Shown: one piece after another, positions 1-64,000 of the stretch
How positions within the stretch are numbered: the first letter of the stretch is position 1
Layout of the letters: the number at the start of each line of letters is the position of its first letter
NCBI GenBank assembly: GCA_965113315.1
Contig: OZ220373.1
Length of the DNA: 64,000 nt
From: Podarcis vaucheri
Taxonomy: Eukaryota
Direction: 5' to 3' (one strand)
Made by a program: the position numbers and the translations under genes
Notes under the pieces: model-generated
What the model was told of the DNA's origin: nothing
The model's database searches: none
What the model saw: the letters and a program-made list of their open reading frames with translations, nothing else

Positions 1-3000
1 CCTGCTGAGATCTTCCTCCAGTAGAATCTCAAAATAGCATTCAAGAAGGCTTCACAATGTGGACATGTGTATCTGCCTCTTACGGTGACTGAAACAATGG
101 GGAAATAAAGAGCAAGTGAGATGATAGCTAGCTAGCCTTGCAATTCTGCTAACCAACTTTCAGGTGATAAAGGATGCTCCTTTGGTATTAAGGGCCCAGA
201 AAAACTCATTTGAAGATAAGCTGATCCAGTCAAAGATACTGTTGCCTTGCAATAATGCAGCCATTAAGATGCTGAAATAGCTAATTGTAGCTCCTGGGAA
301 AACCAATCAAGTTGGAAACATCGATCAAGAAGAGTTAAACAGTAAGACACTCCTTGTCTCCTAATGCTAAGGATCACCCAAGTAAATTGATTGGAATCAC
401 AACACAGAGCTCACACACAAAATTCACCACCGCAAGGCACCATGTGGGGAAATGGCTGGGGAAGCTTTTTTCAAGGCTGACACAAATCTGTCTGATAGAC
501 ACGGGCAAAGCTATTAGCTTTTCCATCTGCCTTTGGTAGCCGTCTCCCTCTGGAGACCCTGAGGCCAGGGATCAGCAAGGAGGCCTCCCGACTCCTCTCT
601 CATGCCCGGCTGGCAAGCCTGGAGAGCATGGGCTGGGTGGGCCTAATCCTGCAAGGCAAACCTGGCCGCCTTGCTTTGGGTTCGGCTTGCAAGGCTACAG
701 CAGAAGCCGGAGAATAAAAACTCACAGCTGAGTGCCAAAGGAAAGGTTGCTATGGCAGCCCTTCTCGACATGCGGCAATTCTGACACTTGCTGGGAATTC
801 TTACACGGCACCTTTTATGGCCAACGGAGGACTACGCCTGCTTCAAACGAGGCCTGGCCAACGTGCCGCTTTCTTGGCTCCATCATCCCTGGAGGCTGGC
901 AAGCAAAGATTGCAATTGCAATTTGATGACACTTCAGGACGACAGTTTCTGTCCTCGTCGCTTGCTTCCCAAACTGTTTATTTTCTAAAGCCTGATCTGC
1001 CAATAAGCAAGCTGCTAATCTCAGCGAGAGCTGAAGCAGGCGCTACGCGGCTGGATGAATCACGTTTCGGAAGGTAGAGAGCCGAATGAGAACGCTTATC
1101 AAAGGGAAAATATTCTAAACTCCAGCCAGAGCAAGCACATGCGCTAGCAAGTCACTCACCAAGCTCAGAAGGGAATAGAGACTCAGATCAAAATGTTTAT
1201 AGAAGAAAACGGGAAGCAAAGAGAAGGATGCAAAATAAACAGATGTGGAGTTGCTACAGCTGCCTGAAATCCTGGAGTGCAGCTGCCGATCAGGGCAGAC
1301 AATGCTGAGCTCAATGGGCCTGACTCCTAGGTTCCTACATCCATCTCAGTTGTTGCCAATCTCACAAGATTCATGGGAGCCATTGCAGAGGCTCAGACTG
1401 GCACAGCCTCTTGTGCCAAGGAATGCATTTGGGAATGTAAAGGGACTCAGGCATCCCAAGCCAAGCTACAGGTCCCATGACATCCTAGTTACATGGCAGT
1501 CAGAGGGGACACATGTGGCAGAAAGCAACAAAGCTTTCTGGGGGATGAATGACAAGAACAGAACACAAACTGATTGGTACAAAAAGCCAGTGATAGAACT
1601 TGTCAAGTCACTCAGCCTTGAGTAACCAATGCTGATTGCTACCAGGCTCTGTCATCCTAACCGCTTCCTCCTACGGAAGGGAGAGAAGCCACCTTGAAAG
1701 ACCTTCCCATTCTCCTACTTGCTAAGAAAGCTTATCATAAATGCCTCATCAAGATAAGCTCTATGAACAAAACTGAGGCACCCATTAATTTTAGTTAACG
1801 TTAGGAGCATTTCAACAATTGGCAGGTGACAATTTTCCTTCAGAAAGGTAAGTAAGCGGAAGGGTAAGCGAAAGTAAGGCTACGCAGAATAGCCTACTCT
1901 TTGAACCATCTAGAAGCAAAAGTCAACAGACATGGAAACCTACTCTTAGGAACAAGGTATGAAAATTCCAGTAACATTCTCCATAGATCAAGGAATAGCA
2001 GATACATTGCAGCCAGAAAAATGCGAGATTCAGAAGACATTTGACCAACTGAGTGCAAAGTGCAAACACTTGAAATGTGCTTGGAAAGTCCTCTGGGAAA
2101 ACCTGAAACTGGGGGCACAGATGCCCAAGGGGGGCAGTGGACTGGCCACTAAACATGTTTTGTGTTGGCAAGAATGAAGTTTGGTTTCTGACAGCACGGC
2201 GAGGTATTTTGTCTCTGCTCCGCACGAGGATTTAAAGCAGGTTTTTAGCCAGGCAGACATGAAGCGGCAAGAGGCATGGCAGCTTCTTTATCCAAGGGTG
2301 ACACCAGCGCCCCTGGGAGAGCTGCAGGTCGGCCGCGGCCCATGCCAGGCTCCTCAGATCTCTTTCCCTCCAGACTCCTCTGCAAGGAAATTTGAAGCAT
2401 GCCAGTTGTTTGCATGGGGAACTTGGGTAAGTGATGTCCTGGACAACGGAGGCTGCCCGCTAAAAGCTGTCCTGGTGACACCCAAAAAGAAAACCAAACC
2501 ACCTGCAAGCCTCCTGTGTCATTGATTTTATGTTTCTGAACAATCTCCATAAAAGAAATGAACTCTGGTGAATCTGTGCTAGATTGCCATTTCCAGGCAA
2601 CTGGCTGAGGAAGTTCACGCCCCTTTCCAAGACTGTGGGTCATCACTAACATGGGATTCTAACAGGGGCAGCAATGTGCACCCCTGAGGCGAAGGCTGCC
2701 TTTTGTCAAAGCAGCCCTTTCCACTCCCAGATAAACTCCAGGGCCTGGCAAACGGGGCTTCTGCAAAACCGGGACCCAAGTGCCCAGCCTGGGAATTAGA
2801 ATGGCAAAGCAAGACGTCAAACAACAGTGAATTTCAGCACTCAAATTCCTCCCTGAGGAGCGACTTTCTGTCACTCGTTCTACCTTGTCAGCTTCACAAG
2901 TGGCATCACACAACAATTATGTGAGGCAGCAAGAAGCTTTTCCTACTTCTGCCTCTCGTGCAAAGCAGAATCCCAGCCAGGAATACTCACAACCCCCAAC

Positions 3001-3718
3001 ACAGAGCTGGCTTCAGCCGGGAGAGATGCCAGGGTTCTCTTTTGGATGAGGCAGGAGGGCAAAAGAAGGAATCGCAAGGCGCTCAGCACTTACTGCTCTG
3101 CCTTCCTCTAGCCTGTCTCAAGCCCCAGACGGGGGAAAGAGTTCAAGGGCAGAAACATTTTCAGCTTTGTGTGCATGTGTGTTTCAATTTGTTGAAGTCG
3201 CGGCTGAACAAAATAATTCAACAGGCTCCCTAACCATGTGCCCTTCAAATAAGATTCTTCACCATAAAGTAAGTAGTCCTCTCCCCCCCCCCCGTGAATC
3301 CCTTAGATGCTCAATTCCAGTTGAAACAATTGACATGTAGGAGTCTACCGATCCTAAAAGGAAGCGCTCTGATTTGTGAGCATGAAAGGCAAACCTCAGA
3401 GACAGAGCATGCCAAAATACTCCAGTTGAAGGCTACTGAGCATTAAGGGAAGCCAGTAGGTCAGGACCTCTCTCTCAGACACACACACACACAAACTCTC
3501 ACACAGAGCCGTCCATCTCCCCCACCTCTATAGAGCTGCCTCAAACTTCATGCTTGCAGTCTCAGAACTTACCTTGCGGCTAAAACACACAAAAGCATAA
3601 GGAGATGCAAACGGAAAAGAAACTTGGGGAAATCAAAGGAAAGCGAAAGAATAGGGAAGCTCCCTTTCCCAGAAGGAAGAGGCACGGGCGAGCCAACGCC
3701 TGTCCCACCGAGGGGTGG

Positions 3719-3918
3719 NNNNNNNNNNNNNNNNNNNNNNNNNNNNNNNNNNNNNNNNNNNNNNNNNNNNNNNNNNNNNNNNNNNNNNNNNNNNNNNNNN
3801 NNNNNNNNNNNNNNNNNNNNNNNNNNNNNNNNNNNNNNNNNNNNNNNNNNNNNNNNNNNNNNNNNNNNNNNNNNNNNNNNNNNNNNNNNNNNNNNNNNNN
3901 NNNNNNNNNNNNNNNNNN
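3719..3918. other. Assembly gap (200 N)
   Basis: Run of exactly 200 n. Confidence 0.99.
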
Positions 3919-4774
3919 TCCAACTCCTGCTGTTACGCTTTATATTACTTTAAACTGACTTGCATTTATGTCTACTCCTTGCAGCTAGTTTAATCAGTTT
4001 CTTGCCTTTTGCTGCACAGTTATTATTTTTTACCGTATTTATGAGTTGGAACATGGAAACCACCTTGCAGCCTTTTGGGGGCCCAAAAGGAGAGGTGGAA
4101 CTCTCTCAACAAGCATGGAGCTTCTCCTCTTAAGGCTCCACTTCATGAGGCTTCCTCAAGACCAACTTGTCACCCCGAGGCTCACATCAGCGGGTGCTCC
4201 TCACGTCTCTTCTTGAGAAGCGTGCAAAGTACCCTCCCACCCCACAAAACACAAGCTCTTCACCCCCTCCTGAGATCCCGGTCAAAGTTTTCAACGCTTG
4301 TTTGTTGGGCGGTCCTCTTTGTGCGTTTGGCTCCCTTGGTTCGCAGACGTCTCTGATGGAGTTTTAAGGACACACCCTCTCAAAATGGGAATATGTGGAT
4401 GGGTTGTAGCAGCATTGCAGAACACGGCCTTAGTCCCCATAAGACACAAAACAGAAGTCAGAGGATCTCTCCCAGCTGGATGAATGGGCAACAAAATGGC
4501 AAACGAGGTTCAATCTGAATCAGCATGAAGTGATGGGGGCGGAAGGAGGAAGTGGGGAGTACATCCCATATATACTGAAGGGTCTGAGCTGGTGACAACT
4601 GACCAGGAGAGAGATGTTGGGGTTGCAGTTGAGAAACCAATGGAAATGTGGAGCAGTGTGCAGCAGCAGCAGCTGCGAGAAGACAAATTTCATGCTACAG
4701 AGTATTAGGAAATAAAGTTTTAAGTACTATCTGACTTTTGGAGATTTTTAGACAGTTTTAAATACTGTATTGCT

Positions 4775-5450
4775 GCTATTGAAATCTGTGGTGCAACCAC
4801 ATCTGGAATATTACAAATATATAAAAATAAAAAATTGTCCAGTAGCACCTTAGAGAGCAACTAAGTTTGTTCTTGGTATGAGCATTAGGTATCTGAAGGT
4901 ATCTGCACAAGAATGCTCATACCAAGAACAAACTTAGTTGCTCTCTAAGGTGCTACTGGACAATTTATTTTATATATATATATATATATATATTTCTACC
5001 AGAACAACACGGCTACCTACCTGAATCTGGAATATTACAGACACTTCTGGTTGTCTCATCTCAAAAAAGAACATCACAAAAGTTGCTAAAGGGACAGAAA
5101 ACATGGTTCAAAATGATCAGGGAACTGGAGCACCACCAAGAAGAAGAAATGCTGACTTTTGGAGATTTTTAGACAGACGGAAGTTGTGTGTGTGAAGTGT
5201 GGAGGGGGGAGCTTGGTGCAGAGATTACACACAGTATATGGGAAGCAAAGGTTTTGCTTCCCACCAGATTTTCCCCTCTCTCTTTCAATCATCTAGTGAA
5301 ACTAACTAATAGCAGATTCAGGACACAAGAGAAAATTCCGCTTCACATTTTTAATTAACTTACAGAACTCGCTGCCGGAATATGTGATTATGGCTACTAG
5401 CTTAGATGGCTTTAAAAAGGTTTAGAAAAATTCACAGGGGGATGAGTTCA
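4775..5450 (+). mobile_element. Degraded CR1 LINE 3' region (interrupted)
   Basis: accacatctggaatattaca...ttctggttgtctcatctcaaaaaagaacatc resembles the CR1 RPHLEYCVQFWSP..KKDI coding region; CR1-like tail with ttagatggctttaaaaagg; boundaries approximate. Confidence 0.55.
4816..5024. mobile_element. Penelope-like palindromic retroelement remnant inserted into an old CR1 fragment
   Basis: Perfect 55-bp inverted arms 4832-4886 / 4912-4966, (TA)n, end motif aacacggctacctacctg; 15-bp direct repeat atctggaatattaca at 4801-4815 and 5025-5039. Confidence 0.7.
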
Positions 5451-6114
5451 TTGGCAGCCTTTAGATCTGCTACAAGCAGCAGGTCACTGCTTTCCGTGGG
5501 AGAGTTTCACCTTAAAGTCCATAAAACAAAAGCAGTGACTCAGAGCAGGGCTTTCCATGTGGCAGCCCCTCTTTTGTGGAACAGAATCCTTGCCGAGATA
5601 TCATAGGGGCCAACTATCTGTACTTTCATAAACAATTAAAAACGTTTTTGTTTGGGAAGGCTTTTCCAGTTGGATGAAGAGGTCTCTGCTTTCAGTGCTT
5701 ATTCTGTATTGTTTTTAAAGCCACCGTGAGTTTGTTTTTAAACCTATTTTTAGCCATTTTTATGGTACGTTGTGTTTGGAAAAAGGCATTTTAATTAATT
5801 AATTAGTCGCAGCATAGTAACTGCTGTTATTTTGGTTTACATTGGCCTGCTGTTTTCATTATACTTCCTTGTTTCTGAGCATGTACCTGTCATCAACACA
5901 TCTTATTTTCCTGATCTGCCTTCTGAGTGAGAGAGAGATGAAGAGATTGTGTGGCTATTTTCAAAAGGCCACAGAAGAATTCGATGGAAAGAAACGACCA
6001 AAATGCTTTAGCGGAGGGCGAATGATGGGAGTTGCCAAAGATTATGGGGAAAGGGAAGGGTCTGGAGAAGCCAAAATAAGCCCTGGTTCTCTCAGGTGAG
6101 TGTGTGGCAGCTCG

Positions 6115-6610
6115 TGTCAGGTGTGTGTGCAGGAGCCAGACCCTGTGACCAATAGGACTTTGCAGGACTGGGGCTTTCCTAAGTTTGTTATGGAGAGGCA
6201 AGGCACGGCTGCACAGGTGAGGCCGATTGATAACTCGCAGAACCTGGTGGCAAGAGCCGAGAAGGGATATAAGGTCAGCATTTCCCTTTGGCTTTTTGCC
6301 ACAGCAACACATTTCCTGCCTTGCTGCGTTTGGCTTCTTGCTTCCTGATCCTTGAACCTCGGCTTCCTGACTCCTTGCTTCTTGATTCTCGGACCCTTGA
6401 CTTCTCGCTTCTTGAGCCTTGAACCCCTGATTTCGTGAATCCTTGCTTCCTGACCCTCGGACCCTTGGCGTCTTGACTCCCGGCTCTCTGGCCCTCGGAC
6501 TCTTGGCTCCTGGCTTCTGGACCCCCCTTTCTGCTCCCATCCCGCCATCTTGCCCCCGGTCCTGACGCCCCCTGCCAGGACTTCGATCGTCCGTGAACCA
6601 GAGCGTGACA
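6115..6610 (+). mobile_element. Solo LTR (Gypsy-like), 496 bp
   Basis: Termini TGTCA...TGACA; 5-bp flanks gctcg / gcttg (one CpG-type transition); TATA-like gatataagg near 6266; internal degenerate pyrimidine-rich short tandem repeats 6333-6520. Confidence 0.7.
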
Positions 6611-7480
6611 GCTTGAAAGACAAGCCACGCCAGGGCAGGTCATCCGACATGAAGCTCACCCCCAGACCAGAGAGCGGAAGGAAGGAAGAGAGATCCATTC
6701 CAGATCTAACCTGGGGAGCCTCCCGATGGTCCCGTGCCAGGTTCAAAGGCCTGACAGCCACAACCCACGAGAGACTCCAGGAGCCTCCTGCCAGGAATGC
6801 AGAGCCCCAACAGGGAGGCTCTCCAAGCAGTTGTGTCAGCCTCACCAGGGAAGCTGCTTTCTAATAGCAGCGCCTCCTCAGAACAAGCTGCCGCCACACA
6901 GAAGCTCTCTGGATGCATTCCTCGTGGAGGCAGAATAGGGCTTCAGTCTAGATACCAAGGAATTTAAGGTAGCAAAAGACAATCCACAGAGGAAGGGGTT
7001 GGAAGAGGTCCACTCTGAGCTGCAGCAGCTCTCCCAGAAAGCTTTATTCGGATGAAGCTGGAGAAGGAAGCTGGGAGCTTCTGCAGGCAAAGCGACAGCC
7101 TTTCCCTGGGGCTCCACTTCCAGTTAGGAGTTTAAACATTCTGCACTGTGGGGGCTTGGAGTTTTAATTCACTGCTAAGACTTAATTTGGGGCTGAATCA
7201 GTGAGGAATTATTAAAACTGATAAAGAAAGAGTTCAGCAATGTAGGCCAAGTGCTTTGATGTCTATGAGGTATACATAATTCTATATTTAAAAAATCCTA
7301 GTTATCTCTCTACTTCATTCCAACTTCCTGAAGAGTAAAGCTCTGAACTCCAGATAAACTGTATGGTAAGCAATTCTTCCCTAAGCATGTGGGTGGATAA
7401 ACCACAGAAGAGGCAGCTGAGCCTCTAGCAGAAAACGGCCCGTCAAATGAACACCAGAGCCCTCTCCCCCCCCCGCCTCC

Positions 7481-7488
7481 CTCTCTCC

Positions 7489-7548
<60 letters not shown>

Positions 7549-7565
7549 TACACACACACACACAG
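7481..7565. repeat. Compound (CT)n(CA)n microsatellite
   Basis: Directly visible. Confidence 0.95.
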
Positions 7566-8213
7566 GCTCCTGCTCTAGAGAAGGGTGCAAATGCATTAGT
7601 GACTGGCTGTACAGGGAGAGGAAGACCAATGCTCTGGGAGAGGCGAGGCGGGGAGGGTAACATCCATCAGATGCTAGACAAGAGGGGCTGGAGCTCACAT
7701 CTCAACCATCTTCTCAGCCTCAGCTTAGCAGAAACCACAGAGCAGAAGAGGCTCCCCTCAAGTGTCTAGATAGAAAGAAATTGTGTCAACCACTCAGACC
7801 AACTTCTGATTTCAGAGACTGGCCTTGTCTACAATAAACTTCCCAAAACCATTTGGATCCACACGCCCCGTGGAGTCTAAGCTAGGGAACCATCTGACCA
7901 TAACAAGGGAACTAGACAAATTCCTCCAGCCCTCAACAAAGCACCATGTTAAGGATTGTGGCCCGTCAAATGTTTAGCGGCAGATATTAACTGGGATATG
8001 CACCTCTTACCGGAGAGGTGATAAATTCCTGGGCTGCATCAGAGCAGAGGCCTCGGTGTGGAAAAGGGTGAAGAACGCTGCACAAACGTGTCAAGCAGAC
8101 TCTGCCTAACAACTGCAGGCTCATTTCCTGCACAAACGGGCCCTCTTTAAATAACAAAATAGCCTCTCTTTCGCAATGCATTCCCACAATAAGAAATACA
8201 CAACAATAATTTA

Positions 8214-8567
8214 TAATAATTATGTATTATTTATACCCCGCCCATCTGGCTGGGTTTCCCCAGCCACTCTGGGCGGCTCCCAACAGAATATTAAAAACAC
8301 AATAAAACTTCAAACATTAAAAACTTCACTAAACAGGGCTGCCTTCAGATGTCTTCTGAAAGTCCGATGGTAATTTATTTCCTTGACACCTGGTGGGAGG
8401 GCGTTCCACAGGGCGGGCGCCACCACCGAGGAGGCCCTCTGCCTGGTTCCCTGTAACCTCACTTCTCGCAGGGAGGGAACTGCCAGAAGGCCCTCGGAGC
8501 TGGACCTTAGTGTCCAGGCTGAACGATGAGGGTGGAGATGTTCCTTCAGGTGTACTGGGCCGAGGCA
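8214..8567 (-). mobile_element. L2-type LINE 3' fragment
   Basis: Minus translation RASSVVAPALWNALP...RTFRRHLKAALF is the L2 ORF2 C-terminal pattern; near-identical copy at 50397-50565. Confidence 0.75.
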
Positions 8568-9494
8568 CAAGACACAAGCAGGGAGGGGCAGGAGCCCTTT
8601 GGCACATCCCAATGCCAATCAGGCAGCGGCAGGTGCTGCTGACCATGGTGCTGAAGGGCATCTCAGCTTGTTCCTCTTGTTTCACCACCTTGTCCACTAA
8701 CACGGCTGCTTGGATGACAACAGGAACATCTCCTGCGCCTCCTCCCTGGAAGGCTGCCTCTCTCTGAAAACGCCCACAAAGAACCTTTCCAGTGAATATA
8801 ACTCCGGTTGTCCCAGTCTGCGTCTCTATTTGAAATTGTTTTTGTATATGCAGCTGTTTTAAACTGTATATATAGGATAGTTTGCACATATGCAATTGTT
8901 TTTATTGTTGACGATTTTACTGTGAAATCGATTCAAGATATGTCATGAGAAGCAATTCACAAAAGGAATAGGTAAGAGGGCAAATGAGCGGGAGAACATG
9001 GCCCGAAACTGTGTCTCCGTGATTCCTTGACCGCGAGAGGGTGACCTCAGGATATTCTCAGCTCTTTTCCTGGGAGAGTCTTGGATGTGCAAGCTGGTGG
9101 TACTGACAAAGTTAGGATAATTGTTGTAATAATAATAAATGAACTAATATACTGCCCTATAACCCAGAGGTTATTGCTATTCCTGTTCCAGAGATTCCTT
9201 TCGTTGTGATTTTTAATCCCAGTATGGGGTTTTATTGTTCTAACCTTTGCACAACTGTTAAGACAATTCGTTCTATGAGGAATCTCATATATGCAATCAA
9301 TGTAAACATTCTGCAATCCTCCTGAAGAGCAAAACGCAACACCTGCTGCCTCCTATCATGTGCACCACACTTCCCTTTAAGCCACAGATGGGGAACACCT
9401 GTGGTCCTCCAAATGTTCCTGGACTCCCAGCTCTTACCAGCTCCAGTATCCAGCATGGCCAATGAGCAGGGATGGTGGGAGTTGGGAGTCCACT

Positions 9495-9752
9495 GAGAGC
9501 CAGTGTGGTGTAGTGGTTAAGAGCGGTAGTCACGTAATCTGGGGAACCGGGTTCATGTCTCCGCTCCTCCACATGCAGCTGCTGGGTGACCTTGGGCCAG
9601 CCACACTTCTCTGAAGTCTCTCAGCCCCACTCACCTCACAGAGTGTTTGTTGTGGGGGAGGAAGGGAAAGGAGAATGTTAGCCGCTTTGAGACTCCTGAA
9701 GGGGAGTGAAAGGCGGGATATCAAATCCAAACTCTTCTTCTTCTTCTTCTTC
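9495..9752 (+). mobile_element. tRNA-derived SINE (Squam3-like) with (CTT)n tail, inserted within a palindromic MITE
   Basis: A-box tggtgtagtggttaag, B-box-like gggttcatgtct, LINE-derived tail gccgctttgagactcc...ggcgggatatcaaat, (ctt)n; MITE sequence at 9385-9494 resumes at about 9753-9792. Confidence 0.75.
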
Positions 9753-11311
9753 AATGTGGTCTGGAGGGCCGGGGGGGGGGGAGGCACACCTGCTGTAAAC
9801 TGACCCATCACCCCTCCAAACACATCCACACTCAGCCCACAGCAGCAAGGCTGTATTTGCTGCAGAGAAGATACCCTCTGCTGTTGGTCCTTACAAACTG
9901 CACCTCATTGCAAGAAGGGAGCTTCCCACTGCACTGAACCAGAACTGACACAACAATGCTACTTTGGACAGACGCTTAAAATCTCTCCACTGCACCCGCC
10001 ACAAAAAGCGGGACCCTCCAATTAAAGCTGCTGAGACGAGATAGCTCTCAAAAGCCCAGGGCGAGGATAAGCTCCGTTTGAAGAAACGGCTGTGAAGCCC
10101 CACCTGAGAAGGCAAGGCTGAAGGATGGGGCGAAGTCAAACAACGGAAACCCGTTGGCCCCAAAGGCAGCAGCCAGCCAGTGTCTGCAGCAGAAGGATTA
10201 AGCGGATCAAGCTCTCTAGCCTGCTCTCTTGATTTCATTTCTGCCAATGAGTCTCCCAGCCAACAGATGGGAACTGCAGGAGCTTCACCCCTTCGTGCAT
10301 TTGGAAACCCAGGGTTACCGCTGGCATTTTAGCACTGATTTAAACTTAACCCCTTCAATATGCAGCTCCTGGATACTTTTTGTTGCCGGGGGACTGCACA
10401 ACATCTCCCTAGCCCTTCAGTGCCCTCCAAGTGCCTCTGCATACCAGCAGCTGGTGATCCTGTGTCCTGCTCTTGGGCTTCTCAGAGGCATCTGGCTGGC
10501 CATGGCACGAACAGGATGCTAGACTAGATGGACCCCCTGTGGTCTCTCCAGCTCCAGAGATCTCCTGGTGCTCTTATCAAGGTGCCACCTTGGCACCTCT
10601 CAATAGCTCTAACAATTTGCTCTTTCTGAGTATCACCAGTTTTGACATATTTCCTGGGGTGCCCTGTCCACTTATCCTCATTTGCTAGACAGATAAATAA
10701 TAGAAAAACTGTACCCTGCGCATCTCCTGTTTATTTCTGTGGGGCTCAGAAGAGGGATATTCCCAGATGATTGTGTCTTCAGCTAGAGAAGGTTCCAAAT
10801 GGGAGAAGACTATGTTTGCAGGGCTTTCTTTCTCTCAAAAGCAAACGCTTCCTGTGCACAAATGGTTTGGACTTCATCTGCATAATTTATTCCCCAGAAT
10901 TTTGTTTCACATATTTGCTTTGGCTTAACATTCAGTATCCCTTCTGCTTGGGGAGGACTTCTGAGTCCTATTGACAGCCCTCGCTCGTTATTTAAACAGA
11001 AAAGCAGCCGCTGATGTTTACCAAAGTGCCCACAACTCCTGCGTTCTGCCTCCACTCCAAACGGGTTGTCCAGATGGCACCCCGACCACAAAAATGCCCA
11101 TTGATACCTCATAATGGGTCTCCAAAACACCACCAAAAAAGCATACTAAACCATAAGGCCATGACAGATGAGCTCCGTTTATGAGATTATTGGACACTTT
11201 TCAAAAACGAGGCAAAGAGAATAAGGAAAGAAAAAATGCATCCACATCATAAGCTGACCATGTCTGAAAAAGGAGCTGCAACTTAGCTGTGCACCTGCCT
11301 GCTTCTGTGCT

Positions 11312-11510
11312 GGGGAGAGGGCTATAGCTCAGTGGTCGGGCATCTGCTGTGCTCACAGAAGGTTCCAGGTTCAATGCCTGGCATCTCCAGACAGGGCTGG
11401 GTGAGACCTCTCTCTGCCTGAAATCCCAGAGAGGCCTGTCCAAATCAGAGTAGACACTGATGATGGGTCATTGCTCTGACTCACTATATGGCAGCCTCCT
11501 TTGCTCCTAA
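11312..11510 (+). mobile_element. tRNA-derived SINE (Squam2-like), degraded
   Basis: tagctcagtggt A-box, ggttcaatgcc B-box, CR1-like tail ctgactcactatatggcagcctcct. Confidence 0.6.
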
Positions 11511-12528
11511 AGGTGATGGACTGATTTAAAAACACATGAAGTGGCAGGTTCATCCCCCTGGGCAACCTGCTAGCAAGTCAACCTTCCCAGAATGGTCAAA
11601 ATGCAAAACATTCTTGGGTGCCTGTTTGGGCTCTTTGATTCGGTGTGCTATTATTTTCAGACCAGTGAGTTGCAAAGGGAAGTCAAGATGCTTTCTGGCA
11701 TTTGTGCATTAACTACTACAGCAACCAGCAACTTCCATTACAGTTGACTGAAGGAGGACTGGCCCTGCTGTTGTGTAAAAGCACATCTTAAACAAACTCC
11801 TTAAAAAATGGGGTCACAGTCCAATTTTCCCCAAGACCGACTGGCTCATCCAGTGAAGGAACACATCCAAGCTGCGTTTTCCTATGGAAACAGAACACAG
11901 ATTCATTCCACTTGCGAACGGACCTGCTAGACCACTGGCTGGAAATCCACAGCCCAGGAAGCACCTGGAGCTTCATAAAGTATCTGACTGGACAAAACCT
12001 CTGCAGCAACCTTCCCCAACCTGGTGCCCTCTAGAAGTTTTGAACTACAACTCCCATCCGTGCAAAACACCTGGATGGCCCCAACTGAGGGGAAGGCTGG
12101 AGAAGCACTTTCTTTCTCTCTGTCCTGAATACTCCAACATGCAGCTGTGCTGAATGCCCACAAGTTCCAGGGCTATGAGAGAGGGAGAAAATCTTTCCTC
12201 TATTCACTGTCTCCACGTCAGGCATCATTTAATCATCGTTTAAAAGGCTGCCCTTTTCTGAGCCTTTTGCAACTGTACAGCATCCTTTTTTCAGGCAAGG
12301 TGACCAGAACTATACAAAGCATTCCAAAAGAAGACACCCCACAGATGTGTAAAACAGAATTATGATGCTGGTAAGTTTGATTTTCAATTCCTCTCAACTG
12401 CCATTTTATGACCCATTCACTCATTATGCAGAGGGTTCTTTTTGGGCTCCTCAGAATCCGTTTTTTGTTTTAGCAACCTAAACGACTTAGAATCAGCAGC
12501 AAACTTGGCCACACTCCTAACTCTAGAA

Positions 12529-12783
12529 CAGGGGTCAGCAAACTTTTTCAGCAGGGGGCCGGTCCACTGTCCCTCAGACCTTGTGGGGGGCCAGACTATA
12601 TTTTGAAAAAATAATAATAATGAACGAATTCCTATGCCCCACAAATAACCCAGAGATGCATTTTAAATAAAAGCACAAATTCTACTCATGTAAAAACACC
12701 CTGATTCCTGGACCGTCCGAGGGCCGGATTTAGAAGGCAATTGGGCCGGATCCAGCCCCCGGGCCTTAGGTTGCCTACCCTTG
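12529..12783. mobile_element. hAT-type non-autonomous DNA transposon (MITE A)
   Basis: TIRs caggggtcagcaaact / aggttgcctacccttg; 8-bp TSD ctctagaa / ctctagat. Confidence 0.75.
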
Positions 12784-12791
12784 CTCTAGAT

Positions 12792-12929
12792 CAGCAGTTC
12801 TCAACCCATGGGTCCCCAGATGTTGTTGGACTACAACTCCCTTCATCCCTGAGCTCTGGCCTTGCTAGCTAGGGGTGATGGGAGTTGTACTTCAACAGCA
12901 TCTGGGGACCCACAGGTGGAGAAAGGCTG
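12792..12929. mobile_element. Palindromic hAT-type MITE B
   Basis: Internal inverted ggactacaactccc / gggagttgtac; 8-bp TSD ctctagat on both sides (12784-12791, 12930-12937). Confidence 0.8.
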
Positions 12930-15900
12930 CTCTAGATCATTTATGAACAAGTTTAAAAGCACAGGTCTCTGGAGGACTCCCTTCCTTCCTTCCCTCCAGC
13001 AGAACTGCTCATTTATTTCTACACTCTGCCTCTTGTTACTGAACCAATTCCTGGTCCACAAGAGGACCTCTCCGCTTATATCACGACTGCTAAGCATACT
13101 GGAGAGTCTCTGGCAAGGTACTTTGCCAAAAGCTTTTTGAAAGTCCAAGAACACAGTGTCGGCCAGAACACCTCTTCTGTATGCCTGCTTAAACTCTCAA
13201 AGAACTCTAAATAGGTTAGTGAGACTCTCCTTCAGCAAAGGCTTCTTCTTCTATATGCTTGGTTATTTTTATTTGACAATATTTTTCACCCGTTTTCCCA
13301 GGACAGATGTTAAGCTAAGCGACCTGTAATTTCCAGGTTCCAACCCCTCCCCATGCCTGAATCCCTTTTAAACGTATTTGTGTCACACTGGACATGTTCC
13401 AGTCCTTGGGGTCTTAGGGACAAGTTCCACGTTTCTGTTAGGAGATCAGCAATTTCACATTTGAGTGCTCGTAAGAACAAGGCTCTTTGTTGCATGAACC
13501 TTTTGACTCAGTAGAAGTCTGCTATCGTGAAACAGGCAGAACAGTCCGAGGCCCCATAGCAAAGAATGTGAAACTTAAATGGACTGTATTTTATAAAACC
13601 ACAAAAAAACCACAAGAAGGAAAATTAACAAAGAACCAGTATGTGTATCTTGTCTGCCAAGACGGGAGGATTTCTTGAGGAGGCGCCCTCTGCCTTGGGT
13701 TGTTCTGCATGCTAAAGCAAATCCAAGAGGGCACTCGCAGCTCCCCTTCTGCAACTTCTAGTAAAATGTGATCTGGCCCCTCACTGCAATCCAGATCAGA
13801 AGATCCCCATCAGTTCCTCAGAGAATACCCATTGCTACCTCCACGTAACATTACAAGGATTTCCAAAATGGTCCTCCTTTGCCAACAACAAGAAGGTAAG
13901 ACACAATTCATCTGTGTCTCTTTAATAAGCCTAGCTATTGACATATAATTCTCTCCTGACTCTCATTCCAGATGGATTCACTTTCAATTTACCCAGAAAG
14001 CCCTATGAATATTCATCAACCTGGATAGAAGTGTCGAAAACTTTATTAAGGACAACATGCAGACTTTGCCAATATTCAAGCTACTACGCCAGGAGTTAAT
14101 GCGTGTAAATACCGACACACACAAAAAGGACTATAATCTCATATGGAAATGTAAACAGTTTTTTTAAAGGGAAGTCAAAAGTATATGCCACATAACACTT
14201 TAAGAATAATACTACATATGTATAGTCTTTTCTACACTATGTGAAACATATTTGTTATTTTGCACCCCAGATGTAATGTTTCCACACCAGTAGCCCCGCA
14301 CAGGAACCTGCAACTTCAAGACAGACAGGTGTCTCTGACCAGCCTTTCGCTTCATAGTACTTAAATCTACAAGACACACAAGGCTCTCCTTGTCCGTTTT
14401 GCTTTCCACACACAACAGCTGCGGTACCAGCTGCTGACAAACGCAGCAGAGCAAAATTCACAGTCTGGCTTGCTTGCCTGAACTCCAAGCGTATCTGGTG
14501 TGAGAGGATTAAGATTTCAGCCAAACGTTTACTGCTTTCAAGTCCCGATTTGACCTAGGACTGGTTAAGGTTCATTTGCAACAGAGGAGAACCCCAAAAT
14601 GTGGAAAATTCACCCTTTAACCAGTGTGCACCTTTGCATTTCAAGGGTGTCCCATGGCCCAAGGCCCACACAGGGGAGGCAGACTCTGCCCAAAGCAAAA
14701 GAAGGCATCCATGTTCCAAACCTTTGATTTGCCTGATGACACAGACCATGTGGATCGCACACATGTGCGAGGGCATGGCTGAATTGCCAGGCTCAGGTTT
14801 GGGTCAAATGACTTCAGGAATGGAGCCAATTCCACCAGGTCCATTATTGAAACATGCTATTTCCACTGGAACCAAATTCCAGTTGGGACGATAGTTTGCT
14901 ATCCTGAACAGCTCTGCAATGGGTGCAACTGAGGAGGAGTATTGCAACTATAAGAGTTTCTAAAAAAGGTTATAGAAGATGCAAAGGGGGATACCCATCT
15001 TGTTGTTGCTGCTACTGAATAAAACTCTCTTCCGTGAACAGTGAAACACGACGCAAACACAAGCCAGAATAACGAAAAAGAGTTAATGTACCAATCTTGA
15101 CAGGCGCGCAAGGAACCTTCCTGCTCACAGCAGACAAGTTTGTACTCCTATCTCCCGCTCCCAGGAGACGCATCAAGAGGAAACCTTGGTGCTTCTGGAG
15201 AGACGCCAGTGCAGCATCTCGCAGTGACAAAAGCTTTCCACGGCGCATCCTGCCAGTTTCTCTGCCCCACAAGAAAGCAGATGGAGGGAGGCACTTGAAG
15301 GCACGAGGGGTCTGCTTGCAGCCATCAAGAGCCGCTTGTCGTTCACACACCACCAATTCTCTTTGTGCGCAGAAGCCTCCAGTGCTCTTGAGAGTTTTAC
15401 TTTTCAAAACAATTCACTAAATGATTCAAAGCAGCATTTTTCAGAAGACAGACAAACTCGCCGGGTTGTTCTGTTAAAGCTATTGGGTTGACAGCTTTTT
15501 GTAAATATCTCACATTTCTTACACCCGTCAGGATCTTTTAATTCAACTCAACAGGCTTCTGACTTGCTTAAGAATTACAAAAGTGTTTTGATACTCTGTG
15601 TAGCAAAACACAGTTTCTGCCCTGCGTGAGAAACTGCTAAGAAAGCCTGACATCAGTGTTAGATAGGTGCTCCTTTTGCATGCTCTTGTTTTGCAGAATC
15701 CCCTAAAACTGCTACCCCGTATTTTCCCCACATTTAGCTCAGATTTCCCCTTTCCATGAAAAATATCATTGCTGCCAAGGACCCTTTTGTGATACCTCAA
15801 CAACACAGTTGCAATGCTAAGCCCACTGGCGGAAGAGCCCGGTGACATTGTGTAAATTCTGATCCATCTAAAACAACAAGGTTGCAAACATGAGCCTATT

Positions 15901-16648
15901 TTGATTCGGGGCACATCAGTGGCCTTCCGCTGGCCAGGGCAGCATCCAAATGGCACAAGTCAACAACAACACGGGGCAGAGAGGGAACCTGCTGCCACTC
16001 TCTGCTCCGGCCTGTTCAAACTCGGCTTCTGGGTGCTCTCTGGAGTGAAATCGGGAGGCCGCCAGGAGCAGCACAGTAGTTCATGGAAGGGTCTCCTCTC
16101 CCACACACCCACAACGGGTTGGGAAAGCATCTGGAGAGAGCATTCCACAAACGGGGGGCCACGACAAAAAAGGCCCTTTCTTGTGTTGTCACCCTCCAAA
16201 CCTTTTGGGGAAAGGGAACATAGAGAAGGGCCTCAGAAGACAAACTACAGACACAGCGGAACAGTGATGTCAACGCAACACTTCCATAAATAATCCTGGT
16301 TCTTCTACACAACACAGGTAGCCAACTTGGTGCCCCCAGATGTCGCTGAGCTCCAACTTCGCCCCAATCCCAGCCCTGTTGGCTGTTGGGGCTGAGGAGA
16401 GAGTCCAACAAAATCTGGTGGGGCACAAGTTCTGCAGCCCTCTGCCGTGGGGTCAACAAATGAAGCCCACCACAGTCAACTTCAGCAAGTTGTTGGTACC
16501 AGAGAGGAACATGCTCCATTTGTGCAGTTGCCCCAGAACGGTGTCTCCCTTAGACAAGCAAAGCAACCTTCAGACAACAGTCATGGCAAGGTTTACAAGC
16601 GCAGACACAGGTGGAAGGATGGGGGGAGGGACATTTCGCGGGCCCTAC

Positions 16649-16739
16649 CTCTTCAAATTGAAGCCGCACTTTATTAATGGCTCGGATCCAGCGGGCTCTC
16701 GCAGCGGGAAGGAGGAGAAGTTCATTTTCATCAAGGTGA
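16649..16739 (-). CDS. UNC13B: UNC13B exon (91 nt) with the calmodulin-binding helix: (S)HLDENELLLLPAARARWIRAINKVRLQFEE
   Basis: ttttttgcaag|TCACCTT...GAAGAG|gtaggg; phase 2-0; Munc13 CaM site W-x3-I-x2-V (WIRAVTKVRLQ in mammalian Munc13-2). Confidence 0.93.
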
Positions 16740-17192
16740 CTTGCAAAAAAGGAAAACGAGGAAAAAATGAGTGCTGGAAACTCAAGAGCAGTCTCATGAA
16801 ACTCAACACATGAAAAGAAGCTTTTATTGTAATGGTGGGAACAAACGCTGAGAACAGTTGGCCCCAGGAGACCTGGGATGGCCAGCAAAAGACAGAGAAT
16901 GGCATGGAAAGAACAGAAAGTGTGGCCGACAGGGACTGTGGTAGAGAACCCTGTAAGGAATGCACCCCATTAGTCACTGGACGAGTGTAAAATGATGATG
17001 AGGAGGAGGAGGAGGATTTATTAGATTTATTTAATGACGTTTGCCCTACCCTTTCTGACCCTAGAAACCAGTGGACTACTCAAAACCAGCTATGGCACTA
17101 CACCCATATCCTGTTTGTCTCTCCCAAGATCAACCAGAAAAATGACCTCAAGTTCAACTCCAAGGAATCCATGGCCAATGTGCACCACCTAC

Positions 17193-17486
17193 CTGCCCGG
17201 TGTCTTCGTGGCTTCTTTGGGCTCGTCTGCTTCAGGAGGTAGTTGAGGTGTGGCATGCTCTTTCACCTTCCCCTCTCCTTCCCTGTGCACTTCCTGGGGC
17301 TCATGCTGCTCGCTAGATGGCGCAGGGCCCTCTGTCGGGTGAGGAGGAGCAGCAGGCACCCCTTCTGCGAGCTCGTCCTCATGTTCGGAGCAGGGCACAC
17401 TCCCGTGATATTGGTCCAGCTCACTCAGCTGAGAGCTTCCCTGACTGATGTTACAGGAGGAACCAAACTTACTACTGCTGGCAGGA
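17193..17486 (-). CDS. UNC13B: UNC13B exon (294 nt): (S)[27 protein letters not shown]...EATKTPG
   Basis: ctcacag|TCCTGCC...GGGCAG|gtaggt; phase 2-2; matches mammalian [28 protein letters not shown]. Confidence 0.92.
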
Positions 17487-18817
17487 CTGTGAGAGAGCAA
17501 GGCATTAGTAAGTCAAAAGGTCTTGGCAACCAGGAAACAGCACAATGCATGCACACACACAGAGAGAGAGCGCAAATCCTAACTACACCAGGCCAAAGCA
17601 TCAAATGGAAACTCTAGCCAAGCAAATGTCTCTTGCACATTGCAGCCACTGTTCTCAGTCGCCCGCCACTTCCAGGTTTGTGTTTGCAATTTTTGTGCTG
17701 GGCCTAAGCCTCTGGACCCTATTGATATATCAATCAGGAACTGATAGCATCATCTGCTGCGCATCCTGTAAGTTGTTCACAGGCCATAAGAAAATTAAGA
17801 ATGGCAGCAAAAGTTTTGTGCGCATTGAACCTCTAAACTGCTAAGCTCAACACCTTCTCACAACAACGTTTGCCCCTAGCATGTCAACTGCACGTGGATT
17901 CTGGGACATGAGGGTTTCATCTTCACTCCCATTTCATTAACACATTCTTAAGTTTCTCCAGCAGCTGAGAATGGATCCTGTTGTAGCTGCCGTTTAGAAA
18001 AATCAGCCCTGTCTTCCAGCACAACATGGGCCCATTGCTGTTGCTGCTTGGGAGTGACTGATTATTATAAGGTTGGAGTTACTGCACCAGGAGCTGTTAA
18101 TTCAACAAGACACCCACACTCTCTCTCTCTCTCCATTGTGGAATTCTAAGAGGGAAGGGGCACAAATGCTTCTGGGCCGCTATTGAAGTGCCGCCTGGCT
18201 TTTGGCAGCCCACATAGGCAGAGACAGCTGCAAGAGGACCCAAGGCAGCTACACTCTGAAAATCCCATCTATTCCTTGGAAAACAGGCTGGGCAGAAAGG
18301 AAAATGCTTGAAGCAGGATCCCTGCTGGGCCAGTTGTCTAGAGATGGCGGGTGAGGAGGGCAGATTTAGCAATGATTTTAGTGACTAGCAGTTCTGTAAC
18401 TAGGGATGGGCAGCAAGAACACCGGCCCCAATCATCCCCCGGACAGGGGTAAACAGGGAGCAAAAGTCACCTAATATACTGATAGCTGTAACATGAAATC
18501 ACTGCAATTCTCTTCAATAGGGAATAATTAAGCATGTTTTTGAGATACGGTAAACTAGAAAACCAGTTATCAGCTTGCTTGGAGACCTAATGGGGACACC
18601 AAGGATCTCCTCATTGGCTCCAGATGCCTGCAGCCTAACGCAGAAAAGCACATTCAGCTAATGCCGCTGAATACAGCTGGTAAAAGTAGAGAAAAACGGA
18701 ATCATGTTAGCTGGGCAGTAACAGCTTCCGAGCAGCAAGAACTGGATGTTTCGGCATTAGTACCTTTAATAGTCCACGGCCATGTTTAACTTGTCCTGGT
18801 GGGAGGGGGGAGGTTTT

Positions 18818-19045
18818 AATCACAGAATCTTAGCAAGGCAGAGTTGGAAGGGACCCCCAGGGGTCATCCAGCCCAACCCCCTAAATGCAGGAATCACAGC
18901 TCAAGAATCCATGACAGATGGCCAGGCAACCTCTGCTTAGAAACCTCCAAGAAAGGAGAGTCCACCAACTCCCCAGGGAGTCTGTTCAACAGCTGCTACT
19001 GTCAGAAAGCTTTCGTCTGCTGTTTCATCGGAATCCCCTTCTGGG
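18818..19045 (-). mobile_element. CR1 LINE 3'-end fragment
   Basis: acagaatc...gagttggaagggaccccc...catccagcccaacccc, same family as 46718 and 62674. Confidence 0.7.
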
Positions 19046-19566
19046 TGTAGAAAAGTTATGCTGCAGGGGACTGAACTGCAACCACTGAAACAGCTTTTGC
19101 TGCCATCTGGGTCTCTCTCCCATCTTAAAACGTGGATGCCTTGTATGTTGTCTAACTAAGCTTCCTGCAAACCAAGAGAGCCCCCGATTTCCTTCCTCCC
19201 ACCATGTCATCTAGAGGTACAAGTCATTTTCTCTCACACACAATTAGGCTACGGAAGGTTAATGAAACTAATACTCAAAGCAGCCCACTCACAAGGACAC
19301 AGCACAAACGGAGAGCAAAGGGGAAGAGTCACTGCAGCCTTTTGGAACACAGGAAACCAGAAGTTGAGGAGGAGAAGGGCAGGAGAGGCTCTGGGTGGGC
19401 AGTCTAGCAACTAGCGTCCACAACTCTACCTACCACTGGGTACTACTAATGCCAAACACAGCCTAGAGGAGTCTGATCTACGAGGTCAGGCATCTACCGT
19501 TACGGCACTTGCATTATAAATGGCTCACAAGTTGGCACCATTTATCATGCTGTTTTGGCTACTGGC

Positions 19567-22500
19567 CTTTTCTTCCTGAGTGGCTCAGGGCTACTCTGCT
19601 CCGCTGGCTGCAGTCCAGTAGCAAGTGTTTCCGTTTCTGGACAAGGGACACTTTCCTTCTGCTCTGCTTCATCCTGAACCTGCGTGGCGCCTTCTGCTGG
19701 TTCCTCCAAGGGGAGCCCAGGAGGCTCACTGGAAATGGCGCTTGGCTCATCTTCCGTTTCTCTGGAGACCTCAAGCTCCAGCTCCTTGTTGGGCACAACC
19801 GGGATGTCAGGCGTGGGGCCATCAAAGCCTTCGTTGCTCTTGCTGTCGGGCTGCTTAGAAGAAAGGTCTGAATCAGCAGCACTGTCAGCTGGCTGCTCAG
19901 AGGCAGAGAGGTTGGGGCTCCCATCAGCACCGGTCACATCCACTGCTTGTTCCTCGGCTTTTGAGACAGCTTCTGGTGCCTTCAAATCCAGTTTGGATGA
20001 AGCCATTGGGGCCACCTCCTGTTTGGAGGAAGCTTTTGGTGTTGGCACATCTGGTTCCTTCTTGAGACCCGCCTCCTTGGCATCTTTCTGCCACGGAAAT
20101 GAGAAGTCCAGCTTCTTTCCAAACACAGCACCCGGAGTGGCCTCTACTTTACCTGCTTTCTCATCACTTCCTCCGCCAAACAGACTTGAGGAAAACTTGT
20201 TGAAGCTGGACACCAGGCCTGGCTCAGGCGCAGGCTTGCTTGCTGAAGGCGGCTGTGCAGAGAAGAAGGAGCCAAATGGCTTGCTGCTGTCTGCAGAAGA
20301 CATGAAGCCGAATTTGGGCAAAGTGGGCATGCTTGGAATTTCAAACATGGGCTTGGTGCTGCTGGTCTCTGCAGGAGCACTGGCTGGCTTGCTCTGGCCA
20401 GCCAAACTGCTTTTCAAGGGAGCAGCTTCTGGGGCTGCTGCGCTGACGGTTAGAGGCTCTTTCTGCTCAGGAGGAAGATCAGGTTTTATTTCAGGGACCT
20501 TTTCCATATCCTGACGGGGCAAGTCACGGGCCTCATCTGCAGCAGCTTTGGGTTCCATCTCCAGGGTCCCAAACGTGTCTGGTGGGCAAATATCAACATC
20601 TGCCTCATTCTTTATAGTTACTTCTTCAGTGGTTAGTGAAGTATCCGTCAGTTCTGGCAGTTTCAGGTGTTCATCTTCCTCACCAACCTTGGGTTCCAGC
20701 TCACATGTACCGCCCAAATCCATTTGGCCAATGTCTGTTTCTCCTGCCGGGCTCAATTGCTCTTCAACAGCAGGGACAGCATCATTTTCTGAGGGCTCCA
20801 CAGGCACTTCACTCTTCTCCTGCAGCACCACCGTCTCAACTGCATCCTGTCCCTCTTGACTACATGGGGCAGCCTTCCCTGCTTCATCAGATGCCAGTAA
20901 GTTTGTGTCCAGCTGCACCACTTCAGGGCCCTGACCCCTACTTGAGTCTAAAGTTTCTGAAGCATTAAGGGAGGGTTCCAGACCATGTCCAGGTCTTCCA
21001 CTGCTTTCAGCTTCCAATTCTGCCGTACATTCTTTTCCCAAACTCTCATCTGCTAAAGCAGAAGGGGCGTCTTGTTTCAAGTCACTGCTAGCTTCTTTCT
21101 CTGTAGGTTCAGCCCTAGAGGTTTGGTCCGGTTGTTTCAAAACGCTGCCAGCATTTGTCCCTAAAAGTTCATCCCTAGAGGCTTTATCTTCTTTTGCGAG
21201 ACCTTTACCAGGAACTGGGCCCACGGCCTCCTTTGCCCTGGAGCTCATTTCCTGGGGTTTTGAAGTGCCTGCGGTCTTCCCTGCAGGCTTTGAAAGGGTC
21301 TCGTCTGTTGCTCCTTTAAAAATGCCAAAGAGATCACTTGTAAATGCTGGAGGAGGCCCAGTGGGCAGGGAGGAAAGGCCGAAAAACGAAGTGCTCTTCT
21401 TTTGGGCACTAGGAGCTGCTGGAGTCTGAGGCTGGGAAAAGAAGCCAGATAATGTTTTGGTTGGTTTCATCTTTGTCATGAAGCTGGAAAACATTTCAAC
21501 TGAGGAATCTAGAACGGATTTGTCAGCCTCAGGCTCTTTAGGTTTCTCCTGCAGGTGAGGTGTTGCTGCTGCCATTTGAGGGAGAGGCCTCTGGCCCCGA
21601 GTCTGCTGCTCTCCGGCAGTATTTGGGGTCCTGTCAGGTTGCTTGGGCTCCGGGGGCTTGACTTCAGGGAGGCTTGGTTTTTCTTCAGGTACAACCTCCT
21701 GCGAAAGGTCTCCAGGAGCAGGCGATGGCTCAAGAGCCACAGGAGTCTCATTACAAACTGGACCGGGCTCTGCCTTTTCAGAAGTCTCGTTCCCACCTGA
21801 CGGAACAAATTCCTTCTCAGAGGGCACCACAATACCGTCACTCTTTTCTGCCTTGTCTTGCAGCTGCTCCTCTGGTTGTGGAATCTCCGGAAGGGAAGGT
21901 GGCATGTCTTCCTGCAGCGTAGGGACCTGAGAGCCAGGATCAGGACAGACTGAGTGGTCTTCCCTATCTGTACCATCATCAGGAGGTTTACTGGCCACAA
22001 AAGGTATCTCTACCTCATTTTTCGCTTCTGAAGCACTTGCCACAGCATGCTCAGCCGCAGGAGTTTTTAGCTCACTTGCCTTCTGCTCCAGGCCATCAGC
22101 CTCCTGCTTTCCAAGTACTGCTTCTACAACACCAGCCGCTGCCTCTTTATCCTTCAAGCCCTGCTGTCTGGCAAGTCCAATGCCAGAGTCAACAGAAACA
22201 CACTGCTTCATAGATGGCTTTGCGTCTGCTTGCTGTTGAGGCGGCCTTCCCAGGTTGCTTGCCTGCTGCTGAGGTGGCTTTGCAATAGTCCCCTTTTCAG
22301 GAGCAGCTGCCGGTGGCTTGTCATCCAGGAAGGAGGGCAGGTTGAAAAAGCTGAAGCTGGAGCTGCTCTGAGGCACGTTCTTCTTTGCGGTGGGCCCTCC
22401 GGAAAAGAAAGAAGGCATCTTGAACAGACCCTCTGCTTCCGGGGGCTTGGCGTTAGGAGCTGCTGGAGCTGGGGCAGGGGCTTTCTCTGGGGCACCGAAG

Positions 22501-25500
22501 AAGGAGGAGAAGATGCTCTTGCCAGCCGGCTGCGGTCCCTGCAGAGGCTTCGAAGGTGCTGCCTGCGACAAGCCAAAAGGCAGGCTGAACCCAGAATCCC
22601 TGGGTGGCTGGCTGCCTTTTCCTGGCTGAGTTTTACCAGGTATGGCTCCTGCACGGCCTTGCGGTCCCGCTGCAACAGCTGGTCCGTGGCCATGCTGCCC
22701 TGGAGAGCGATTTGCCTGGTCCATTCGAGGGCCTGCCTGCATGGGAGGCTTGGGTTCTGCATTCCCTGCGATGGGGATGTCCTCCTTCTTCACTTGAGCA
22801 GCTTCCTTGCCTACTTTCCCATGCTGTACTTCCTTAGGGACTGTGGGCTTCTGGGCAGCTTCCCCACGAGCCTGCTCCACGGGGATTCGAGGGGCAGGAG
22901 TGCTGCTCTTACTTGGCTCTCTGCTACGCTGGTCCGCGTTGTCATTCGGTTTCAGGGAGCTGTGGGTTCCACTCTTTGGCGGAGCAGGGGCTGCATCAAC
23001 TTTGAAAAGATCTCCTATGGAACCAAAGAATGATGAAATGCCTGGGGGCTCCACTTTCTCCTGAGGCATTTTCTTCTCGGCTTCGTTTTTCGTCAGATTT
23101 GGTTGGGGTGCTGGTGGTGGCTGTGGGGCTTTGTTGACCTGCGTTTTAAAGAAATCAAAGAACCCGGGGCCTTGACTTTTATTGGGGGCTGCAGGTGTGG
23201 AGGAGTCTTCTCCCAGGCTGAGAATCTTGAGAGCACTTTTAAACAACGTGCCCTCAGCCTCCGTGGGCGCTTGGCTGGGGGCTGGCTGGGTTTTCTTGGG
23301 CTCATCCTCACCCACTTTGGGTTTTTGTTGACTTGGGAGGGGAGCAGGCTTCACACTTTTATCCAGCTGACTGGTCTTGCTGTCCAGGGGACCCTGGCTT
23401 AGCTGAGAGGAAGACCTCACCAGCTGAGGCCTTTTCTGAGAAATCACTGGCTTTTCATCCCTAACAGACTTAACTAATCTGCCTCTCTCTTTTCTCTCTT
23501 GTTCATGCTCAGTGTGCTGCTGGTTTTGCACATCCTCTCCTGTTTTCCTGGGTGGCGAAGCTGGAAGAGCATCGTTTTTGTGTCCCAACACCACCGGTTC
23601 TCCTTTCTTCACAGCCGTGTCTTCCACTGTCTCATGCACTTCCATACCCTTACCCATCAGGCCACCCAAAGCAGAGAATAAAGATGCAACTTTATTCAGA
23701 GGTGGCTTTTTATCTTCTTCAGTGGTTTTGACTTCTGTAACACTCTGAGATGCCGATGAAGGCTCAGGCTTAGCAGAAGACTGGAATATATGGAAACCAA
23801 ACCGTCTTGACTGTCCACTTTCGGAAACTGTCACAGCAGGGGTCCTGTCCGGATGTTTGGGTAGAGCATCATCTTTTAGCCTCCCACTGGAAGCCACCCT
23901 GGAGTGAACTCTAAGGTCAAGGGTCAGGGGAGGCTCTTCTGAGTGCCACTCCATGTCATTCTCAGGCCTGAAGTCTACTTTGAGTTTTTGAAGTTTGTAC
24001 CCTGAAAAGTCTAAAGGCTGCTCTCTCTGGTAATAAATGGACTCCTCAAACATCTGCGAAAAGGTCTCTAAATTCATGTTCATAAGTTGATCACTTCTCT
24101 GCAGAGCTACAGACAAATCAAGTGGTTTGTTTACAGAGTAATTATCCAATTGCTCCTCTTCAGCAAACCAGAATAACTCGTCTTCATTACCAAGAGGCAC
24201 TTTGAAACCGCAAACGGCAATCATGTCATCTTCCAAGACAGTGCTCTGCAAAATGCTCTGCGGATAATTATAATCCCAGTAGTCTGGGTAGGTGTAAGTG
24301 TCAGGAGTGCAAATGTAGACATACTGCCCAGTGGGGTCGGTGAGCAGGGAATAAACAAACTGGCCGTCCCTGTACATGTAATATCCACAATCGCCATCTT
24401 CCGACGGCCACCACACGCCCTTCTCAAGCAGCACCAGCCAGTCCTGGTACTCCTGGCTATAAGATGAATAGACAAAACTGCCCTCCAGGCTCAAGGACTC
24501 CTGATCAATTAAGGTCCACATATTGCCATCACATGCCGATGAATAGCTCAAGTCCATGGGCATCTCTTCCAAAATATAGCTGCAGTCATCAAATGGAGGA
24601 AGATTTCCATTCAGAGAATGCGTTGCCCACATTTCAGTTTCTTCTAGACCTAAATCTTGTAAGTCTAACTGATCAAACGATTCGTGTGACATGACACTGA
24701 AATCCATGCTCAGGGCATCAAAATTGGCATTTGACCTCCAATCCACGACATTGGCATTGCCATCTTTTTTACACAAGTTCACTACGGCATCACTGGAGTC
24801 TGGCCATTCCAGAAACTCAGCCAGTGGGACAGAATTCTGCTGCAAGACGTAGTAAACGGGCAAGGAAACCTGGTGGGCATTGAGAGAAAATGCTCCTGCA
24901 TCATATTCCCAGTCAAAGCTAGAGTGGCTCCTTGTTTCCTCAAGAGTAAGATGCTGCTCTGAGTGGCCATACAATTTAGCATTCAGCAAAGAGGAATTGA
25001 GAAATTCATTTGACCTTTCGTTGAGAACTGCTTGATAAATATTGGAATCCATAGGTTGTCTATAAAGAGTCGGCTGCCCCGATAAGTCTTGTATCTTTGG
25101 CTGTGAGCTTAAAGCATTCTGAGAGGGGGGGTGCCAAGGGACGGGACCATGTCCGTTGTCCCTTTTGCTCAGTTCTGGGTGAGGAAAATGACCATTCGCC
25201 TTCGCAGTCTCAGTCACTGCCTCCTCCGCTTTTTCTTTTGGCCTCTGCATGAAGTTCTTTATGAAGCTGCCCGTCTCCGGTTTCCCCCCAGTGCTTTCTT
25301 GGGGACCAGGAGTCACATGTGAGCCAGCAGACTTGTCACCAGAACTAGTCTCTTCGCTCCTCTCAAAAAACTTCATTATGCCCAGAGAGCCTGGTTTTGC
25401 CTTATCTGGCATACTTTCGGTCAGGTTTTCACTTGAAGCAAACCTAAATAATCCGGAAAGTAAGCCAGCTGATCTGCTCTTCTGGCTGTCCGTTTCATTT

Positions 25501-28368
25501 TTAGCATTTGACTCTTCCGTGTGGGTTATGTGGTCTGAAGACGCCTGCCGGAAGAGGCCCGAGAGCAACCCCTGCCCTGGCTGTGGGGGCTTCTTCGGAG
25601 TATCATCCATTACCTGGTCCTCTCTGATTCCACCAGGAACCACTGGCTGTCCTGCTGTGGTATTTAAGTCAGGTTCTTTTGTGGGGGCTGTCAGCTCCCC
25701 CCTGCATTTGGAATCTTTGTGGTCCAGAGCACCCATGCGTTTGGTATCATGATCCATGTGTGCAATTTTTGAAGTGCCTGAGGCACCCTGGTCTTTATCT
25801 CCATGTTTTAGTGCACCCAGACCATCTTCTTTACCGGTTTCTTTCTTCCTCGTTGGCTCCTCTTTTCTCTGCGGTGCCTCAGGAACTGCCTGAGACTTTG
25901 ACGAGTCCATTTTGGCAGCTTCCACGTTGCTGCTTTTGTGACCCGCTTCAGCATTTGGTGGCTTGCCACTAAAACTTGGTGGGGCAGTTTGATCTTTTGA
26001 AGCTGTCAGGTTTTCCACAGAAGCAGCTTTCAAGAAGGAAGTGAAAATTCCTGGCTTCTCTTTGATGTCCTGCGGTGGTTTGTCTGAAAAGCCAAAACCG
26101 CTCAAAAAGGGAATCTGGAGCTTACCGGTGAAAGGGAAGTTGGGTTCGCTGCTTGCGGAGCTTGTTTTCCTGACATCATCTTCAGAACGGTGACTTTTCC
26201 CCAAGCCCGGTGGTGGCTCCTTTGGCACAGTTTCGGTAGCAGAAGAAGGGAGCAGCAACTGGCTGAAGGATTTCTTAAGTGGGCTGAAAAAGCTCTCAGA
26301 TGGTTCCCCCTGCTCCAACGGCAGAGCGTTACCAGTCTCCTTCTTGGCTTCACTTGGCTTGTTTTCTGGCACTTTCCCTGCAGGTTGTGGATTTCTTGGC
26401 ATGTCTGGGTGTTCTTTAACAACTTTATCTGGCTGACTTGTGGCCTGCGGCGGCACATCAGAAGCCTTCTGTGGCCCACTTGGCTGCTTGGGAACAGCCA
26501 GACTCTCAAAACTGGCTTTCAAGCTAAAAGAACTAACGGAGCTCGACAGCTTGCCAAAGATGGAGGAGACGGGGCCGCTGCTTGCGCTCGCTTCTGCCTC
26601 GCTCTTGCTCGTTTCGGGAGGCGCAACGTTGGTGGGTTTTGTCGCGTTGCCTTCAGCTTCCTTCCCACCTGCCTTGGCTTCAGAAGCACTGGCATGCGTG
26701 GCTTCCACCTTCACAGCCTCCTCCTGTTTTGCAGTCTCTTTTTTCGGTGCTTCCTTTTCGGAGAAGATTTTCAAAGGGTTGAAGATGCCCAAGACGGAGT
26801 TCACGACTGAGCTGGGGTCCAGAGAAGGGGGCGGAGCAGCGTTTGCTGAAGCATCGTGGACACTTGGAGGAGCCTTGTCGTCTCCCGCCGTCTTTTCTGG
26901 GATGCTGGCCTTGGCATCACCGGCTTCTCGCTCACGGCTACTCTGGGTCACAGAAGGGGCAGTTGCCGTGGGCAACCTGGCATCCGATTTGCTCTCTGCT
27001 TTCAGTTCCGGAGAGGCACCCTCAGACTTAGGCTTACTTGAAAACAGACTTATGATGCCTCCCTCGGGTTGACCAGGGGCTTCAGGTTTCTCTGGTGTGG
27101 GAGATACAAGTTTTTCAACTGAGGCTGTTAAGTGCTTTGTTCCTGAGCCCACTTTTTCGGTGAAAGAACTAAATAAGGAGCTGACCGTGTTCTTCACCCC
27201 AGACAAGTCTGGCAGTGCCTCTGTTATGCCTTTGCTGCCCTCGCTCTCCTCTGCGGCAGAAGCGGCTGGCTTTGCCTGTTCCAAAGGGGCACTTTCCTCC
27301 GCCAGCTTATCAGCCCCGGCCAGTTTGGGAGAGGCACCATCGCTTGCATTTTTGCTCGCAGGAAGGGTTTCAAATTTGCTAATCTCCTCCTCTTTTTCAG
27401 CTAAGTATTCAGACACAGTTTCAACTAAGCACTGCAGTTCATCCATTGTGTCCACATATTCTTCCGTTGGCTCTTCAACAGGAGAGAGGGTCAAGTCTTG
27501 CTTAAGAAAGCCGTGCTTTCCTCCTCTCATCCTATGTGAGTTTTTGTCCCTTGGTAACAGGGATATGGCACTTCCAGTATGGGCGTCAGTAAGGTCTCCA
27601 ACATGGCGAACACTGGATTCACGCCATGCTTGGGAAAGTATTGCTATTTCTTCCATTTCATCATCATCATCTGAAACTGGGGAGTACAGGAGTATGCTGG
27701 ATGAACAGCTGCCAAACTCTTTAAGGGCACCCAATGGCACAAAAGAGTGAGCTGGCTGTTCTGAATGGATCTCATTTTCACCATCAAAATGGACTGATCC
27801 TGAGTCATGCTTTGCGCGTTGGTTAGCGGACAACTTGCCACTCTTGACTAGAAGGCCATTCTTGTATGGACGCAGAACTGGATATTCCGGTAACTGTTCT
27901 TCACTTTCAATGGGGCTGCTGCCCCATTTCTCAGTTTCATCATAATCAGGATATAGGTTATGTTCAGTTCTTGCTTTAATGCTGCCTGATGAAAATCTCC
28001 GGTTACCACTGCTTTGCAGTACAGTTCGCTCGCATTCTTCAAAATTGTTATATCTCAGCTTCTTCTTTCTTCTCCTGTCTATTGTGTCATATTCCTCTGG
28101 ATAGCAAGGAACATCGGGATGTCCTGATTCTGGGCAAGGCTTCCGTGAGTATCTTGCTCTTTCAGGATGGCCAAAGTTCTCCCTTTTTGAGAGCCTCGGG
28201 CTCCTTCGTCCCTGTGAACTTCTAGTCCTGTGACTTTTTTCTAAAAAATCTTCTATTAACTGTTTGCCTAATTCCTCATAGTTCTCTTCACACTCTTCCT
28301 GTTCTTGGCCAACTTCGTAATCAAATGGAATGATCCTGACTTTCCCATTGCTAACTAAAGATCCTGGT
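19567..28368 (-). CDS. UNC13B: Giant alternative coding exon of UNC13B (8,802 nt, 2,934 codons; 3' boundary tentative)
   Basis: Stop-free 2,992-aa ORF 19545..28523. An ~80-nt polypyrimidine tract ending ...acgtatcag|ACCAGG gives a phase-2 entry matching the upstream exon. The proposed donor AAAAG|gccagt at 19567 is phase 2 and matches the downstream exon. Confidence 0.85.
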
Positions 28369-28814
28369 CTGATACGTGTGGAGAGGGAAAATATAAGAAG
28401 GACAGAAGGGCAAAGAAAAAAAGGAAAGAGCAGGAGGGGTGAAAAAAGAGCTTTAAACACAAAACTTGCAAAGGAGCATTTCATAAAGACCAAATGATAT
28501 CGTGAATCACATGCAGAAAGCATATTAAAATATCATAACAACGAACCCATTTATTAACACGAAATGTTAGGAATCTCTCTTTTACTATTATTGCAGCTAA
28601 ATAGTAGGGTTGTAAGGGTAGGAGAGCATGAAACATGTATACCACTGTTATGTATACTATAAAGTGATATATGGTATGTTATTTATAAGCTTCTGTTAAG
28701 AACAGGAATTGCAAATTAAAAATGTCAATAAGCAGCTACCTAAAATGTTACAAGTCACTTTCTGGAGCGTCTCAACGGAGTTTATCCCACAGAAAGCAAT
28801 GATGGCCACCAACT

Positions 28815-29055
28815 TAGATTAAGAGAGGACTAGACAAATTCATGGGGAAGAAGGGCTATCAAAGTCTACTAGCCATGAGGCTCGGCTCTGCCTCCACGGT
28901 CGCAGGCAGAGGTGCTTCTGAGCCCCAGGAGAGGAGAAGAGGGCTCTGGAGCTCAGCTCCTCCTTCTGAGCTTCTCCCAGGCATCTGGTCAGTCCCTGTA
29001 AGAACAGGATGCTGGAGAAGGAGGCCACTGGCCTGATCCAGCAGGACTCTTGCCA
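28815..29055 (+). mobile_element. Old CR1 3'-tail fragment
   Basis: ggactagacaaattcatgg...gctatc...aacaggatgctgg...ggcctgatccagcagg; related fragment at about 10430-10580. Confidence 0.55.
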
Positions 29056-29685
29056 TCTCCTGGTTTTAAGAAGGGGCATTTGCAACAGACTAATAATAAG
29101 TTATTACACTAAGCACACAATAAAGGGCATCAATTAATTAAATTTGCAATGTGACAAAACAAAAAAACAGGAAAAACCCATTATCTTACTTGTGGTTTAT
29201 CGCTAGAGGTAAATAAATTAAAAACAACCACCATGTTGATAAGGCGCAAAATGAGGAACCGTTCCAATTATTATTTGGGGTTACTTCCATTAACCATGTG
29301 GACAGCACAAACAAGATTATGATGGGCAAGTCAGAACTGGAAACATGAATCCTAAAAACTCCAGCTACAGTATTGACAGGACAATTAGAAACCAAAGTAA
29401 TTATATGAGGATAAATTAGATAGATCTAAGATTCTAAAGGCCTAGTTTGGAGGAAAGCTAATGATTTGCATCACTTCTCCCTTTAGAGGACATTTTTCCT
29501 AAGGAGGAAGTCAACAGCAACAAAAACCCAGTTGAAACAAGAGAAGCAATAGAAAACAGCCAGCCGGCAACTATACTTGAAAGAGGATGAATTCATGCAA
29601 ACACTGATAGCCAGCTCAGGAACCCCAGCAGACCAAAGCCACGTCACGAGACACGGACACAGAGGCTTCGCAGAGGGTCACCCAC

Positions 29686-29811
29686 CTATCAGACACCTCT
29701 AGTGAGTGCCGGCTCTCTAATGACAGCTGGCGGCTTGTCATTTGACTTGACTGTGATGCAGATTCCAGGTCAGTTCGGCCACTCACAGTGGAGTCTAAGC
29801 TATGGCGCCTT
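29686..29811 (-). CDS. UNC13B: Candidate 126-nt cassette exon: (R)RRHSLDSTVSGRTDLESASQSSQMTSRQLSLESRHSLEVSD
   Basis: Pyrimidine-rich acceptor ...ccttgcctttttgaag|, donor GATAG|gtgggt; open in phase 2-2 as the flanking exons require. Confidence 0.55.
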
Positions 29812-30363
29812 CTTCAAAAAGGCAAGGAGACGTTGGGAGACGTGAAGGACAAGAGCAACACATAAGGTTCAAACAGCTTAGTATTGTAAAATGGAAAGTG
29901 AAAGCAAGTGTGTGGCGTGTGGGATTGGGGGTTGCGCAATTGTGCCAGGAGTCTGGATGGGTGCGAGACAACTGAAGCCAAATCCCAGCAAGAGGGGCAT
30001 CCTAAGGGGCAGCACGCCTTGCAATCTCAAGTGAAACTGATCCACATATTGTCAGTCACTCTTGGTCACTCAGGGCGACAACGTGGGGATCCCAAAATTC
30101 CACAGCAAAAAGAGCTGCTTACCACCAGCTCTGCTTTGCAAGGAGGATGCTCAGCTGCAAACCTTTCTTTGCTCCCATTGGGCTATTCTGGGGGGGACTC
30201 TGTCTGGCAGCTGTTGCTCACTGCTCTTCTGTCACCCCTGAAGCAGAATGGCTTTTCTTTTAAAAACCTGACCACAAGAGAGTCTGAAGCAGCCAGCCTC
30301 AGTCTTGGTAGCTTACAGTGTGTTGGGGGAGAGAAAACGCCCTGGTTCCAAGGGGGTACCTAC

Positions 30364-30586
30364 CTGATGGCTGCTCGTTCGTGGTAATCCAAATCATAGC
30401 CATGCAGGGACTCCCCACAGCACTCTCGGGGGACCCCCTGCTGCTGCAGGCGGGAAGCCACGGGGAACTGGTGCACCGAAGCATTGGGCTGCGAGGTGGT
30501 GTGGTACTGGGGAGGAATGCTGTTGCTGGTCTCACTGCGGTAGTCGCTGTCTCGGTCATCCACAGCACTATCGTGGTCTTCAAAAG
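30364..30586 (-). CDS. UNC13B: UNC13B exon (223 nt): [40 protein letters not shown]...[11 protein letters not shown]
   Basis: cttctag|CTTTTGAAG...GCCATCAG|gtaggt; phase 1-2; contains the conserved Munc13-1/2 motif [18 protein letters not shown]. Confidence 0.95.
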
Positions 30587-33285
30587 CTAGAAGACAGGAG
30601 AGGGTTGAGCAGCGTCTCCCAGGCCAAGATCCGGACACTTCAGACAAAAGCACCTTTCAAGCAAGCTTGTTTGTCTTACGAGAGAAAGTAAAGGGCAGCC
30701 TAAAGGAAGAGCTTCTTGGCTTCCCAGGGAAGCTGCTCACTGGAGATGTGTCTGCCTAAGCATCACGAATGAGGCCTATGAAGAGCTGTTGTTTCTACAT
30801 CTCCTCCCAAAGTACATCATACCATAAAGGCTGGCTTTATTATGGGTGGAAGAGAAGAGGAGAATCTATTTATTCACCTCGTTTAACAGCTGGTGAAATA
30901 GAACAGAGCAGAACCATTTTCTTAGCCATCTTTTTTACTGGCTTCCTTCCTCTCTCTCTGCAGGGTTGCAGGCAGCACTGCCCTGCTTCTCCCCTCTCTT
31001 CCTAGACCTCTTCCAAGGAGCCCTCAGCTAAGCAGCACCTCTCCAACCAGGAATGGGGAGGAAACATCAGTGGAAAGGACAGTCGTGGCACATTTGGGAG
31101 CCAGGAAGGAGAAAGCATATGTGATGGTGCATTGAGAAATACCTCGTGTGCACAATTGCTAACATTTCCATTTAGGAGTATTTTAAAAGGTGGCCACTGA
31201 AACAAACAACAAGTAAACATCGCCCAAGGGGAAAGGAAGGGCACTAAACCTCTAGCTTGAATGGCAGCTCCGTCCCTCCCAGGAAGTTGCCCAGGGCTGG
31301 GGGGCAGAGGGAAGGGGAGCAGGAACAAACTGGCAGGATGTGCTGGCAGGTTGTTCTTGCGAGTGCTCATGCTCTGCCTAGGGTGATCACAGCTTAAGTA
31401 TTTCTTTTTTGGTTGACAAAGTGGGAATGGTAAGGAGAACCGGCAACTTTTGCGGAGCTCAAAGGAGGGACTGCAGGAAAGTCACTACGCAACATTGACC
31501 CACAAGCTACAACCACCACCGAGCAACGGAGAGAGGACAATCTAACAGAAGCACTGTCTGAAGAGGTCAGATCTGAGCCAGGATGCCGGACGCCGTCTTC
31601 CAGCATCCGCATGGTATAGTTGTCAGCTCCTCTCCCTCACTTGAATTTGTGGTCTGGAGAGTCCAGGCAAAACTGTCCCCCAGAAACGGAACAGGACCCG
31701 CTTCTTACAACCCTTTGGGTTCCAGACTCTCTTCCATTTATTCAACATAAGGGCTAGTTTCTACAGAAACAAGCTGCTCCTTGCCCCTCGCCCAGCCAGC
31801 CCGCTCCTCTCCCCGATACCAAGTGGAATTGCAACATGCATCTTAATAAGGAAGAAAAAACAGAATATGAAGCATCCTTAGCCAAGAACAACTTCAAACA
31901 GGCTTTCAACTCCTCTGGAGTAATTTGATTGTCCATGCTGGAAATGACACCATCTCCCGCTTTTTAAGCTGCCTTGGGTGGAAGTATTCTTGCTCATCTG
32001 CTAGGGGAAAGGGCTAATTTCAGTGTACTAAATTTTCTGGATTCACATGAAGGTGCTTATCTTGGCTGTTTGGTGGAATATAAATATAAATGAAGAGCAA
32101 TTATCAATTTCTCTCTCTTTCTTCAAAGGAGAGACGAAGTCCCTTTCAAAAGTACATCTGTATCTGAGCAGGCAACCAATGTGGCAGAACAAAGTACCCC
32201 TTGAGGACGTTTCTTGATGTGCAAAGGAAGGGGCAGTATCCCAAAATGAGACCACCACCTGAAAGCCCAAAATGTTCCTGGTTTTGCTCCCTGTTGTGCT
32301 TGAGCAGGTTTGTGAGACTGAGAGAGAAGCTGCAGCAGGTGAGCCATGGCTCTCCACCTTGATTTCCTGGTGAGAGTGAGCCTAAGGGTCTTTGTCCGAG
32401 TGCTCAGTTACAGCTCTAGAACATCATCCCAGGGGAACGTCCTCCTCCTGAGCCCATTGCCACACGGGAATGAACAAGATCTCCTGCTCATTCTCATGGG
32501 GTCCCATGGGAGTTATTTTAAAAGGACTGTGCCTTCAGCAGGTTTTCTAGGAGGCCATCTCCATCATTTGATGTGTCACCTCAAGGGGGTGATTTTCACT
32601 GCTAACCCTGATCTGATTTAAAGTGTGGCTTCCTGAAGAAGGCTCTTTTAGCATGGTGGCATCTGCCATGCCATGTGGAGCAAGCCCTCTGCCCCTGGAA
32701 ACAAGGCCTGTGTCAATAATGTTAATTCTTTCCGTGTCTTTTTCCCCAGCTAAGCATTTTCAGATGAGCGGTACTGGCCCCTGAGCAACCACAGAATTGA
32801 TATTTTTTTTTTTATTAGGAGGCCATGTTGTTTTATTACGTATTGTATGGAGGTTTTCTTTTTTAATTCTTGAGTATACTGTTTTGGGATTTTAAAACAG
32901 TAAACTAATATATAAGTTTACTTTTAAAAAACCACTAGTATGGGTATTTTAATTACATAAGCAAATGTTTGAGAATAGGTGAAAACACATCACCATAATT
33001 GCAGGGAGAGGAGGTGGAGGGAGGCCTCACCAAGAAGGGCCCCCCTGTTCCAAGAAAAAGAATCTAATGTCTGTGGTCTTGGGGGGGGGGGTCTCCTACA
33101 TGGGAGGGAGGTGCAGGTGTCATAAAGAGCATTTCAGGCACTACTCTGAGGGGCTGGAGGAGGAGGAGGAGGAGGAGCGGTGGAGGGCAGTGAATGAGAA
33201 ACTCCATGCAGAGACCAACTGCATTTTCATTCCTCAGACAAGGCAGAGTGACAACAACTTCCCCAACCAGCTCTGGGTGTGCTGC

Positions 33286-33286
<1 letters not shown>

Positions 33287-33318
<32 letters not shown>

Positions 33319-33328
33319 CTGATTGATT
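33287..33328. repeat. (TTGA)n tetranucleotide repeat
   Basis: Directly visible. Confidence 0.9.
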
Positions 33329-34034
33329 TCATAAAAAATTATGTACCGCTTAACTGTAGAAAACCTCAAAGCGGTTTACGAAAAGAATAGAGCAGAGACC
33401 AATCTGGATGCTTTGTATTTTACAAGTGCCTCCATTCTGGCTTCAAAACAGTCTCCCCCAACAGAAGAATCACTGAATCAAGCCCGTCTCCACCAGCATC
33501 TCACGCCAGGCAAAGACTTTTCCCGCCCTCGCCCCAACCGGTATGAACAGTTTCACACAAGCAGCTCTGAAGAATGGACCAGGTTTCGGGAGGGGAAAGA
33601 GGGTTGCTCCATTTTGCAAGACCACGTGGTATTCATGCACAGTCTAGAACGAAGAAGGGCTCAGAGGCTCACATCCCACAGCGGCATGTTCACTAGGGTG
33701 CTACTACCAGCTAGAGTCTGGGCTGGGGGAAGAGAGGAAGCAAAGAGAAAGAGGGATGAAGAGGTTGGAGTAGCAACTAAAGGAAGGAAAGGCCCCTCCA
33801 AGCAGAGCTGGAGGGAGAGGGAATCCCAAGTCATTTTCTAAGCACAAAGCATGGCTCTAGTCTCAGAATATTGTCCATTTGATTTGTTGTGCCTGAGTTT
33901 GTGTCTAGCCTGGGGTCCCTTGCCACTACCACAGGCCTGACTGCCCAGCTAATGCCTACATGAGGAGGATGAGGAGCCAGGCAGAGGAGACAAAACTTAC
34001 AGGCAATGTGTTCTCAAAATAACTGACAAATCAA

Positions 34035-34036
<2 letters not shown>

Positions 34037-34071
<35 letters not shown>
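34037..34071. repeat. (GT)n microsatellite
   Basis: Directly visible; other (GT)n tracts at about 57714-57738 and 58623-58656. Confidence 0.95.
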
Positions 34072-34072
<1 letters not shown>

Positions 34073-34359
34073 AAGCTTTTCTACAGTCCAACAGTTTATT
34101 GATCCTGGAACCTTGCCAGCAAGCACTGGAACAGCACTTATTGTGAGAGGGGCTGGCGGAACATCTTCTCTTTAAAAGGTCCAAATGTCTCATGAACAAC
34201 AAATCTTTGAAACACATTTCACAACACAGAGGCACAATGCAGCGAGATCTTTAAAAGGTTTACGGGGAAAGACAGTCTTCTGCTCATATTAAAAGGGCAA
34301 AAGGCGCTGAGTGAAAAGAGAGGGTGGGTCTCTGGCTATGACTGCCCTATTAATTATTT

Positions 34360-34381
34360 ATCATCATCATCATCATCATCA

Positions 34382-34420
<39 letters not shown>
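34360..34420. repeat. Compound (ATC)n(ATT)n microsatellite
   Basis: Directly visible. Confidence 0.95.
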
Positions 34421-36569
34421 GGCTTGTGAGAATTCTATGGCCAGACATTTACGTCTTCTCCCACTGCTTCTCTCCAAAGCAAGGGAAGGCTGCCTTTCAT
34501 ATGGAAAAGGAGACTGAAAACCTAATTACTCCCCCATTAGCCTTTAAGAAAGGTTTTCTTTTTAAAAAAAATCCCTCCTGAAATCCAGGCAACTGAATGT
34601 CAAGGTGGGATGAGTGGGAGAGCTGCAGTGTGAATGTGAGTTTTAAGCGTCTTCTCTTCCACAAGAGAACAGCAGGCATTCAAGATGAGTGCGACTCCAC
34701 GCCAAAAGCCTTGTCTCAACGTGGCAGCCCACAAAAGTAGATCCTGTCAAAAAAGATAAGAGTTTCCCCAGAAATAAAGGGCTTGCCCATTCCTCATCTG
34801 ATGTTTGTTGGGAAAACAGAAGAAGCCTGCCCTGTACCTTCCCGCTGCTGCTGCTGCTTGGGAGGAAGGAAGGCTGCTCTACAGCGAAAGAGGCTACTGA
34901 ACTGGCTGAGGGACATTCTGCACATGTCCCCCATTGTATCGAGGAAACACTAGCTGGGAGAAATCTCCAGCAGCTCCAGGGAACCAACGCTAATCTCACA
35001 GCACACCCAAATGCTTTGCTTCCCTGCTGCTCCCAGGGGAGATGAACAGAGTGGCTTTGAACCCCACGCTTGGCAAGGGAGAGGGGTCTGTTGCTGCCAG
35101 AGAGGGAGATGGGGGCATCCTCTCCCATCACGGAACTGCTGGGGCTCCGCTGAGAGGTCTGGCAGGAAGCCCGCCTTCTCTCCCGCGAGCAGGGGCACTT
35201 CTGATCCCAGAGGGTGGAAGAGAAGGGCAGAAACAAAAGTGAAGGTGCAGATGGGCACACCCTGAGTTAAAGCCTTGTGCCAAAGAGACCCACTGCCCAA
35301 GCCTCGTGCCACCTGGGACCCCCAAGATGCACACACCTGGCAAGGGGGGGGGGTTCAACTCTACAAGCCTCTTGCTTTGAGATCACCAGTTGACAAAAAC
35401 CTGTTAGGGAATTAATCCTCCTCCTCAACTCAGCAGAGCAGGTTCCTCAGGAAACTCCCAAAGGGCCAACGGGCCGTATTAATGGGGAGACCGGTGCCAC
35501 AGAGTGTAGAGGAGTGAGGCGCAGGCTCCTCAGCACCGGCAAATGTCACTGCTCACAGGGCTTCGCATCAGAGTGGCCTCCACAATCTGCCCACGGCACC
35601 GAGTTAATCAGCCCAGAGGGCGAGGTTGGGATTATGTGATCTCGAGGGGGGGGGGAGACTCCTCGACTGCGAGATTGTTATTCTTTGTGAAAACCTCTCA
35701 CTGCTCTGCAAGGTATACGGGTAGGAGAAGAGCATGCCTGTCACTTTGGTGAATGCCACACACCGATCTGACTTTCAAAAGAGCAAGCGGGAGGCAGGGA
35801 AGGCTGAGCCTGCTGGCCTCCTCCCCCCACCCTGGCATTTGAAGACCCATCTGGTGGGAAAGGCACTCAGAGGAAGGTGGCAGGGCAAGAAAGCAAAGCT
35901 TCCTCCCCCCAATCCAGGCCCCAGGCACTCTTCATGGTGCAACTGGGCAGCATTGGGAAACTGAAGCTTCACCAAAAAATCGCAACATGGACAGGGGTCT
36001 TATCTATCTGAAAAAGGGGCAGAGGGGTCTAGAGTTAATGAGGAGGGGCACATGACAAACAGAAGGAGAACTGCACACAAGCACTGGGCACATGAAGGAG
36101 GACCAGGGCTGAGTCCGGTTCCCCCGGGGTGGAGAGCGGCAGTCTTCCTGATCCTGAGAAACAGGGCACACTCTAGACCTTTCCTGATGGATCAGGAGCC
36201 TGTCCTATTATGCTCAATAGCCATTTTTGTTTTTCGCAATTGGGAACAAAAGCGACAGAGCAGGTTCTGCTTCTCAAACCCATGGCAGTTGCTGTGTTGC
36301 TGGTTGTTGGGGGTGCCCCATGGCCCTCAAAGGCACCAGGCAAGAGAAAATCCCTATTCTAAGGTACCATTCATTAGTTCACATTGCAAGGGAGAGGCAT
36401 GGTAGGATGGGCACACACAATAACGGAATTCAACAAAGTAAAAAATAGCAGAAGGTCGATTGCATTTCACTCCTCTGCATGAATACCCGAGATATCCTCA
36501 GCCTGGAGCATGGGGAAGCAATTCTGAACCGGAGAACTAGAAAGAAATTATTATTAAAGTGTTACATAC

Positions 36570-36605
36570 TCTGCTCTTCTCCCCATCCGAAATAACTCCA
36601 GCTGC
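36570..36605 (-). CDS. UNC13B: 36-nt frame-preserving cassette exon: (C)SWSYFGWGEEQ(T)
   Basis: tgcatgcag|GCAGCTGGAGTTATTTCGGATGGGGAGAAGAGCAGA|gtatgt; phase 1-1; resembles the recalled Munc13-1 CNWNYFGWGEQ and rodent Munc13-2 HWTYLGWGEHQT segments. Confidence 0.85.
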
Positions 36606-39600
36606 CTGCATGCAACAAATGGAAGCAAAAAATAGGAATGGAAAAAGTATAGATAAATATGACAAGTGAGAAGGGTTTGATGATATGTTTGCTGGGCAGA
36701 AGCTTAAAATTTAAAACATGTTTATTTTTGCCATGACAATATCCTACATTTTTCAGCAACTTACCACCTGTTGAGGACTTCTTAACTTGTGAGAAGATGG
36801 AAAATTGTACATGAATATTGAAGATTGCCAAGTCAATTTTTGAATTAATGGACAGCCCATCCCTTAAGCAGACCGTGCCCACATTAGGCAGGTCACTGTA
36901 CAGCCATTCATCCAGCAGAAAACACTTTTTTTTAGTGAAGTGTTGAACTGGGAAATCCACTTGTCCAGTGTCACCATCTTAAGGAAGCCCCTTCTGCCCC
37001 AGTGGAACACCCCTTGCTCTCGTTCCCAGAGAGTCATTAGAGTCCATCTCCCCACCCTGATCCCGTCACCTCAGCCCCTCCAAGTCCTCGCTTTTCATTC
37101 TCCCACCAACACATGACCTTTCTGTTGCCATCCCTACATGAGCACTTTGTGGGGAAGCTCAAAACGTTCAGCGATGGCCAGCTGGAGCCCCTTGGAAACT
37201 CGCCAGCAGGGCTTGAAGTTAATTGAAAAGTCATGATAAACCTATTCTCTACGCATTTGTCTGATCTACTGCCAAAGCCTTCGGAGCTATTGCTCATGTG
37301 GTGGTGGGGAACTCCAAAATTGAGCCGCGATTTGTGTGCAGCGCTTTTCTTCTCTTCGTCCCAAGCCCGCCACCAAACACCAAATGATGACAGTTCCTTT
37401 TAGGAGTAAATTTGACTGGTCAAAATACAGATCCTGGGAGGAATCTGCTCTCCATTGTGGAAACTGGCCCTTAATTTCTAACTCTGCCTTCAGGGAGGTC
37501 TCTCGAAATCTGCATTGGATAGACACAGTTTAAACCTATTCATAAACGATTTTCAGTTGGGGTGAACCCTGAAATAAAGAGGGGGGGTGGTTCTTTCATA
37601 TATTTTTTTATGCCAAAATAACCTTACAGAAGTGAAAATAAAACCTATGACTGAATGTTATCACAGTGTGAACCTTTTATTACTCCAATTACCACCACTA
37701 TTTACTACTTGTAATAGTCTACTGGTTTTGTTTGCAAAGAGACCATCTCCAATACTTATTTAAAATTTAGATTTCTCACCAAGGGTCTCAAAGTCGTTTC
37801 CCAGAACAGAAATACAGATTAAAAAACCAAATACAATTTAAAATCAAAACAGCAAGAAAAATACAGAACTGCCACCTCACTTCCATTCCCTGCTTCCCAA
37901 CACGGACCCAGGCATTAAAGACCCTCCACTCATGGGCTCCCTTTCCCAGGGAATATTTGCAAGTATTTCTGATGCTCTCTTGAAAGAGCAGCTGCTCCTG
38001 TTCTCTTTCCTGTGGCCCAGCTGTTTTTATATGATGCGCTTTTCGAGATTTGGCAAAAATGGACAACTGGAAGACCATTCCAGGAACTGGAAGAGCATTA
38101 TTTCGGCAGTGGCAGAGGAGAGGTGGATGGTTCCTCCTACTCACGAACTCCTGGCATGTGCGGATCTGGAGCAACAAACCTGGGTTGGGAGAGGCTTTAC
38201 AGGAATCCACAGTTTGGTTTGGGGGTTTCTTTAGGAAAGGGGAAGGAGAGGTTAAAAAAAATGCTTGCTTGAGCTTTTTATAGGTCACATAAATTCACAC
38301 AACGATAGTAAATTGTTTGACAAGTCCTTCACCAACACGGAGTCTTTCATCTCAGCCACATTTTAGTAATACGTTTGCCAACACCTCAAAGAGCCATCAC
38401 AAAACATTTAACAAAACAAGGCAGGGGAGGTTCTATGAGCGAATATCTGACAGCCTAGGCGCCATTAAATTGGTTATTGGCTTACTAAAACTGAGCTCCT
38501 GGTTTTCAACCGTCTGAAGAGGGAATGCATCTGTTGGGTCTGTAAGGTCCAGCCAGGCCTGCAATGGCTGGATTCCTCAGTCTCACAAAATGAACCATGG
38601 AATTGCTAGTCTCTTCTTCAAAGCATCTCATGGGGAAAGAAATCCCACCTTCTGTGAGTCAGCTGAACGCACAAAGCCTCCTTAGGCGAAGTCAGGCCAC
38701 TCAGCTCCCCAAGGCCTTTCACAGCACTGCCACCCAAAATCCTTTTCAACTGAGGTGACAGGAATCAAACTTGGGACCTGCCACTCAGCTGTGTCCAGAA
38801 CTTTAAACGCCTTGACTCTGGTCAGCAGCAGCTTCCCTATCCTCCAGGATAAACCAACTTTTCTCTTCCAAGCTGGACTTTCCCCATCCTAGTCAAGCAC
38901 AGAAAACATTTCTCATCTTTGCTGCTCTCCTCCAAAGCCTTGTGTTGGCTTATTTTCCAAAACCCTGTGACTAAAACTAAAAAGTTATTGCATAGCACGA
39001 CATCCCAGCAGCACAGGAAGCCAGCTGGACTGCCATTGATCCCACATCTACACTTTTATAACGGGTTGTGAAGAAAGCAAAGAGGAGACCTTTGAAATAA
39101 GGGTCTTCAAAGCACCCAGGGCTGTTTTGTTCCAGCCACCCACCCACACGCCAGCGAGAGGAGCCTGAAGACACGATGTTCCTTTGGGTTTAAAAGCTAC
39201 AAACCATCCACACAAACCTCTGCAGAGAAATGCCCAAAAGCATCTCTGTCGCTAGTCCAGCTTACAAGAAATACTTCTTGCTTCCCCCTCCCGCTTGGCT
39301 AAGGCCCCCTTGTAAATTGAGTCAGATCTTCTGGAGAGACCAACACCTTCCAATTAATGCTACAAAGAAGGCTCAATGGTGCCAGGATCGGGAGGGGAGC
39401 TGGGAGAGACCACAGCAAAGGCTGGAGGCTGTGTGGAATCCAAAGGGCTGAACGCTGCTGCCATGTTCCCAGAGACAGACGCTCAGAAAACTATCATCTC
39501 CCTTTCTGTCTTGAAGCTGCGCCGATTAGTCATTCCTCTCTGGCAGCCGAAGTGGGTCTGTCGGAGCCGCAGGCAGAGCGCAGGCAGCCCCTGATCAAAC

Positions 39601-40531
39601 TTAACAAGCAAAACCTGCTCACAGGAGCGCAGCACAGCAGGTCTGGAGACAACTCAGGTAGAGAAGGCACACAGCCTTCCCAGAGGAGCTTCAGCACCTT
39701 GCCTCATCACGGCTGCAAGAATGCCCGTTTAATCTGACAAGCAGCGGGAGGCTTCCCACTCCCTTTTTTCCACGGAGATTAGTGGTCTCTGAGCACACTT
39801 AGCTTGCATTTCTGCTTTGGGGCCCTTCATCCATCACCTGTTGTCTGGGCTCCTGGGGGAGTTTACAGCTGACGCAGGTCTGAGTCTGGCCAGGATCTGG
39901 AGGGGAGACCGCCTGTGAAATTTTCCACCAAAGCATGGTGCCTTCCAGGAGGAAAGAAAAGCCAGGTATCCATGAAAATAAACAGAAGCTACAAGCACTG
40001 GAGTTATCAGGGATGTTCATCGTTTTACTTAACAAAGAGCAAGCAGGTTTAATCTTTGCCAGGCCTGATGTTCTTCGTGAGGCAGAGGCTTTGCTTCCTG
40101 GCAGCTCCTGGCCTAGGAGAGTCCATCCCCTTCCTTCCAAGGCAGCCTCTCTCACTCAAAGCAGCGCACGCCAACAGCTCATCCCAGTATTTAGTTGACA
40201 TCCAGCTGGTGGGGCAACAAAAACAATTCTGCACCTTCGTCTATCTTTTTCTTGGTCGGGAGAGCTCTTGCCATCTCTGTTGCCCTCCTCCTTCTCAAAC
40301 AGTTGGGCCACGGCTAGAGCTCTCAATGAGTTGGTGTCAGTCATCTCCGATTCAGCTAAGCCTGTTAACTGCTTTTTGTAATTCACATTAGCTCAGAACT
40401 TTCCCCCAATTAATCTACCTGCTTTAGGAAATTGATTCTCCGTGGTCCACCAGCTATTTCTATGGGAAATTGACAAACACAAGAGCTTCGTTCTCCATCA
40501 CTGGCTTAAAGGTGCACGGGTTCAGGAAACG

Positions 40532-40886
40532 GGGACATGGCTGGCGCTGAGCCTCTTGGGCTTGCCAATCAGGTTGGCGTTTCAAATCCCCGCGACAGGG
40601 TGAGCTCCCGTTGCTGTGTCCCAGCTTCTGCCAACCTGGTAGTTTGAAAGCACACCAGTGCAAGTAGATAAATAGGTACCAACCACTGCAGCGGGCAGGT
40701 AAATGGCATTTGCGTGCACTCTGGCTTCCATCATGGGTGTCCCGTTGTGCCAGAAGTGGTTTAGTCATGCTGGCCAGATTACCTGGAAAGCTGTCTGTGG
40801 ACAAATGCCAGCTCCCTTGGCCTGAAGCAAGATGAGTGCCACACCCCATAGTCACCTTTGACTAGACTTAACCCTCCAGGGGTCCA
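40532..40886 (+). mobile_element. Sauria SINE, older copy
   Basis: Shares the gtgcaagtagataaataggtacc core and overall layout with 42256-42607. Confidence 0.8.
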
Positions 40887-41954
40887 GTTCAGGAAAGAAT
40901 CAGAGATTTGAAGGTGGGCCTAGCCTGGCCCAAATAACTCCACATAAGAGACTTGGTGGTCAAAATGGCCACTTTATACCTGTCTAAGAGGTGAAACTGT
41001 AGATCAAATTTTGGCATTTTCCTAATACTGTAACTCAAGGTATATGCCTCCTGCACTTATATGCCAATTTCAGGAGCAAAGTAATCACTTTCATGTTTAT
41101 TTTCATCTTCTGTGCAGAGATAGTTTTCTTATTCTTTTAAATACCTTTTAAGGTTAAAATAGAGTTAAGCCTTGGAATTTGTAAAACTGATGGTGAGAAT
41201 GCCCAAAACGCTGTGACTTACAAAAAGGGTCTTACGTCTTTAAAAGGACCTCTATGCTGGGTGCCTGAAGAGCTCTGCAACAAAAAGAATTCGGGGATTC
41301 TGCTAGGCTGAAAAGGATTCACCTGGCCATCAGGAAAGCTCAGGGGGCATCGGTGCACCTCTCACCCAGACCCCAATTCAGACACTGTGCTGATCCGGAT
41401 TATTCCGTGAATCATGTTAGCAGCCGTCATACTACACAGAAGCATCTGCCCTCGTCAAGACTGATTTGAAAGAGAAGTTCAGCACTTGGTACCGGCTGAT
41501 TTTGTCTCCCTACCCCAGCTTCTGCCACACTGCAGGAGAGAGTGTATAGCCTACAGCAGAACAAGTATCTTGCTGACTTGGCAGTGTATTAACCTACATC
41601 TGTCATGCCATTCACCTGCTTCCACTCCTCTCCAAAACACGGGGCAAAGTGACATACTCAGGAAAAGCAGGAAAAGCAAAATACACATTATTTAATAAGC
41701 AACAATAATACGTGCATTTCAAGCACCCACAGAAAATGCCACATCCACTACGATGCCTTTGGTGCTGCCTCCAATGTGGGGCTGAGGGACTTATGGGCAG
41801 GACCCACAAATTAGCAATGTGGCAACAAGCCGCAAGAACAGAAGAAGAGCCTGTTGGATGAGGCCTGCGCAAAATGCGCAATTAAGACCTGAGTGCAAGA
41901 GCCCTCCTCTAGCCACTGGTATTCGGAAGCATTGCAGGGCCTTCTCAGTAGTGG

Positions 41955-42215
41955 CCCCTGTGGAACGGCTCTTACTGTCAGAAAGTTCTTCAAAAGGTTT
42001 AGTTAGGATATCCTATCTTGTCATTTGAATCCATTGGTTCAGGTCCTCCCCTCTGGAGCAGCGGAAAACAAGCTTCTTCCATCTTCCATGTAACAGACCT
42101 TCAGATATTGGAAGATGGCTATCTGATCCCCCCTCGGCTGTCTCTTCCCCAAGCTAAAGGTTCCCAGTTCCCTCAACCGTTCCTCATAAGGCCTTGGTTT
42201 CCAGGCCCTTCATAA
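41955..42215 (-). mobile_element. CR1 LINE fragment
   Basis: gctcttactgtcagaaagttctt...ccctctggagcagcggaaaacaag, same family as 62674-62980. Confidence 0.7.
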
Positions 42216-42255
42216 TATTTGATGTTTTTAAAAAGGATGTTCTAATAATAATAAT

Positions 42256-42607
42256 GGGACGCGGGTGGCGCTGTGGGTAAAACCTCTGTGGGCTTGCTGA
42301 TCGTCAGGTCAGCGGTTCGAATCCCCGCAGCGGGGTGTGCTCCCATCGTTCGGTCCCAGCGCCTGCCAACCTAGCAGTTCAAAAGCACCCCCGGGTGCAA
42401 GTAGATAAATAGGTACCGCTTACCAGCGGGAAGGTAAACGGCGTTCCGTGTGCTGCGCTGGCTCGCCAGAGCAGCGATGTCACGCTGGCCACGTGACCCG
42501 GAAGTGTCTGCGGACAGCGCTGGCTCCCGGCCTATAGAGTGAGATGAGCGCACAACCCTAGAGTCTGCCAAGACTGGCCCGTTCGGGCAGGGGTACCTTT
42601 ACCTTTT
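42256..42607 (+). mobile_element. Full-length young Sauria SINE
   Basis: Starts gggacgcgggtggcgctgtggg, B-box ggttcgaatcc, ends (accttt)n; 13-bp flanking repeat taataataataat at 42243-42255 and 42608-42620; CpGs retained. Confidence 0.9.
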
Positions 42608-42766
42608 TAATAATAATAATTTTATTATTTGCACCCTGCCTATCTGACTGAGTTGCCCCAGTCACTCAGGGCGGATTCCAGCATATAGAAAAACATAATA
42701 AAACATTAAACCTTAAAAAGCTTCCATATGCAGGGCTCCCTTCAGGTGTTTCCTACATGCTATATA

Positions 42767-43027
42767 CCGTATTTTTCGCTCTATAAGACGCACCAGACCA
42801 CAAGACGCACCTAGTTTTTGGAGGAGGAAAACAAGAAAAAAAAATATTCTGAAACTCAGAAGCCAGAACAGCTAGAGGGATCGCTGCGCAATGAAAGCAG
42901 CAATCCCTCTTCCTGTTCTGGCTTCTGGGATAGCTGTGCAGCCTGCATTCGCTCCATAAGACGCACACACATTTCCCCTTACTTTTTAGGAGGGGAAAAA
43001 GTGAGTCTTATAGAGCAAAAAATACGG
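42767..43027. mobile_element. Tc1/mariner (Tigger/pogo-like) MITE inserted in an L2 fragment (about 42620-43075, minus strand)
   Basis: TIR ccgtatttttcgctctataagacgcac / gtgagtcttatagagcaaaaaatacgg; TA on both sides; flanks rejoin as the L2 seen at 8214-8567. Confidence 0.8.
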
Positions 43028-44926
43028 TAGTTACTCATCTCCTTGACATCTGATGGGAGGGCGTTCCACGGGGATACTTGATGATTTAAAAAACTTTCAA
43101 ACATCTGTATTATTTTTGCCTTTTTTGTTGTCTGCTGCCCTGGGCTCTTTTGGAAGGGAAGGTGGGGTGAAAATCTAATTACGAGCAGCAAAGTAACAAG
43201 AAATCTACCATCTGTCTGCAGATGTGGAAGAATTCCTACCTCTCACTGGAAGAACTGAAGAAACAGCCAAGAAACAAACCACCATGGCCAGTATTGCCTA
43301 TCTATCCCACTGCAATAAAATGGGCTGCCTCAGAAGCCCTTTTTCCCCGGACGAAAGGCGGCTGGGAGAGGACCTCCCAAGGATTCTCCAGTGATGAACT
43401 GCATCCAGCCCAGACTTCCCAAGGCTGGGTTGGGCGACACCTGAACTATTGATATGCTCCTGGAAGTGAAAGGCATTACCTGGCTGCCATGGGAGCCCCC
43501 GGGCAAATGGTATCTGAGTGCAGCAGGCATTGTTAGCCTTCTCCATGACAACCAGATGGCTGTGTCTTTCATAACAAGGAACGGAGGTGCCATCTGTCTC
43601 TACAAATATTGGACTCTCCACTTAATTATCCAGCCACAGAGACTTTATTTGGCACACGGATGAGGGGTGAGTGGCACTTATTTGTTCTATATATTCTTCT
43701 CCAAACAGTTACACCATTTGGGACCATGGAAAATCACTCAGCGGCATTCTCTTTGGCTCTCTGTGTTGGAATCTGAAGATTCACGGTTTGTGCAACGCTA
43801 CATTCCTGCAGATGACAAATCCTTTGCTGAGCGCAGTCTAAATATTGGCCTTCAATACTGGGGTATCACATTTTCCTAACGTCAGACGCAGGAGGTTTCG
43901 TCCGTCAAATTCTGATATGTTCCACACCAGGTGGTCTTCCAGCTGCTACATCTGTGCTGTTGAACAAGGATGAGAGCACTTCCTGGCCACAGCATGTACA
44001 GATGGCGGTAACTCCATGCCATGCCACTGGCCACCCAGTTTTCCAAAGGCAGCTTCAACACAGCCACTATCTGGAGTCTCAAAAGTCAGGAGCGCAGAAA
44101 CCAAGTTCAGAGACTCTGAGCATCTTTCTGCACCATTTTTGTGTTGTGAATAACTGAGTGGAGAAGACAAGCCTGCAAGAGTGGGAAGATGACTCACTGC
44201 AGATTATAATGGAAGTTGACACCTCCAGAAACAAGTACGGATTGGAAATCCCAGCCTTCTAAAATGCTAAGTGGTTCTGACAGCCAGTGCATTGGCAAAC
44301 TCAGAGCAACCGAAGATCATGGACAAGCCCCTGTGTAAACAGCTTTTCCTGAGGCAAGCACCAAGAACACTCACACATGTTACCGCTGTCCAAAGTGTAT
44401 ACATGTATATTTAATTTAGTAAAGACTATGTGCTTCATGATGCTCCTGAAGACCGTTCCTTGGACCAACTTCTGCTGGTGCAGGGAGCCTGCGCACTCTT
44501 GAGACACAAAAAAATACCCTTCAGCCAGCAAACAGAAGTTTGCCAGTTCTCTGACACATGGATGCTGAGCTTGGATGCAAAGGCAAATAGGCTGAGCCAC
44601 CGCAAACAGAAGCCTAGTAGCAAATCAACAAAGCCATATGAGCCGCAGAGGAATTCCAGCTGCTCAAACAGTCCATCCCATTAGATCCGAGAAGGGTCAC
44701 TTGCAAGAACCTCTAGGAAATGACGTGGGGCAGGGGGAGGGAGACCCCCCCATTTTTCCTTAGCCCTTCCACATCCCTCTCAGGTTCCTCCACTGGGGTA
44801 AATCTGCAAAGACTTTGGAATTCCCTCCCTAGAGACATTAGACTTGTCCTTCCACCGTCAAGTGTAGATTTTCTTCTTCCAACAGGCTTTGGGGGAAAGG
44901 ACTGCTTCCATATGCTTTATATGTAA

Positions 44927-45450
44927 TGTTGAGGGGGGAGCGTATGCCTGAGTCCCTTCGGATTCCTAGATCCAGCAAGGATTCAGCTGAAGTAGCCAGG
45001 CCAGCTTCCAGTTAAGGCTCCCCTAAGTATGGGTCATAAAGGTAACAAAGGAAGTGGCTCTGTGCCAGAACACAAATGTGTGGGGGCCCCTCCCAAACTC
45101 GCCGGTAGTTAGGAGGACAAAAGCCAGAGTTGAGGTGCATGTGAGCTCAAAGCTGGGAGAGGCTGGAGGCTGAAGCCTGGGAGAGAGAGAGACCTGCTTG
45201 ATTTCTGCTGGAATCCAAGGCTGTGTCTATGGGAGAAGCAGGACCCTCGTGGATCTACAATTCTTTGATTCTACTAATGCTGCAAGCCCCATCATCGTAG
45301 CCTCAGGTTGCATATATGTGCAAATAAACCATATATCCTAAAGACCCCACAGTCTCTGCTGTCCCCTCAATCGGAGGAAACTGAACCCCGGGGAAGCACC
45401 TGGAACCCCTGGAATCTGGCACTGCTTGGAGATTGGGGTGGCATGCAGCA
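44927..45450 (+). mobile_element. Possible solo LTR interrupting an L2 tail
   Basis: TGTTG...CAGCA ends, aataaa near 45323, L2-like sequence on both sides; no clean TSD. Confidence 0.4.
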
Positions 45451-46717
45451 ATATCTATAGTTTTAATTCTACCAGTGTTTCATTGTTTTTAAATGCTTTC
45501 TTCCCTATGATTTTAGCTGCTCTTATTTTTATCAGGAAGCCACCTTGAGTCAAAGAAAAAGGAGGTGTATAAATAAATATACAGTAATTATAATAATAAA
45601 GGCCTCAAACATGTGCTGCCATTGCTACTGGCCTGATCAGTCCATGAACAGAATATGTTGAGATGTGTGCTGTACACTCAAAGAGGTGAGGACCCCCCTG
45701 GCTGTGGGATAGCAGAGGCTGCTGCTGCTGCCTGCCCCTTTCCCATTCGAGGAGGGAGGAAGCCCCTTGGATTCTGAGGGTGAAACCCCACATGCGCAAG
45801 TCCCTCTGGAAGATCTTGGGAGCGCTCTGCGCATAAGCCAGCACCTGCTTCGGTGAGCAACACAACTTTCAAAAATAGGTATTTTAAACCTGGAGCAAAA
45901 AACATGAAGTTGCTTTGCAATCTGCCAGTTGGCCTCTTCTCTCTCTGGCAAACAGAAGCGATTTTCTAACAAGATGTTTCCAACTTCTTCTTTTTATATA
46001 AGATTAAGACTATTCACACAGCAGGATATTTTTTTTACCACTGAATAGCTATTTAAAAAATCAGCTCCAAAACCGAAAATAAAGATCCTGCGCATTAGCC
46101 GCTTCAGAGAGCATCGGACCTTCCAAGCGACACGTGAGGTCAGTGTCCTGGGCGCTCACGGCTCCTCTGCAACAGCCCTGCCCCTTTCCTGCAGCCCCAG
46201 TGAGCTGCCCCTCCTTCCTGCCCTGCCCCTGTTGTTGCTCCCGCAAAGCCTTCTGCTAAGCTTATTTAGAGAAAGTACAAGCAGGACCTTTCACTTATCA
46301 TTGCGCGATGCATTTATCATGTTGCAAGCGGCCAGAGTGGCCAGAGTGGACAGTGCTCATGTCCTCCTACTGGCTAGGGAGGAAATTCTTCCCTAAGAGA
46401 GGCCTCCAGACCTCTGCCTGAGGACTCCTCCTGGAGAAAAAGCAGCGTGACAACGTCCAAAGACTTGACAATTCAAGGAATGGTTCTGCCAGATCAGAGA
46501 ATCACAGAACTGGAGCACTGGCAGGGGCCCCACATGGAGTGGTGCATTTTCAAAAAAAAAATTAATTTGAACGATTTGAGAAAATTCCGACATCTAAGCA
46601 ACAAATAGGCCAGCTATTTAAAATATTTAACTTTTTACTAGAAGCAGATTATAATGGCGTACATTTGATAAAACCAAAATGGGAAAAAGAATTCAATTTA
46701 ATCACATCTAATGAAAA

Positions 46718-47097
46718 ATCATAGAATCGTGGAGTTGGAAGGGACTTCCAAAGGTCATCCAGTCTATCCCATTGAAATGCAGGAATCTCAACTAAAGCAT
46801 CCAGGACAGATGACCCTCTAACTTCTGCTTGAAAACCTCTGAGGAAGAAGAGTCCACCACCTCCGGAGGGGTCCCTTCCACTGTCCAGCAGCTCTTACTG
46901 TCAGAAAGTTCTTCTTCATCTCCTACTTGTAACCTGAAGCCATGGGTTCGAGTCCTACCCTCCAGAGCAGCAGAAAACACGCTTACTCCATCTTCCAAGT
47001 GACAGAAGGGCTTGTATGATCTAGTTGAGATTCCTGCATTGCAGCGGCTTTGACTAGATGACCCTCAGGGTTCCTCCCAACTCTATAATTCTATAAT
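46718..47097. mobile_element. Two CR1 3'-end fragments in opposite orientation
   Basis: 46718-47003 is a minus-strand CR1 (ORF ...AALEGRTRTHGFRLQ...EVFKQKLEGHLSWML); 47012-47097 is a plus-strand CR1 tail ending ctataattctataa. Confidence 0.7.
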
Positions 47098-49012
47098 TTG
47101 ATATTTTCTGAAATTAGGAGGTGCATTTCCATGCACGAAAATATAGGGAATATTTTGTGACCATGGCTTTTAATATAAAGAAACTAAAACACATACACCC
47201 CTCTTATTCTGGGCTTCTCCATCAGTCTCAGCCAAGGAATGATGGGAGTTGTAGTCAACCACAGCTGAAGGGCAAGGCATCTCCCCCGACTCCCTGTTCC
47301 ATCATGCAGGCCTTTCGCAGTGGCTGCGGAGAGCCCAGCGCACAACTGGATGGAGCCTTTGCAATGAACTGCAAAGCTTGGCCCTCTGCCCACTTGCCAC
47401 CCACAGGCCTAGTGAGGATGATCTCCAGCCCTGCAGGGCTTAGAACTGCGCAGCTCAGTTGCACTAATGCAGTGAACTGCAAACCCTTTGCCTCTTCTGC
47501 TCAGTCGCACATGGACTTTAATATGCAATTAAGTCAATGTCCTTCTCCAAATCCTGTGCAATCCAAATCAGTTAAAAAGGGGGGGGGGATCTCCCCACAC
47601 AAAAACTTCCTTTTGTAAAGTTTCTATGTAAACCACTTAGAATTTTTCATTCCTATTAAGTGGTATAAAAATTTAATAAATACTTGAATAATGAGTTAAT
47701 ACAATGCCACTCAGTGATATTAGAAAAGTAATTAAGCTACTAGATATTTAATTTGCTTGTCCAGCAACAGGGTAATTAACAATTCGTAATGTTAACCTTC
47801 TTGAAGAGAGCCTCTAATCAGCCTAGTGGATAAGCAACCGGCAACATGTAATACTCTAAATACCAAGTCTTACCAGGTTCCAGTGGAGGAGAGCAGTTCA
47901 GATATACAAAGCCCTGGAGATTGGCACACCACTTAGGAAGGGAAAGCTGGATCTGTTCTGTTTTCTTTTTGAGCATTTAACAAAAGCAACAGAACTGCCC
48001 TCGCCCCTTCCTACGCCCTGCATCCAAATATCAGCACCACTTGGCAGGAGTTGCAGCTGAGATCCCCACAGCCCCACATCTCCCCAGGGCATGGGGAAGG
48101 GCTGGGAATAGGGGCACCCTGGCCTGCAGAAGGAGCCATCTGGAGCTTCTGGCTTGACAATGGAAGCATCTGACAGTGACCCACAGTTAGAAACAAATGG
48201 CAGCTTATCTCAAATGAGCAGCGAGCAAAGCTTGGCTTACAGTTGTGATTTGGAGGAAAATATCCTGCAAGTGCTGCTTCACACATCAAGGGTAAGACAG
48301 GCGGTCTCGCTTCTGCGCTCCAGTTGGGGGCAGAGTTGGGGGCTGAGCATGGGAGCGCATGCTGCTCACAGGAAACCACCGTTTATTCCATGCTGGGCTA
48401 CAGAGAAGCATGAACCAGGCCACTTATGCTGATGCAGAATCAAGGCCTCTAGAACGCTTCCCGCTTTGCATGCAGAACATTGTGATTTGATTTTGGATGT
48501 TATACTCCCATTTCCACCAGAAAACTCAGTCTTGTCCACACACTGAAAGACACCTGGCCCAAGGGGTCCAGTTTTTTGAGCAAGAGAGCGGCCGTTCTAG
48601 GAGGCAGTCCACTTTGGCTCCCATTGCCATGCTACACAGGGGGGCCCTGCAGTGGCCAACCGGGGCTTCATGCCTGACCAGACTTGCAAGGCCAAGAATG
48701 CTGCTGGCAGCAAGGAAAGGGCTTGGCAAGCGAGGCTTCTGCCTCTGCCGCACAGGCCCCCTTGAACCCAGTTGGCTGCACTGAGACATGGCACTCTCCA
48801 AACCACAGAACGAAGGACAGGCAAACACCATGTCTGAATGCAACCACCAAGAGAGACCCAGACAGACAGGGCTGGCACAGGGATTGTTATTGCCAGGGTT
48901 CTGAAGTACTGACAGCTCAGCAAACACACTTTGTTCTACTGGAGAAAGAAAGCAAAGCACGACAACCTACTGAAGGTCTGAAATACGGAGTGACTGAACA
49001 TTTCTCACTTAC

Positions 49013-49070
49013 AACACTGGGAGGCAGCAGTGGGCAGCGGCTGCTTCTGGACCTCTTCCGCAAACGAATG
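49013..49070 (-). CDS. UNC13B: UNC13B exon 7 (58 nt): HSFAEEVQKQPLPTAASQC
   Basis: cctttag|CATTCG...CAGTGTT|gtaagt; phase 0-1; similar to mammalian ...QRKPLPTAAAQC. Confidence 0.9.
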
Positions 49071-49411
49071 CTAAAGGGGGAAATGAGTAGAGATGAGGAA
49101 TGCAGTAAAACGATTTTCAGCAGACAGGGGCTATCTCATTTAGGGGCACTTTTCTCCTCTTCCATAAAACCAAACACTCCCCTCTCCCAAAGAAACATTT
49201 GCCCTGTTTCATGCCAAAGCTTCCGGGCACCTGCTCCAGGGTCCCCCTTGGTTGCTACAAAGCCCCAAACACTTTCCCCCAAGTGTTTGCAAGCCGAGTT
49301 TGATTCCTCCTGTGCAGCCCTGCCTAGATTTGGAACAGGACTGGAAAAGAAAGCAGGAACTGGGGCTCTGGTAGTGCCAAACTTTGTTGTACTGTTTTTA
49401 TACTGTTTTAA

Positions 49412-49821
49412 GTGAGAGCTGGACCATAAAGAAGGCTGATCGCCGAAGAATTGATGCTTTTGAATTATGGTGCTGGAGGAGACTCTTGAGAGTCCCATGG
49501 ACTGCAAGAAGATCAAACCTCTCCATTCTGAAGGAAATCAGCCCTGAGTGCTCACTGGAAGGACAGATCGTGAAGCTGAGGCTCCAATACTTTGGCCACC
49601 TCATGAGAAGAGAGGACTCCCTGGAAAAGACCCTGATGTTGGGAAAGATGGAGGGCACAAGGAGAAGGGGACGACAGAGAATGAGATGGTTGGATGGTGT
49701 TCTTGAAGCTACTAGCATGAGTTTGATCAAACTGCGGGAGGCAGTGGAGGACAGAAGTGCCTGGCGTGCTCTGGTCCATGGGGTCACGAAGAGTCGGACA
49801 CGACTAAACGACTAAACAACA
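49412..49821 (+). mobile_element. RTE-BovB LINE, 5'-truncated 3' end
   Basis: ESWTIKKADRRRIDAFELWCWRRLLRVPWTARRSNLSILKEISPECSLEG..LKLRLQYFGHLMRR..SLEKTLMLGK...VHGVTKSRTRLND* with a (caa) tail is the classic BovB C-terminus. Confidence 0.93.
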
Positions 49822-50396
49822 AAATCTTTGCTGTGAACCGCCCTGCGCTTTGGGTAGGCAGAACATAAATGGTTTAAATTAAATAAAAATGCAAGGAAGT
49901 ATTGAGGGCGCAGGGTAGCACCAGAACAGTGGTCTTCCGCCTTCTCAGACCCAGGGACCAACCTTAAAGCCACAGGTGCATCGGGGAGCCATTTCCTTCT
50001 GTATTTGCTGTGCCCCACCTTAGATCAGGCCACTTCTTGGCAATGGGTCCCAACCCACCAATAGAAGACCAATGGCCTGGAAAGCTATACAACAGGCAGG
50101 AATCCTGTCCCCACCTCTCCCACCTGCATGCATGCACTCTGTAGAGATGACCACCTTGAGATTTCTTTTTAGCCAATGCAGCCCCAGGATTCAGTGGGAT
50201 TTTGTTTTGTTGCTAAACGGGAGTTTCCCTTGGGGTCTTGGTTACCTCCTCCCCCCCCCATTCTTCCCCTGTATTTCTAATAAATAACTGCAGAACCAAA
50301 GAACGCCTTCAGTTAGCCTGTCACTTTCAAAAGCGGTGGCTCGTCTTGCATTATCCAATGGTGCAATGGAAAGTCAGCCTGCACAGCTGGCTGGGT

Positions 50397-50565
50397 AGGA
50401 GGGTGTTCCACAGGGCGGGCGCCACCACCAAGAAGGCCCTCTGCCTGGTTCCCTGCAACCTCCCTTCTCGCAGGGAGGGAACCGCCAGAAGGCCCTCGGG
50501 AGATGGACCTCAGTGTCCAGGCTGGGGGTGGAGACACTCCTTCAGGTATACTGGACTGAGGCCAC
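50397..50565 (-). mobile_element. L2-type LINE fragment
   Basis: Near-identical to 8397-8567. Confidence 0.7.
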
Positions 50566-50903
50566 TCACTTGCCACGTCCGATATCCTCTCATGTAAATG
50601 AACAAATGCTCTCACCCCCCACCAGAAAGGGCAGCCAATTCTCCCTGGCACCTGGCCTGCTATGCATGGGGAAGAACAGTCCTAGACTAGCCTTCCTCCT
50701 GCCTGTAGGAATGTCTGCTCAATGGGCAGCATTCCAGCATAGGGGCACCCGGCTGAAATCACAAATTGTGCAATCCAGAGCCGGGTATACCACCTGACCT
50801 TATCCAGATCCCCAGAAACCCCCTATGGGCATTTGGCCAGACTCCAGCAAGAGGTCCCAAGGCAGGAGTGTGCATGGAGCACAGCAGAGCAAAGCATACG
50901 CAC

Positions 50904-50977
50904 CTCATCATCTTCCTCCAAGGAGTTTATCTGCTTTAACTTCTGAGTCCAGTATTTGGCTTCCTCTTCCGGGATGT
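50904..50977 (-). CDS. UNC13B: UNC13B exon 6 (74 nt): DIPEEEAKYWTQKLKQINSLEEDDE
   Basis: cttgcag|ACATCCCG...GATGAG|gtgcgt; phase 1-0; in ORF 50823..51014(-). Confidence 0.94.
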
Positions 50978-53684
50978 CTGCAAGACAGAAGAATAAGCAG
51001 GCGCCTGCTCCCATCTCCGTTCCCCAAAATATATTTTATTATATGCATATTCTGCTCCGACATGGGGGCCCCAGAAGCTTCCCACCCAATTCCACAGCTG
51101 CCCAGCCTCAACCATGCCACAGCATCGGGCGTCCCAGAACATCCATAGGGCCAGGCATGTACTTTTAAATTCAGAGCATGCTTACGCAGAACAGCACATG
51201 ACCAGGGATGCTGGTTCAATTCAGAATAGAAACAAAAACCACACACACAGCTGTAAAAACAACACGGCTTTCTTGGGCTCGTTGAGAACAGAAGGAATGG
51301 TGGACAGACCCTTGCGAGCTGCACAGTCAGATTACAGAAACAGAACTGTGTCAGCAGGTGAGGCAGACGCACATTGCCAAGAGCCAAGGGGAAGGAGGAG
51401 CATGACTTTCTGGCCAAGGGTGGAGGCAGAGGAGGGTCAGAACGATGAGGGCAGCAGCAACAGCAGGCACGGTGTCAACAAGCGCTAATTAGGTTCAATT
51501 AATGTTTCATACTTTCCCCACTTTTCAGATCAGACTGAGAAACAGGAGGCAGTAAAGCACAACCAACTGCGGAGGCAGTCTCTTTGAATGGAAACCCCGG
51601 AAAACATCACAAATACAGCAACATAAAAGTTAAGTCTCTTGATGGCTTTGCCAATTCCAGAATGTTTGGAACTCTGATTAAGGGGGGAAAGGAAAGGCAG
51701 GGAGCCTGGAGATGAAAAGAGGAGAACACAAAATCCATGGCCCAAGGGGAAGCATGCCTGTGCCTCGAGCAGGTGATGGAACCATGCGTGCCTGGAAAAT
51801 CTCCCAGAAAACTCTGGCAGGTTAAGTTGGAAGCAGAGTGCTAGGCCAGGAGAGACCTCTTGCACTCTGCAGGTACCAGAAGGAGGTTTGGGACTGCACA
51901 GAGCTCTGAAATGTCCCCATTAACCAAGGCGCCTCTAACTCAGTCATCCCCAACATGGAGGCCTCCAGATCTGTCCGACTACAACTCCCACCAACCCCAG
52001 CCAGAACAGAGCTAGCTTCTGACATGCCCAACAACACAGTCAAGAACTCTGCTTCCAAAAAGGGATGGAAACCTCGTCCTCAGACGTGTCCCTGTCTTGC
52101 ACTGCCCAGGCAGAGCGGCAGGGGACTGCCAAGGGCCTGTCACATCCTGGCTTCCGGGAGCCATTCCCATAGCATGCTTCTGGGCATCTTATCCGAGATA
52201 AGACGACTCATTTCGCAAACACCACCACAAACATGCAACAGCTCCACACCAGGTCATGATATTCTCTCTGTCATCAAAGAAAGCCTTGAGCAACTTTGGA
52301 AATGGCTTGTGGGAGAGCTTTTTAAGCCATCTGAACCCAAAGCTCGCTCCATGAATATAAACATGCTGAACCAAACACACAGGTATACCACTTCTTCCAA
52401 GTCCATTTTATCACATAGGAGAGGAGCGCTTTCACCTGGGAAATGAAACACAAGATTTCTAAATATATCTCCCCCCTGGGGGGGGGGATGGTGGGATATT
52501 GCTGTAGAGAGAGAAGTGATCTCATACTCAAAGTTAAAAGGAAGGACAGTGACCAAGGTGGGACCCACAACGCTAAAGCGCCTTTGATACTGATGCAATC
52601 TTTATCCTGAGAGCACATCATTCCTGCACCTGCAAGGAACCACGAAAGGCACATGGCCCTGGGATGCTGAGGCTGGAAAGGGTCCTACTTTTTGTCCCGG
52701 AGAGCCCATCACGGCATTCACTGGTTCTCAAACTCCTTAAGCAGAAGTAGCCTTCTTGTATTTCTTTAAGCATGAAATTATAATAGTATCTGAAAAGCAT
52801 CATTGCATGTTCTTGGAAGATATGGCTCCCCTGAAACAGCAGAAACCTTTCCTTGAGAGGGAGGCACACAATTCAGACTATTTACAACTTGTGCACCGTT
52901 CTGAACAGCTAAGAGGGCGAAGAATGTCCCACTAAAGGAATCATTTTTTAGCCAAACTATGCCAGCTAAAGCCTGTGTGGCAACAGCCGTTACACTGTAC
53001 AAAGAAATAGTCCAGTAAAACGGGCATCCTGGGTGGCAGCCTCAGCGAGGCTGCTTTGGGGGGTGCATTTCCTGGCCTGCAGTTTGGACCCTGAAGTGGG
53101 TTGGGGGGGGATTACAATGGCCGCAGAGAGGAAGCAACACAAACCAAATTTGTGCCCTCTCTCCATCTCAACGTTTGCCTGAAAGGCCCCATCCCCCCTC
53201 CATAGACACAGGCAAAGCCCCAAATAGGAAGAGTGGACTGGCCCTCCTCAGAAAGGACACTACTGTTACTTGCATTATTTGCAAAATCCTCCGTTCAGAA
53301 TTACCAATCATACTTTACAAAGAAATTCAGAAACTGTATAATAGGGGCTGGACTAAAGGACCTTCAAGTTTCCTTCTATTAGTTGCATTCAGCAGTCTGA
53401 TGACTCTGAATAAAGATGACTGGTTGCTAGGCAATGTGAAATAAGCACACTCCCCCCCCCCCACTTGTGGAAAATGCTGTGTTGCAAGAAAACCTCAGGG
53501 CTCCAAAAATGTCCTCCCATATACAGCACCGTAAGCCTGATTTAATTGGAACGAACTCCTGAAAGGGAACCACCACTAAGAAAAGATCCACACGGTGGAC
53601 CCGCATCAGGGCAGCAAGAGGGAAGAGGAGTCTTTGAGCTTCACAGAGGATGATGGGGGACGGCAGAAAGTCATTTGCGCTCAC

Positions 53685-53808
53685 CGAAAGGCAACTCAAA
53701 TCTTGTATCCAACAAAATCTGGTGAGGTGTTGGGTTTTTGGTGCCACAGACCTCATGGCCCTTCATCATGACCTCAGCTTCCAGGGTAGACCACTCCCCA
53801 GGGCCCTC
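53685..53808 (-). CDS. UNC13B: UNC13B exon 5 (124 nt): [41 protein letters not shown]
   Basis: ctttccag|GAGGGC...CCTTTCG|gtgagc; phase 0-1; matches the Munc13-2 C2A C-terminal extension. Confidence 0.95.
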
Positions 53809-54888
53809 CTGGAAAGAGAAAGGGCATCAGCAACTTCACCAGAAATATCTCCCCATCCATCTTCCCACTTTTCTCACGTCTGTTATTTTATCGCCCCATA
53901 CGCAGCAGCCTCCAAAGTGCTGAAAGGCTTGTGCATTTAGATAATTTATAAAACACACATCACAAAAAACTGTGGCCACATACAAAAAATCAATGTAAAA
54001 TTAAAAACTAAAAAAACTTTTAAAATGCATCAAATCAATTTGCAAAACCGTCTGACTAGGTCCCCCACTCCTGCAAGAGGGAATTGATATGGCAACTCCA
54101 AACCACATCAGGAAATGGCCTGAACTTTTGGAGGAATTCAAGCTTCTACAGAAGATGTCAGACCACCAAAGTGCTGTTGCTGCTACAATTTATTTACTGC
54201 CACTTTTTGGAAGTCCAAACATCCCCAAAGCAGTAAATCATCTATTAAAAACAAAATATGTATACTGTAGAGAACAAGCCGTGTGCTGCTGAACAAAATC
54301 CTGCTCATTTGCTGTGGCAGAATTACAGAACGGCTTTCACCTGCGGACTCAGAGCTTGACAAACCATCCTCTGCAGTCAACAGAAACCCTCTGGGCCTAA
54401 ACGGGCTCTGAGAAGAAGAACCAAGAGGTCTGCTTTAATTCACGGGCCTTTATTTTAAAAAAAAAAAAGAACAGCAGCATTTCCACTTATAGCCTTAGAA
54501 GACAGTTCAGAGTGTGGTGTAAGATTACTTTTCCTTGCATGCCTTAAGCGGTCATTGTGCCTGGATCAGTTGTGACTGAAGTCAAGAGGTGAGGGGAGCT
54601 TTAGAAAAGGATTCCATAATTTCTGGGTCATGCAAGAATGCTGCGTGGAAGAAGTATGCAACATTTCCATCTCCTGGCTGGGTCACAGGAGCAGTCCACA
54701 GGAGCAGGAAGTAGAGAGGGGCCTGAAAGACTCCACATGTTGCCGGACTCCAACTCCCATCATCCCAGCCACTCATGGATGATGGCAACTATGATCCAAC
54801 ATCATGATGGATACCAGACAGACGCAACCAAACGGCACAAGGAAAGGGGACTAAAGAGCATCTCTCTCGGCTCTGAAGGTCTACTGAC

Positions 54889-55006
54889 CTCATCCGACTG
54901 CCGGATGGCCTTCAACTCAATCCACGCTGTCCCAACCATTGTGTCCCAGATCAGCCCTTTGTTCCATACTTCCACAATCAAGCCCAGGTCCAGGCGGCTG
55001 ATCTCG
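54889..55006 (-). CDS. UNC13B: UNC13B exon 4 (118 nt), C2A: [39 protein letters not shown]
   Basis: tttgcag|CGAGATC...GATGAG|gtcagt; contained in ORF 54802..55236(-). Confidence 0.96.
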
Positions 55007-56351
55007 CTGCAAAGGAGGAAAAGAGACACAACACATAAGCAGCTGGGGGGAAACTGGACCCACACCTTCAGTTTTTTTGCAATGTCCATTCTGATTGCTT
55101 CCCAACTGACTGCCTTGTCCCTGTTTTGATCTGAATCACAACCGTCAAGCCAGACCAAGAGAAGGCTCTCCTGGGATCCCCCAGACAGGAGGAGGATGAC
55201 CAGCCTCTCCCTGGCCGCCAGCCTCAGCACAGACAACTGCAGAGATGCACTTCGGCCACTAGAGGTCTATTCAGGACCACAAGTCAAAGCCTGCTGGGCT
55301 TGACTGCAAGATGCTCCTCCAGCCAAATCTCAACGCACAATTTAAAGTTTCCTCTGACAAAGGACTCTGCGACATGGCAGCCTGAGCCACAGTAGATTGC
55401 TCCACTTCTTTTAAAGCCCAAGTTCACAGTCCTGACAGACCCCTTTCTCCCCCTGAGATCATCCCTGCCCCTTATTTTGTACCTAAGCTTGCACATTTGC
55501 AAGGAATCACCACCCCTTTAAGCAGACCAAGGGCAGGATCCAAAGAAGCAGATCCGCTAGTGCAAGAATTTCTGCTTGCTCAATGCAACTTCTACCTCCT
55601 CTCATCGCTCTACACCCCACCCCACACCCAATCTGCTCCAGAATAGATTTACGGGGGGGGGGGGAGGCGAGGGAGGGGCAGTTCTGTTGCACAGCCCAAA
55701 TGCCCTACGCTAGCAGATCTGTTTCACTGGATACTTCCCTAAGAGCATGTGCTGTTGGGAAGGGGATGATGTCTGTGTGGAGAGTCCCGGGCAAGGTATT
55801 ACAAAATGCAACATGTGTTTTCAAGCAACACCTTTGCAACTTCCCAATAAACAGGCAGAGAAAGGCGAATGCTTCTGCTTTCAGTGTTTTTGTCTTTTTT
55901 AATTATAAATTACTAATATCAACAATTTAATATGCATTTACGGTAAATCTCAAAGGAAAGCAAAAGTTTTCAGAGTACCAACAATATTAACATTCAAAAG
56001 AAATACAATACTTACAATGCTATTGAAAGGAAAGGGACACCATATACCATAAATACAATCATATCCAATCTTTCGCTTTGAAACCCCCCCCCATAGCATT
56101 ACTTTTTCAATACAATATGGTGTTTCCTCTCTTGTCTCTTTCCCAAGATAAAAAACATGTTTAAAGTGCCTAATTTCCCAATTTCTCCCATCTTATCCTC
56201 CCTGTATGGAATTTAACATAAATACTCGCTTTCCCGTAACTCAACTGGTGGAACTTCCTTGCCCCCAGATGGCTGGGGGACAAAACTAACACTTAGCAAC
56301 ACGGCGCTCCCATTATTCCAGGTGTGATCCTGACCCACAGCATTCACTTAC

Positions 56352-56451
56352 AAGAGGAAGTCTTGCTCCCAGCACGGCTGGTCCCCTCGAACGGCAACCG
56401 TGGTGCTCTTCACATTTTGCACCTTCAGGGTCACATACGTATTGAATTTAT
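56352..56451 (-). CDS. UNC13B: UNC13B exon 3 (100 nt), C2A: [33 protein letters not shown](F)
   Basis: ctccag|ATAAATTC...TTCCTCTT|gtaagt; near-identical to the Munc13 C2A sequence. Confidence 0.96.
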
Positions 56452-57205
56452 CTGGAGAGAAAGCAGAGTTGTTTCACCTGAGGGTAAGTGTCTCAAACTC
56501 CTCCTTGCCAACACATGGTATTTGGTGGAAAGAAAACGACTCCCACCAGCTGCACTTCAGCAGAGCAAGGAGATGACAGGAGAGCAGGGGCAGAATAGAA
56601 GTTTCCACTGCCACCTCCTTGGTCTTCATGATCTGGCCCCAATGACTGGGAAAGGCTTCACACAACAAGAAACACTAGCTATGAGTTGAGAACTGCAAGG
56701 AGTCAAGTGTGGAAGCTGCTCATTGCCTGGAAGAACGATGAAGCTCAGTTTCCATTGAAATGTAAGAAATCAAGCTGCTTTCATTGCTGATAGCAAAGTG
56801 GAGCTGCCTCAGTTTAATACTCCAAGGCTCCCAAGTGTGGTTGCCTTACAGTCCTGGAACTTCCTTATATCTTGGAGCTTTGCTGAAGCCACTTCAGAAA
56901 CCCTCAAAACTTTTCAGTGGCCAAGGTCAGACCAATAACTGGGCACAGCTTTATTTTAACTTGTGAATTGCCCTGAGCTCTTCGGATGAAGGGCGGTATA
57001 TAAATCTAATAAATTTATTATTGTTATTTTGTCCAACTATTTTGGATTTTAGAAGGAACTGCATAAGCAGGGAAGAAGCAGGCCAGACACTCAGAAGCTA
57101 GAAAATTCCTGCCATGCACCACAGCAGAGAGCCAGCCAAGAGGCAATTGCAAGAACATGGGTGTCAGCAGGTAGACTTGTTGGGCAGAAGAAAATCTGCG
57201 CTCAC

Positions 57206-57235
57206 CTGGTGGCCCCTGGAGCTTCGCTTTCTTTA
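57206..57235 (-). CDS. UNC13B: UNC13B exon 2 (30 nt), C2A domain: (V)KKAKLQGPP(D)
   Basis: ttttacag|TAAAGAAAGCGAAGCTCCAGGGGCCACCAG|gtgag; phase 1-1; similar to Munc13 VKRAKFQGSPD. Confidence 0.9.
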
Positions 57236-58621
57236 CTGTAAAAGAAAAAAGAGGATGTCAGTTGATTATTCCAACCTCAAGCATTTTAACTCTCAGGTTG
57301 TTAAATATTTCAGCTGCAGATAAGGGAGAAAGAAGCCTTCAAGCTAGTTTCATTTTTCACAACAAAGGAACCTGCATAAGAGGCCACTCCAATGCTTTGC
57401 CCCACTTTCCTTCAGAAAAAAACGGGAGAATATTTAAGAAATGCTGAAATGGAGAACAAAGCATGTTGTTGTCCAAGGAGTATTGCACGGCCAGCACGAA
57501 TTGGCTCTTGTCCCCCGAAGCCAGGAGCTCTGGATGACGGCTGTGCTCATGAGGAGCTTGGAACTGCGGTATCACGGGGGACAAGGAAACCACTTATCCA
57601 GGTCCAGGACAACTGAGCACGGCTGGACAGGCCAAGTTCCACCTGCAGCTGAGCCTGCAGCAACCACTGCAGACTTGGAACAGCAGTGCCAAGAGGGCTC
57701 TGGGCACAAACTCTGTGTGTGTGTGTGTGTGTGTGTGTCTCCTAGTTCACCCTTTACAAGGAAGAAGAACAAGCACGCAGCCAATAGGCAGCCCCACCTG
57801 GCTGGTTAGCAACACAGGAAGTTGCCCTAAGCTAGCCTTCCCCAACAGGGTCCCTCCAGATGTTCTGGACTTCAAGAGGATATGCTGGCAGGGGCTGAGG
57901 AGAGTCACAGTCCTAAACATCTGGAGGGCCCAGTTTGGCAAGGCTCTCCTCACTTCCAGAGAAGCATTTTCCCCTCCCTGCTTGGAGATGATGGGGATTG
58001 AATGCAGGACCTTTCTGCAGGCCAGGCTCTAGCAAGGAGCCATGACCTTTCAACTGGGATCCCTGCATTGCAGGGGGTGGACTGGATGACCCTTTGGGAC
58101 CCTTCCAACTTTACAACTCCACGATTCCCCATACCACCCTGGTTACGACTTGTATGGGCAGGTTTATGCAGGCTGCCCCCCTCCACTTTAAAGAAGAGCT
58201 GTGGCTTGCTTGCTCAGTTCTGGCCCTGCCCTTCCAGGAAGCCCAGCACAAACCCAAAATATTGGTCCCTTGAGCCCTCATAGACATCTGGGGCCTGGCA
58301 TCTGCCCAACCGAGCCAACTCAGGGTGACCCCAGCCCTTTCCAGTCGAGGCCCAGTCAGAGCAAGTAGCAGAAAGCCCTGATCTGTCCAGAATCACCTTC
58401 GCTGTGCTTAGCGTTGGCTTAGCAGGTAAGGGAGCCCTGAAGAGAAGCAAGGAACCTGTAAGCCCCATTCACTTTCCTCTCTTCTTCCTTTTTTCCCTTT
58501 CGCCTGCCTGAGTAAGGGGCTCTGTCTGTCTTCAATTAAGCCACCAGTTGCCCAATTACCAGCAAGTGACAGCTTGCTCGCTGCATGAACTATCCCCTCA
58601 CAGTATAGAGGCATCAGGGCA

Positions 58622-58657
<36 letters not shown>

Positions 58658-60195
58658 TTCATGACAGCTCCAACTGCAACTTCCAGCACGCTTTTACGCT
58701 AAAGCTCTTCCATTAAACACACTCTTCCTTTGAATGCACACAGCAACTATCCAGCCTCTGGTTTCTCTCTGCCAAAACTATGAGCAGGTACCATACTGTC
58801 CAATTAAGAGCAAACCCCTGGGGGCGGGGAGGAAACGAACAGCCACCCTTAACTGTCCTGCCTGACACACGGAAGCTGCCCCCCCCCCACAACTCCTGTG
58901 CTTCAAAACTCAGCAGACTGGAGGCAATTAGCTCCGCCACATCTGATCCCATTTCAGACAGAGGAACACGCTGTCAGCAAACCTGGCAGCCCATAGAAAG
59001 CAGCAGAGCCCTCTGATAGGAGAGAACTGCACCAGATGATAATCTCCCATGTTGCTGCGGATGCTCAGGTCAGCTGGGGGGGCGGTGCAGAAAAGATGGA
59101 AAGAGAGAACACAAGCTGTGGCCTAGATACTGAGCTTTGCAGAGCCACGAGGAACATCTGGATAGGTTCCTGATACAGATGTGCTGCTGATCCTGAAGCA
59201 GCAGTATCACACACACAGTTCCAGAAGAGGGCATAGGAATGAAGAAGCAAAAGAAACAAGAAAGAGCACAGCTCTTGCAAATTTTTACTTTTTTAGTAAC
59301 TCTTATCTGTCAAGAAAGGAAGGTCTGGAACTGCACACCTGAGGATGGCGAAAGCAAGCCTGGGTTGAAATCCAAAGAGATTCTCCACATGGACCAATGC
59401 AGGGTCCTGCAAGGCATCCCTAAGCTATGGCCTTCCCTCGCCCTTCCTATTTAATGACCCAACACTATGGCTTAGTTTTCAAAGAAGTAAATATTTATCC
59501 CAAATGCTGAATTGAGATTGCGCGTGTGTGCATGCCTGGAATCAGCCCACACTGCTTCCCCCTTGAAGAAAAAGGATCGGGAGCCCAGCAGAGACAGCGG
59601 CAGGTGAGCAAGAGGACCAGGAAAGAGAAAGGATCAGGACCTCTTCCAGGAAGTTAACACACTTGCCTCAGTGTCAAGGAGTCACCTGCCTGGCCGCCAG
59701 TGGCGAGCAAAAGGCCTTCAGGCGATTAGATGGGGAAGCCTTTAGGAAAACATGGAAGGCAAACACCCCAACCAGACAACCAATGCGCCCTCTTTGGGGG
59801 TGGCCTTCTCCCATAACGCGCCTGCCCAAGGACTCTCCATCTCCCTGCCAGTGGAAGAGGGCAGGTATAAGCAGGCAGCAGGGCCTTGTGGGTTGTGGCA
59901 CCCAAAATACGGAGCAACCATCCCAAGAGGTACTTCTGGCCCCTTCATTGCTCGCTTTTACGCAGGCTCTGAAAACAGTTTTGTTTCAGTGGGCTTTTTT
60001 AAAGATAGTCCTCTTTAAAAATGTGGTCCAAATACAGCTTTCAATTATCATTTCAGATTATTAATATTTTATCTGCATTTTTGTGCCTTGCATATACTTG
60101 CGTTACAGAAAGGCAGGATATAAACTATGAATAACAATGACAATAAATACAACTCTAAATCAAGTTGATCCCACCTTGAGCCACTTACTCCAGAC

Positions 60196-60331
60196 CAGGC
60201 ATAGACAAACTCGGCCCTCCAGATGTTTTGGGACTACAATTCCCATCATCCCTGACCACTAGTCCTGTTAGCTAGGGATGATGGGAGTTGTAGTCCCAAA
60301 ACATCTGGAGGGCTGAGTTTGCCTATGCCTG
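60196..60331. mobile_element. Palindromic hAT-type MITE (136 bp), intact
   Basis: Near-perfect hairpin caggcatagacaaactc...gagtttgcctatgcctg; perfect 8-bp TSD ctccagac (60188-60195, 60332-60339); degraded relatives at about 12000-12105 and 57830-57945. Confidence 0.9.
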
Positions 60332-62673
60332 CTCCAGACCTTACAGGGTTATGAGGTCAAAATGGGAAAGGGGGAACCTTGAGCTCCTTGGAAGAAAGGT
60401 GGGGTGTAAATGCAATTGACTGGGTAAAATAACATAGATAATATAATGAAGTCTGTCTGTGTGTGCAGGCAGGTACAGTAGCAAAAATGTGTACTGGTTG
60501 GTAATTTCTACAGATGATAACAGATGCTTGCTACTGCAAGTGACTTGGCCATGATTTAATTCAGCCATAAGGGATTTCTATCCCACCTTTCTAATTCAAA
60601 GAAAAGCTCAAGTTCTAAAAAGCAAGAAACAACCAATTCAAAAACACAAAGACACACCAAAGCAGCAGGTCCCTCCTCTTTGGATAAATGAGGCAGAGTG
60701 GCAGAGGGATTGCTTGGCTCTGTGATCTCTCAGCCACAAAGCCCAAAGGCCTGTTCAGAAGACACAATTAGCTCCACTCCCTCTTTTTTGTATATTCTTG
60801 TTAATCTCCAAAGGCTTCAGAATAAAGCAATCCCTCAGCGCAAGGGAGATTCCTAACAGCAGGAAGCAAAGTCAGCTGGAGATATTGGGGCAAAAAGCTC
60901 AACTTCGCCTTTAGAACTGGATATTGGGGGGGGGGGGGGGAGAGATGGAGCAGTCAGCGTAGCAAGAGAGAAAGAATGGCCAGATGGCAAAAAGATTATA
61001 TAAATCCAGGGCATGGTTTGCTATTCATTCACCATAATGCAAAATGAATTCTACTTCAGCTGCATTTAAGTACTGTGTGTCTGAAGAAGAGAAAACAAGA
61101 CCTAAAGCAGGGAGAAGTCAGCGACATGCCATCCTTGAACAAGCTGTTCTCCTTAACTCTTCTCACAAAAGCCATCATCTGAATCGTTTTTCCAGCCCCG
61201 TCCTGAGCAGGCCCACTGTTCTGGCCACAGGGAAGTCCTGTCCCTGGTAATTCTGGAAAGCATTCCTGTGCATTTCCTATATGTTCTTGCTCTCTTCTCA
61301 AGCCTGCAGTGTGACATTCCTTGACTGGGAAGGAAGGAAGGAAGTGCCACAGAATCCATGTAGAAACCTGTCATAAACCACTTGTGTTCTCCTGCTCTGT
61401 TGGCAGAGATTTTGCTTCCCTGCCATCCACTCAGGCTGAAGTTTCAAATGAACTTTCTGAAAGCACAACTGCACCAGACGAAGAGGAAACAGATTTGTTT
61501 CCAAAAAAGCGCCAGCTTCCCTTCATTGGAAAGGAACCTGAAGGGAGATAAGAGCACGCCAGTGCCACCTGCCAGACTGCTGAGCCTGGGGTTGTGCCAG
61601 AACAGTCACTCCTTCCATTTATGCCATCATGCCTTTGGGTGGCAAATCCCTGAACACCAACTATATCTCCTTTGGACACAAAGTCAAAATGACAGAGCAA
61701 AGGTTCAGGACGGCATTCTGCACTTCCATAATGAATCATAGCTCAACTATTGTGGATCCCAGCTTCCCACAAACTCCTTTTCCAAAACACATTGCTACAT
61801 GATAGCTGAAGAGAGACCTCTCCAATACAGTCATGCCTCATGTTACGTTTGCTTCATGTTACGTTCTTTCAGGTTACGTCCCGTGGTGACCCAGAAGTAC
61901 TGGAAAGTGTTATTTCTGGGTTTCGCCACTTGCGCAGAAGTGCAAAATTGTTGGGATTCAAGCCTTTATCAGGAGAAACTGGCCACTCTCCAGGCACCCG
62001 GCTTGATCTCCGGTTGACCTCCCTGTCTGCATTCCCCGGCAGAATACAGGCTAGGTCGCGATAGGCGATCCTTCTCAGCGTGAGAAGAACACCCCCCCTC
62101 TTTCCTGCCCCCCCCCCCGGGCAGGGGAAAGAGATAGACAGAAACGTATTTACATGCCTTTATTTCTGTCTTTGCAGCATTACAGAAAACATGTCTGCTC
62201 TCTTCAAACTCCAACAGCAGAGACACAAACTCCTCCTGTACTTCCTGTACAGCTCATATTACACTCTGAGCTAATTCCGGTGCTTCGCACTGTGAATAGA
62301 CTGTCCCTCTGTTTCCCACGGAACAGTCCCAACATTCCCATTATGTTTTGCTTTCAAGCTACCAGCTCGCGGCCGGATTGCTTCTATATCGTAACACGCA
62401 TGCGCAGAAGCGCCAAATCGCAACCTGCGCATGTGCACACGCCGCTGCAGGCCGAGCTCTTTTCATGTTGCGAACGGGCCTCCGGAATGGATCCCGTTCA
62501 TAACAGTAGCATTCTGGGTATTTAAAGATTATTTAGAGGTTCAGAAGAAGATAAAATCAAGTTCATTTAACAAAGAAACCGCACTGTAGACAGGAAGTTC
62601 ATTTGAGAGATGAGATTCCTTGCCGCTCCCCAATCCTCACACCCTAGGCAATTCTTGCTGAACAGTCTAAGGA

Positions 62674-62980
62674 TATAGAATTATAGAATCATAGAGTTGG
62701 AAGAGACCACAAGGGCCATCGAGTCCAACCCCCTGCCAAGCAGGAAACACCATCAGAGCACTCCTGACATATGGTTGTCAAGCCTCTGCTTAAAGACCTC
62801 CAAAGTAGGAGACTCCACCACACTCCTTGGCAGCAAATTCCACTGTCGAACAGCTCTTACTGTCAGGAAGTTCTTCCTAATGTTTAGGTGGAATCTTCTT
62901 TCTTGTAGTTTGGATCCATTGCTCCGTGTCCGCTTCTCTGGAGCAGCAGGAAACAACCCTTCTCCCTCCTCTATGTGACA
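62674..62980 (-). mobile_element. CR1 LINE 3' end, young
   Basis: RTRSNGSKLQERRFHLNIRKNFLTVRAVRQWNLLPRSVVESPTLEVFKQRLD is the CR1 ORF2 C-terminus; ends in an (attctat) repeat. Confidence 0.9.
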
Positions 62981-63352
62981 TCCTTTTGACACACAGGAGG
63001 CAGAGAAGCATCCCTGATTCCCTGGAGGCTGCACAAAGCCCAGTGGACGAATACGCTTTGCTTCTCAAGTGGGAGCTGCAACACAAGAAAGAGCAGTTTT
63101 CTTTCTTTCTTACAGCTAACTGGTTTAATGAATCATATAACCTGATGTGTCCTGTTTGCAAACTGAGTTTCATGAACAGAAATCCATCTTCTGCAGTGCT
63201 TTTGCCAGCCACATACAATTAGCGAGATCCTGGGAGTTTTCAGAAAGTTTAGAATGATTCCATTATCTCCCACTGGGTTTGCAGGCTAAGCCATTACTAG
63301 ATTTAAAGTCAAGAATACAGGACGGTACAATCTGAAAGTTTGTATGCCCACC

Positions 63353-63600
63353 TTAGCAGTTTGAAATCACGTCAAAGTGCAAATAGAGAAAAAGGTACCG
63401 CTCCGGCGGGAAGGTAAACGGTGCTTCTGTGCGCTGCTCTGTTTCGCCAGAAGCGGCTTAGTCATGCTGGCCACATGACCCAGAAAAACTGTCTGCAGAC
63501 AAATGCCAGCTCCCTCGGCCAGTAAAGTGAGATGAGCGCACAGCCCCAGAGTCGTCCGCAACTGGACCTAACAGTCAGGGGTCCCTTTACCTTTACCTTT
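63353..63600 (+). mobile_element. 5'-truncated Sauria SINE
   Basis: ggtaccgct..gcgggaaggtaaacgg, gtgagatgagcgcaca, (accttt)n tail. Confidence 0.8.
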
Positions 63601-63611
63601 ATTTTTAATCA

Positions 63612-64000
63612 GAAAAGGCTGCTCCTGAAGATGGTTTGGAAACTTCAGCTGCTGCAGAATTTGGCAGACAGGTTGCTCATCGGGGAAAGATGGTTTGAGC
63701 ATCTCACACCGATCCTGGTTCGACTGCACTGGACGCCCAATTCAAAGTGCTGGTTTTGATCTACAAAGCCTTCAATGGCTCAGGAGCACAATAGTTCAAG
63801 GACTGCCTCTTTCCATATGCACCAACCTGGACTCCGAAATCATCCTCTGAGGCCCTTCTTCGTGTGCCTCCTCCACAAGAGGTCCGTAGGGTGGCAACAT
63901 GAGGACAGGGCCTTTTCTGCAGTGGCTCCCCATTTGTGGGATGCTCTCCGCAGGGGTTGTTACATATATTTTAGGTGCCAGGTGAAAACTTTCCTCTTCA
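63612..64000 (+). mobile_element. L2 LINE ORF2 3' fragment, degraded
   Basis: KLQLLQN.A.RLL.G...EHLTPIL..LHW motif, followed by gccttttctgcagtggctccccatttgtggga. Confidence 0.7.

Follow-up and report, generated by a model that had tools for sequence, protein, structure and literature searches.

A giant conserved cassette exon of UNC13B with PxDLS motifs and predicted amphipathic islands: a candidate photoreceptor form of Munc13-2

The window analyzed here is the whole 64,000-nt stretch of contig OZ220373.1 from the Podarcis vaucheri assembly GCA_965113315.1. On its minus strand, a stop-free frame of 2,995 amino acids (19545–28532) encloses both a giant exon (Table 1) and the span of hydrophobic motifs described in an initial annotation. 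The gene is UNC13B (Munc13-2), and the exon is a giant optional in-frame cassette that has been kept from fish to mammals. Ortholog gene models depart from the exon at one common point, a skip junction (30364–17486) joins the flanking exons without it, and an open frame of about 2,500–3,100 codons is retained from gar to mammals. By orthology to UNC13B/Munc13-2, the cassette follows the exons of the C2A arm and precedes the ubMunc13-2 exons further downstream, the second of which bears a motif that we take to be the ubMunc13-2 calmodulin site. The five upstream C2A-coding exons indicate that the giant exon belongs to the ubMunc13-2 arm. The C2A-bearing ubMunc13-2 shares the gene and the flanking exons with the giant-exon form and corresponds to its exon-skipped product. 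A Pfam scan of the whole frame returned no families at E ≤ 1.

Two other assignments were considered and rejected. According to the accessible text of PMC5379939, the N-terminus of bMunc13-2, encoded by the same gene, is an alternative ELKS1-binding segment that provides RIM-independent active-zone anchoring. This segment of about 600 residues has a separate promoter and replaces C2A, as far as the available sources describe it, whereas the giant exon is a cassette internal to the gene, located after C2A, and is not the bMunc13-2 first exon. In addition, the conserved KRP tail of the frame was not counted as a protein motif because it coincides with the GC donor. Read-through past this donor reaches a stop at 19545–19547. 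Among 120 matches, 46 end at the KRP tail; since many of these are bare open reading frame calls, they were not counted for a read-through transcript.

Table 1. Features of the UNC13B locus in the window (aa, residue number in the giant-exon frame)
Feature	Position	Strand	Details
Five upstream exons coding the C2A-bearing N-terminus	48972..56455	-	tblastn; PF00168 on orthologs
Constitutive UNC13B exon upstream of giant exon	30364..30584	-	coding part matched; 5' edge approximate
Giant UNC13B cassette exon	19567..28368	-	8,802 nt (2,934 codons); both ends in phase 2; acceptor and GC donor read
Near-invariant acidic helix-like block and short motif ahead of it	27369..27494	-	block = aa 358–388
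N-side array, 13 of 30 conserved islands	25083..27215	-	aa 440–1150
ALPS-grade 18-mer 1	27156..27209	-	aa 442–459; moment 0.47, 3 charged, 8 S/T/G
Conserved acidic/aromatic core	23898..24965	-	aa 1190–1545; identity 0.54
Strict PxDLS motif 1	24546..24560	-	aa 1325; Px-DLS in 30 of 31 aligned rows
Strict PxDLS motif 2	24111..24125	-	aa 1470; 29 of 31 aligned rows
Two PxDLS-like variants	23910..24017	-	aa 1506, Phe for Leu; aa 1537, without Pro
C-side array, 17 of 30 conserved islands	20091..23801	-	aa 1578–2814
ALPS-grade 18-mer 2	23649..23702	-	aa 1611–1628; moment 0.51, 2 charged, 5 S/T/G
ALPS-grade 18-mer 3	22989..23042	-	aa 1831–1848; moment 0.44, 3 charged, 6 S/T/G
ALPS-grade 18-mer 4	20163..20216	-	aa 2773–2790; moment 0.46, 2 charged, 9 S/T/G
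GC splice donor, followed within 200 nt by 10 UAG (Musashi-type cluster)	19367..19566	-	background 1.8 ± 1.6; 10 reached in 1 of 319 tiles
Constitutive exon downstream of giant exon	17193..17486	-	
Following exon with calmodulin-site-like motif	16649..16739	-	junction 16739–17193

Between the two arms of the exon lies a conserved core with the PxDLS motifs. At least two strict PxDL(S/T) motifs are present in 119 of the 121 proteins compared, and the chance of two strict motifs in a shuffled exon was 0.018. AlphaFold2 confidence is low around the motifs, consistent with conserved PxDLS/T motifs in a disordered region; for the core, mean pLDDT was 31.6 with the sequence alone and 39.7 with 33 sequences. 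Residues 1358–1408 are weakly predicted to form a helix and a beta-meander. A Foldseek search with this low-confidence model found nothing at E ≤ 0.001 and is not informative, a PDB sequence search with the core gave no matches, and the ESM Atlas gave no usable match.

The initial annotation had described recurrent Ser/Gly/Phe-rich hydrophobic motifs on both sides of this core. All 17 listed strings (one occurring twice) can be read in the minus-strand translation, and their recurrence exceeds chance: 57 of the 75 flank Phe lie no more than five residues from another Phe, compared with 23.5 ± 5.2 in shuffles (n = 2,000, maximum 39). An unbiased scan on conserved bulky hydrophobics identified 30 islands of at least two positions, leaving 34 singleton positions out of the count. 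These islands contain 66 of the 75 flank Phe and are indeed placed on both sides of the core (13 on the N-side and 17 on the C-side). Clade-weighted identity to 20 non-squamate orthologs, from gar to mammals, is 0.60 for islands and 0.21 for linkers. Among residue types, conservation is highest for Phe (0.65), contrary to the lack of a conserved Phe pattern that would have spoken against the motifs. One listed motif, at about residues 654–661, is confined to sauropsids. The N-side array holds an internally repeated island type in three copies (residues 828, 988, and 1023), and copy number varies among species, with one type having three pattern matches in the lizard and up to 15, for a similar pattern, in a teleost. 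Such plasticity fits avidity on a surface. The linkers are rich in P/A/E/K/Q, with Phe clusters evenly dispersed among them.

The spacing within most islands is helical. Averaged over orthologs, the power spectrum has its maximum at 100 degrees, and 18 of the 30 islands peak at 85–115 degrees (null mean 6.6, maximum 13), as is typical of ALPS motifs; 12 islands lie outside this range, and a strand-like period (at least 140 degrees) is found in four. In a panel of 16 proteins, of which 14 could be parsed and were pooled, lags of 1, 3, and 4 between hydrophobics are overrepresented (1.36, 1.68, and 1.60, respectively) and lags of 2 and 5 are not (0.91 and 0.89). The suspicion of a low hydrophobic moment was not borne out: the best 11-mer value is 0.50 compared with 0.38 in within-island shuffles, and nine of the 30 islands are individually at p < 0.05, where adjoining windows overlap and the orthologs are related.

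The chemistry of the islands is less uniformly that of ALPS motifs. Pooled over the 30 islands, the polar face is 45% S/T/G, as in ALPS motifs, but also 25% charged (15% K/R and 10% D/E), unlike their uncharged face. At least one K/R lies in or beside 25 islands, and at least two in 12. Hydrophobics per turn range from 0.9 to 1.7 (mostly 1.3–1.6), compared with about one in ALPS motifs. The latter form helices of about 18–40 residues (19 in Piccolino and 38 in GMAP-210), whereas the median island has nine; the exceptions are the four of 30 islands that pass an 18-mer ALPS screen with loose thresholds of our own. The ALPS motifs of ArfGAP1, GMAP-210, and synapsin I and the ARF1 N-terminal helix share with the islands a bulky hydrophobic face and an S/T/G-rich polar face. 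In most cases, however, the islands are shorter, more densely hydrophobic, and Lys-bearing, which places them between ALPS motifs and the ARF1 helix, which has 12 residues with two hydrophobics per turn and binds most membranes (PMC6164224, accessible text). The same text reports that curvature selectivity is lost on adding Lys or paired hydrophobics. As judged from sequence, the islands are ALPS-like in predicted chemistry, and most would not be classified as ALPS motifs. The earlier count of about 25 ALPS-like motifs stands for a conserved, mostly amphipathic set with an S/G/T-rich face, but is not supported for curvature sensors, as the islands are mostly short and K/R-bearing and 26 of 30 fail the screen.

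Tissue use of the exon was taken from published tables. In the ASCOT table (PMC6952364, supplement file 3, row 53), the matching mouse exon, identified by size, frame, and neighbors rather than by sequence alignment, reaches a PSI of 94 in rods. Its PSI is 0 for nine bulk tissues (brain, muscle, and heart at 0%), and no other measured column exceeds 14. Co-expression with RIBEYE/CtBP in rods would be in line with this PSI, a transcript-level value for an exon paired by size and position. Cochlear hair cells have ribbons, yet their PSI is only 1.3 (PMC6952364). Junction-only PSI decreases from 0.92–0.96 in control retina to 0.54–0.75 when Msi1 and Msi2 are knocked out in photoreceptors (PMC9509328, Supplementary Data 12). 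Both traits of Musashi-activated photoreceptor exons were thus found, namely a UAG cluster past the donor in the lizard and lower inclusion without Msi1/2 in the mouse. Inclusion of the matching mouse exon is rod-enriched and partly Musashi-dependent, as these tables indicate. The Musashi-dependent Unc13b exon named in PMC7948980 was considered as the giant exon and rejected; it appears to be a separate 39-nt exon (primer table, PMC4991804). RNA runs from relatives of the lizard, of unspecified tissue, showed only skipping joints, with exon depth equal to intron depth. Run X1 had skip joints only, no splice joint was found in run X5, and runs X23 and X21 showed the downstream joint and scattered low coverage. 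In a search of sequencing runs, none carrying the exon was recorded as RNA.

The isoform reported at retinal ribbon synapses is ubMunc13-2 (PMC7660176, accessible text). According to the accessible part of a review (PMC11536687), Munc13-2 is placed at the ribbon base, photoreceptor RIM2 is without the Munc13-binding domain, and loss of Munc13-2 lowers the b-wave by only about 30% and leaves membrane-associated vesicles unchanged. These knockout phenotypes suggest that its role at the ribbon base is accessory. Loss of Piccolino strips nearly all rod ribbon tethers. The accessible portions of the Munc13-2 literature describe two variants, ub and b, and no mention of an insert of about 2,800 residues was found in them; a literature search found no paper on the protein of the giant-exon isoform.

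Piccolino, a ribbon-specific truncated Piccolo, is the closest comparison. It comes from a different gene than UNC13B, and no Piccolo was found among the exon matches with names shown (many matches are unnamed). It is a giant disordered presynaptic protein of the retinal ribbon with several RIBEYE-binding PxDLS motifs (accessible texts of PMC13394108 and bioRxiv 10.64898/2026.04.28.721253), as is proposed for giant-exon Munc13-2. A Piccolino amphipathic helix binds SV-like liposomes (PMC13394108, accessible text), whereas the helices of the giant exon are predictions. The available sources describe for Piccolino one ALPS motif and seven periodic PxDLS motifs at one end; in the giant exon, about 30 short helices flank two strict and two to three variant PxDLS motifs on both sides. 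Unlike Piccolino, the spliced giant-exon form runs on into C1-C2B-MUN. Given the rod inclusion of the matching mouse exon and the UAG cluster past the lizard donor, the retinal "ubMunc13-2" is likely a form of about 4,400 residues with the two modules of Piccolino, PxDLS motifs and amphipathic membrane anchors.

We give roughly even chances to a model in which a Munc13-2 enriched in photoreceptors and about 4,400 residues long docks RIBEYE/CtBP through its PxDLS core, and about 30 short amphipathic helices in two disordered arms hold vesicles weakly but collectively near the release site. It draws on the conservation and periodicity of the islands, their plastic copy number, the recurrent PxDLS motifs, the rod inclusion and Musashi dependence of the mouse exon, and the Piccolino parallel. 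Speaking against it are the shortness and charge of most islands, the share of them with no helical period, the tether loss without Piccolino, the mild effect of Munc13-2 loss, the low inclusion in hair cells, the use of the human exon in tissues without ribbons, and the skipping joints in relatives' RNA. The PxDLS motifs would bind the B-domain cleft of RIBEYE (CtBP2) or CtBP1 and provide an anchor at the ribbon base that is independent of RIM. Each island may fold into a helix of 1.5–4 turns on membrane contact, inserting Phe/Leu into packing defects with assistance from flanking Lys. A single island would be too weak, and avidity would make the array strong, while about four long uncharged islands may act as true ALPS motifs. 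Vesicles caught by the arms could then be handed to the C1-C2B-MUN priming module, a handover that would speed refilling and would not be required for priming. A bolder reading, which we consider possible but doubtful, is that the Munc13 of photoreceptor ribbon synapses differs from ordinary ubMunc13-2 and is a primer-tether chimera of about 500 kDa in which the Piccolino design (direct RIBEYE binding and about 30 amphipathic vesicle beads) evolved independently. Direct binding through the PxDLS motifs would then account for recruitment without RIM. The GC donor, weak yet conserved and controlled by Musashi, would toggle between the full form and a read-through product that stops six codons on, is without the priming domains, and would be a pure tether like Piccolino.

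Several alternatives to the collective-tether model were weighed. That the frame is a chance pattern or untranslated is extremely improbable; the inclusion junction is absent from four RNA runs of lizard relatives, but the ~2,500–3,100-codon frame kept from gar to mammals and the hundreds of mouse retina reads that span inclusion junctions already contradict this explanation. It is improbable that some 25 canonical ALPS sensors form an array that selects ~40-nm vesicles by curvature. The S/T/G share of the polar face and four 18-mers near the length of the 19-residue Piccolino ALPS motif would agree with such an array, but not the high failure rate in the screen, the short median length, the frequent Lys, or the paired hydrophobics.

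It is unlikely that the islands are short protein-binding motifs that fold on partners such as active-zone scaffolds, Rab effectors, or endocytic adaptors, making the exon a protein scaffold rather than a membrane binder. Simple lipid binders usually need less sequence conservation than the islands show, and in many islands the sequence has been retained position by position for about 450 million years (mean identity reaching 0.8–0.9); the strand-like islands also point this way. However, S/G-rich polar faces are common to unrelated islands, and copy number has expanded freely in teleosts. The Phe islands could also be aromatic stickers that make the arms phase-separate or co-condense with RIBEYE and vesicles, an explanation that can coexist with the collective-tether model and that we rate as quite unlikely. 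The even dispersal of Phe clusters among the linkers would suit it, and multi-PxDLS Piccolino promotes the phase separation and transition through which RIBEYE ribbons form (bioRxiv 10.64898/2026.04.28.721253, accessible text). Against it, stickers would not need helical i+3/i+4 spacing, the net charge of the arms is negative (−45 in the lizard), and FG dipeptides number only 13 among 75 Phe in the lizard (3–18 across the panel), unlike nucleoporin-type FG repeats. Of the beads-on-a-string proposal in the initial annotation, the multivalent vesicle-capturing array fits the retinal context, whereas the sticker option fits less well with spacing that is helical rather than FG-repeat-like.

If the retinal isoform includes the exon, past work on retinal "ubMunc13-2" concerned a protein nearly three times the size of the skipped form, and retinal Munc13-2 would bear an unexamined anchor and membrane-binding array. 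The matching human exon, likewise paired by size, frame, and neighbors, is also used without ribbons, at 21–24% in cerebellum and 11% in skeletal muscle (PMC6952364). As inferred from this use, about 8.5 kb of human coding sequence would matter for the interpretation of retinal and cerebellar variants.

The roughly 25 ALPS-like motifs described in the initial annotation lie within a single 2,995-aa frame on the minus strand, that of a giant cassette exon of UNC13B (Munc13-2). Among the matches listed, Zootoca vivipara UNC13B matches the exon core at 96%, and core orthologs occur in squamates, turtles, birds, mammals, amphibians, sturgeon, and gar (120 matches listed of 301). A full-library search gave 65 representatives; among the 10 looked up, the named ones are UNC13B-type or uncharacterized proteins of vertebrates, some of which are teleosts. 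The five exons of the C2A arm are located upstream, and the constitutive exon that precedes the giant one has a phase-2 end. With 8,802 nt (2,934 codons), the giant exon is skippable in frame. Full-length ortholog models exit it at the position of the lizard's GC donor; if this donor is unused, a stop follows six codons on. The short basic tail at the open-frame end, kept from sturgeon to marsupials, is probably an imprint of this donor. In an RNA-type contig set of one lizard relative (unspecified tissue), the skip joint has a depth of 181, no inclusion joint was found, and the exon depth (17–19) equals that of introns. Short interspersed repeats attract most flanking-intron RNA reads. Some models from birds, geckos, and snakes include a small optional exon upstream, whose joint to the downstream exon is present in X1, an RNA run of a lizard relative.

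Features of the giant UNC13B exon and its surroundings (window positions)
Feature	Position	Strand	Remark
Giant exon	28368-19567	-	acceptor at 28368
Non-canonical GC donor of giant exon	19560-19570	-	donor at 19566
Small optional exon	about 29686-29813	-	
Optional-exon joint	29686-17486		
Skip joint	30364-17486		
Interspersed repeats	18840-18990; 28880-29045		
Acidic helix-like block and the motif preceding it	27369-27494	-	block at aa 358-388
Tyr/Trp-rich block	24309-24461	-	
Acidic Trp/Phe motifs	24700-24940; 24150-24500	-	

In mouse Unc13b, an 8,367-nt exon (2,789 codons) lies between exons of 235 and 315 nt; the same table also gives an alternative end that lies 594 nt beyond (PMC4991804, supplement file 3). 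These sizes are consistent with the giant exon, since the mammalian upstream exon encodes 78 aa and rodent inserts span 2,669–2,831 aa, varying with the acceptor; the mouse and human exons were matched to the lizard one by size, frame, and neighbors rather than by alignment. The PSI of the mouse exon is 0.91–0.94 in retina and 0.79–0.96 in photoreceptor-less retina, values that counting on-target reads can overstate, and inclusion counts are lower in the latter (1,543–4,127 vs. 6,293–8,517; PMC4991804). For the human counterpart (8,550 nt), a table without a retina column gives 21–24% for cerebellum, 11% for skeletal muscle, and 4% for testis. The mouse exon is listed as Musashi-activated (0.92–0.96 to 0.54–0.75, FDR 2e-12; PMC9509328, Supplementary Data 12). 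A UAG cluster in the 200 nt past the lizard donor (10 vs. 1.8 ± 1.6) suggests that the lizard exon is under the same control.

All 17 motifs listed in the initial annotation were found in the translated frame, and the hydrophobic pattern proved conserved. Across 31 exon sequences, 30 of them picked for spread from the 120 listed matches, 30 islands have an identity of 0.60, compared with 0.21 in linkers. Phe accounts for 16% of island residues, Ser for 17%, and Gly for 10%, and Phe clustering, at 57/75, exceeds that in shuffles (23.5 ± 5.2). One island type reaches up to 15 copies in teleosts, with 10–15 on the N-side of four teleost-type orthologs (P0170, P0146, P0155, and P0166), whose proteins reach about 5,000–6,000 aa. 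Most islands are predicted amphipathic helices. The hydrophobic moment is 0.50 for the best 11-mers against 0.38 when shuffled (nine of 30 individually significant), the power spectrum is maximal at 100 degrees, 18 islands peak at 85–115 degrees (null 6.6), and a strand-like period occurs in four. Hydrophobic spacing pooled from 14 of 16 panel proteins is enriched at lags 1, 3, and 4 and not at lags 8–11, indicating that the helices are short.

The ALPS assignment itself held only in part. S/T/G make up 45% of the polar face, but charged residues make up 25%, the median length is nine, 25 of 30 islands carry K/R, and only four passed our screen of 18-mers with loose thresholds (a moment of at least 0.35, at most three charged residues, five or more S/T/G, and no Pro inside). 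Curvature specificity is lost on adding two Lys or with paired hydrophobics, according to a review (PMC6164224). The islands are mostly not ALPS; they are fairly described as an array of short ALPS-flavored amphipathic helices, about four of which are of ALPS grade. Among the rival readings, protein-binding motifs are unlikely, condensate stickers somewhat more so, a strict ALPS array slightly more so again, and chance very remote.

Between the two arms, strict PxDLS motifs number two in 113 of 121 proteins, three in six, and one in two, with variants at aa 1506 and aa 1537; at least two arise in 1.8% of shuffle trials. RIBEYE is bound by Piccolino, the ribbon-specific truncated Piccolo, through multiple PxDLS motifs (RIBEYE-PxDLS preprints), and a 19-residue Piccolino ALPS binds SV-like liposomes, with avidity proposed as the working mode of weak tethers (PMC13394108). 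By its sequence, the giant exon likewise has both PxDLS and amphipathic-helix modules. The C2A-bearing isoform ubMunc13-2 is that of retinal ribbon synapses (PMC7660176); it is located at the ribbon base, RIM2 of photoreceptors has no Munc13-recruiting domain, and the b-wave falls by about 30% when ubMunc13-2 is lost (review PMC11536687). In the reading that we favor, and consider about as likely as not, the giant exon would anchor this priming factor to RIBEYE/CtBP at the ribbon base and serve as its multivalent vesicle-holding extension. Several points argue against a main role: nearly all rod tethers disappear without Piccolino, knockout of Munc13-2 has mild effects, the exon is skipped in hair cells, and it is used in cerebellum and muscle, which have no ribbons and in which the partner could be CtBP1.

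The UNC13B gene, the long isoform in database models, and the exon as a row in splicing tables are already known. In the open-access literature, covered mostly as titles and abstract openings, no paper was found that deals with the protein of this isoform or with the PxDLS motifs or islands in it; Unc13b is absent from the main text of ASCOT and PMC9509328, and Munc13/Unc13 from the available portions of two RIBEYE-PxDLS preprints. The giant exon makes a standing ribbon-synapse question directly testable.

Few parts of the exon are as well conserved as the Tyr/Trp-rich block between the strict PxDLS motifs. This block is weakly predicted as a helix plus beta-meander, had no family or fold match in Pfam, PDB-sequence, or fold searches (the last with a low-confidence model), and may be a small new domain. 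The acidic helix-like block is near-invariant; the motif preceding it, degenerate in eutherians, resembles the PP2A-B56 LxxIxE docking consensus. The acidic Trp/Phe motifs in the core resemble LIR or adaptor-binding motifs.

Follow-up and report, generated by a model that had tools for sequence, protein, structure and literature searches.

A giant, jawed-vertebrate-wide coding exon of UNC13B with a possible two-fate 3' end and a candidate tether arm

The question raised by this locus is whether the very long open frame lying among the exons of UNC13B is an exon of that gene, how it is joined to its neighbours, and what the encoded segment might do. Within the window, i.e., the whole stretch of 64,000 nucleotides of Podarcis vaucheri DNA that was analysed, a giant alternative coding exon of UNC13B was located on the minus strand at 19567..28368; all the features described below lie on this strand. 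Its 8,802 nt are 3 x 2,934, giving 2,934 codons in phase 2-2, and it is contained within an open reading frame of 2,992 codons (19545..28523). The coding frame has no stop, while the other two contain 222 and 100, and the probability of such a stop-free frame by chance is about 1e-61. The claim of the sequence-only reading that 2,934 stop-free codons stand between UNC13B exons in phase 2-2 was borne out by these counts, by the flanking exons and by the phase compatibility of the giant exon with the next exon. The encoded arm has a computed mass of 315 kDa and a pI of 4.95.

On the upstream side lie an UNC13B linker exon (30364..30587, upper boundary approximate), with the canonical donor AG/GTAGGT at 30364 (a slash marks splice junctions throughout), and a small Ser-rich alternative exon (RR.SLDSTVSGRTDLESASQSSQMTSRQLSLESRHSLEVSD; 29686..29811; 123 or 126 nt, phase 2-2, donor AG/GTGGGT), which precedes the giant exon in Phrynosoma, gecko, bird and snake models and is also included in a standard 1,599-aa frog isoform. 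The downstream exon, beginning with (S)..., is located at 17193..17486 and is spliced to 16739 in RNA contigs (depth 51-321), and the ubMunc13-2 calmodulin-binding-site exon (ARARWIRAINKVRLQFEE) occupies 16648..16739. This places the giant exon within the ub-type N-terminus, after C2A and before the calmodulin-site exon. RNA evidence was taken from four RNA contig sets of a relative with 96-97% identity, for which the compared part of the exon is its 3' 2.9 kb, about a third of its length. The dominant UNC13B mRNA in these contigs skips the giant exon, and the junction expected from skipping, ...RAAI/S/PASSS, was seen there (loose end at 17489).

A total of 291 orthologues of the giant exon were identified by word search, forming 65 clusters at 50% identity, all of the UNC13B/unc13bb type, and no paralogue of the core was found among these clusters. 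The orthologues are distributed among lizards, snakes, turtles, birds, frogs, axolotl, marsupials, placentals, teleosts, bowfin, sturgeon and catshark; because they span catshark and teleosts to mammals, the exon is gnathostome-wide, in agreement with the earlier supposition that it is conserved. Identity to the lizard exon is 91% over the whole exon in Zootoca, 46-58% in other sauropsids (43% in rattlesnake) and 30-34% in mammals and amphibians. A chance or decaying frame without function, transcribed merely as intron, would fit the RNA depth, which is the same as that of the neighbouring intron, and the near-intronic divergence of the 3' 2.9 kb from the relative (3.0-3.9% against 3.6% in the intron). 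Such a frame, however, should not be stop-free in the lizard, where the other frames have 100-222 stops, nor stay uninterrupted in over 100 species ranging from shark to primates, nor retain 25 conserved islands (632 of 2,933 aa, about 22% of the protein); furthermore, comparison with the close relative shows a single exon indel, of 3 nt, and intron indels of 1, 2, 3 and 10 nt. This explanation is effectively refuted by the conservation, and we regard it as almost certainly wrong. Constraint in the 3' 2.9 kb, as judged from these comparisons, acts mostly on the frame and the islands. The giant exon is a genuine conserved coding exon of UNC13B.

Long isoforms are annotated as predictions in RefSeq, Ensembl and UniProt, including those of primates, as the sequence-only reading had stated for human. 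Examples are Zootoca vivipara X1 (3,208 aa), Aquila chrysaetos X10 (4,539 aa), Pongo 'UNC13B isoform 2' (4,343 aa) and teleost unc13bb (4,900-5,750 aa). The RefSeq and Ensembl models take three forms: a cassette form of ~4,300-4,550 aa, C2A plus arm of ~3,000-3,300 aa ending just beyond the donor, and the exon alone, 2,500-2,900 aa in length and devoid of UNC13B domains. The existence of the exon was already known from such models, and, as anticipated, literature searches gave no published study of the giant UNC13B exon.

At the 5' end of the exon, a long polypyrimidine tract leads to the AG at 28370-28369 (3' splice site, 28369..28450), forming the strong acceptor cag/ACCAGG, and the Zootoca X1 model makes the join ...HERAAI/RPGSLVSNGK exactly at this acceptor. 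The stand-alone models, labelled by NCBI as 'uncharacterized protein LOC...' in turtles, frogs, axolotl, marsupials and some birds, raise the alternative that the frame is a separate single-exon gene, nested in UNC13B and driven by a promoter of its own, and models of 2,500-2,900 aa without UNC13B domains are indeed many. The first Met of the lizard exon, however, is only at about aa 238, and the Met-free first ~237 residues include islands conserved to fish at aa 94-103 and 162-180 (DTIDRRRKKK and LRPYKNGLLVKSG). Since these islands precede the first Met, translation must enter the giant exon from upstream. In addition, the frame starts exactly at a strong acceptor in the right phase, and the models of the closest relative, together with a partial catshark model, join the exon to C2A. 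A nested gene is therefore considered highly improbable.

At the 3' end of the exon, the 5' splice site (19560..19570) reads AAAAG/GCCAGTA, a weak non-canonical donor with GC at 19566-19565. In the exon frame it is translated as K-R-P-V, which is kept from shark to mammals, and this KR/PV is conserved although the surrounding C-terminal 130 aa evolve fast. If the donor is passed, the frame continues into the read-through tail (R)PVAKTA and then meets TGA and TAA (19542..19566); this tail forms the C-terminus of a C2A-plus-arm product. The TGA (19547-19545) stands seven codons past the GC donor, and the TAA follows immediately. Full-length models carrying C2, C1 and MUN use the junction ...TNK/SPTSSSRYGSS, while models with C2 only terminate, directly before the stop, with PVAQTA, LVTNEA, PVTKAA, PVTVEA or PVAA. 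In Zootoca X1, the RefSeq model of the closest relative, and in many others, C2A is present and C1/C2B/MUN are absent. The short tail and stop are shared by models of Zootoca, geckos, skinks, turtles, about 25 birds, axolotl, sturgeon and bowfin; the tail frame in mammals and Xenopus differs from that in sauropsids, and the stop position varies within mammals. Between 17 and 29 nt beyond the donor, a GCATGATAAATGG element (19538..19550), shifted by one base, encodes M-I-N-G as against I-I-N-G in the mammal and Xenopus read-through tails, and its conservation seems to be at the nucleotide level across frames.

RNA contigs of the close relative run unspliced across the giant-exon donor. The 2-kb downstream intron has the same low depth as the giant exon (about 20 and about 15; 5-9% of that of canonical exons), while the following intron has none. 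The equal depth could reflect unspliced precursor. Neither the 19567>17486 junction, which had been put forward as a check, nor any other spliced joint leaving the giant exon was found in the four RNA contig sets. The contig over the intron past the giant exon extends to the acceptor of the next exon, so that no poly(A) end is visible in the contigs.

One explanation of these data is that the exon is always spliced at both ends, the only product being a full-function Munc13-2 of ~4,500 aa and ~490 kDa; read-through models and unspliced contigs would then represent precursor RNA or annotation artefacts. The fit of phase 2-2 to the next exon, the conserved donor sequence, the dozens of full-length models in birds, reptiles, mammals and teleosts, and the precursor-like entry of the intron contig into the next acceptor are all in its favour. 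It is at odds with the missing exit joint in four RNA runs, with the weak GC donor, with the short tail and stop conserved in fish, axolotl and sauropsids, and with the lack of precursor signal in the next intron, in spite of the full exon depth of the intron after the giant exon. We consider it possible but doubtful. The opposite explanation, less probable still, is that the protein always ends at the giant exon, giving C2A plus arm without priming domains, a product that would bind RIM as a scaffold or compete with Munc13 for it; under this explanation, full-length models would be computational stitching. Termination at this point is indeed found in the RefSeq models of the closest relative, Pogona, Paroedura, Crotalus, zebra finch, Pseudopipra and a macaque, the contigs read through the donor, and the early stop is conserved in many lineages. 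On the other hand, the tail protein is not conserved between mammals or Xenopus and sauropsids; because its frame differs and the mammalian stop varies, the conservation there resembles that of a signal in the RNA, for instance a splice donor. In the lizard, no canonical poly(A) signal was found near the stop, with only GATAAA adjoining it and the first hexamer found after it being ATTAAA about 750 nt on; the contigs do not stop within the intron, and phase compatibility would have to be a one-in-three coincidence.

The arm itself was expected to be disordered, and it largely is: 63% of its residues are disorder-promoting by composition, and AF2 on aa 1095-1500 gave a pLDDT of 30.9. No Pfam family, PDB sequence or known fold matching the arm was found. 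The most conserved island, LSPVEEPTEEYVDTMDELQCLVETVSEYLAEKEEEISKF (aa 292-335; 27363..27494), is near-invariant from teleosts to mammals, and its sequence predicts an acidic amphipathic helix that follows an FFAT-like core, E-Y-V-D-T-M-D, embedded in acidic residues (motif definition of PMC8306308). An N-terminal motif field (aa 384-1045; 25233..27218) contains about 11 short Phe/Leu plus Ser/Gly amphipathic motifs with divergent, P/E/K/A-rich spacers, and a C-terminal field (aa 1521-2765; 20073..23807) contains about 17 further Phe-rich amphipathic or FG-like motifs, also with divergent spacers. Between the two fields lies a conserved aromatic-rich core (aa 1266-1468; 23964..24572) including a small predicted beta-meander (aa ~1305-1355; 24303-24455); AF2 on aa 1290-1470 with fish rows gave a pLDDT of 55.8, reaching 66-76 across model residues 21-60, and no fold match was found for this core.

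The motifs are enriched well above expectation. The pattern Phi-[STGA]2-Phi-Phi was found 18 times in the lizard arm against 1.3 expected (z 14.7); counts of 11-16 were obtained for the arms of bird, turtle, frog, axolotl and mammal (z 4.5-9.3). For S[LFI]F there are 13 occurrences where 1.5 are expected, and for FG there are 15 where 6.9 are expected. ALPS-type 18-mers number seven in the arm against 0.7-1.1 in shuffles. By these patterns, about 19-28 Phe/Leu-Ser/Gly amphipathic motifs may be called ALPS-like, being shorter than classical ALPS and in many cases broken by Pro. The arm is enriched in FG-like dipeptides too, so its motifs may instead act as cohesive 'stickers'. The aromatic-rich core carries PxDLS-type motifs of the CtBP/RIBEYE kind. 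PMDLS (aa 1270-1274; 24546..24560) is canonical, and P[MIV]DLS is present at this site in the lizard, bird, turtle, frog, mammal, catshark, sturgeon and bowfin rows, with LMDLS in axolotl and PMDLT/PVDLT or nothing in teleosts. PLDLS (aa 1415-1419; 24111..24125) is also canonical, its P-x-D being invariant in a 31-row alignment, and PLDFS (aa 1451-1455; 24003..24017), 36 residues beyond, is PxDLS-like and invariant in tetrapods. The spacing of this trio, 143-145 and 36 residues, is alike in catshark and lizard. With TLDLR, four sites are recognized, two canonical (PMDLS, PLDLS) and two non-canonical (PLDFS, TLDLR).

The reading preferred here, to which a probability of roughly 0.5 is assigned, is that of an ancient, jawed-vertebrate-wide, alternatively used giant coding exon with a two-fate 3' end, encoding a multivalent tether or scaffold arm. 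The exon would be skipped in most tissues and, where it is used, translation would pass into it from the C2A/linker exons by way of the strong acceptor at 28368. In one fate, to which phase compatibility, the conserved KR/PV and full-length models point, the weak GC donor at 19567 would be spliced to 17486, giving a Munc13-2 of roughly 4,500 aa in which the 315-kDa arm separates the RIM-binding C2A from the CaM/C1/C2B/MUN/C2C priming core. In the second fate, suggested by C2-only models and contigs crossing the donor, the donor would be unused and the stop seven codons on would give roughly 3,200 aa of C2A plus arm without the priming module. The original description as a cassette exon stands as to entry from the C2A/linker exons and phase compatibility, and is only partly supported as to exit, because of the weak GC donor and stop, the unspliced contigs and the lack of an exon-to-next-exon junction. 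The arm would be a mostly disordered acidic chain in which selection keeps short islands only. Its about 19-28 ALPS-like helices may bind small curved vesicles, or each other, weakly and multivalently; the PxDLS-type trio in the aromatic core might dock CtBP1 or the RIBEYE B-domain; and the near-invariant acidic helix with its FFAT-like start would form a third island class. Anchored to RIM by C2A, such a long multivalent tether or scaffold, the likely role of the arm, would keep vesicles, and perhaps also ribbon or CtBP material, close to release sites. The earlier idea of a tether like giant ankyrin or Piccolo is still a proposal, better specified now by the conserved motif classes.

The predicted long UNC13B isoforms contain the same orthologous exon at the same gene position as in the lizard, but are computational, have no described function and differ in how the 3' end is drawn, as a cassette, a terminal exon or a stand-alone unit. 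In ALPS proteins such as ArfGAP1, GMAP-210 and synapsin, amphipathic helices carry a bulky Phe/Leu/Met face and a Ser/Thr/Gly face with few charges, and in GMAP-210 an ALPS-type motif at the end of a long tether catches small vesicles. The candidate motifs of the Munc13-2 arm share these two faces and the low charge, but are mostly 10-20 residues long, often end at Pro, often include Lys, and number about 20-28 instead of one or two. Piccolino, in which multiple PXDLS motifs bind and bundle the RIBEYE B-domain (bioRxiv 10.64898/2026.04.28.721253), is similar in that conserved PxDLS-type clusters with fixed spacers, located C-terminally in Piccolino/Piccolo, are carried by giant active-zone proteins. 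The two differ in the spacers of the last three sites (36 and about 32 residues in the Munc13-2 arm, about 25 and about 45 in Piccolino), in the number of sites (two canonical plus PLDFS and TLDLR against seven) and in their setting (aromatic-rich core against plain linker), RIBEYE binding by the arm being putative. The giant ankyrin-B and ankyrin-G exons (440 and 480 kDa isoforms; giant ankyrin-B, PMC7401806) are of the same kind as the UNC13B exon, each being a single very large alternative exon that adds a long, extended stretch to a scaffold protein of neurons. They are unrelated in sequence, with no hit in Pfam or PDB, and the UNC13B exon differs in being older than bony vertebrates and in its ambiguous 3' end. 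Within the gene family, bMunc13-2 and Munc13-3 follow the same strategy with alternative N-termini, N-terminal anchoring modules being swapped or added before a constant priming core (Kawabe et al. 2017, PMC5379939), but the giant exon is internal to the ub-type N-terminus and is not an alternative first exon.

A minus-strand open reading frame of 2,992 codons (19545..28523) was identified in UNC13B, the gene for Munc13-2, and the giant exon within this frame (28368-19567) comprises 8,802 nt, or 2,934 codons, with no stop in the reading frame. Over the giant exon, the remaining two frames of this strand contain 222 and 100 stops, and the chance of such an open frame is about 1e-61. The acceptor at 28368 is a textbook 3' splice site, in which a polypyrimidine tract of about 80 nt is followed by cag|ACCAGG. 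The 3' boundary at 19567, AAAAG|GCCAGTAGCC, is a weak, non-canonical donor with the dinucleotide GC and C at +3, beyond which the exon frame encodes PVAKTA and then meets TGA and TAA. Recognised UNC13B exons are located on both sides, on the same strand and in compatible phase 2-2: upstream, the C2A exon (about 54.9-55.1 kb) and the linker exon HERAAI, which ends at 30364 (minus) with the donor AG|GTAGGT; downstream, the exon from 17486 (minus), its protein start (S)... being recognised as ARARWIRAINKVRL, and the calmodulin-site exon (16739-16648, minus). The stop-free codons, the phase and the placement among UNC13B exons, all proposed in the sequence-only reading, were thus borne out. bMunc13-2 has its own promoter and its own N-terminus (PMC5379939); the giant exon as the bMunc13-2-specific N-terminus was dropped on position, lying upstream of the calmodulin-site exon of ubMunc13-2.

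A small alternative exon, Ser-rich and 123 or 126 nt long (29811/29808-29686, minus; phase 2-2), encodes RR.SLDSTVSGRTDLESASQSSQMTSRQLSLESRHSLEVSD. In the models of other species it follows the HERAAI exon and precedes the giant exon, and it is also included in a standard frog isoform of 1,599 aa; the lizard exon apparently has one codon fewer (RRHS vs RRYDS). A short open stretch at about 36565-36600 (minus), ending in ...SWSYFGWGEEQ, matches the segment just before FEDHDSAV in the predicted 3,208-aa UNC13B model of Zootoca (X1), and is probably, as judged from this match, a further small alternative exon of UNC13B. Elsewhere in the window, the plus-strand ORF at 49384-49815 carries a retrotransposon-type tail (...RRIDAFELWCWRRLLRVPWTARRSN...DRSAWRALVHGVTKSRTRLND) and looks like a fragment of a Bov-B/RTE LINE, typical of squamate introns, and a run of 200 N, either an assembly gap or masked, is found at 3719-3918.

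Orthologues were searched for with residues 1090-1530 of the giant exon. A total of 291 proteins were matched, many of them named unc-13 homolog B with PF00168, PF00130 and PF06292, and the taxa included lizards, snakes, turtles, birds, Xenopus, axolotl, marsupials and placentals including non-human primates. The top match was "protein unc-13 homolog B isoform X1" of Zootoca vivipara, with 95% identity in the query region and 91% across the full exon, which places the source of the window among the lacertid lizards. Over the entire exon, identity to the window was 46-58% for other sauropsids, rattlesnake apart (43%), and 30-34% for mammals and amphibians. An HMMER scan of 1.84 billion representatives gave 65 clusters in all, of which every one checked by name was UNC13B or unc13bb, including teleosts (Megalobrama, 5,754 aa; Spinachia, 4,892 aa; Gadus, 4,877 aa; Scleropages, 4,438 aa), bowfin, sturgeon and the catshark Scyliorhinus torazame. 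No UNC13A or UNC13C paralogue of the core was found in the core-based searches, the 65 HMMER clusters included. Since orthologues are present in teleosts, bowfin, sturgeon and catshark, the giant exon is, on the sequences compared, older than the split between cartilaginous and bony vertebrates. A non-functional ORF, the reading that would take the open frame as meaningless, is hardly conceivable with the frame open from sharks to primates. The very long annotated isoform mentioned in the sequence-only reading was thus recovered among the public models, non-human primates being among the taxa, and the conservation that it considered probable was found by protein searches from catshark and teleosts to mammals. 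The giant exon is already in public annotation, and a full-text literature search found no paper describing the exon or a giant Munc13-2 isoform; functional work, of which the earlier reading knew none, was likewise not found there.

The public models of the giant exon fall into three groups by length and domain content. Models of group (a), 4,300-4,550 aa and longer in teleosts, carry C2, C1 and MUN, and leave the giant exon by a cassette junction such as the mammalian ...TNK|SPTSSSRYGSS. Models of group (b), 3,000-3,350 aa, carry the C2 domain only; they enter exactly at the acceptor, as in the Zootoca model (...HERAAI|RPGSLVSNGK, exactly the junction proposed), and continue past the donor as far as a stop close by. 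The tails before this stop are PVAQTA in Zootoca, PVARMAS in Pogona, PVAGAA in Paroedura, LVTNEA in about 25 birds, PVTKAA in a turtle, PVTVEA in axolotl, and PVAA in sturgeon and bowfin. At the donor, catshark to mammals share K-R|P-V, and the preceding 130 or so residues are among the least conserved of the giant exon. Models of group (c), 2,500-2,900 aa, consist of the giant exon alone and are named "uncharacterized LOC". An independent gene nested in UNC13B, to which models of this last form would correspond, is very unlikely, because conserved islands precede the first Met and the ORF opens at an acceptor in the right phase. Four UNC13B models of Leptodactylus fuscus (P0124 and P0218-P0220), about 3,000 aa in length, begin within the giant exon, so that the core falls at residues 90-390 or so, and continue to the normal C-terminus of Munc13; as models, they hint at an internal start combined with the use of the 3' donor.

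The 3' end of the giant exon was followed in RNA from four runs of a close relative, 96-97% identical; no run recorded as RNA of the window's own species contains the stretch. All four runs were clear transcriptomes (77-141 Mb of contigs, spliced contigs being present), and the contigs, which lose rare forms and cannot reveal RNA ends, were aligned to 16600-22500, that is, from the 3' end of the giant exon onward. The dominant contig joined 16739 to 17193 (depth 213, 321, 51 and 63 in the four runs) and had a loose end at 17489 reading ...DLDYHERGAI, and is therefore the exon-skipped mRNA. The giant exon was covered continuously, to a depth of about 20 and 15 in the two best runs. The contigs passed the GC donor unspliced and without a break, and the 2-kb intron after the giant exon was covered to the same depth as the exon, up to the next acceptor; the following intron (16740-17192) showed no RNA coverage in the four runs. 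No 19567>17486 joint was reported in the four contig sets, and because contigs drop rare forms, the absence of this splicing is not demonstrated. The RNA pattern agrees with retention, "detention" or read-through of the GC-donor intron in the transcript, and is also compatible with unspliced precursor RNA at 5-9% of the canonical exon depth. Cassette splicing has no support in these RNA samples. Of the cassette exon proposed earlier, skipping was found, as the dominant mRNA of the relative; the exit junction 19567>17486 was not seen, the donor being crossed unspliced. A pure cassette exon, always spliced out of the GC donor when included, as in the models of group (a), is a possible but doubtful reading.

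In a composite terminal exon, a weak 5' splice site competes with intronic polyadenylation, and the weak internal 5' splice site expected of such an exon is present (a GC donor, AAG|GCCAGT, with C at +3). In mammals and Xenopus the read-through tails contain ...IING[FI]..., and in the lizard DNA the same stretch, one base shifted, reads ATG ATA AAT GG, or M-I-N-G. Because the IING of mammals and Xenopus matches the lizard DNA in another frame, we suspect that GCAT[G/A]ATAAATGG at 19538-19550 (minus) is a conserved RNA element and not a conserved peptide. This candidate element, GCATGATAAATGG, is located 17-29 nt past the GC donor and contains GCAUG and the AAUAAA-like GAUAAA. Among poly(A) hexamers past the stop, GATAAA alone adjoins it, and ATTAAA is found at 18820 and 18770. 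A poly(A) site directly after the stop is unsupported in the lizard, with GATAAA alone at that position and RNA contigs that continue. A terminal exon only, in which every transcript would end as the models of group (b) do, agrees with the crossing of the donor by the contigs; it is an unlikely reading. Within the same intron, a repeat at 18767-19160 showed an RNA depth of 1,100-3,000 and many different loose ends in all four runs, and looks like a transcribed interspersed repeat.

The arm, the mostly disordered protein part encoded by the giant exon, has a mass of 315 kDa and a pI of 4.95, and its net charge is -135. S, P, E, A and K abound in it, and 63% of the residues are disorder-promoting, as anticipated for a P/S/E/K-rich and probably disordered insert. 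The arm gave no Pfam family at E<=1, no PDB sequence below E 0.1 and no usable match in the ESM Atlas. Against distant orthologues, conservation is concentrated in 25 islands (632 of 2,933 residues). About 19 of these are short motifs that place Phe, Leu or Met at i, i+3/4 and i+7, with Ser, Gly or Thr in the intervening positions, such as VSSLFSSFTEKVGSG, GLLSGLFRFASSENL, ISSFFGSIGDLFKV, VASLFSALGGLMGKG and LVSSFNKFSSSLFGGG; about 28 amphipathic motifs were counted by eye in the whole arm. When 18-mers of the ALPS type were scored by script (helix-compatible stretch of at least 18 residues, high hydrophobic moment, S/T/G-rich polar face, few charges), seven arm segments were obtained, against 0.7-1.1 in shuffles, and about 20 further motifs were shorter than 18 residues and fell below the length limit. 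The pattern Phi-[STGA]2-Phi-Phi occurs 18 times in the arm of the window, against 1.3 in shuffled sequences (z 14.7), and 11-16 times in the arms of bird, turtle, frog, axolotl and mammal (z 4.5-9.3); S[LFI]F occurs 13 times against 1.5, and FG 15 times against 6.9. At residues 933-980 (25430-25571, minus), two near-identical copies of GLLSGLFR(Q/F)ASS(D/E), 34 residues apart and both kept in the vertebrate consensus, point to a local duplication. Over the 3' 2.9 kb of the giant exon, roughly its last third, the only indel relative to the RNA of the relative is an in-frame one of 3 nt, and indels of 1, 2, 3 and 10 nt occur in the intron; substitutions amount to 3.0-3.9% in the exon and 3.6% in the intron. 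The in-frame indel and the similar substitution rates of exon and intron are consistent with spacers under constraint mainly to remain in frame.

The aromatic-rich core (residues 1266-1468) contains PMDLS, PLDLS, PLDFS and TLDLR. Catshark and mammals share the first three, spaced by 143-145 and 36 residues, as do the groups between. PMDLS and PLDLS match the PxDLS motif of CtBP/RIBEYE binding, P-[LVIM]-D-L-[ST] (2, against 0.0 in shuffles), and PLDFS and TLDLR are near-matches. A large well-folded domain, first suspected in the core, was rejected by AF2, which gave a mean pLDDT of 30.9 for residues 1095-1500 (406-aa core). A 181-residue cut modelled with fish and shark rows reached a pLDDT of 55.8 and a pTM of 0.51, with a four-strand beta-meander and a helix at pLDDT 66-76; no fold relative of this model was found by Foldseek (best E 0.76) or by the wide VIA-align search (best Z 3.1). 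The most conserved element of the giant exon is an acidic amphipathic helix (27363-27494, minus), LSPVEEPs[ED]E[YF][VI]D[TPA]MDELQCLVE[TS]VSEYLAEKEEEI, near-invariant from teleosts to mammals. The FFAT motif for VAP binding consists of an EFFDAxE core after an acidic tract (PMC8306308). The start of the helix (EEYVDTMDE) resembles such a motif in sequence: E-Y-V-D-T-M-D, which follows VEEPTEE, agrees with it at positions 1, 2 and 4, has conservative replacements at positions 5 and 7 and has Val/Ile at position 3, and teleosts to mammals keep the core as E[YF][VI]D[TPA]MD. By their sequences, the motif classes of the arm suggest vesicle membranes and CtBP/RIBEYE as partners, and possibly also VAP.

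The reading that we favour, with a probability of about 0.5, is a 3' end with two fates combined with an arm that acts as a multivalent tether or scaffold. The giant exon would normally be skipped, and where it is included, translation would come in from the C2A and linker exons. Splicing of the weak GC donor would then give a giant, complete Munc13-2, and failure to splice it would give C2A plus the arm, ending in ...RPVAKTA. C2A would anchor the arm to RIM, an anchoring established for N-termini of the ubMunc13-2 type (PMC5379939). The amphipathic arrays may bind weakly but many-fold to curved vesicle membranes or to each other, and the PxDLS trio, like the PXDLS array by which Piccolino binds the RIBEYE B-domain (bioRxiv 10.64898/2026.04.28.721253), may dock this domain or CtBP1. 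Every partner assignment, and the tether function of the arm itself, we infer. As ubMunc13-2 is the sole Munc13 at photoreceptor ribbons (PMC7660176), ribbon synapses are the natural place to look.

A more specific joint reading, in which the arm captures vesicles at ribbon-type or other high-throughput release sites with the GC donor as a regulated switch, is rather improbable as a whole. C2A would hold the arm on RIM, PMDLS, PLDLS and PLDFS would dock RIBEYE or CtBP1 in the manner of Piccolino, and the ALPS-like helices, in their two fields, would trap small vesicles through the curvature of these; the outcomes of the switch would be a priming-competent giant Munc13-2 and a priming-incompetent C2A-plus-arm scaffold. 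Photoreceptor ribbon transmission, measured as priming, is barely affected by the loss of Munc13-2, and if this joint reading were true, the C2A-plus-arm form could help to explain so mild an effect.

Munc13 proteins are the central factors of synaptic vesicle priming, and their N-termini set where and how they are anchored. Because the exon is already in public annotation, novelty is limited to its functional anatomy and the ambiguity of its 3' end. With these motif classes, the arm, an insert of 2,900 residues open since before the split between sharks and bony vertebrates, would be a third, unstudied type of Munc13-2 N-terminus. Knock-outs, antibodies and constructs for "ubMunc13-2" overlook two possible products, a form of about 490 kDa and a priming-less C2A-plus-arm form, the latter of which could compete for RIM. 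The arm would be a candidate giant tether of the active zone beside Piccolo, Bassoon and the giant ankyrins, and the giant exon resembles other giant alternative exons in that it adds a disordered arm to a neuronal scaffold protein.

Follow-up and report, generated by a model that had tools for sequence, protein, structure and literature searches.

A conserved PXDLS-type motif cluster in a giant alternative exon of UNC13B, a candidate CtBP/RIBEYE docking array in Munc13-2

Could the vesicle-priming factor Munc13-2 carry its own anchor for the CtBP/RIBEYE scaffold of presynaptic release sites? The question is raised by a 64,000-nucleotide stretch of Podarcis vaucheri DNA (contig OZ220373.1), referred to here as the window, whose minus strand carries a lacertid lizard UNC13B (Munc13-2) locus. 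The first-pass annotation had already attributed the locus to Munc13-2, and the assignment is borne out by the 95% identity between the window protein and unc-13 homolog B isoform X1 of Zootoca vivipara. Full-length UNC13B orthologue models contain PF00168, PF00130 and PF06292. In the exon map drawn from tblastn, a giant alternative exon follows the exons of the RIM-binding C2A domain and precedes those toward the C1-C2B-MUN-C2C priming module.

Positions 56455-48972 and 30584-30363, minus strand: UNC13B C2A exons shared with ubMunc13-2 (tblastn map).
Positions 28368-19567, minus strand: giant alternative UNC13B exon of 8,802 nt (3 x 2,934), in phase, with equal phase at both ends.

The acceptor of the giant exon consists of a polypyrimidine tract and an AG before 28368, and the exon ends in AAG followed by GCCAGT, which makes a GC donor; read-through past the exon leads to an in-frame stop at 19545-19547. 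Orthologue models are of two kinds, those that run on into the C1/MUN exons (4,100-4,900 aa) and those that stop just past the giant exon (about 3,200 aa). A Pfam scan over the whole giant exon returned no family, and we found no description of this UNC13B segment of about 2,900 residues in the searchable literature. A homologue search with aa 200-520, aimed at whether the N-terminus of bMunc13-2 (the ELKS1-binding coiled coil) sits in the giant exon, gave, among the matches listed, giant-exon models throughout, at least 120 of them.

The motifs that prompted the docking idea were found in the minus-strand open frame where the first-pass annotation had placed them, from the four core sites to the scattered variants.

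Positions 24546-24560, minus strand: site 1, PMDLS, a canonical PXDLS motif conserved in tetrapods, shark, other fishes and frogs.
Positions 24111-24125, minus strand: site 2, PLDLS, a canonical PXDLS motif that precedes a predicted long helix; 72 of 80 gnathostome sequences fit.
Positions 23997-24020, minus strand: site 3, QPLDFSGY (PLDFS at 24003-24017), PXDLS-like with Phe at position 4.
Positions 23910-23924, minus strand: site 4, TLDLR, a conserved x-x-D-L-[R/T/S] without Pro.
Positions 24765-24785, minus strand: VVNLCKK, of the form [VAI]-x-N-[LF]-C-[KQ]-K with moderate conservation (90th percentile, mean identity 0.71), non-canonical as a CtBP motif.
Positions 24696-24710, minus strand: SMDFS; S-x-D-[LF]-S only in sauropsids, SVIWC in placental mammals (66th percentile).
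Positions 25080-25094, minus strand: IQDLS, not conserved, LLEKS and similar in mammals (73rd percentile).
Positions 21702-21716, minus strand: PGDLS, lineage-specific, in 1 of 36 sequences (13th percentile).
Positions 27201-27215, minus strand: LPDLS, moderately conserved, with Pro at position 2; FPELN or LPELT in other clades.
Positions 23853-25115, minus strand: conserved core holding the motif cluster, 421 aa (open-frame aa 1140-1560).
Positions 24198-24413, minus strand: aromatic Trp/Tyr/Cys-rich core (WWPSEDG ... YSLLTD ... TGQY ... CGFKV), between sites 1 and 2.
Positions 24039-24074, minus strand: conserved NLETFSQMFEES block, predicted helical (helix 165-195 of the site 1-4 AF2 model), between sites 2 and 3.

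Bar aa 354-403 and 454-503, no stretch of the giant exon is better conserved than the 421-aa core, which has 42-95% identity to its tetrapod orthologues. The aromatic core falls within the 145 aa that separate site 1 from site 2; sites 2 and 3 are separated by 36 aa and sites 3 and 4 by 31 (about 29-32). Exhaustive HMMER with the core found matches in only 65 cluster representatives, and all those whose names were looked up are UNC13B-type giant proteins. Judged from these comparisons, the aromatic core, whose residues are invariant or near-invariant in the orthologue alignment, is restricted to UNC13B and is flanked by the motifs.

To be functional, the motifs should stand out from their surroundings, and the first-pass annotation had proposed a comparison with the flanking background. 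We scored conservation as exon 5-mers over 36 tetrapod orthologues, relative to the flanking 20 aa on either side (±20 aa), and made a deeper comparison across 80 jawed-vertebrate sequences from shark, sturgeon, bowfin, teleosts, frogs and amniotes; the alignments exclude Logan-derived clusters of possibly human origin (e.g. P0096), and the comparison contains no human sequence. Sites 1, 2, 3 and 4 rank at the 98.0, 99.6, 99.9 and 98.2 percentiles of exon 5-mer conservation, their mean identity being 0.90-0.99 versus 0.37-0.69 in the flanks, and they form invariant or near-invariant columns in the orthologue alignment. All four thus exceed their flanks, contrary to the refuting outcome named in the first-pass annotation (motifs no better conserved than their surroundings), and the pattern extends from shark to primates, with the sites found in Scyliorhinus, Acipenser, Amia, Scleropages and other teleosts, and frogs. 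As read from these alignments, motif conservation above background spans roughly 450 My.

The pattern P-x-[DN]-L-[ST] describes site 1 in 57 of the 80 jawed-vertebrate sequences and site 2 in the 72 listed above. At site 1 (mean identity 0.90 versus 0.54 in the flanks), P[MIVL]DL[ST] is kept by 35 of the 36 tetrapods, by frogs and, among fishes, by shark, sturgeon, bowfin and one teleost paralogue; a teleost paralogue that has lost the canonical form also occurs. Position by position, site 2 retains P in 78/80, D or N in 80/80, L in 79/80 and S or T in 75/80, while its second residue varies among L, V, M, I and E; PVDLT occurs at both sites in teleost UNC13B. These substitutions (L/M/V/I; D to N; S to T) match the tolerance of the CtBP consensus and its PXDLS/T spectrum, and by the same sequence evidence sites 1 (P-[MIVL]-D-L-[ST]) and 2 (P-[LVMIE]-[DN]-L-[ST]) are genuine PXDLS/T-class short linear motifs. 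Sites 3 and 4 follow rules of their own. Site 3 has Asp in 76 of 80 sequences and Phe at position 4 in 75, and its distance from site 2 is fixed at 36 aa from shark to lizard. Site 4, set in poorly conserved flanks (0.37), keeps Asp in all 80 sequences and Leu in 75, its fifth residue being Arg in amniotes and Thr or Ser in fishes and frogs. The notion of a PxDLS-type cluster therefore holds for the canonical sites 1 and 2 and has to be relaxed for site 3, which is P-x-D-F-S/T, and for site 4, which is without Pro. The scattered variants fared worse: IQDLS, SMDFS and PGDLS lack conservation across orthologues, as does DSDLS, likewise in the giant exon, and LPDLS, with its Pro at position 2, is out of register as a PxDLS motif.

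PLDLS or PIDLS motifs are known from nuclear CtBP ligands such as adenovirus E1A, ZEB, ZNF217, RIP140 and RAI2. The PLDLS of site 2 is identical to the pentapeptide of adenovirus E1A, and the PIDLS found at site 1 in mammals likewise equals the nuclear-ligand motif. In RAI2, tandem ALDLS motifs polymerise CtBP, and multivalency in UNC13B would be similar. The likeness has its bounds: nuclear ligands often have Lys or Arg after the motif, which is absent at UNC13B sites 1 and 2, and UNC13B belongs to the cytosol of the presynapse, where a role in transcription is not expected.

A motif as short as PxDLS can turn up by accident in a long, low-complexity exon, and the lack of conservation of PGDLS, IQDLS, DSDLS and SMDFS is consistent with that. 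In 5000 composition-preserving shuffles of the giant exon or of the 421-aa core, strict P.DLS was expected 0.15 times in the exon, where it is observed three times (P ~2e-4), and 0.027 times in the core, where it is observed twice. For P[LMIV]DLS the figures are 2 observed versus 0.022 expected, and for the loose pattern [PT][LMIV]D[LF][SR], which was set post hoc, 4 versus 0.06. The broad ELM regex, in an approximate version, is not significantly enriched over the whole exon (2 versus 1.1 expected), whereas in the core it is found twice versus 0.11 expected (P ~0.007). A chance origin of the core motifs is effectively ruled out by their conservation and by the enrichment over shuffles. That the matches are accidental, or that the exon is an untranslated annotation artefact, is exceedingly improbable given the near-invariance of the core motifs, the figure for strict P.DLS and the open frame that contains the exon (19545-28532, minus strand; 2,995 codons), whose phase and sequence are conserved across dozens of vertebrates, shark to primates.

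Selection on the pentapeptides could also have a structural cause. They might be parts of an undescribed domain, folded or folding upon binding, that comprises the aromatic core, the long helix and a strand, and be kept for folding or intramolecular packing rather than for CtBP docking. AF2 models were obtained for two spans: the 421-aa core, based on an alignment of 26 sequences (mean pLDDT 30.8), and the 241 aa that reach from site 1 to site 4, based on 31 diverse sequences (mean pLDDT 43.8). In these models, of low confidence overall, sites 1, 2 and 4 lie in coil (pLDDT ~30-37). Only the aromatic core, predicted in the 241-aa model as a helix with a four-strand meander, reaches pLDDT 60-70; in the same model a helix at residues 165-195, a conserved predicted element that site 2 abuts, and a strand at residues 203-209 directly after site 3 have pLDDT 50-64. 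These predicted elements speak for a domain, as do the conservation of the entire block made up of site 2, NLETFSQMFEES and site 3, with its spacing of 36 aa from shark to lizard, and the Phe of site 3 in place of Leu. Since site 3 combines this Phe with rigid spacing and an adjoining strand, and site 2 lies by a helix, part of the conservation may be structural; for site 3 in particular, the models suggest that a structural role may exist. Sites 1 and 4, however, are islands of conservation in poor, low-confidence flanks (0.54 and 0.37), the usual signature of linear motifs. Moreover, a second position that is free (L, M, V, I or E) among fixed P, D/N, L and S/T, with frequent exchange of S and T, fits a ligand better than a buried strand, and no known fold was matched: the core gave no Pfam family, no hit in a PDB sequence search at E up to 10 and no usable match in the ESM Atlas, and Foldseek against PDB with the 241-aa model, itself weak, gave nothing under E 0.5. 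We consider a purely structural origin of the motifs rather unlikely. With AF2 confidence low overall, the motifs may be disordered and exposed, and we infer that they would be accessible to a partner.

Which partner this might be is suggested by the literature, which agrees with the background put forward in the first-pass annotation. PXDLS/T is the ligand of the CtBP/RIBEYE-B cleft. Piccolino binds RIBEYE-B through several PXDLS motifs, separated by spacers of about 25 and 45 aa, and thereby crosslinks RIBEYE-B filaments; motif variants that differ by a single residue contribute to the binding, and PVDLT is quoted as a Piccolo motif (PMC10760060). For Bassoon, interactions with RIBEYE and CtBP1 are cited. 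Epitopes of ubMunc13-2 are located at rod ribbon active zones, and a MINFLUX preprint places the protein at the ribbon base with RIM2 and CAST, not ribbon-wide. No paper tying Munc13-2 to PXDLS or CtBP was found. Against this background, the motif cluster of the giant exon is a candidate CtBP/RIBEYE docking array in Munc13-2, bi- or multivalent, for which we see nearly even chances. Sites 1 and 2 would act as PXDLS/T ligands of CtBP/RIBEYE, and sites 3 and 4, 36 and 67 residues past site 2, would add weaker contacts, as degenerate Piccolino motifs do. A giant Munc13-2 isoform would in this way gain two or more points of attachment on active-zone or ribbon assemblies of CtBP1/RIBEYE; alternatively, the carrier would be the predicted C2A-plus-giant-exon protein that ends right after the exon. 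Of the docking interpretation first advanced for this locus, the part resting on sites 1 and 2, canonical and conserved above their flanks, finds support in the sequence, whereas two of the four core motifs are non-canonical and the variants are unconserved.

The same conservation would arise if the motifs were real but read by something else, either another partner that recognises hydrophobic-D-[LF]-[S/T/R] or CtBP1/BARS at conventional synapses or at Golgi/endosomal membranes, instead of RIBEYE at ribbons. The four sites, together with KVDFR and SxD[LF]S, share x-hydrophobic-D-[LF]-[STR], which has 6 matches in the core versus 0.18 expected, and in two of the four the Pro or the Leu presumed necessary for CtBP is missing. 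Among the reads, none is tied to ribbon-bearing cells: seven sense-strand reads fall inside the giant exon, all from one single-cell RNA run of a related species. Contigs that cover the exon cross its end without a break, as DNA or read-through RNA would, and the read-derived contigs have no joints within 19101-25100, none of the listed sources being recorded as RNA. The docking proposal presupposes that the exon would be expressed where CtBP/RIBEYE is synaptic. On the other side, CtBP1 and RIBEYE are established presynaptic residents bound by Bassoon and Piccolo through the same cleft. No other reader of motifs like PLDLS or PMDLS is known to us, which counts against a different partner. Taken together, we regard a target other than ribbon RIBEYE as unlikely, and CtBP or RIBEYE as the partner that we would infer.

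The proposed docking array invites analogies with Piccolino. The C-terminal array of Piccolino/Piccolo (PVDLT plus PXDLS-like motifs) and the giant UNC13B exon would both represent giant, mostly disordered presynaptic isoforms with PXDLS/T motifs tens of residues apart. PVDLT is shared with sites 1 and 2 of teleost UNC13B, the Ser/Gly/Phe-rich segments of the exon resemble the ALPS motif of Piccolino (quoted in PMC13394108), and the C-terminal truncation of Piccolino is paralleled by the many UNC13B gene models that end right after the exon. The two are nevertheless unrelated in gene and sequence. Piccolino has six to seven motifs, whereas the UNC13B exon has two canonical and two or three degenerate ones, and its spacing alternates between about 25 and 45 aa, in contrast to the 145, 36 and 31 aa of UNC13B, whose motifs flank an aromatic core; the spacers between sites 2 and 3 (36 aa) and sites 3 and 4 (about 29-32 aa) fall in the 25-45 range, but the former is predicted helical. 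Bassoon, which likewise is an active-zone protein docking on the CtBP family (CtBP1/RIBEYE) through the PXDLS cleft, offers a second putative parallel, with the difference that Bassoon is a pure scaffold and UNC13B would add a priming factor. Among known isoforms, ubMunc13-2 is a product of the same gene: the giant isoform shares its C2A exons and, in full-length models, the C1/C2B/MUN/C2C module. Neither of the described isoforms, ubMunc13-2 and bMunc13-2, contains the giant exon. With ubMunc13-2 recruited by RIM and bMunc13-2 by ELKS1 via a coiled-coil motif (PMC5379939), a CtBP/RIBEYE anchor would be a third mode of recruitment.

One could go further and imagine the giant Munc13-2 isoform, or the C2A-plus-giant-exon protein, as a second Piccolino-like organiser of release sites at ribbons and active zones. 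In this picture it would contact RIM with the C2A domain at its N-terminus and RIBEYE-B/CtBP1, multivalently, with the PXDLS cluster in its centre. The many Ser/Gly/Phe amphipathic segments on either side would hold vesicles, and the full-length form would go on to prime them with its C-terminal MUN module. A single polypeptide would then physically join ribbon tethering to priming. We hold this extension to be distinctly improbable.

These observations draw attention to a UNC13B segment of about 2,900 residues whose conservation spans about 450 My. The gene is associated with human disease, so variants in the giant exon are at present uninterpretable. How ribbon-held vesicles are handed over to the priming and fusion machinery is an unresolved problem in the field. 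A PXDLS cluster in a Munc13 gene would provide a mutable handle (DL to AS) on direct anchoring of a priming factor to RIBEYE/CtBP1, and the retention of the motifs from shark to primates suggests a putative, undescribed link between such a factor and the ribbon or active-zone scaffold.

The window holds one very long minus-strand open frame (19545-28532, 2,995 codons). The best matches to its central part in a homologue search were models of 'protein unc-13 homolog B', headed by isoform X1 of Zootoca vivipara at 95% identity; the window is therefore the UNC13B (Munc13-2) locus of a lacertid lizard. Mapping orthologue proteins back onto it placed the following exons around the alternative giant exon (19567-28368, minus strand):

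56455-48972, minus strand: exons of the C2A domain
30584-30363, minus strand: further exon, upstream of the giant exon
17485-17345, minus strand: small exon, downstream of the giant exon
16735-16616, minus strand: second small exon, downstream of the giant exon

A run of 200 N, an assembly gap or masked sequence, occupies 3719-3918. The giant exon is preceded, immediately 5' of 28368, by a strong polypyrimidine tract and AG, and its last bases, AAG, adjoin a GC donor, GCCAGT, at 19567/19566. At 8,802 nt it is divisible by three and has equal phase at its two ends. Reading on through the donor would reach an in-frame TGA 20 nt downstream (19545-19547). There are two classes of orthologue model: some, of about 4,100-4,900 residues, run on into the C1, C2 and MUN domains; others, of about 3,200 residues, have C2A as their sole domain and end after the giant exon. 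Isoform X1 of Zootoca ends exactly at the position of this stop, and so do many models from birds, lizards and macaque. The predicted shorter protein, C2A plus giant exon without C1 or MUN, is reminiscent of the Piccolino type of truncation. A Pfam scan of the giant exon recognised no family.

Among the indexed runs listed as containing this sequence, none is recorded as RNA. In small sequencing runs of a related species, contigs cover 19101-25100 continuously and cross the exon end unbroken; they represent either captured DNA or unspliced or read-through RNA. A second study yielded patchy contigs, every one inside the giant exon, and a single-cell RNA run of another relative gave 7 reads within it, all on the gene strand. 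None of these runs showed internal joints. The reads are compatible with transcription of the giant exon; tissue and inclusion level lie outside their scope. One contig of the related species joins 19237 straight to sequence near 18725, so that about 500 nt (about 18725-19236) are absent there. This extra stretch contains repeat-like sequence (gggttgggctggatgacccctgggggtcccttccaactc) and is probably an intronic SINE/CR1-type insertion specific to the lineage.

The first-pass annotation had named a series of CtBP-docking-like pentapeptides in this exon, and all were found in the minus-strand open frame where it had placed them. In composition-preserving shuffles, strict P.DLS was expected 0.15 times in the giant exon and occurs 3 times (P about 2e-4); in the 421-residue conserved core (23853-25115, minus strand) it occurs twice against 0.027 expected, and P[LMIV]DLS occurs twice in the exon against 0.022. 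A broader, ELM-type expression shows no enrichment across the exon as a whole (2 against 1.1) and is enriched in the core (2 against 0.11). We aligned the window with the exon of 35 named tetrapod orthologues (squamates, turtles, birds, marsupials, placentals, frog and salamander); possibly human Logan clusters were left out, and no comparison includes human sequence. Mean identity to the window is mostly 0.15-0.5 along the exon and 0.5-0.75 in the 400-residue core. Four sites stand above their flanks, as the annotation had proposed should be checked:

Mean tetrapod identity, percentile among exon 5-mers and identity of the ±20-aa flank at the four sites
24546-24560, minus strand: site 1, P[MI]DLS (here PMDLS); 0.90; 98.0; flank 0.54
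24111-24125, minus strand: site 2, PLDLS; 0.98; 99.6; flank 0.69
24003-24017, minus strand: site 3, PLDFS; 0.99; 99.9; flank 0.65
23910-23924, minus strand: site 4, xLDLR (here TLDLR); 0.90; 98.2; flank 0.37

The only core runs of at least four residues with at least 85% identity are WWPSEDG, YSLLTD, TGQY, PLDLS, TFSQ, QPLDFSGY and LDLR. Among the weaker variants proposed earlier, VVNLCKK is moderately conserved (90th percentile), and IQDLS and SMDFS are not conserved; elsewhere in the exon, LPDLS is moderately conserved but with its proline out of register, and PGDLS is not conserved. DSDLS likewise lacks conservation in the tetrapod alignment. The observation is real, and the four sites are conserved far beyond chance or background expectation.

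An exhaustive HMMER search with the core against 1.84 billion cluster representatives matched only 65 proteins; those looked up are UNC13B-type giants of cat shark, sturgeon, bowfin, arowana and several teleosts, and the core seems confined to UNC13B among genes. At the four positions the shark reads PMDLS, PLDLS, PLDFS and FDLR, and from shark to lizard sites 2 and 3 lie a constant 36 residues apart. In 80 sequences, P-x-[DN]-L-[ST] fits site 2 in 72 (P in 78, D/N in 80, L in 79, S/T in 75; position 2 is L, V, M, I or E) and site 1 in 57. Site 3 reads P/A/G-x-D-F-S/T, with F at position 4 in 75/80, and site 4 x-x-D-L-R/T/S, with D in all 80. Sites 1 and 2 share fixed P, D/N, L and S/T positions, with some D replaced by N and some S by T, and their position 2 is free within hydrophobic residues; the position-4 leucine gives way to F once in the 80 sequences at site 2, and is kept in every identifiable site 1. 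Judged from these alignments, this is the substitution spectrum of CtBP-ligand PXDLS/T motifs, and by sequence and conservation sites 1 and 2 can be assigned to that class. Teleosts, some of whose models reach 5,000-6,600 aa, have two divergent core versions (orthologues P0156-P0178), probably unc13ba and unc13bb. One carries P[VIML]DLT at site 1, often with A[MVL]DLS nine residues on, and PVDLT-type motifs at both sites 1 and 2; PVDLT is the motif that PMC10760060 discusses for Piccolo. The other version retains PLDLS at site 2 and has lost the canonical site 1, with a PPNLS-like sequence further upstream.

The main rival to a CtBP-docking role, which we consider rather improbable, is that the conserved block belongs structurally to an undescribed domain. 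AlphaFold2 models of the core (26-sequence alignment) and of the site 1 to site 4 stretch (31 diverse sequences) had mean pLDDT of 30.8 and 43.8. Some confidence attaches only to the strand directly after site 3 (50-64) and, within an overall weak model, to the Trp/Tyr/Cys-rich aromatic core between sites 1 and 2 (24198-24413, minus strand), predicted as a helix and four strands (60-70). In these low-confidence models sites 1, 2 and 4 are coil (about 30-37), and site 2 starts a predicted 30-residue helix spanning the conserved NLETFSQMFEES block. Sites 1 and 4 thus look like classical isolated linear motifs; we read site 2 as a canonical motif bordering a structured element, and site 3 may be in part structural. 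Sequence searches of the PDB and fold searches returned no match for the motif region.

Other parts of the exon are also conserved. A basic patch, DRRRKK (28062-28079, minus strand, open-frame residues 152-157; consensus YDTIDRRRKKK, at least 85% conserved in tetrapods), could be nuclear-localisation-like or bind phospholipid or calmodulin. FDWEYD (24900-24917, minus strand, residues 1206-1211) is FEWEYE or FEWDSD in other clades, with a near-invariant tryptophan, and presumably resembles the W-acidic kinesin-light-chain-binding motif. Many Ser/Gly/Phe-rich, amphipathic-looking segments, several of them conserved, are spread over 20169-27179 (minus strand), among them SLFSSFTEKVGSG, GLLSGLFR (twice), ISSFFGSIGDLFK, SIFSSFFG and EGLFKMPSFFSGG:

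27141-27179, 25548-25571, 25443-25466, 23001-23039 and 22494-22517, minus strand: examples
22395-22433, 21465-21500, 21312-21335 and 20169-20216, minus strand: further examples

They are similar in look to the ALPS motif through which Piccolino binds vesicles (PMC13394108). The block MDELQCLVETVSEYLAEKEEEI (27381-27446, minus strand, residues 363-384), which ranks with the exon's best-conserved parts (at least 85% identity in tetrapods), looks like a coiled coil. ELKS1 recruits bMunc13-2 through residues 145-187, a short coiled-coil motif at the N-terminal end (PMC5379939); if the two are the same, the N-terminus of bMunc13-2 would be encoded by the 5' part of the giant exon.

Piccolino provides a close parallel for the four sites. 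RIBEYE, the scaffold of the synaptic ribbon, carries the CtBP2 domain. According to a 2026 preprint (10.64898/2026.04.28.721253), Piccolino has six to seven PXDLS motifs, periodically spaced by about 25 and 45 aa, through which it binds RIBEYE-B and crosslinks its filaments; a single motif does not promote filament assembly. Degenerate single-residue variants also contribute to RIBEYE binding (recounted in PMC10760060). The placement of ubMunc13-2 at photoreceptor ribbon synapses, invoked in the first-pass annotation, agrees with reported immunoreactivity, which shares the active zone of the rod ribbon with RIM2, Bassoon and CAST. That the sites serve a different partner, or a context other than the ribbon, seems to us slightly less probable still than the structural alternative. 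Full-text searches found no paper linking Munc13-2/UNC13B with CtBP binding or PXDLS motifs, and none describing the giant exon. We put at about even the chance that CtBP-family proteins dock at sites 1 and 2, assisted by the degenerate sites 3 and 4; such docking would tether the giant Munc13-2 isoform to CtBP1/RIBEYE. We provisionally add UNC13B to Piccolino and Bassoon as another presynaptic protein with PXDLS motifs. The finding touches a priming factor, and the uncharacterised exon concerned has been conserved for some 450 My.
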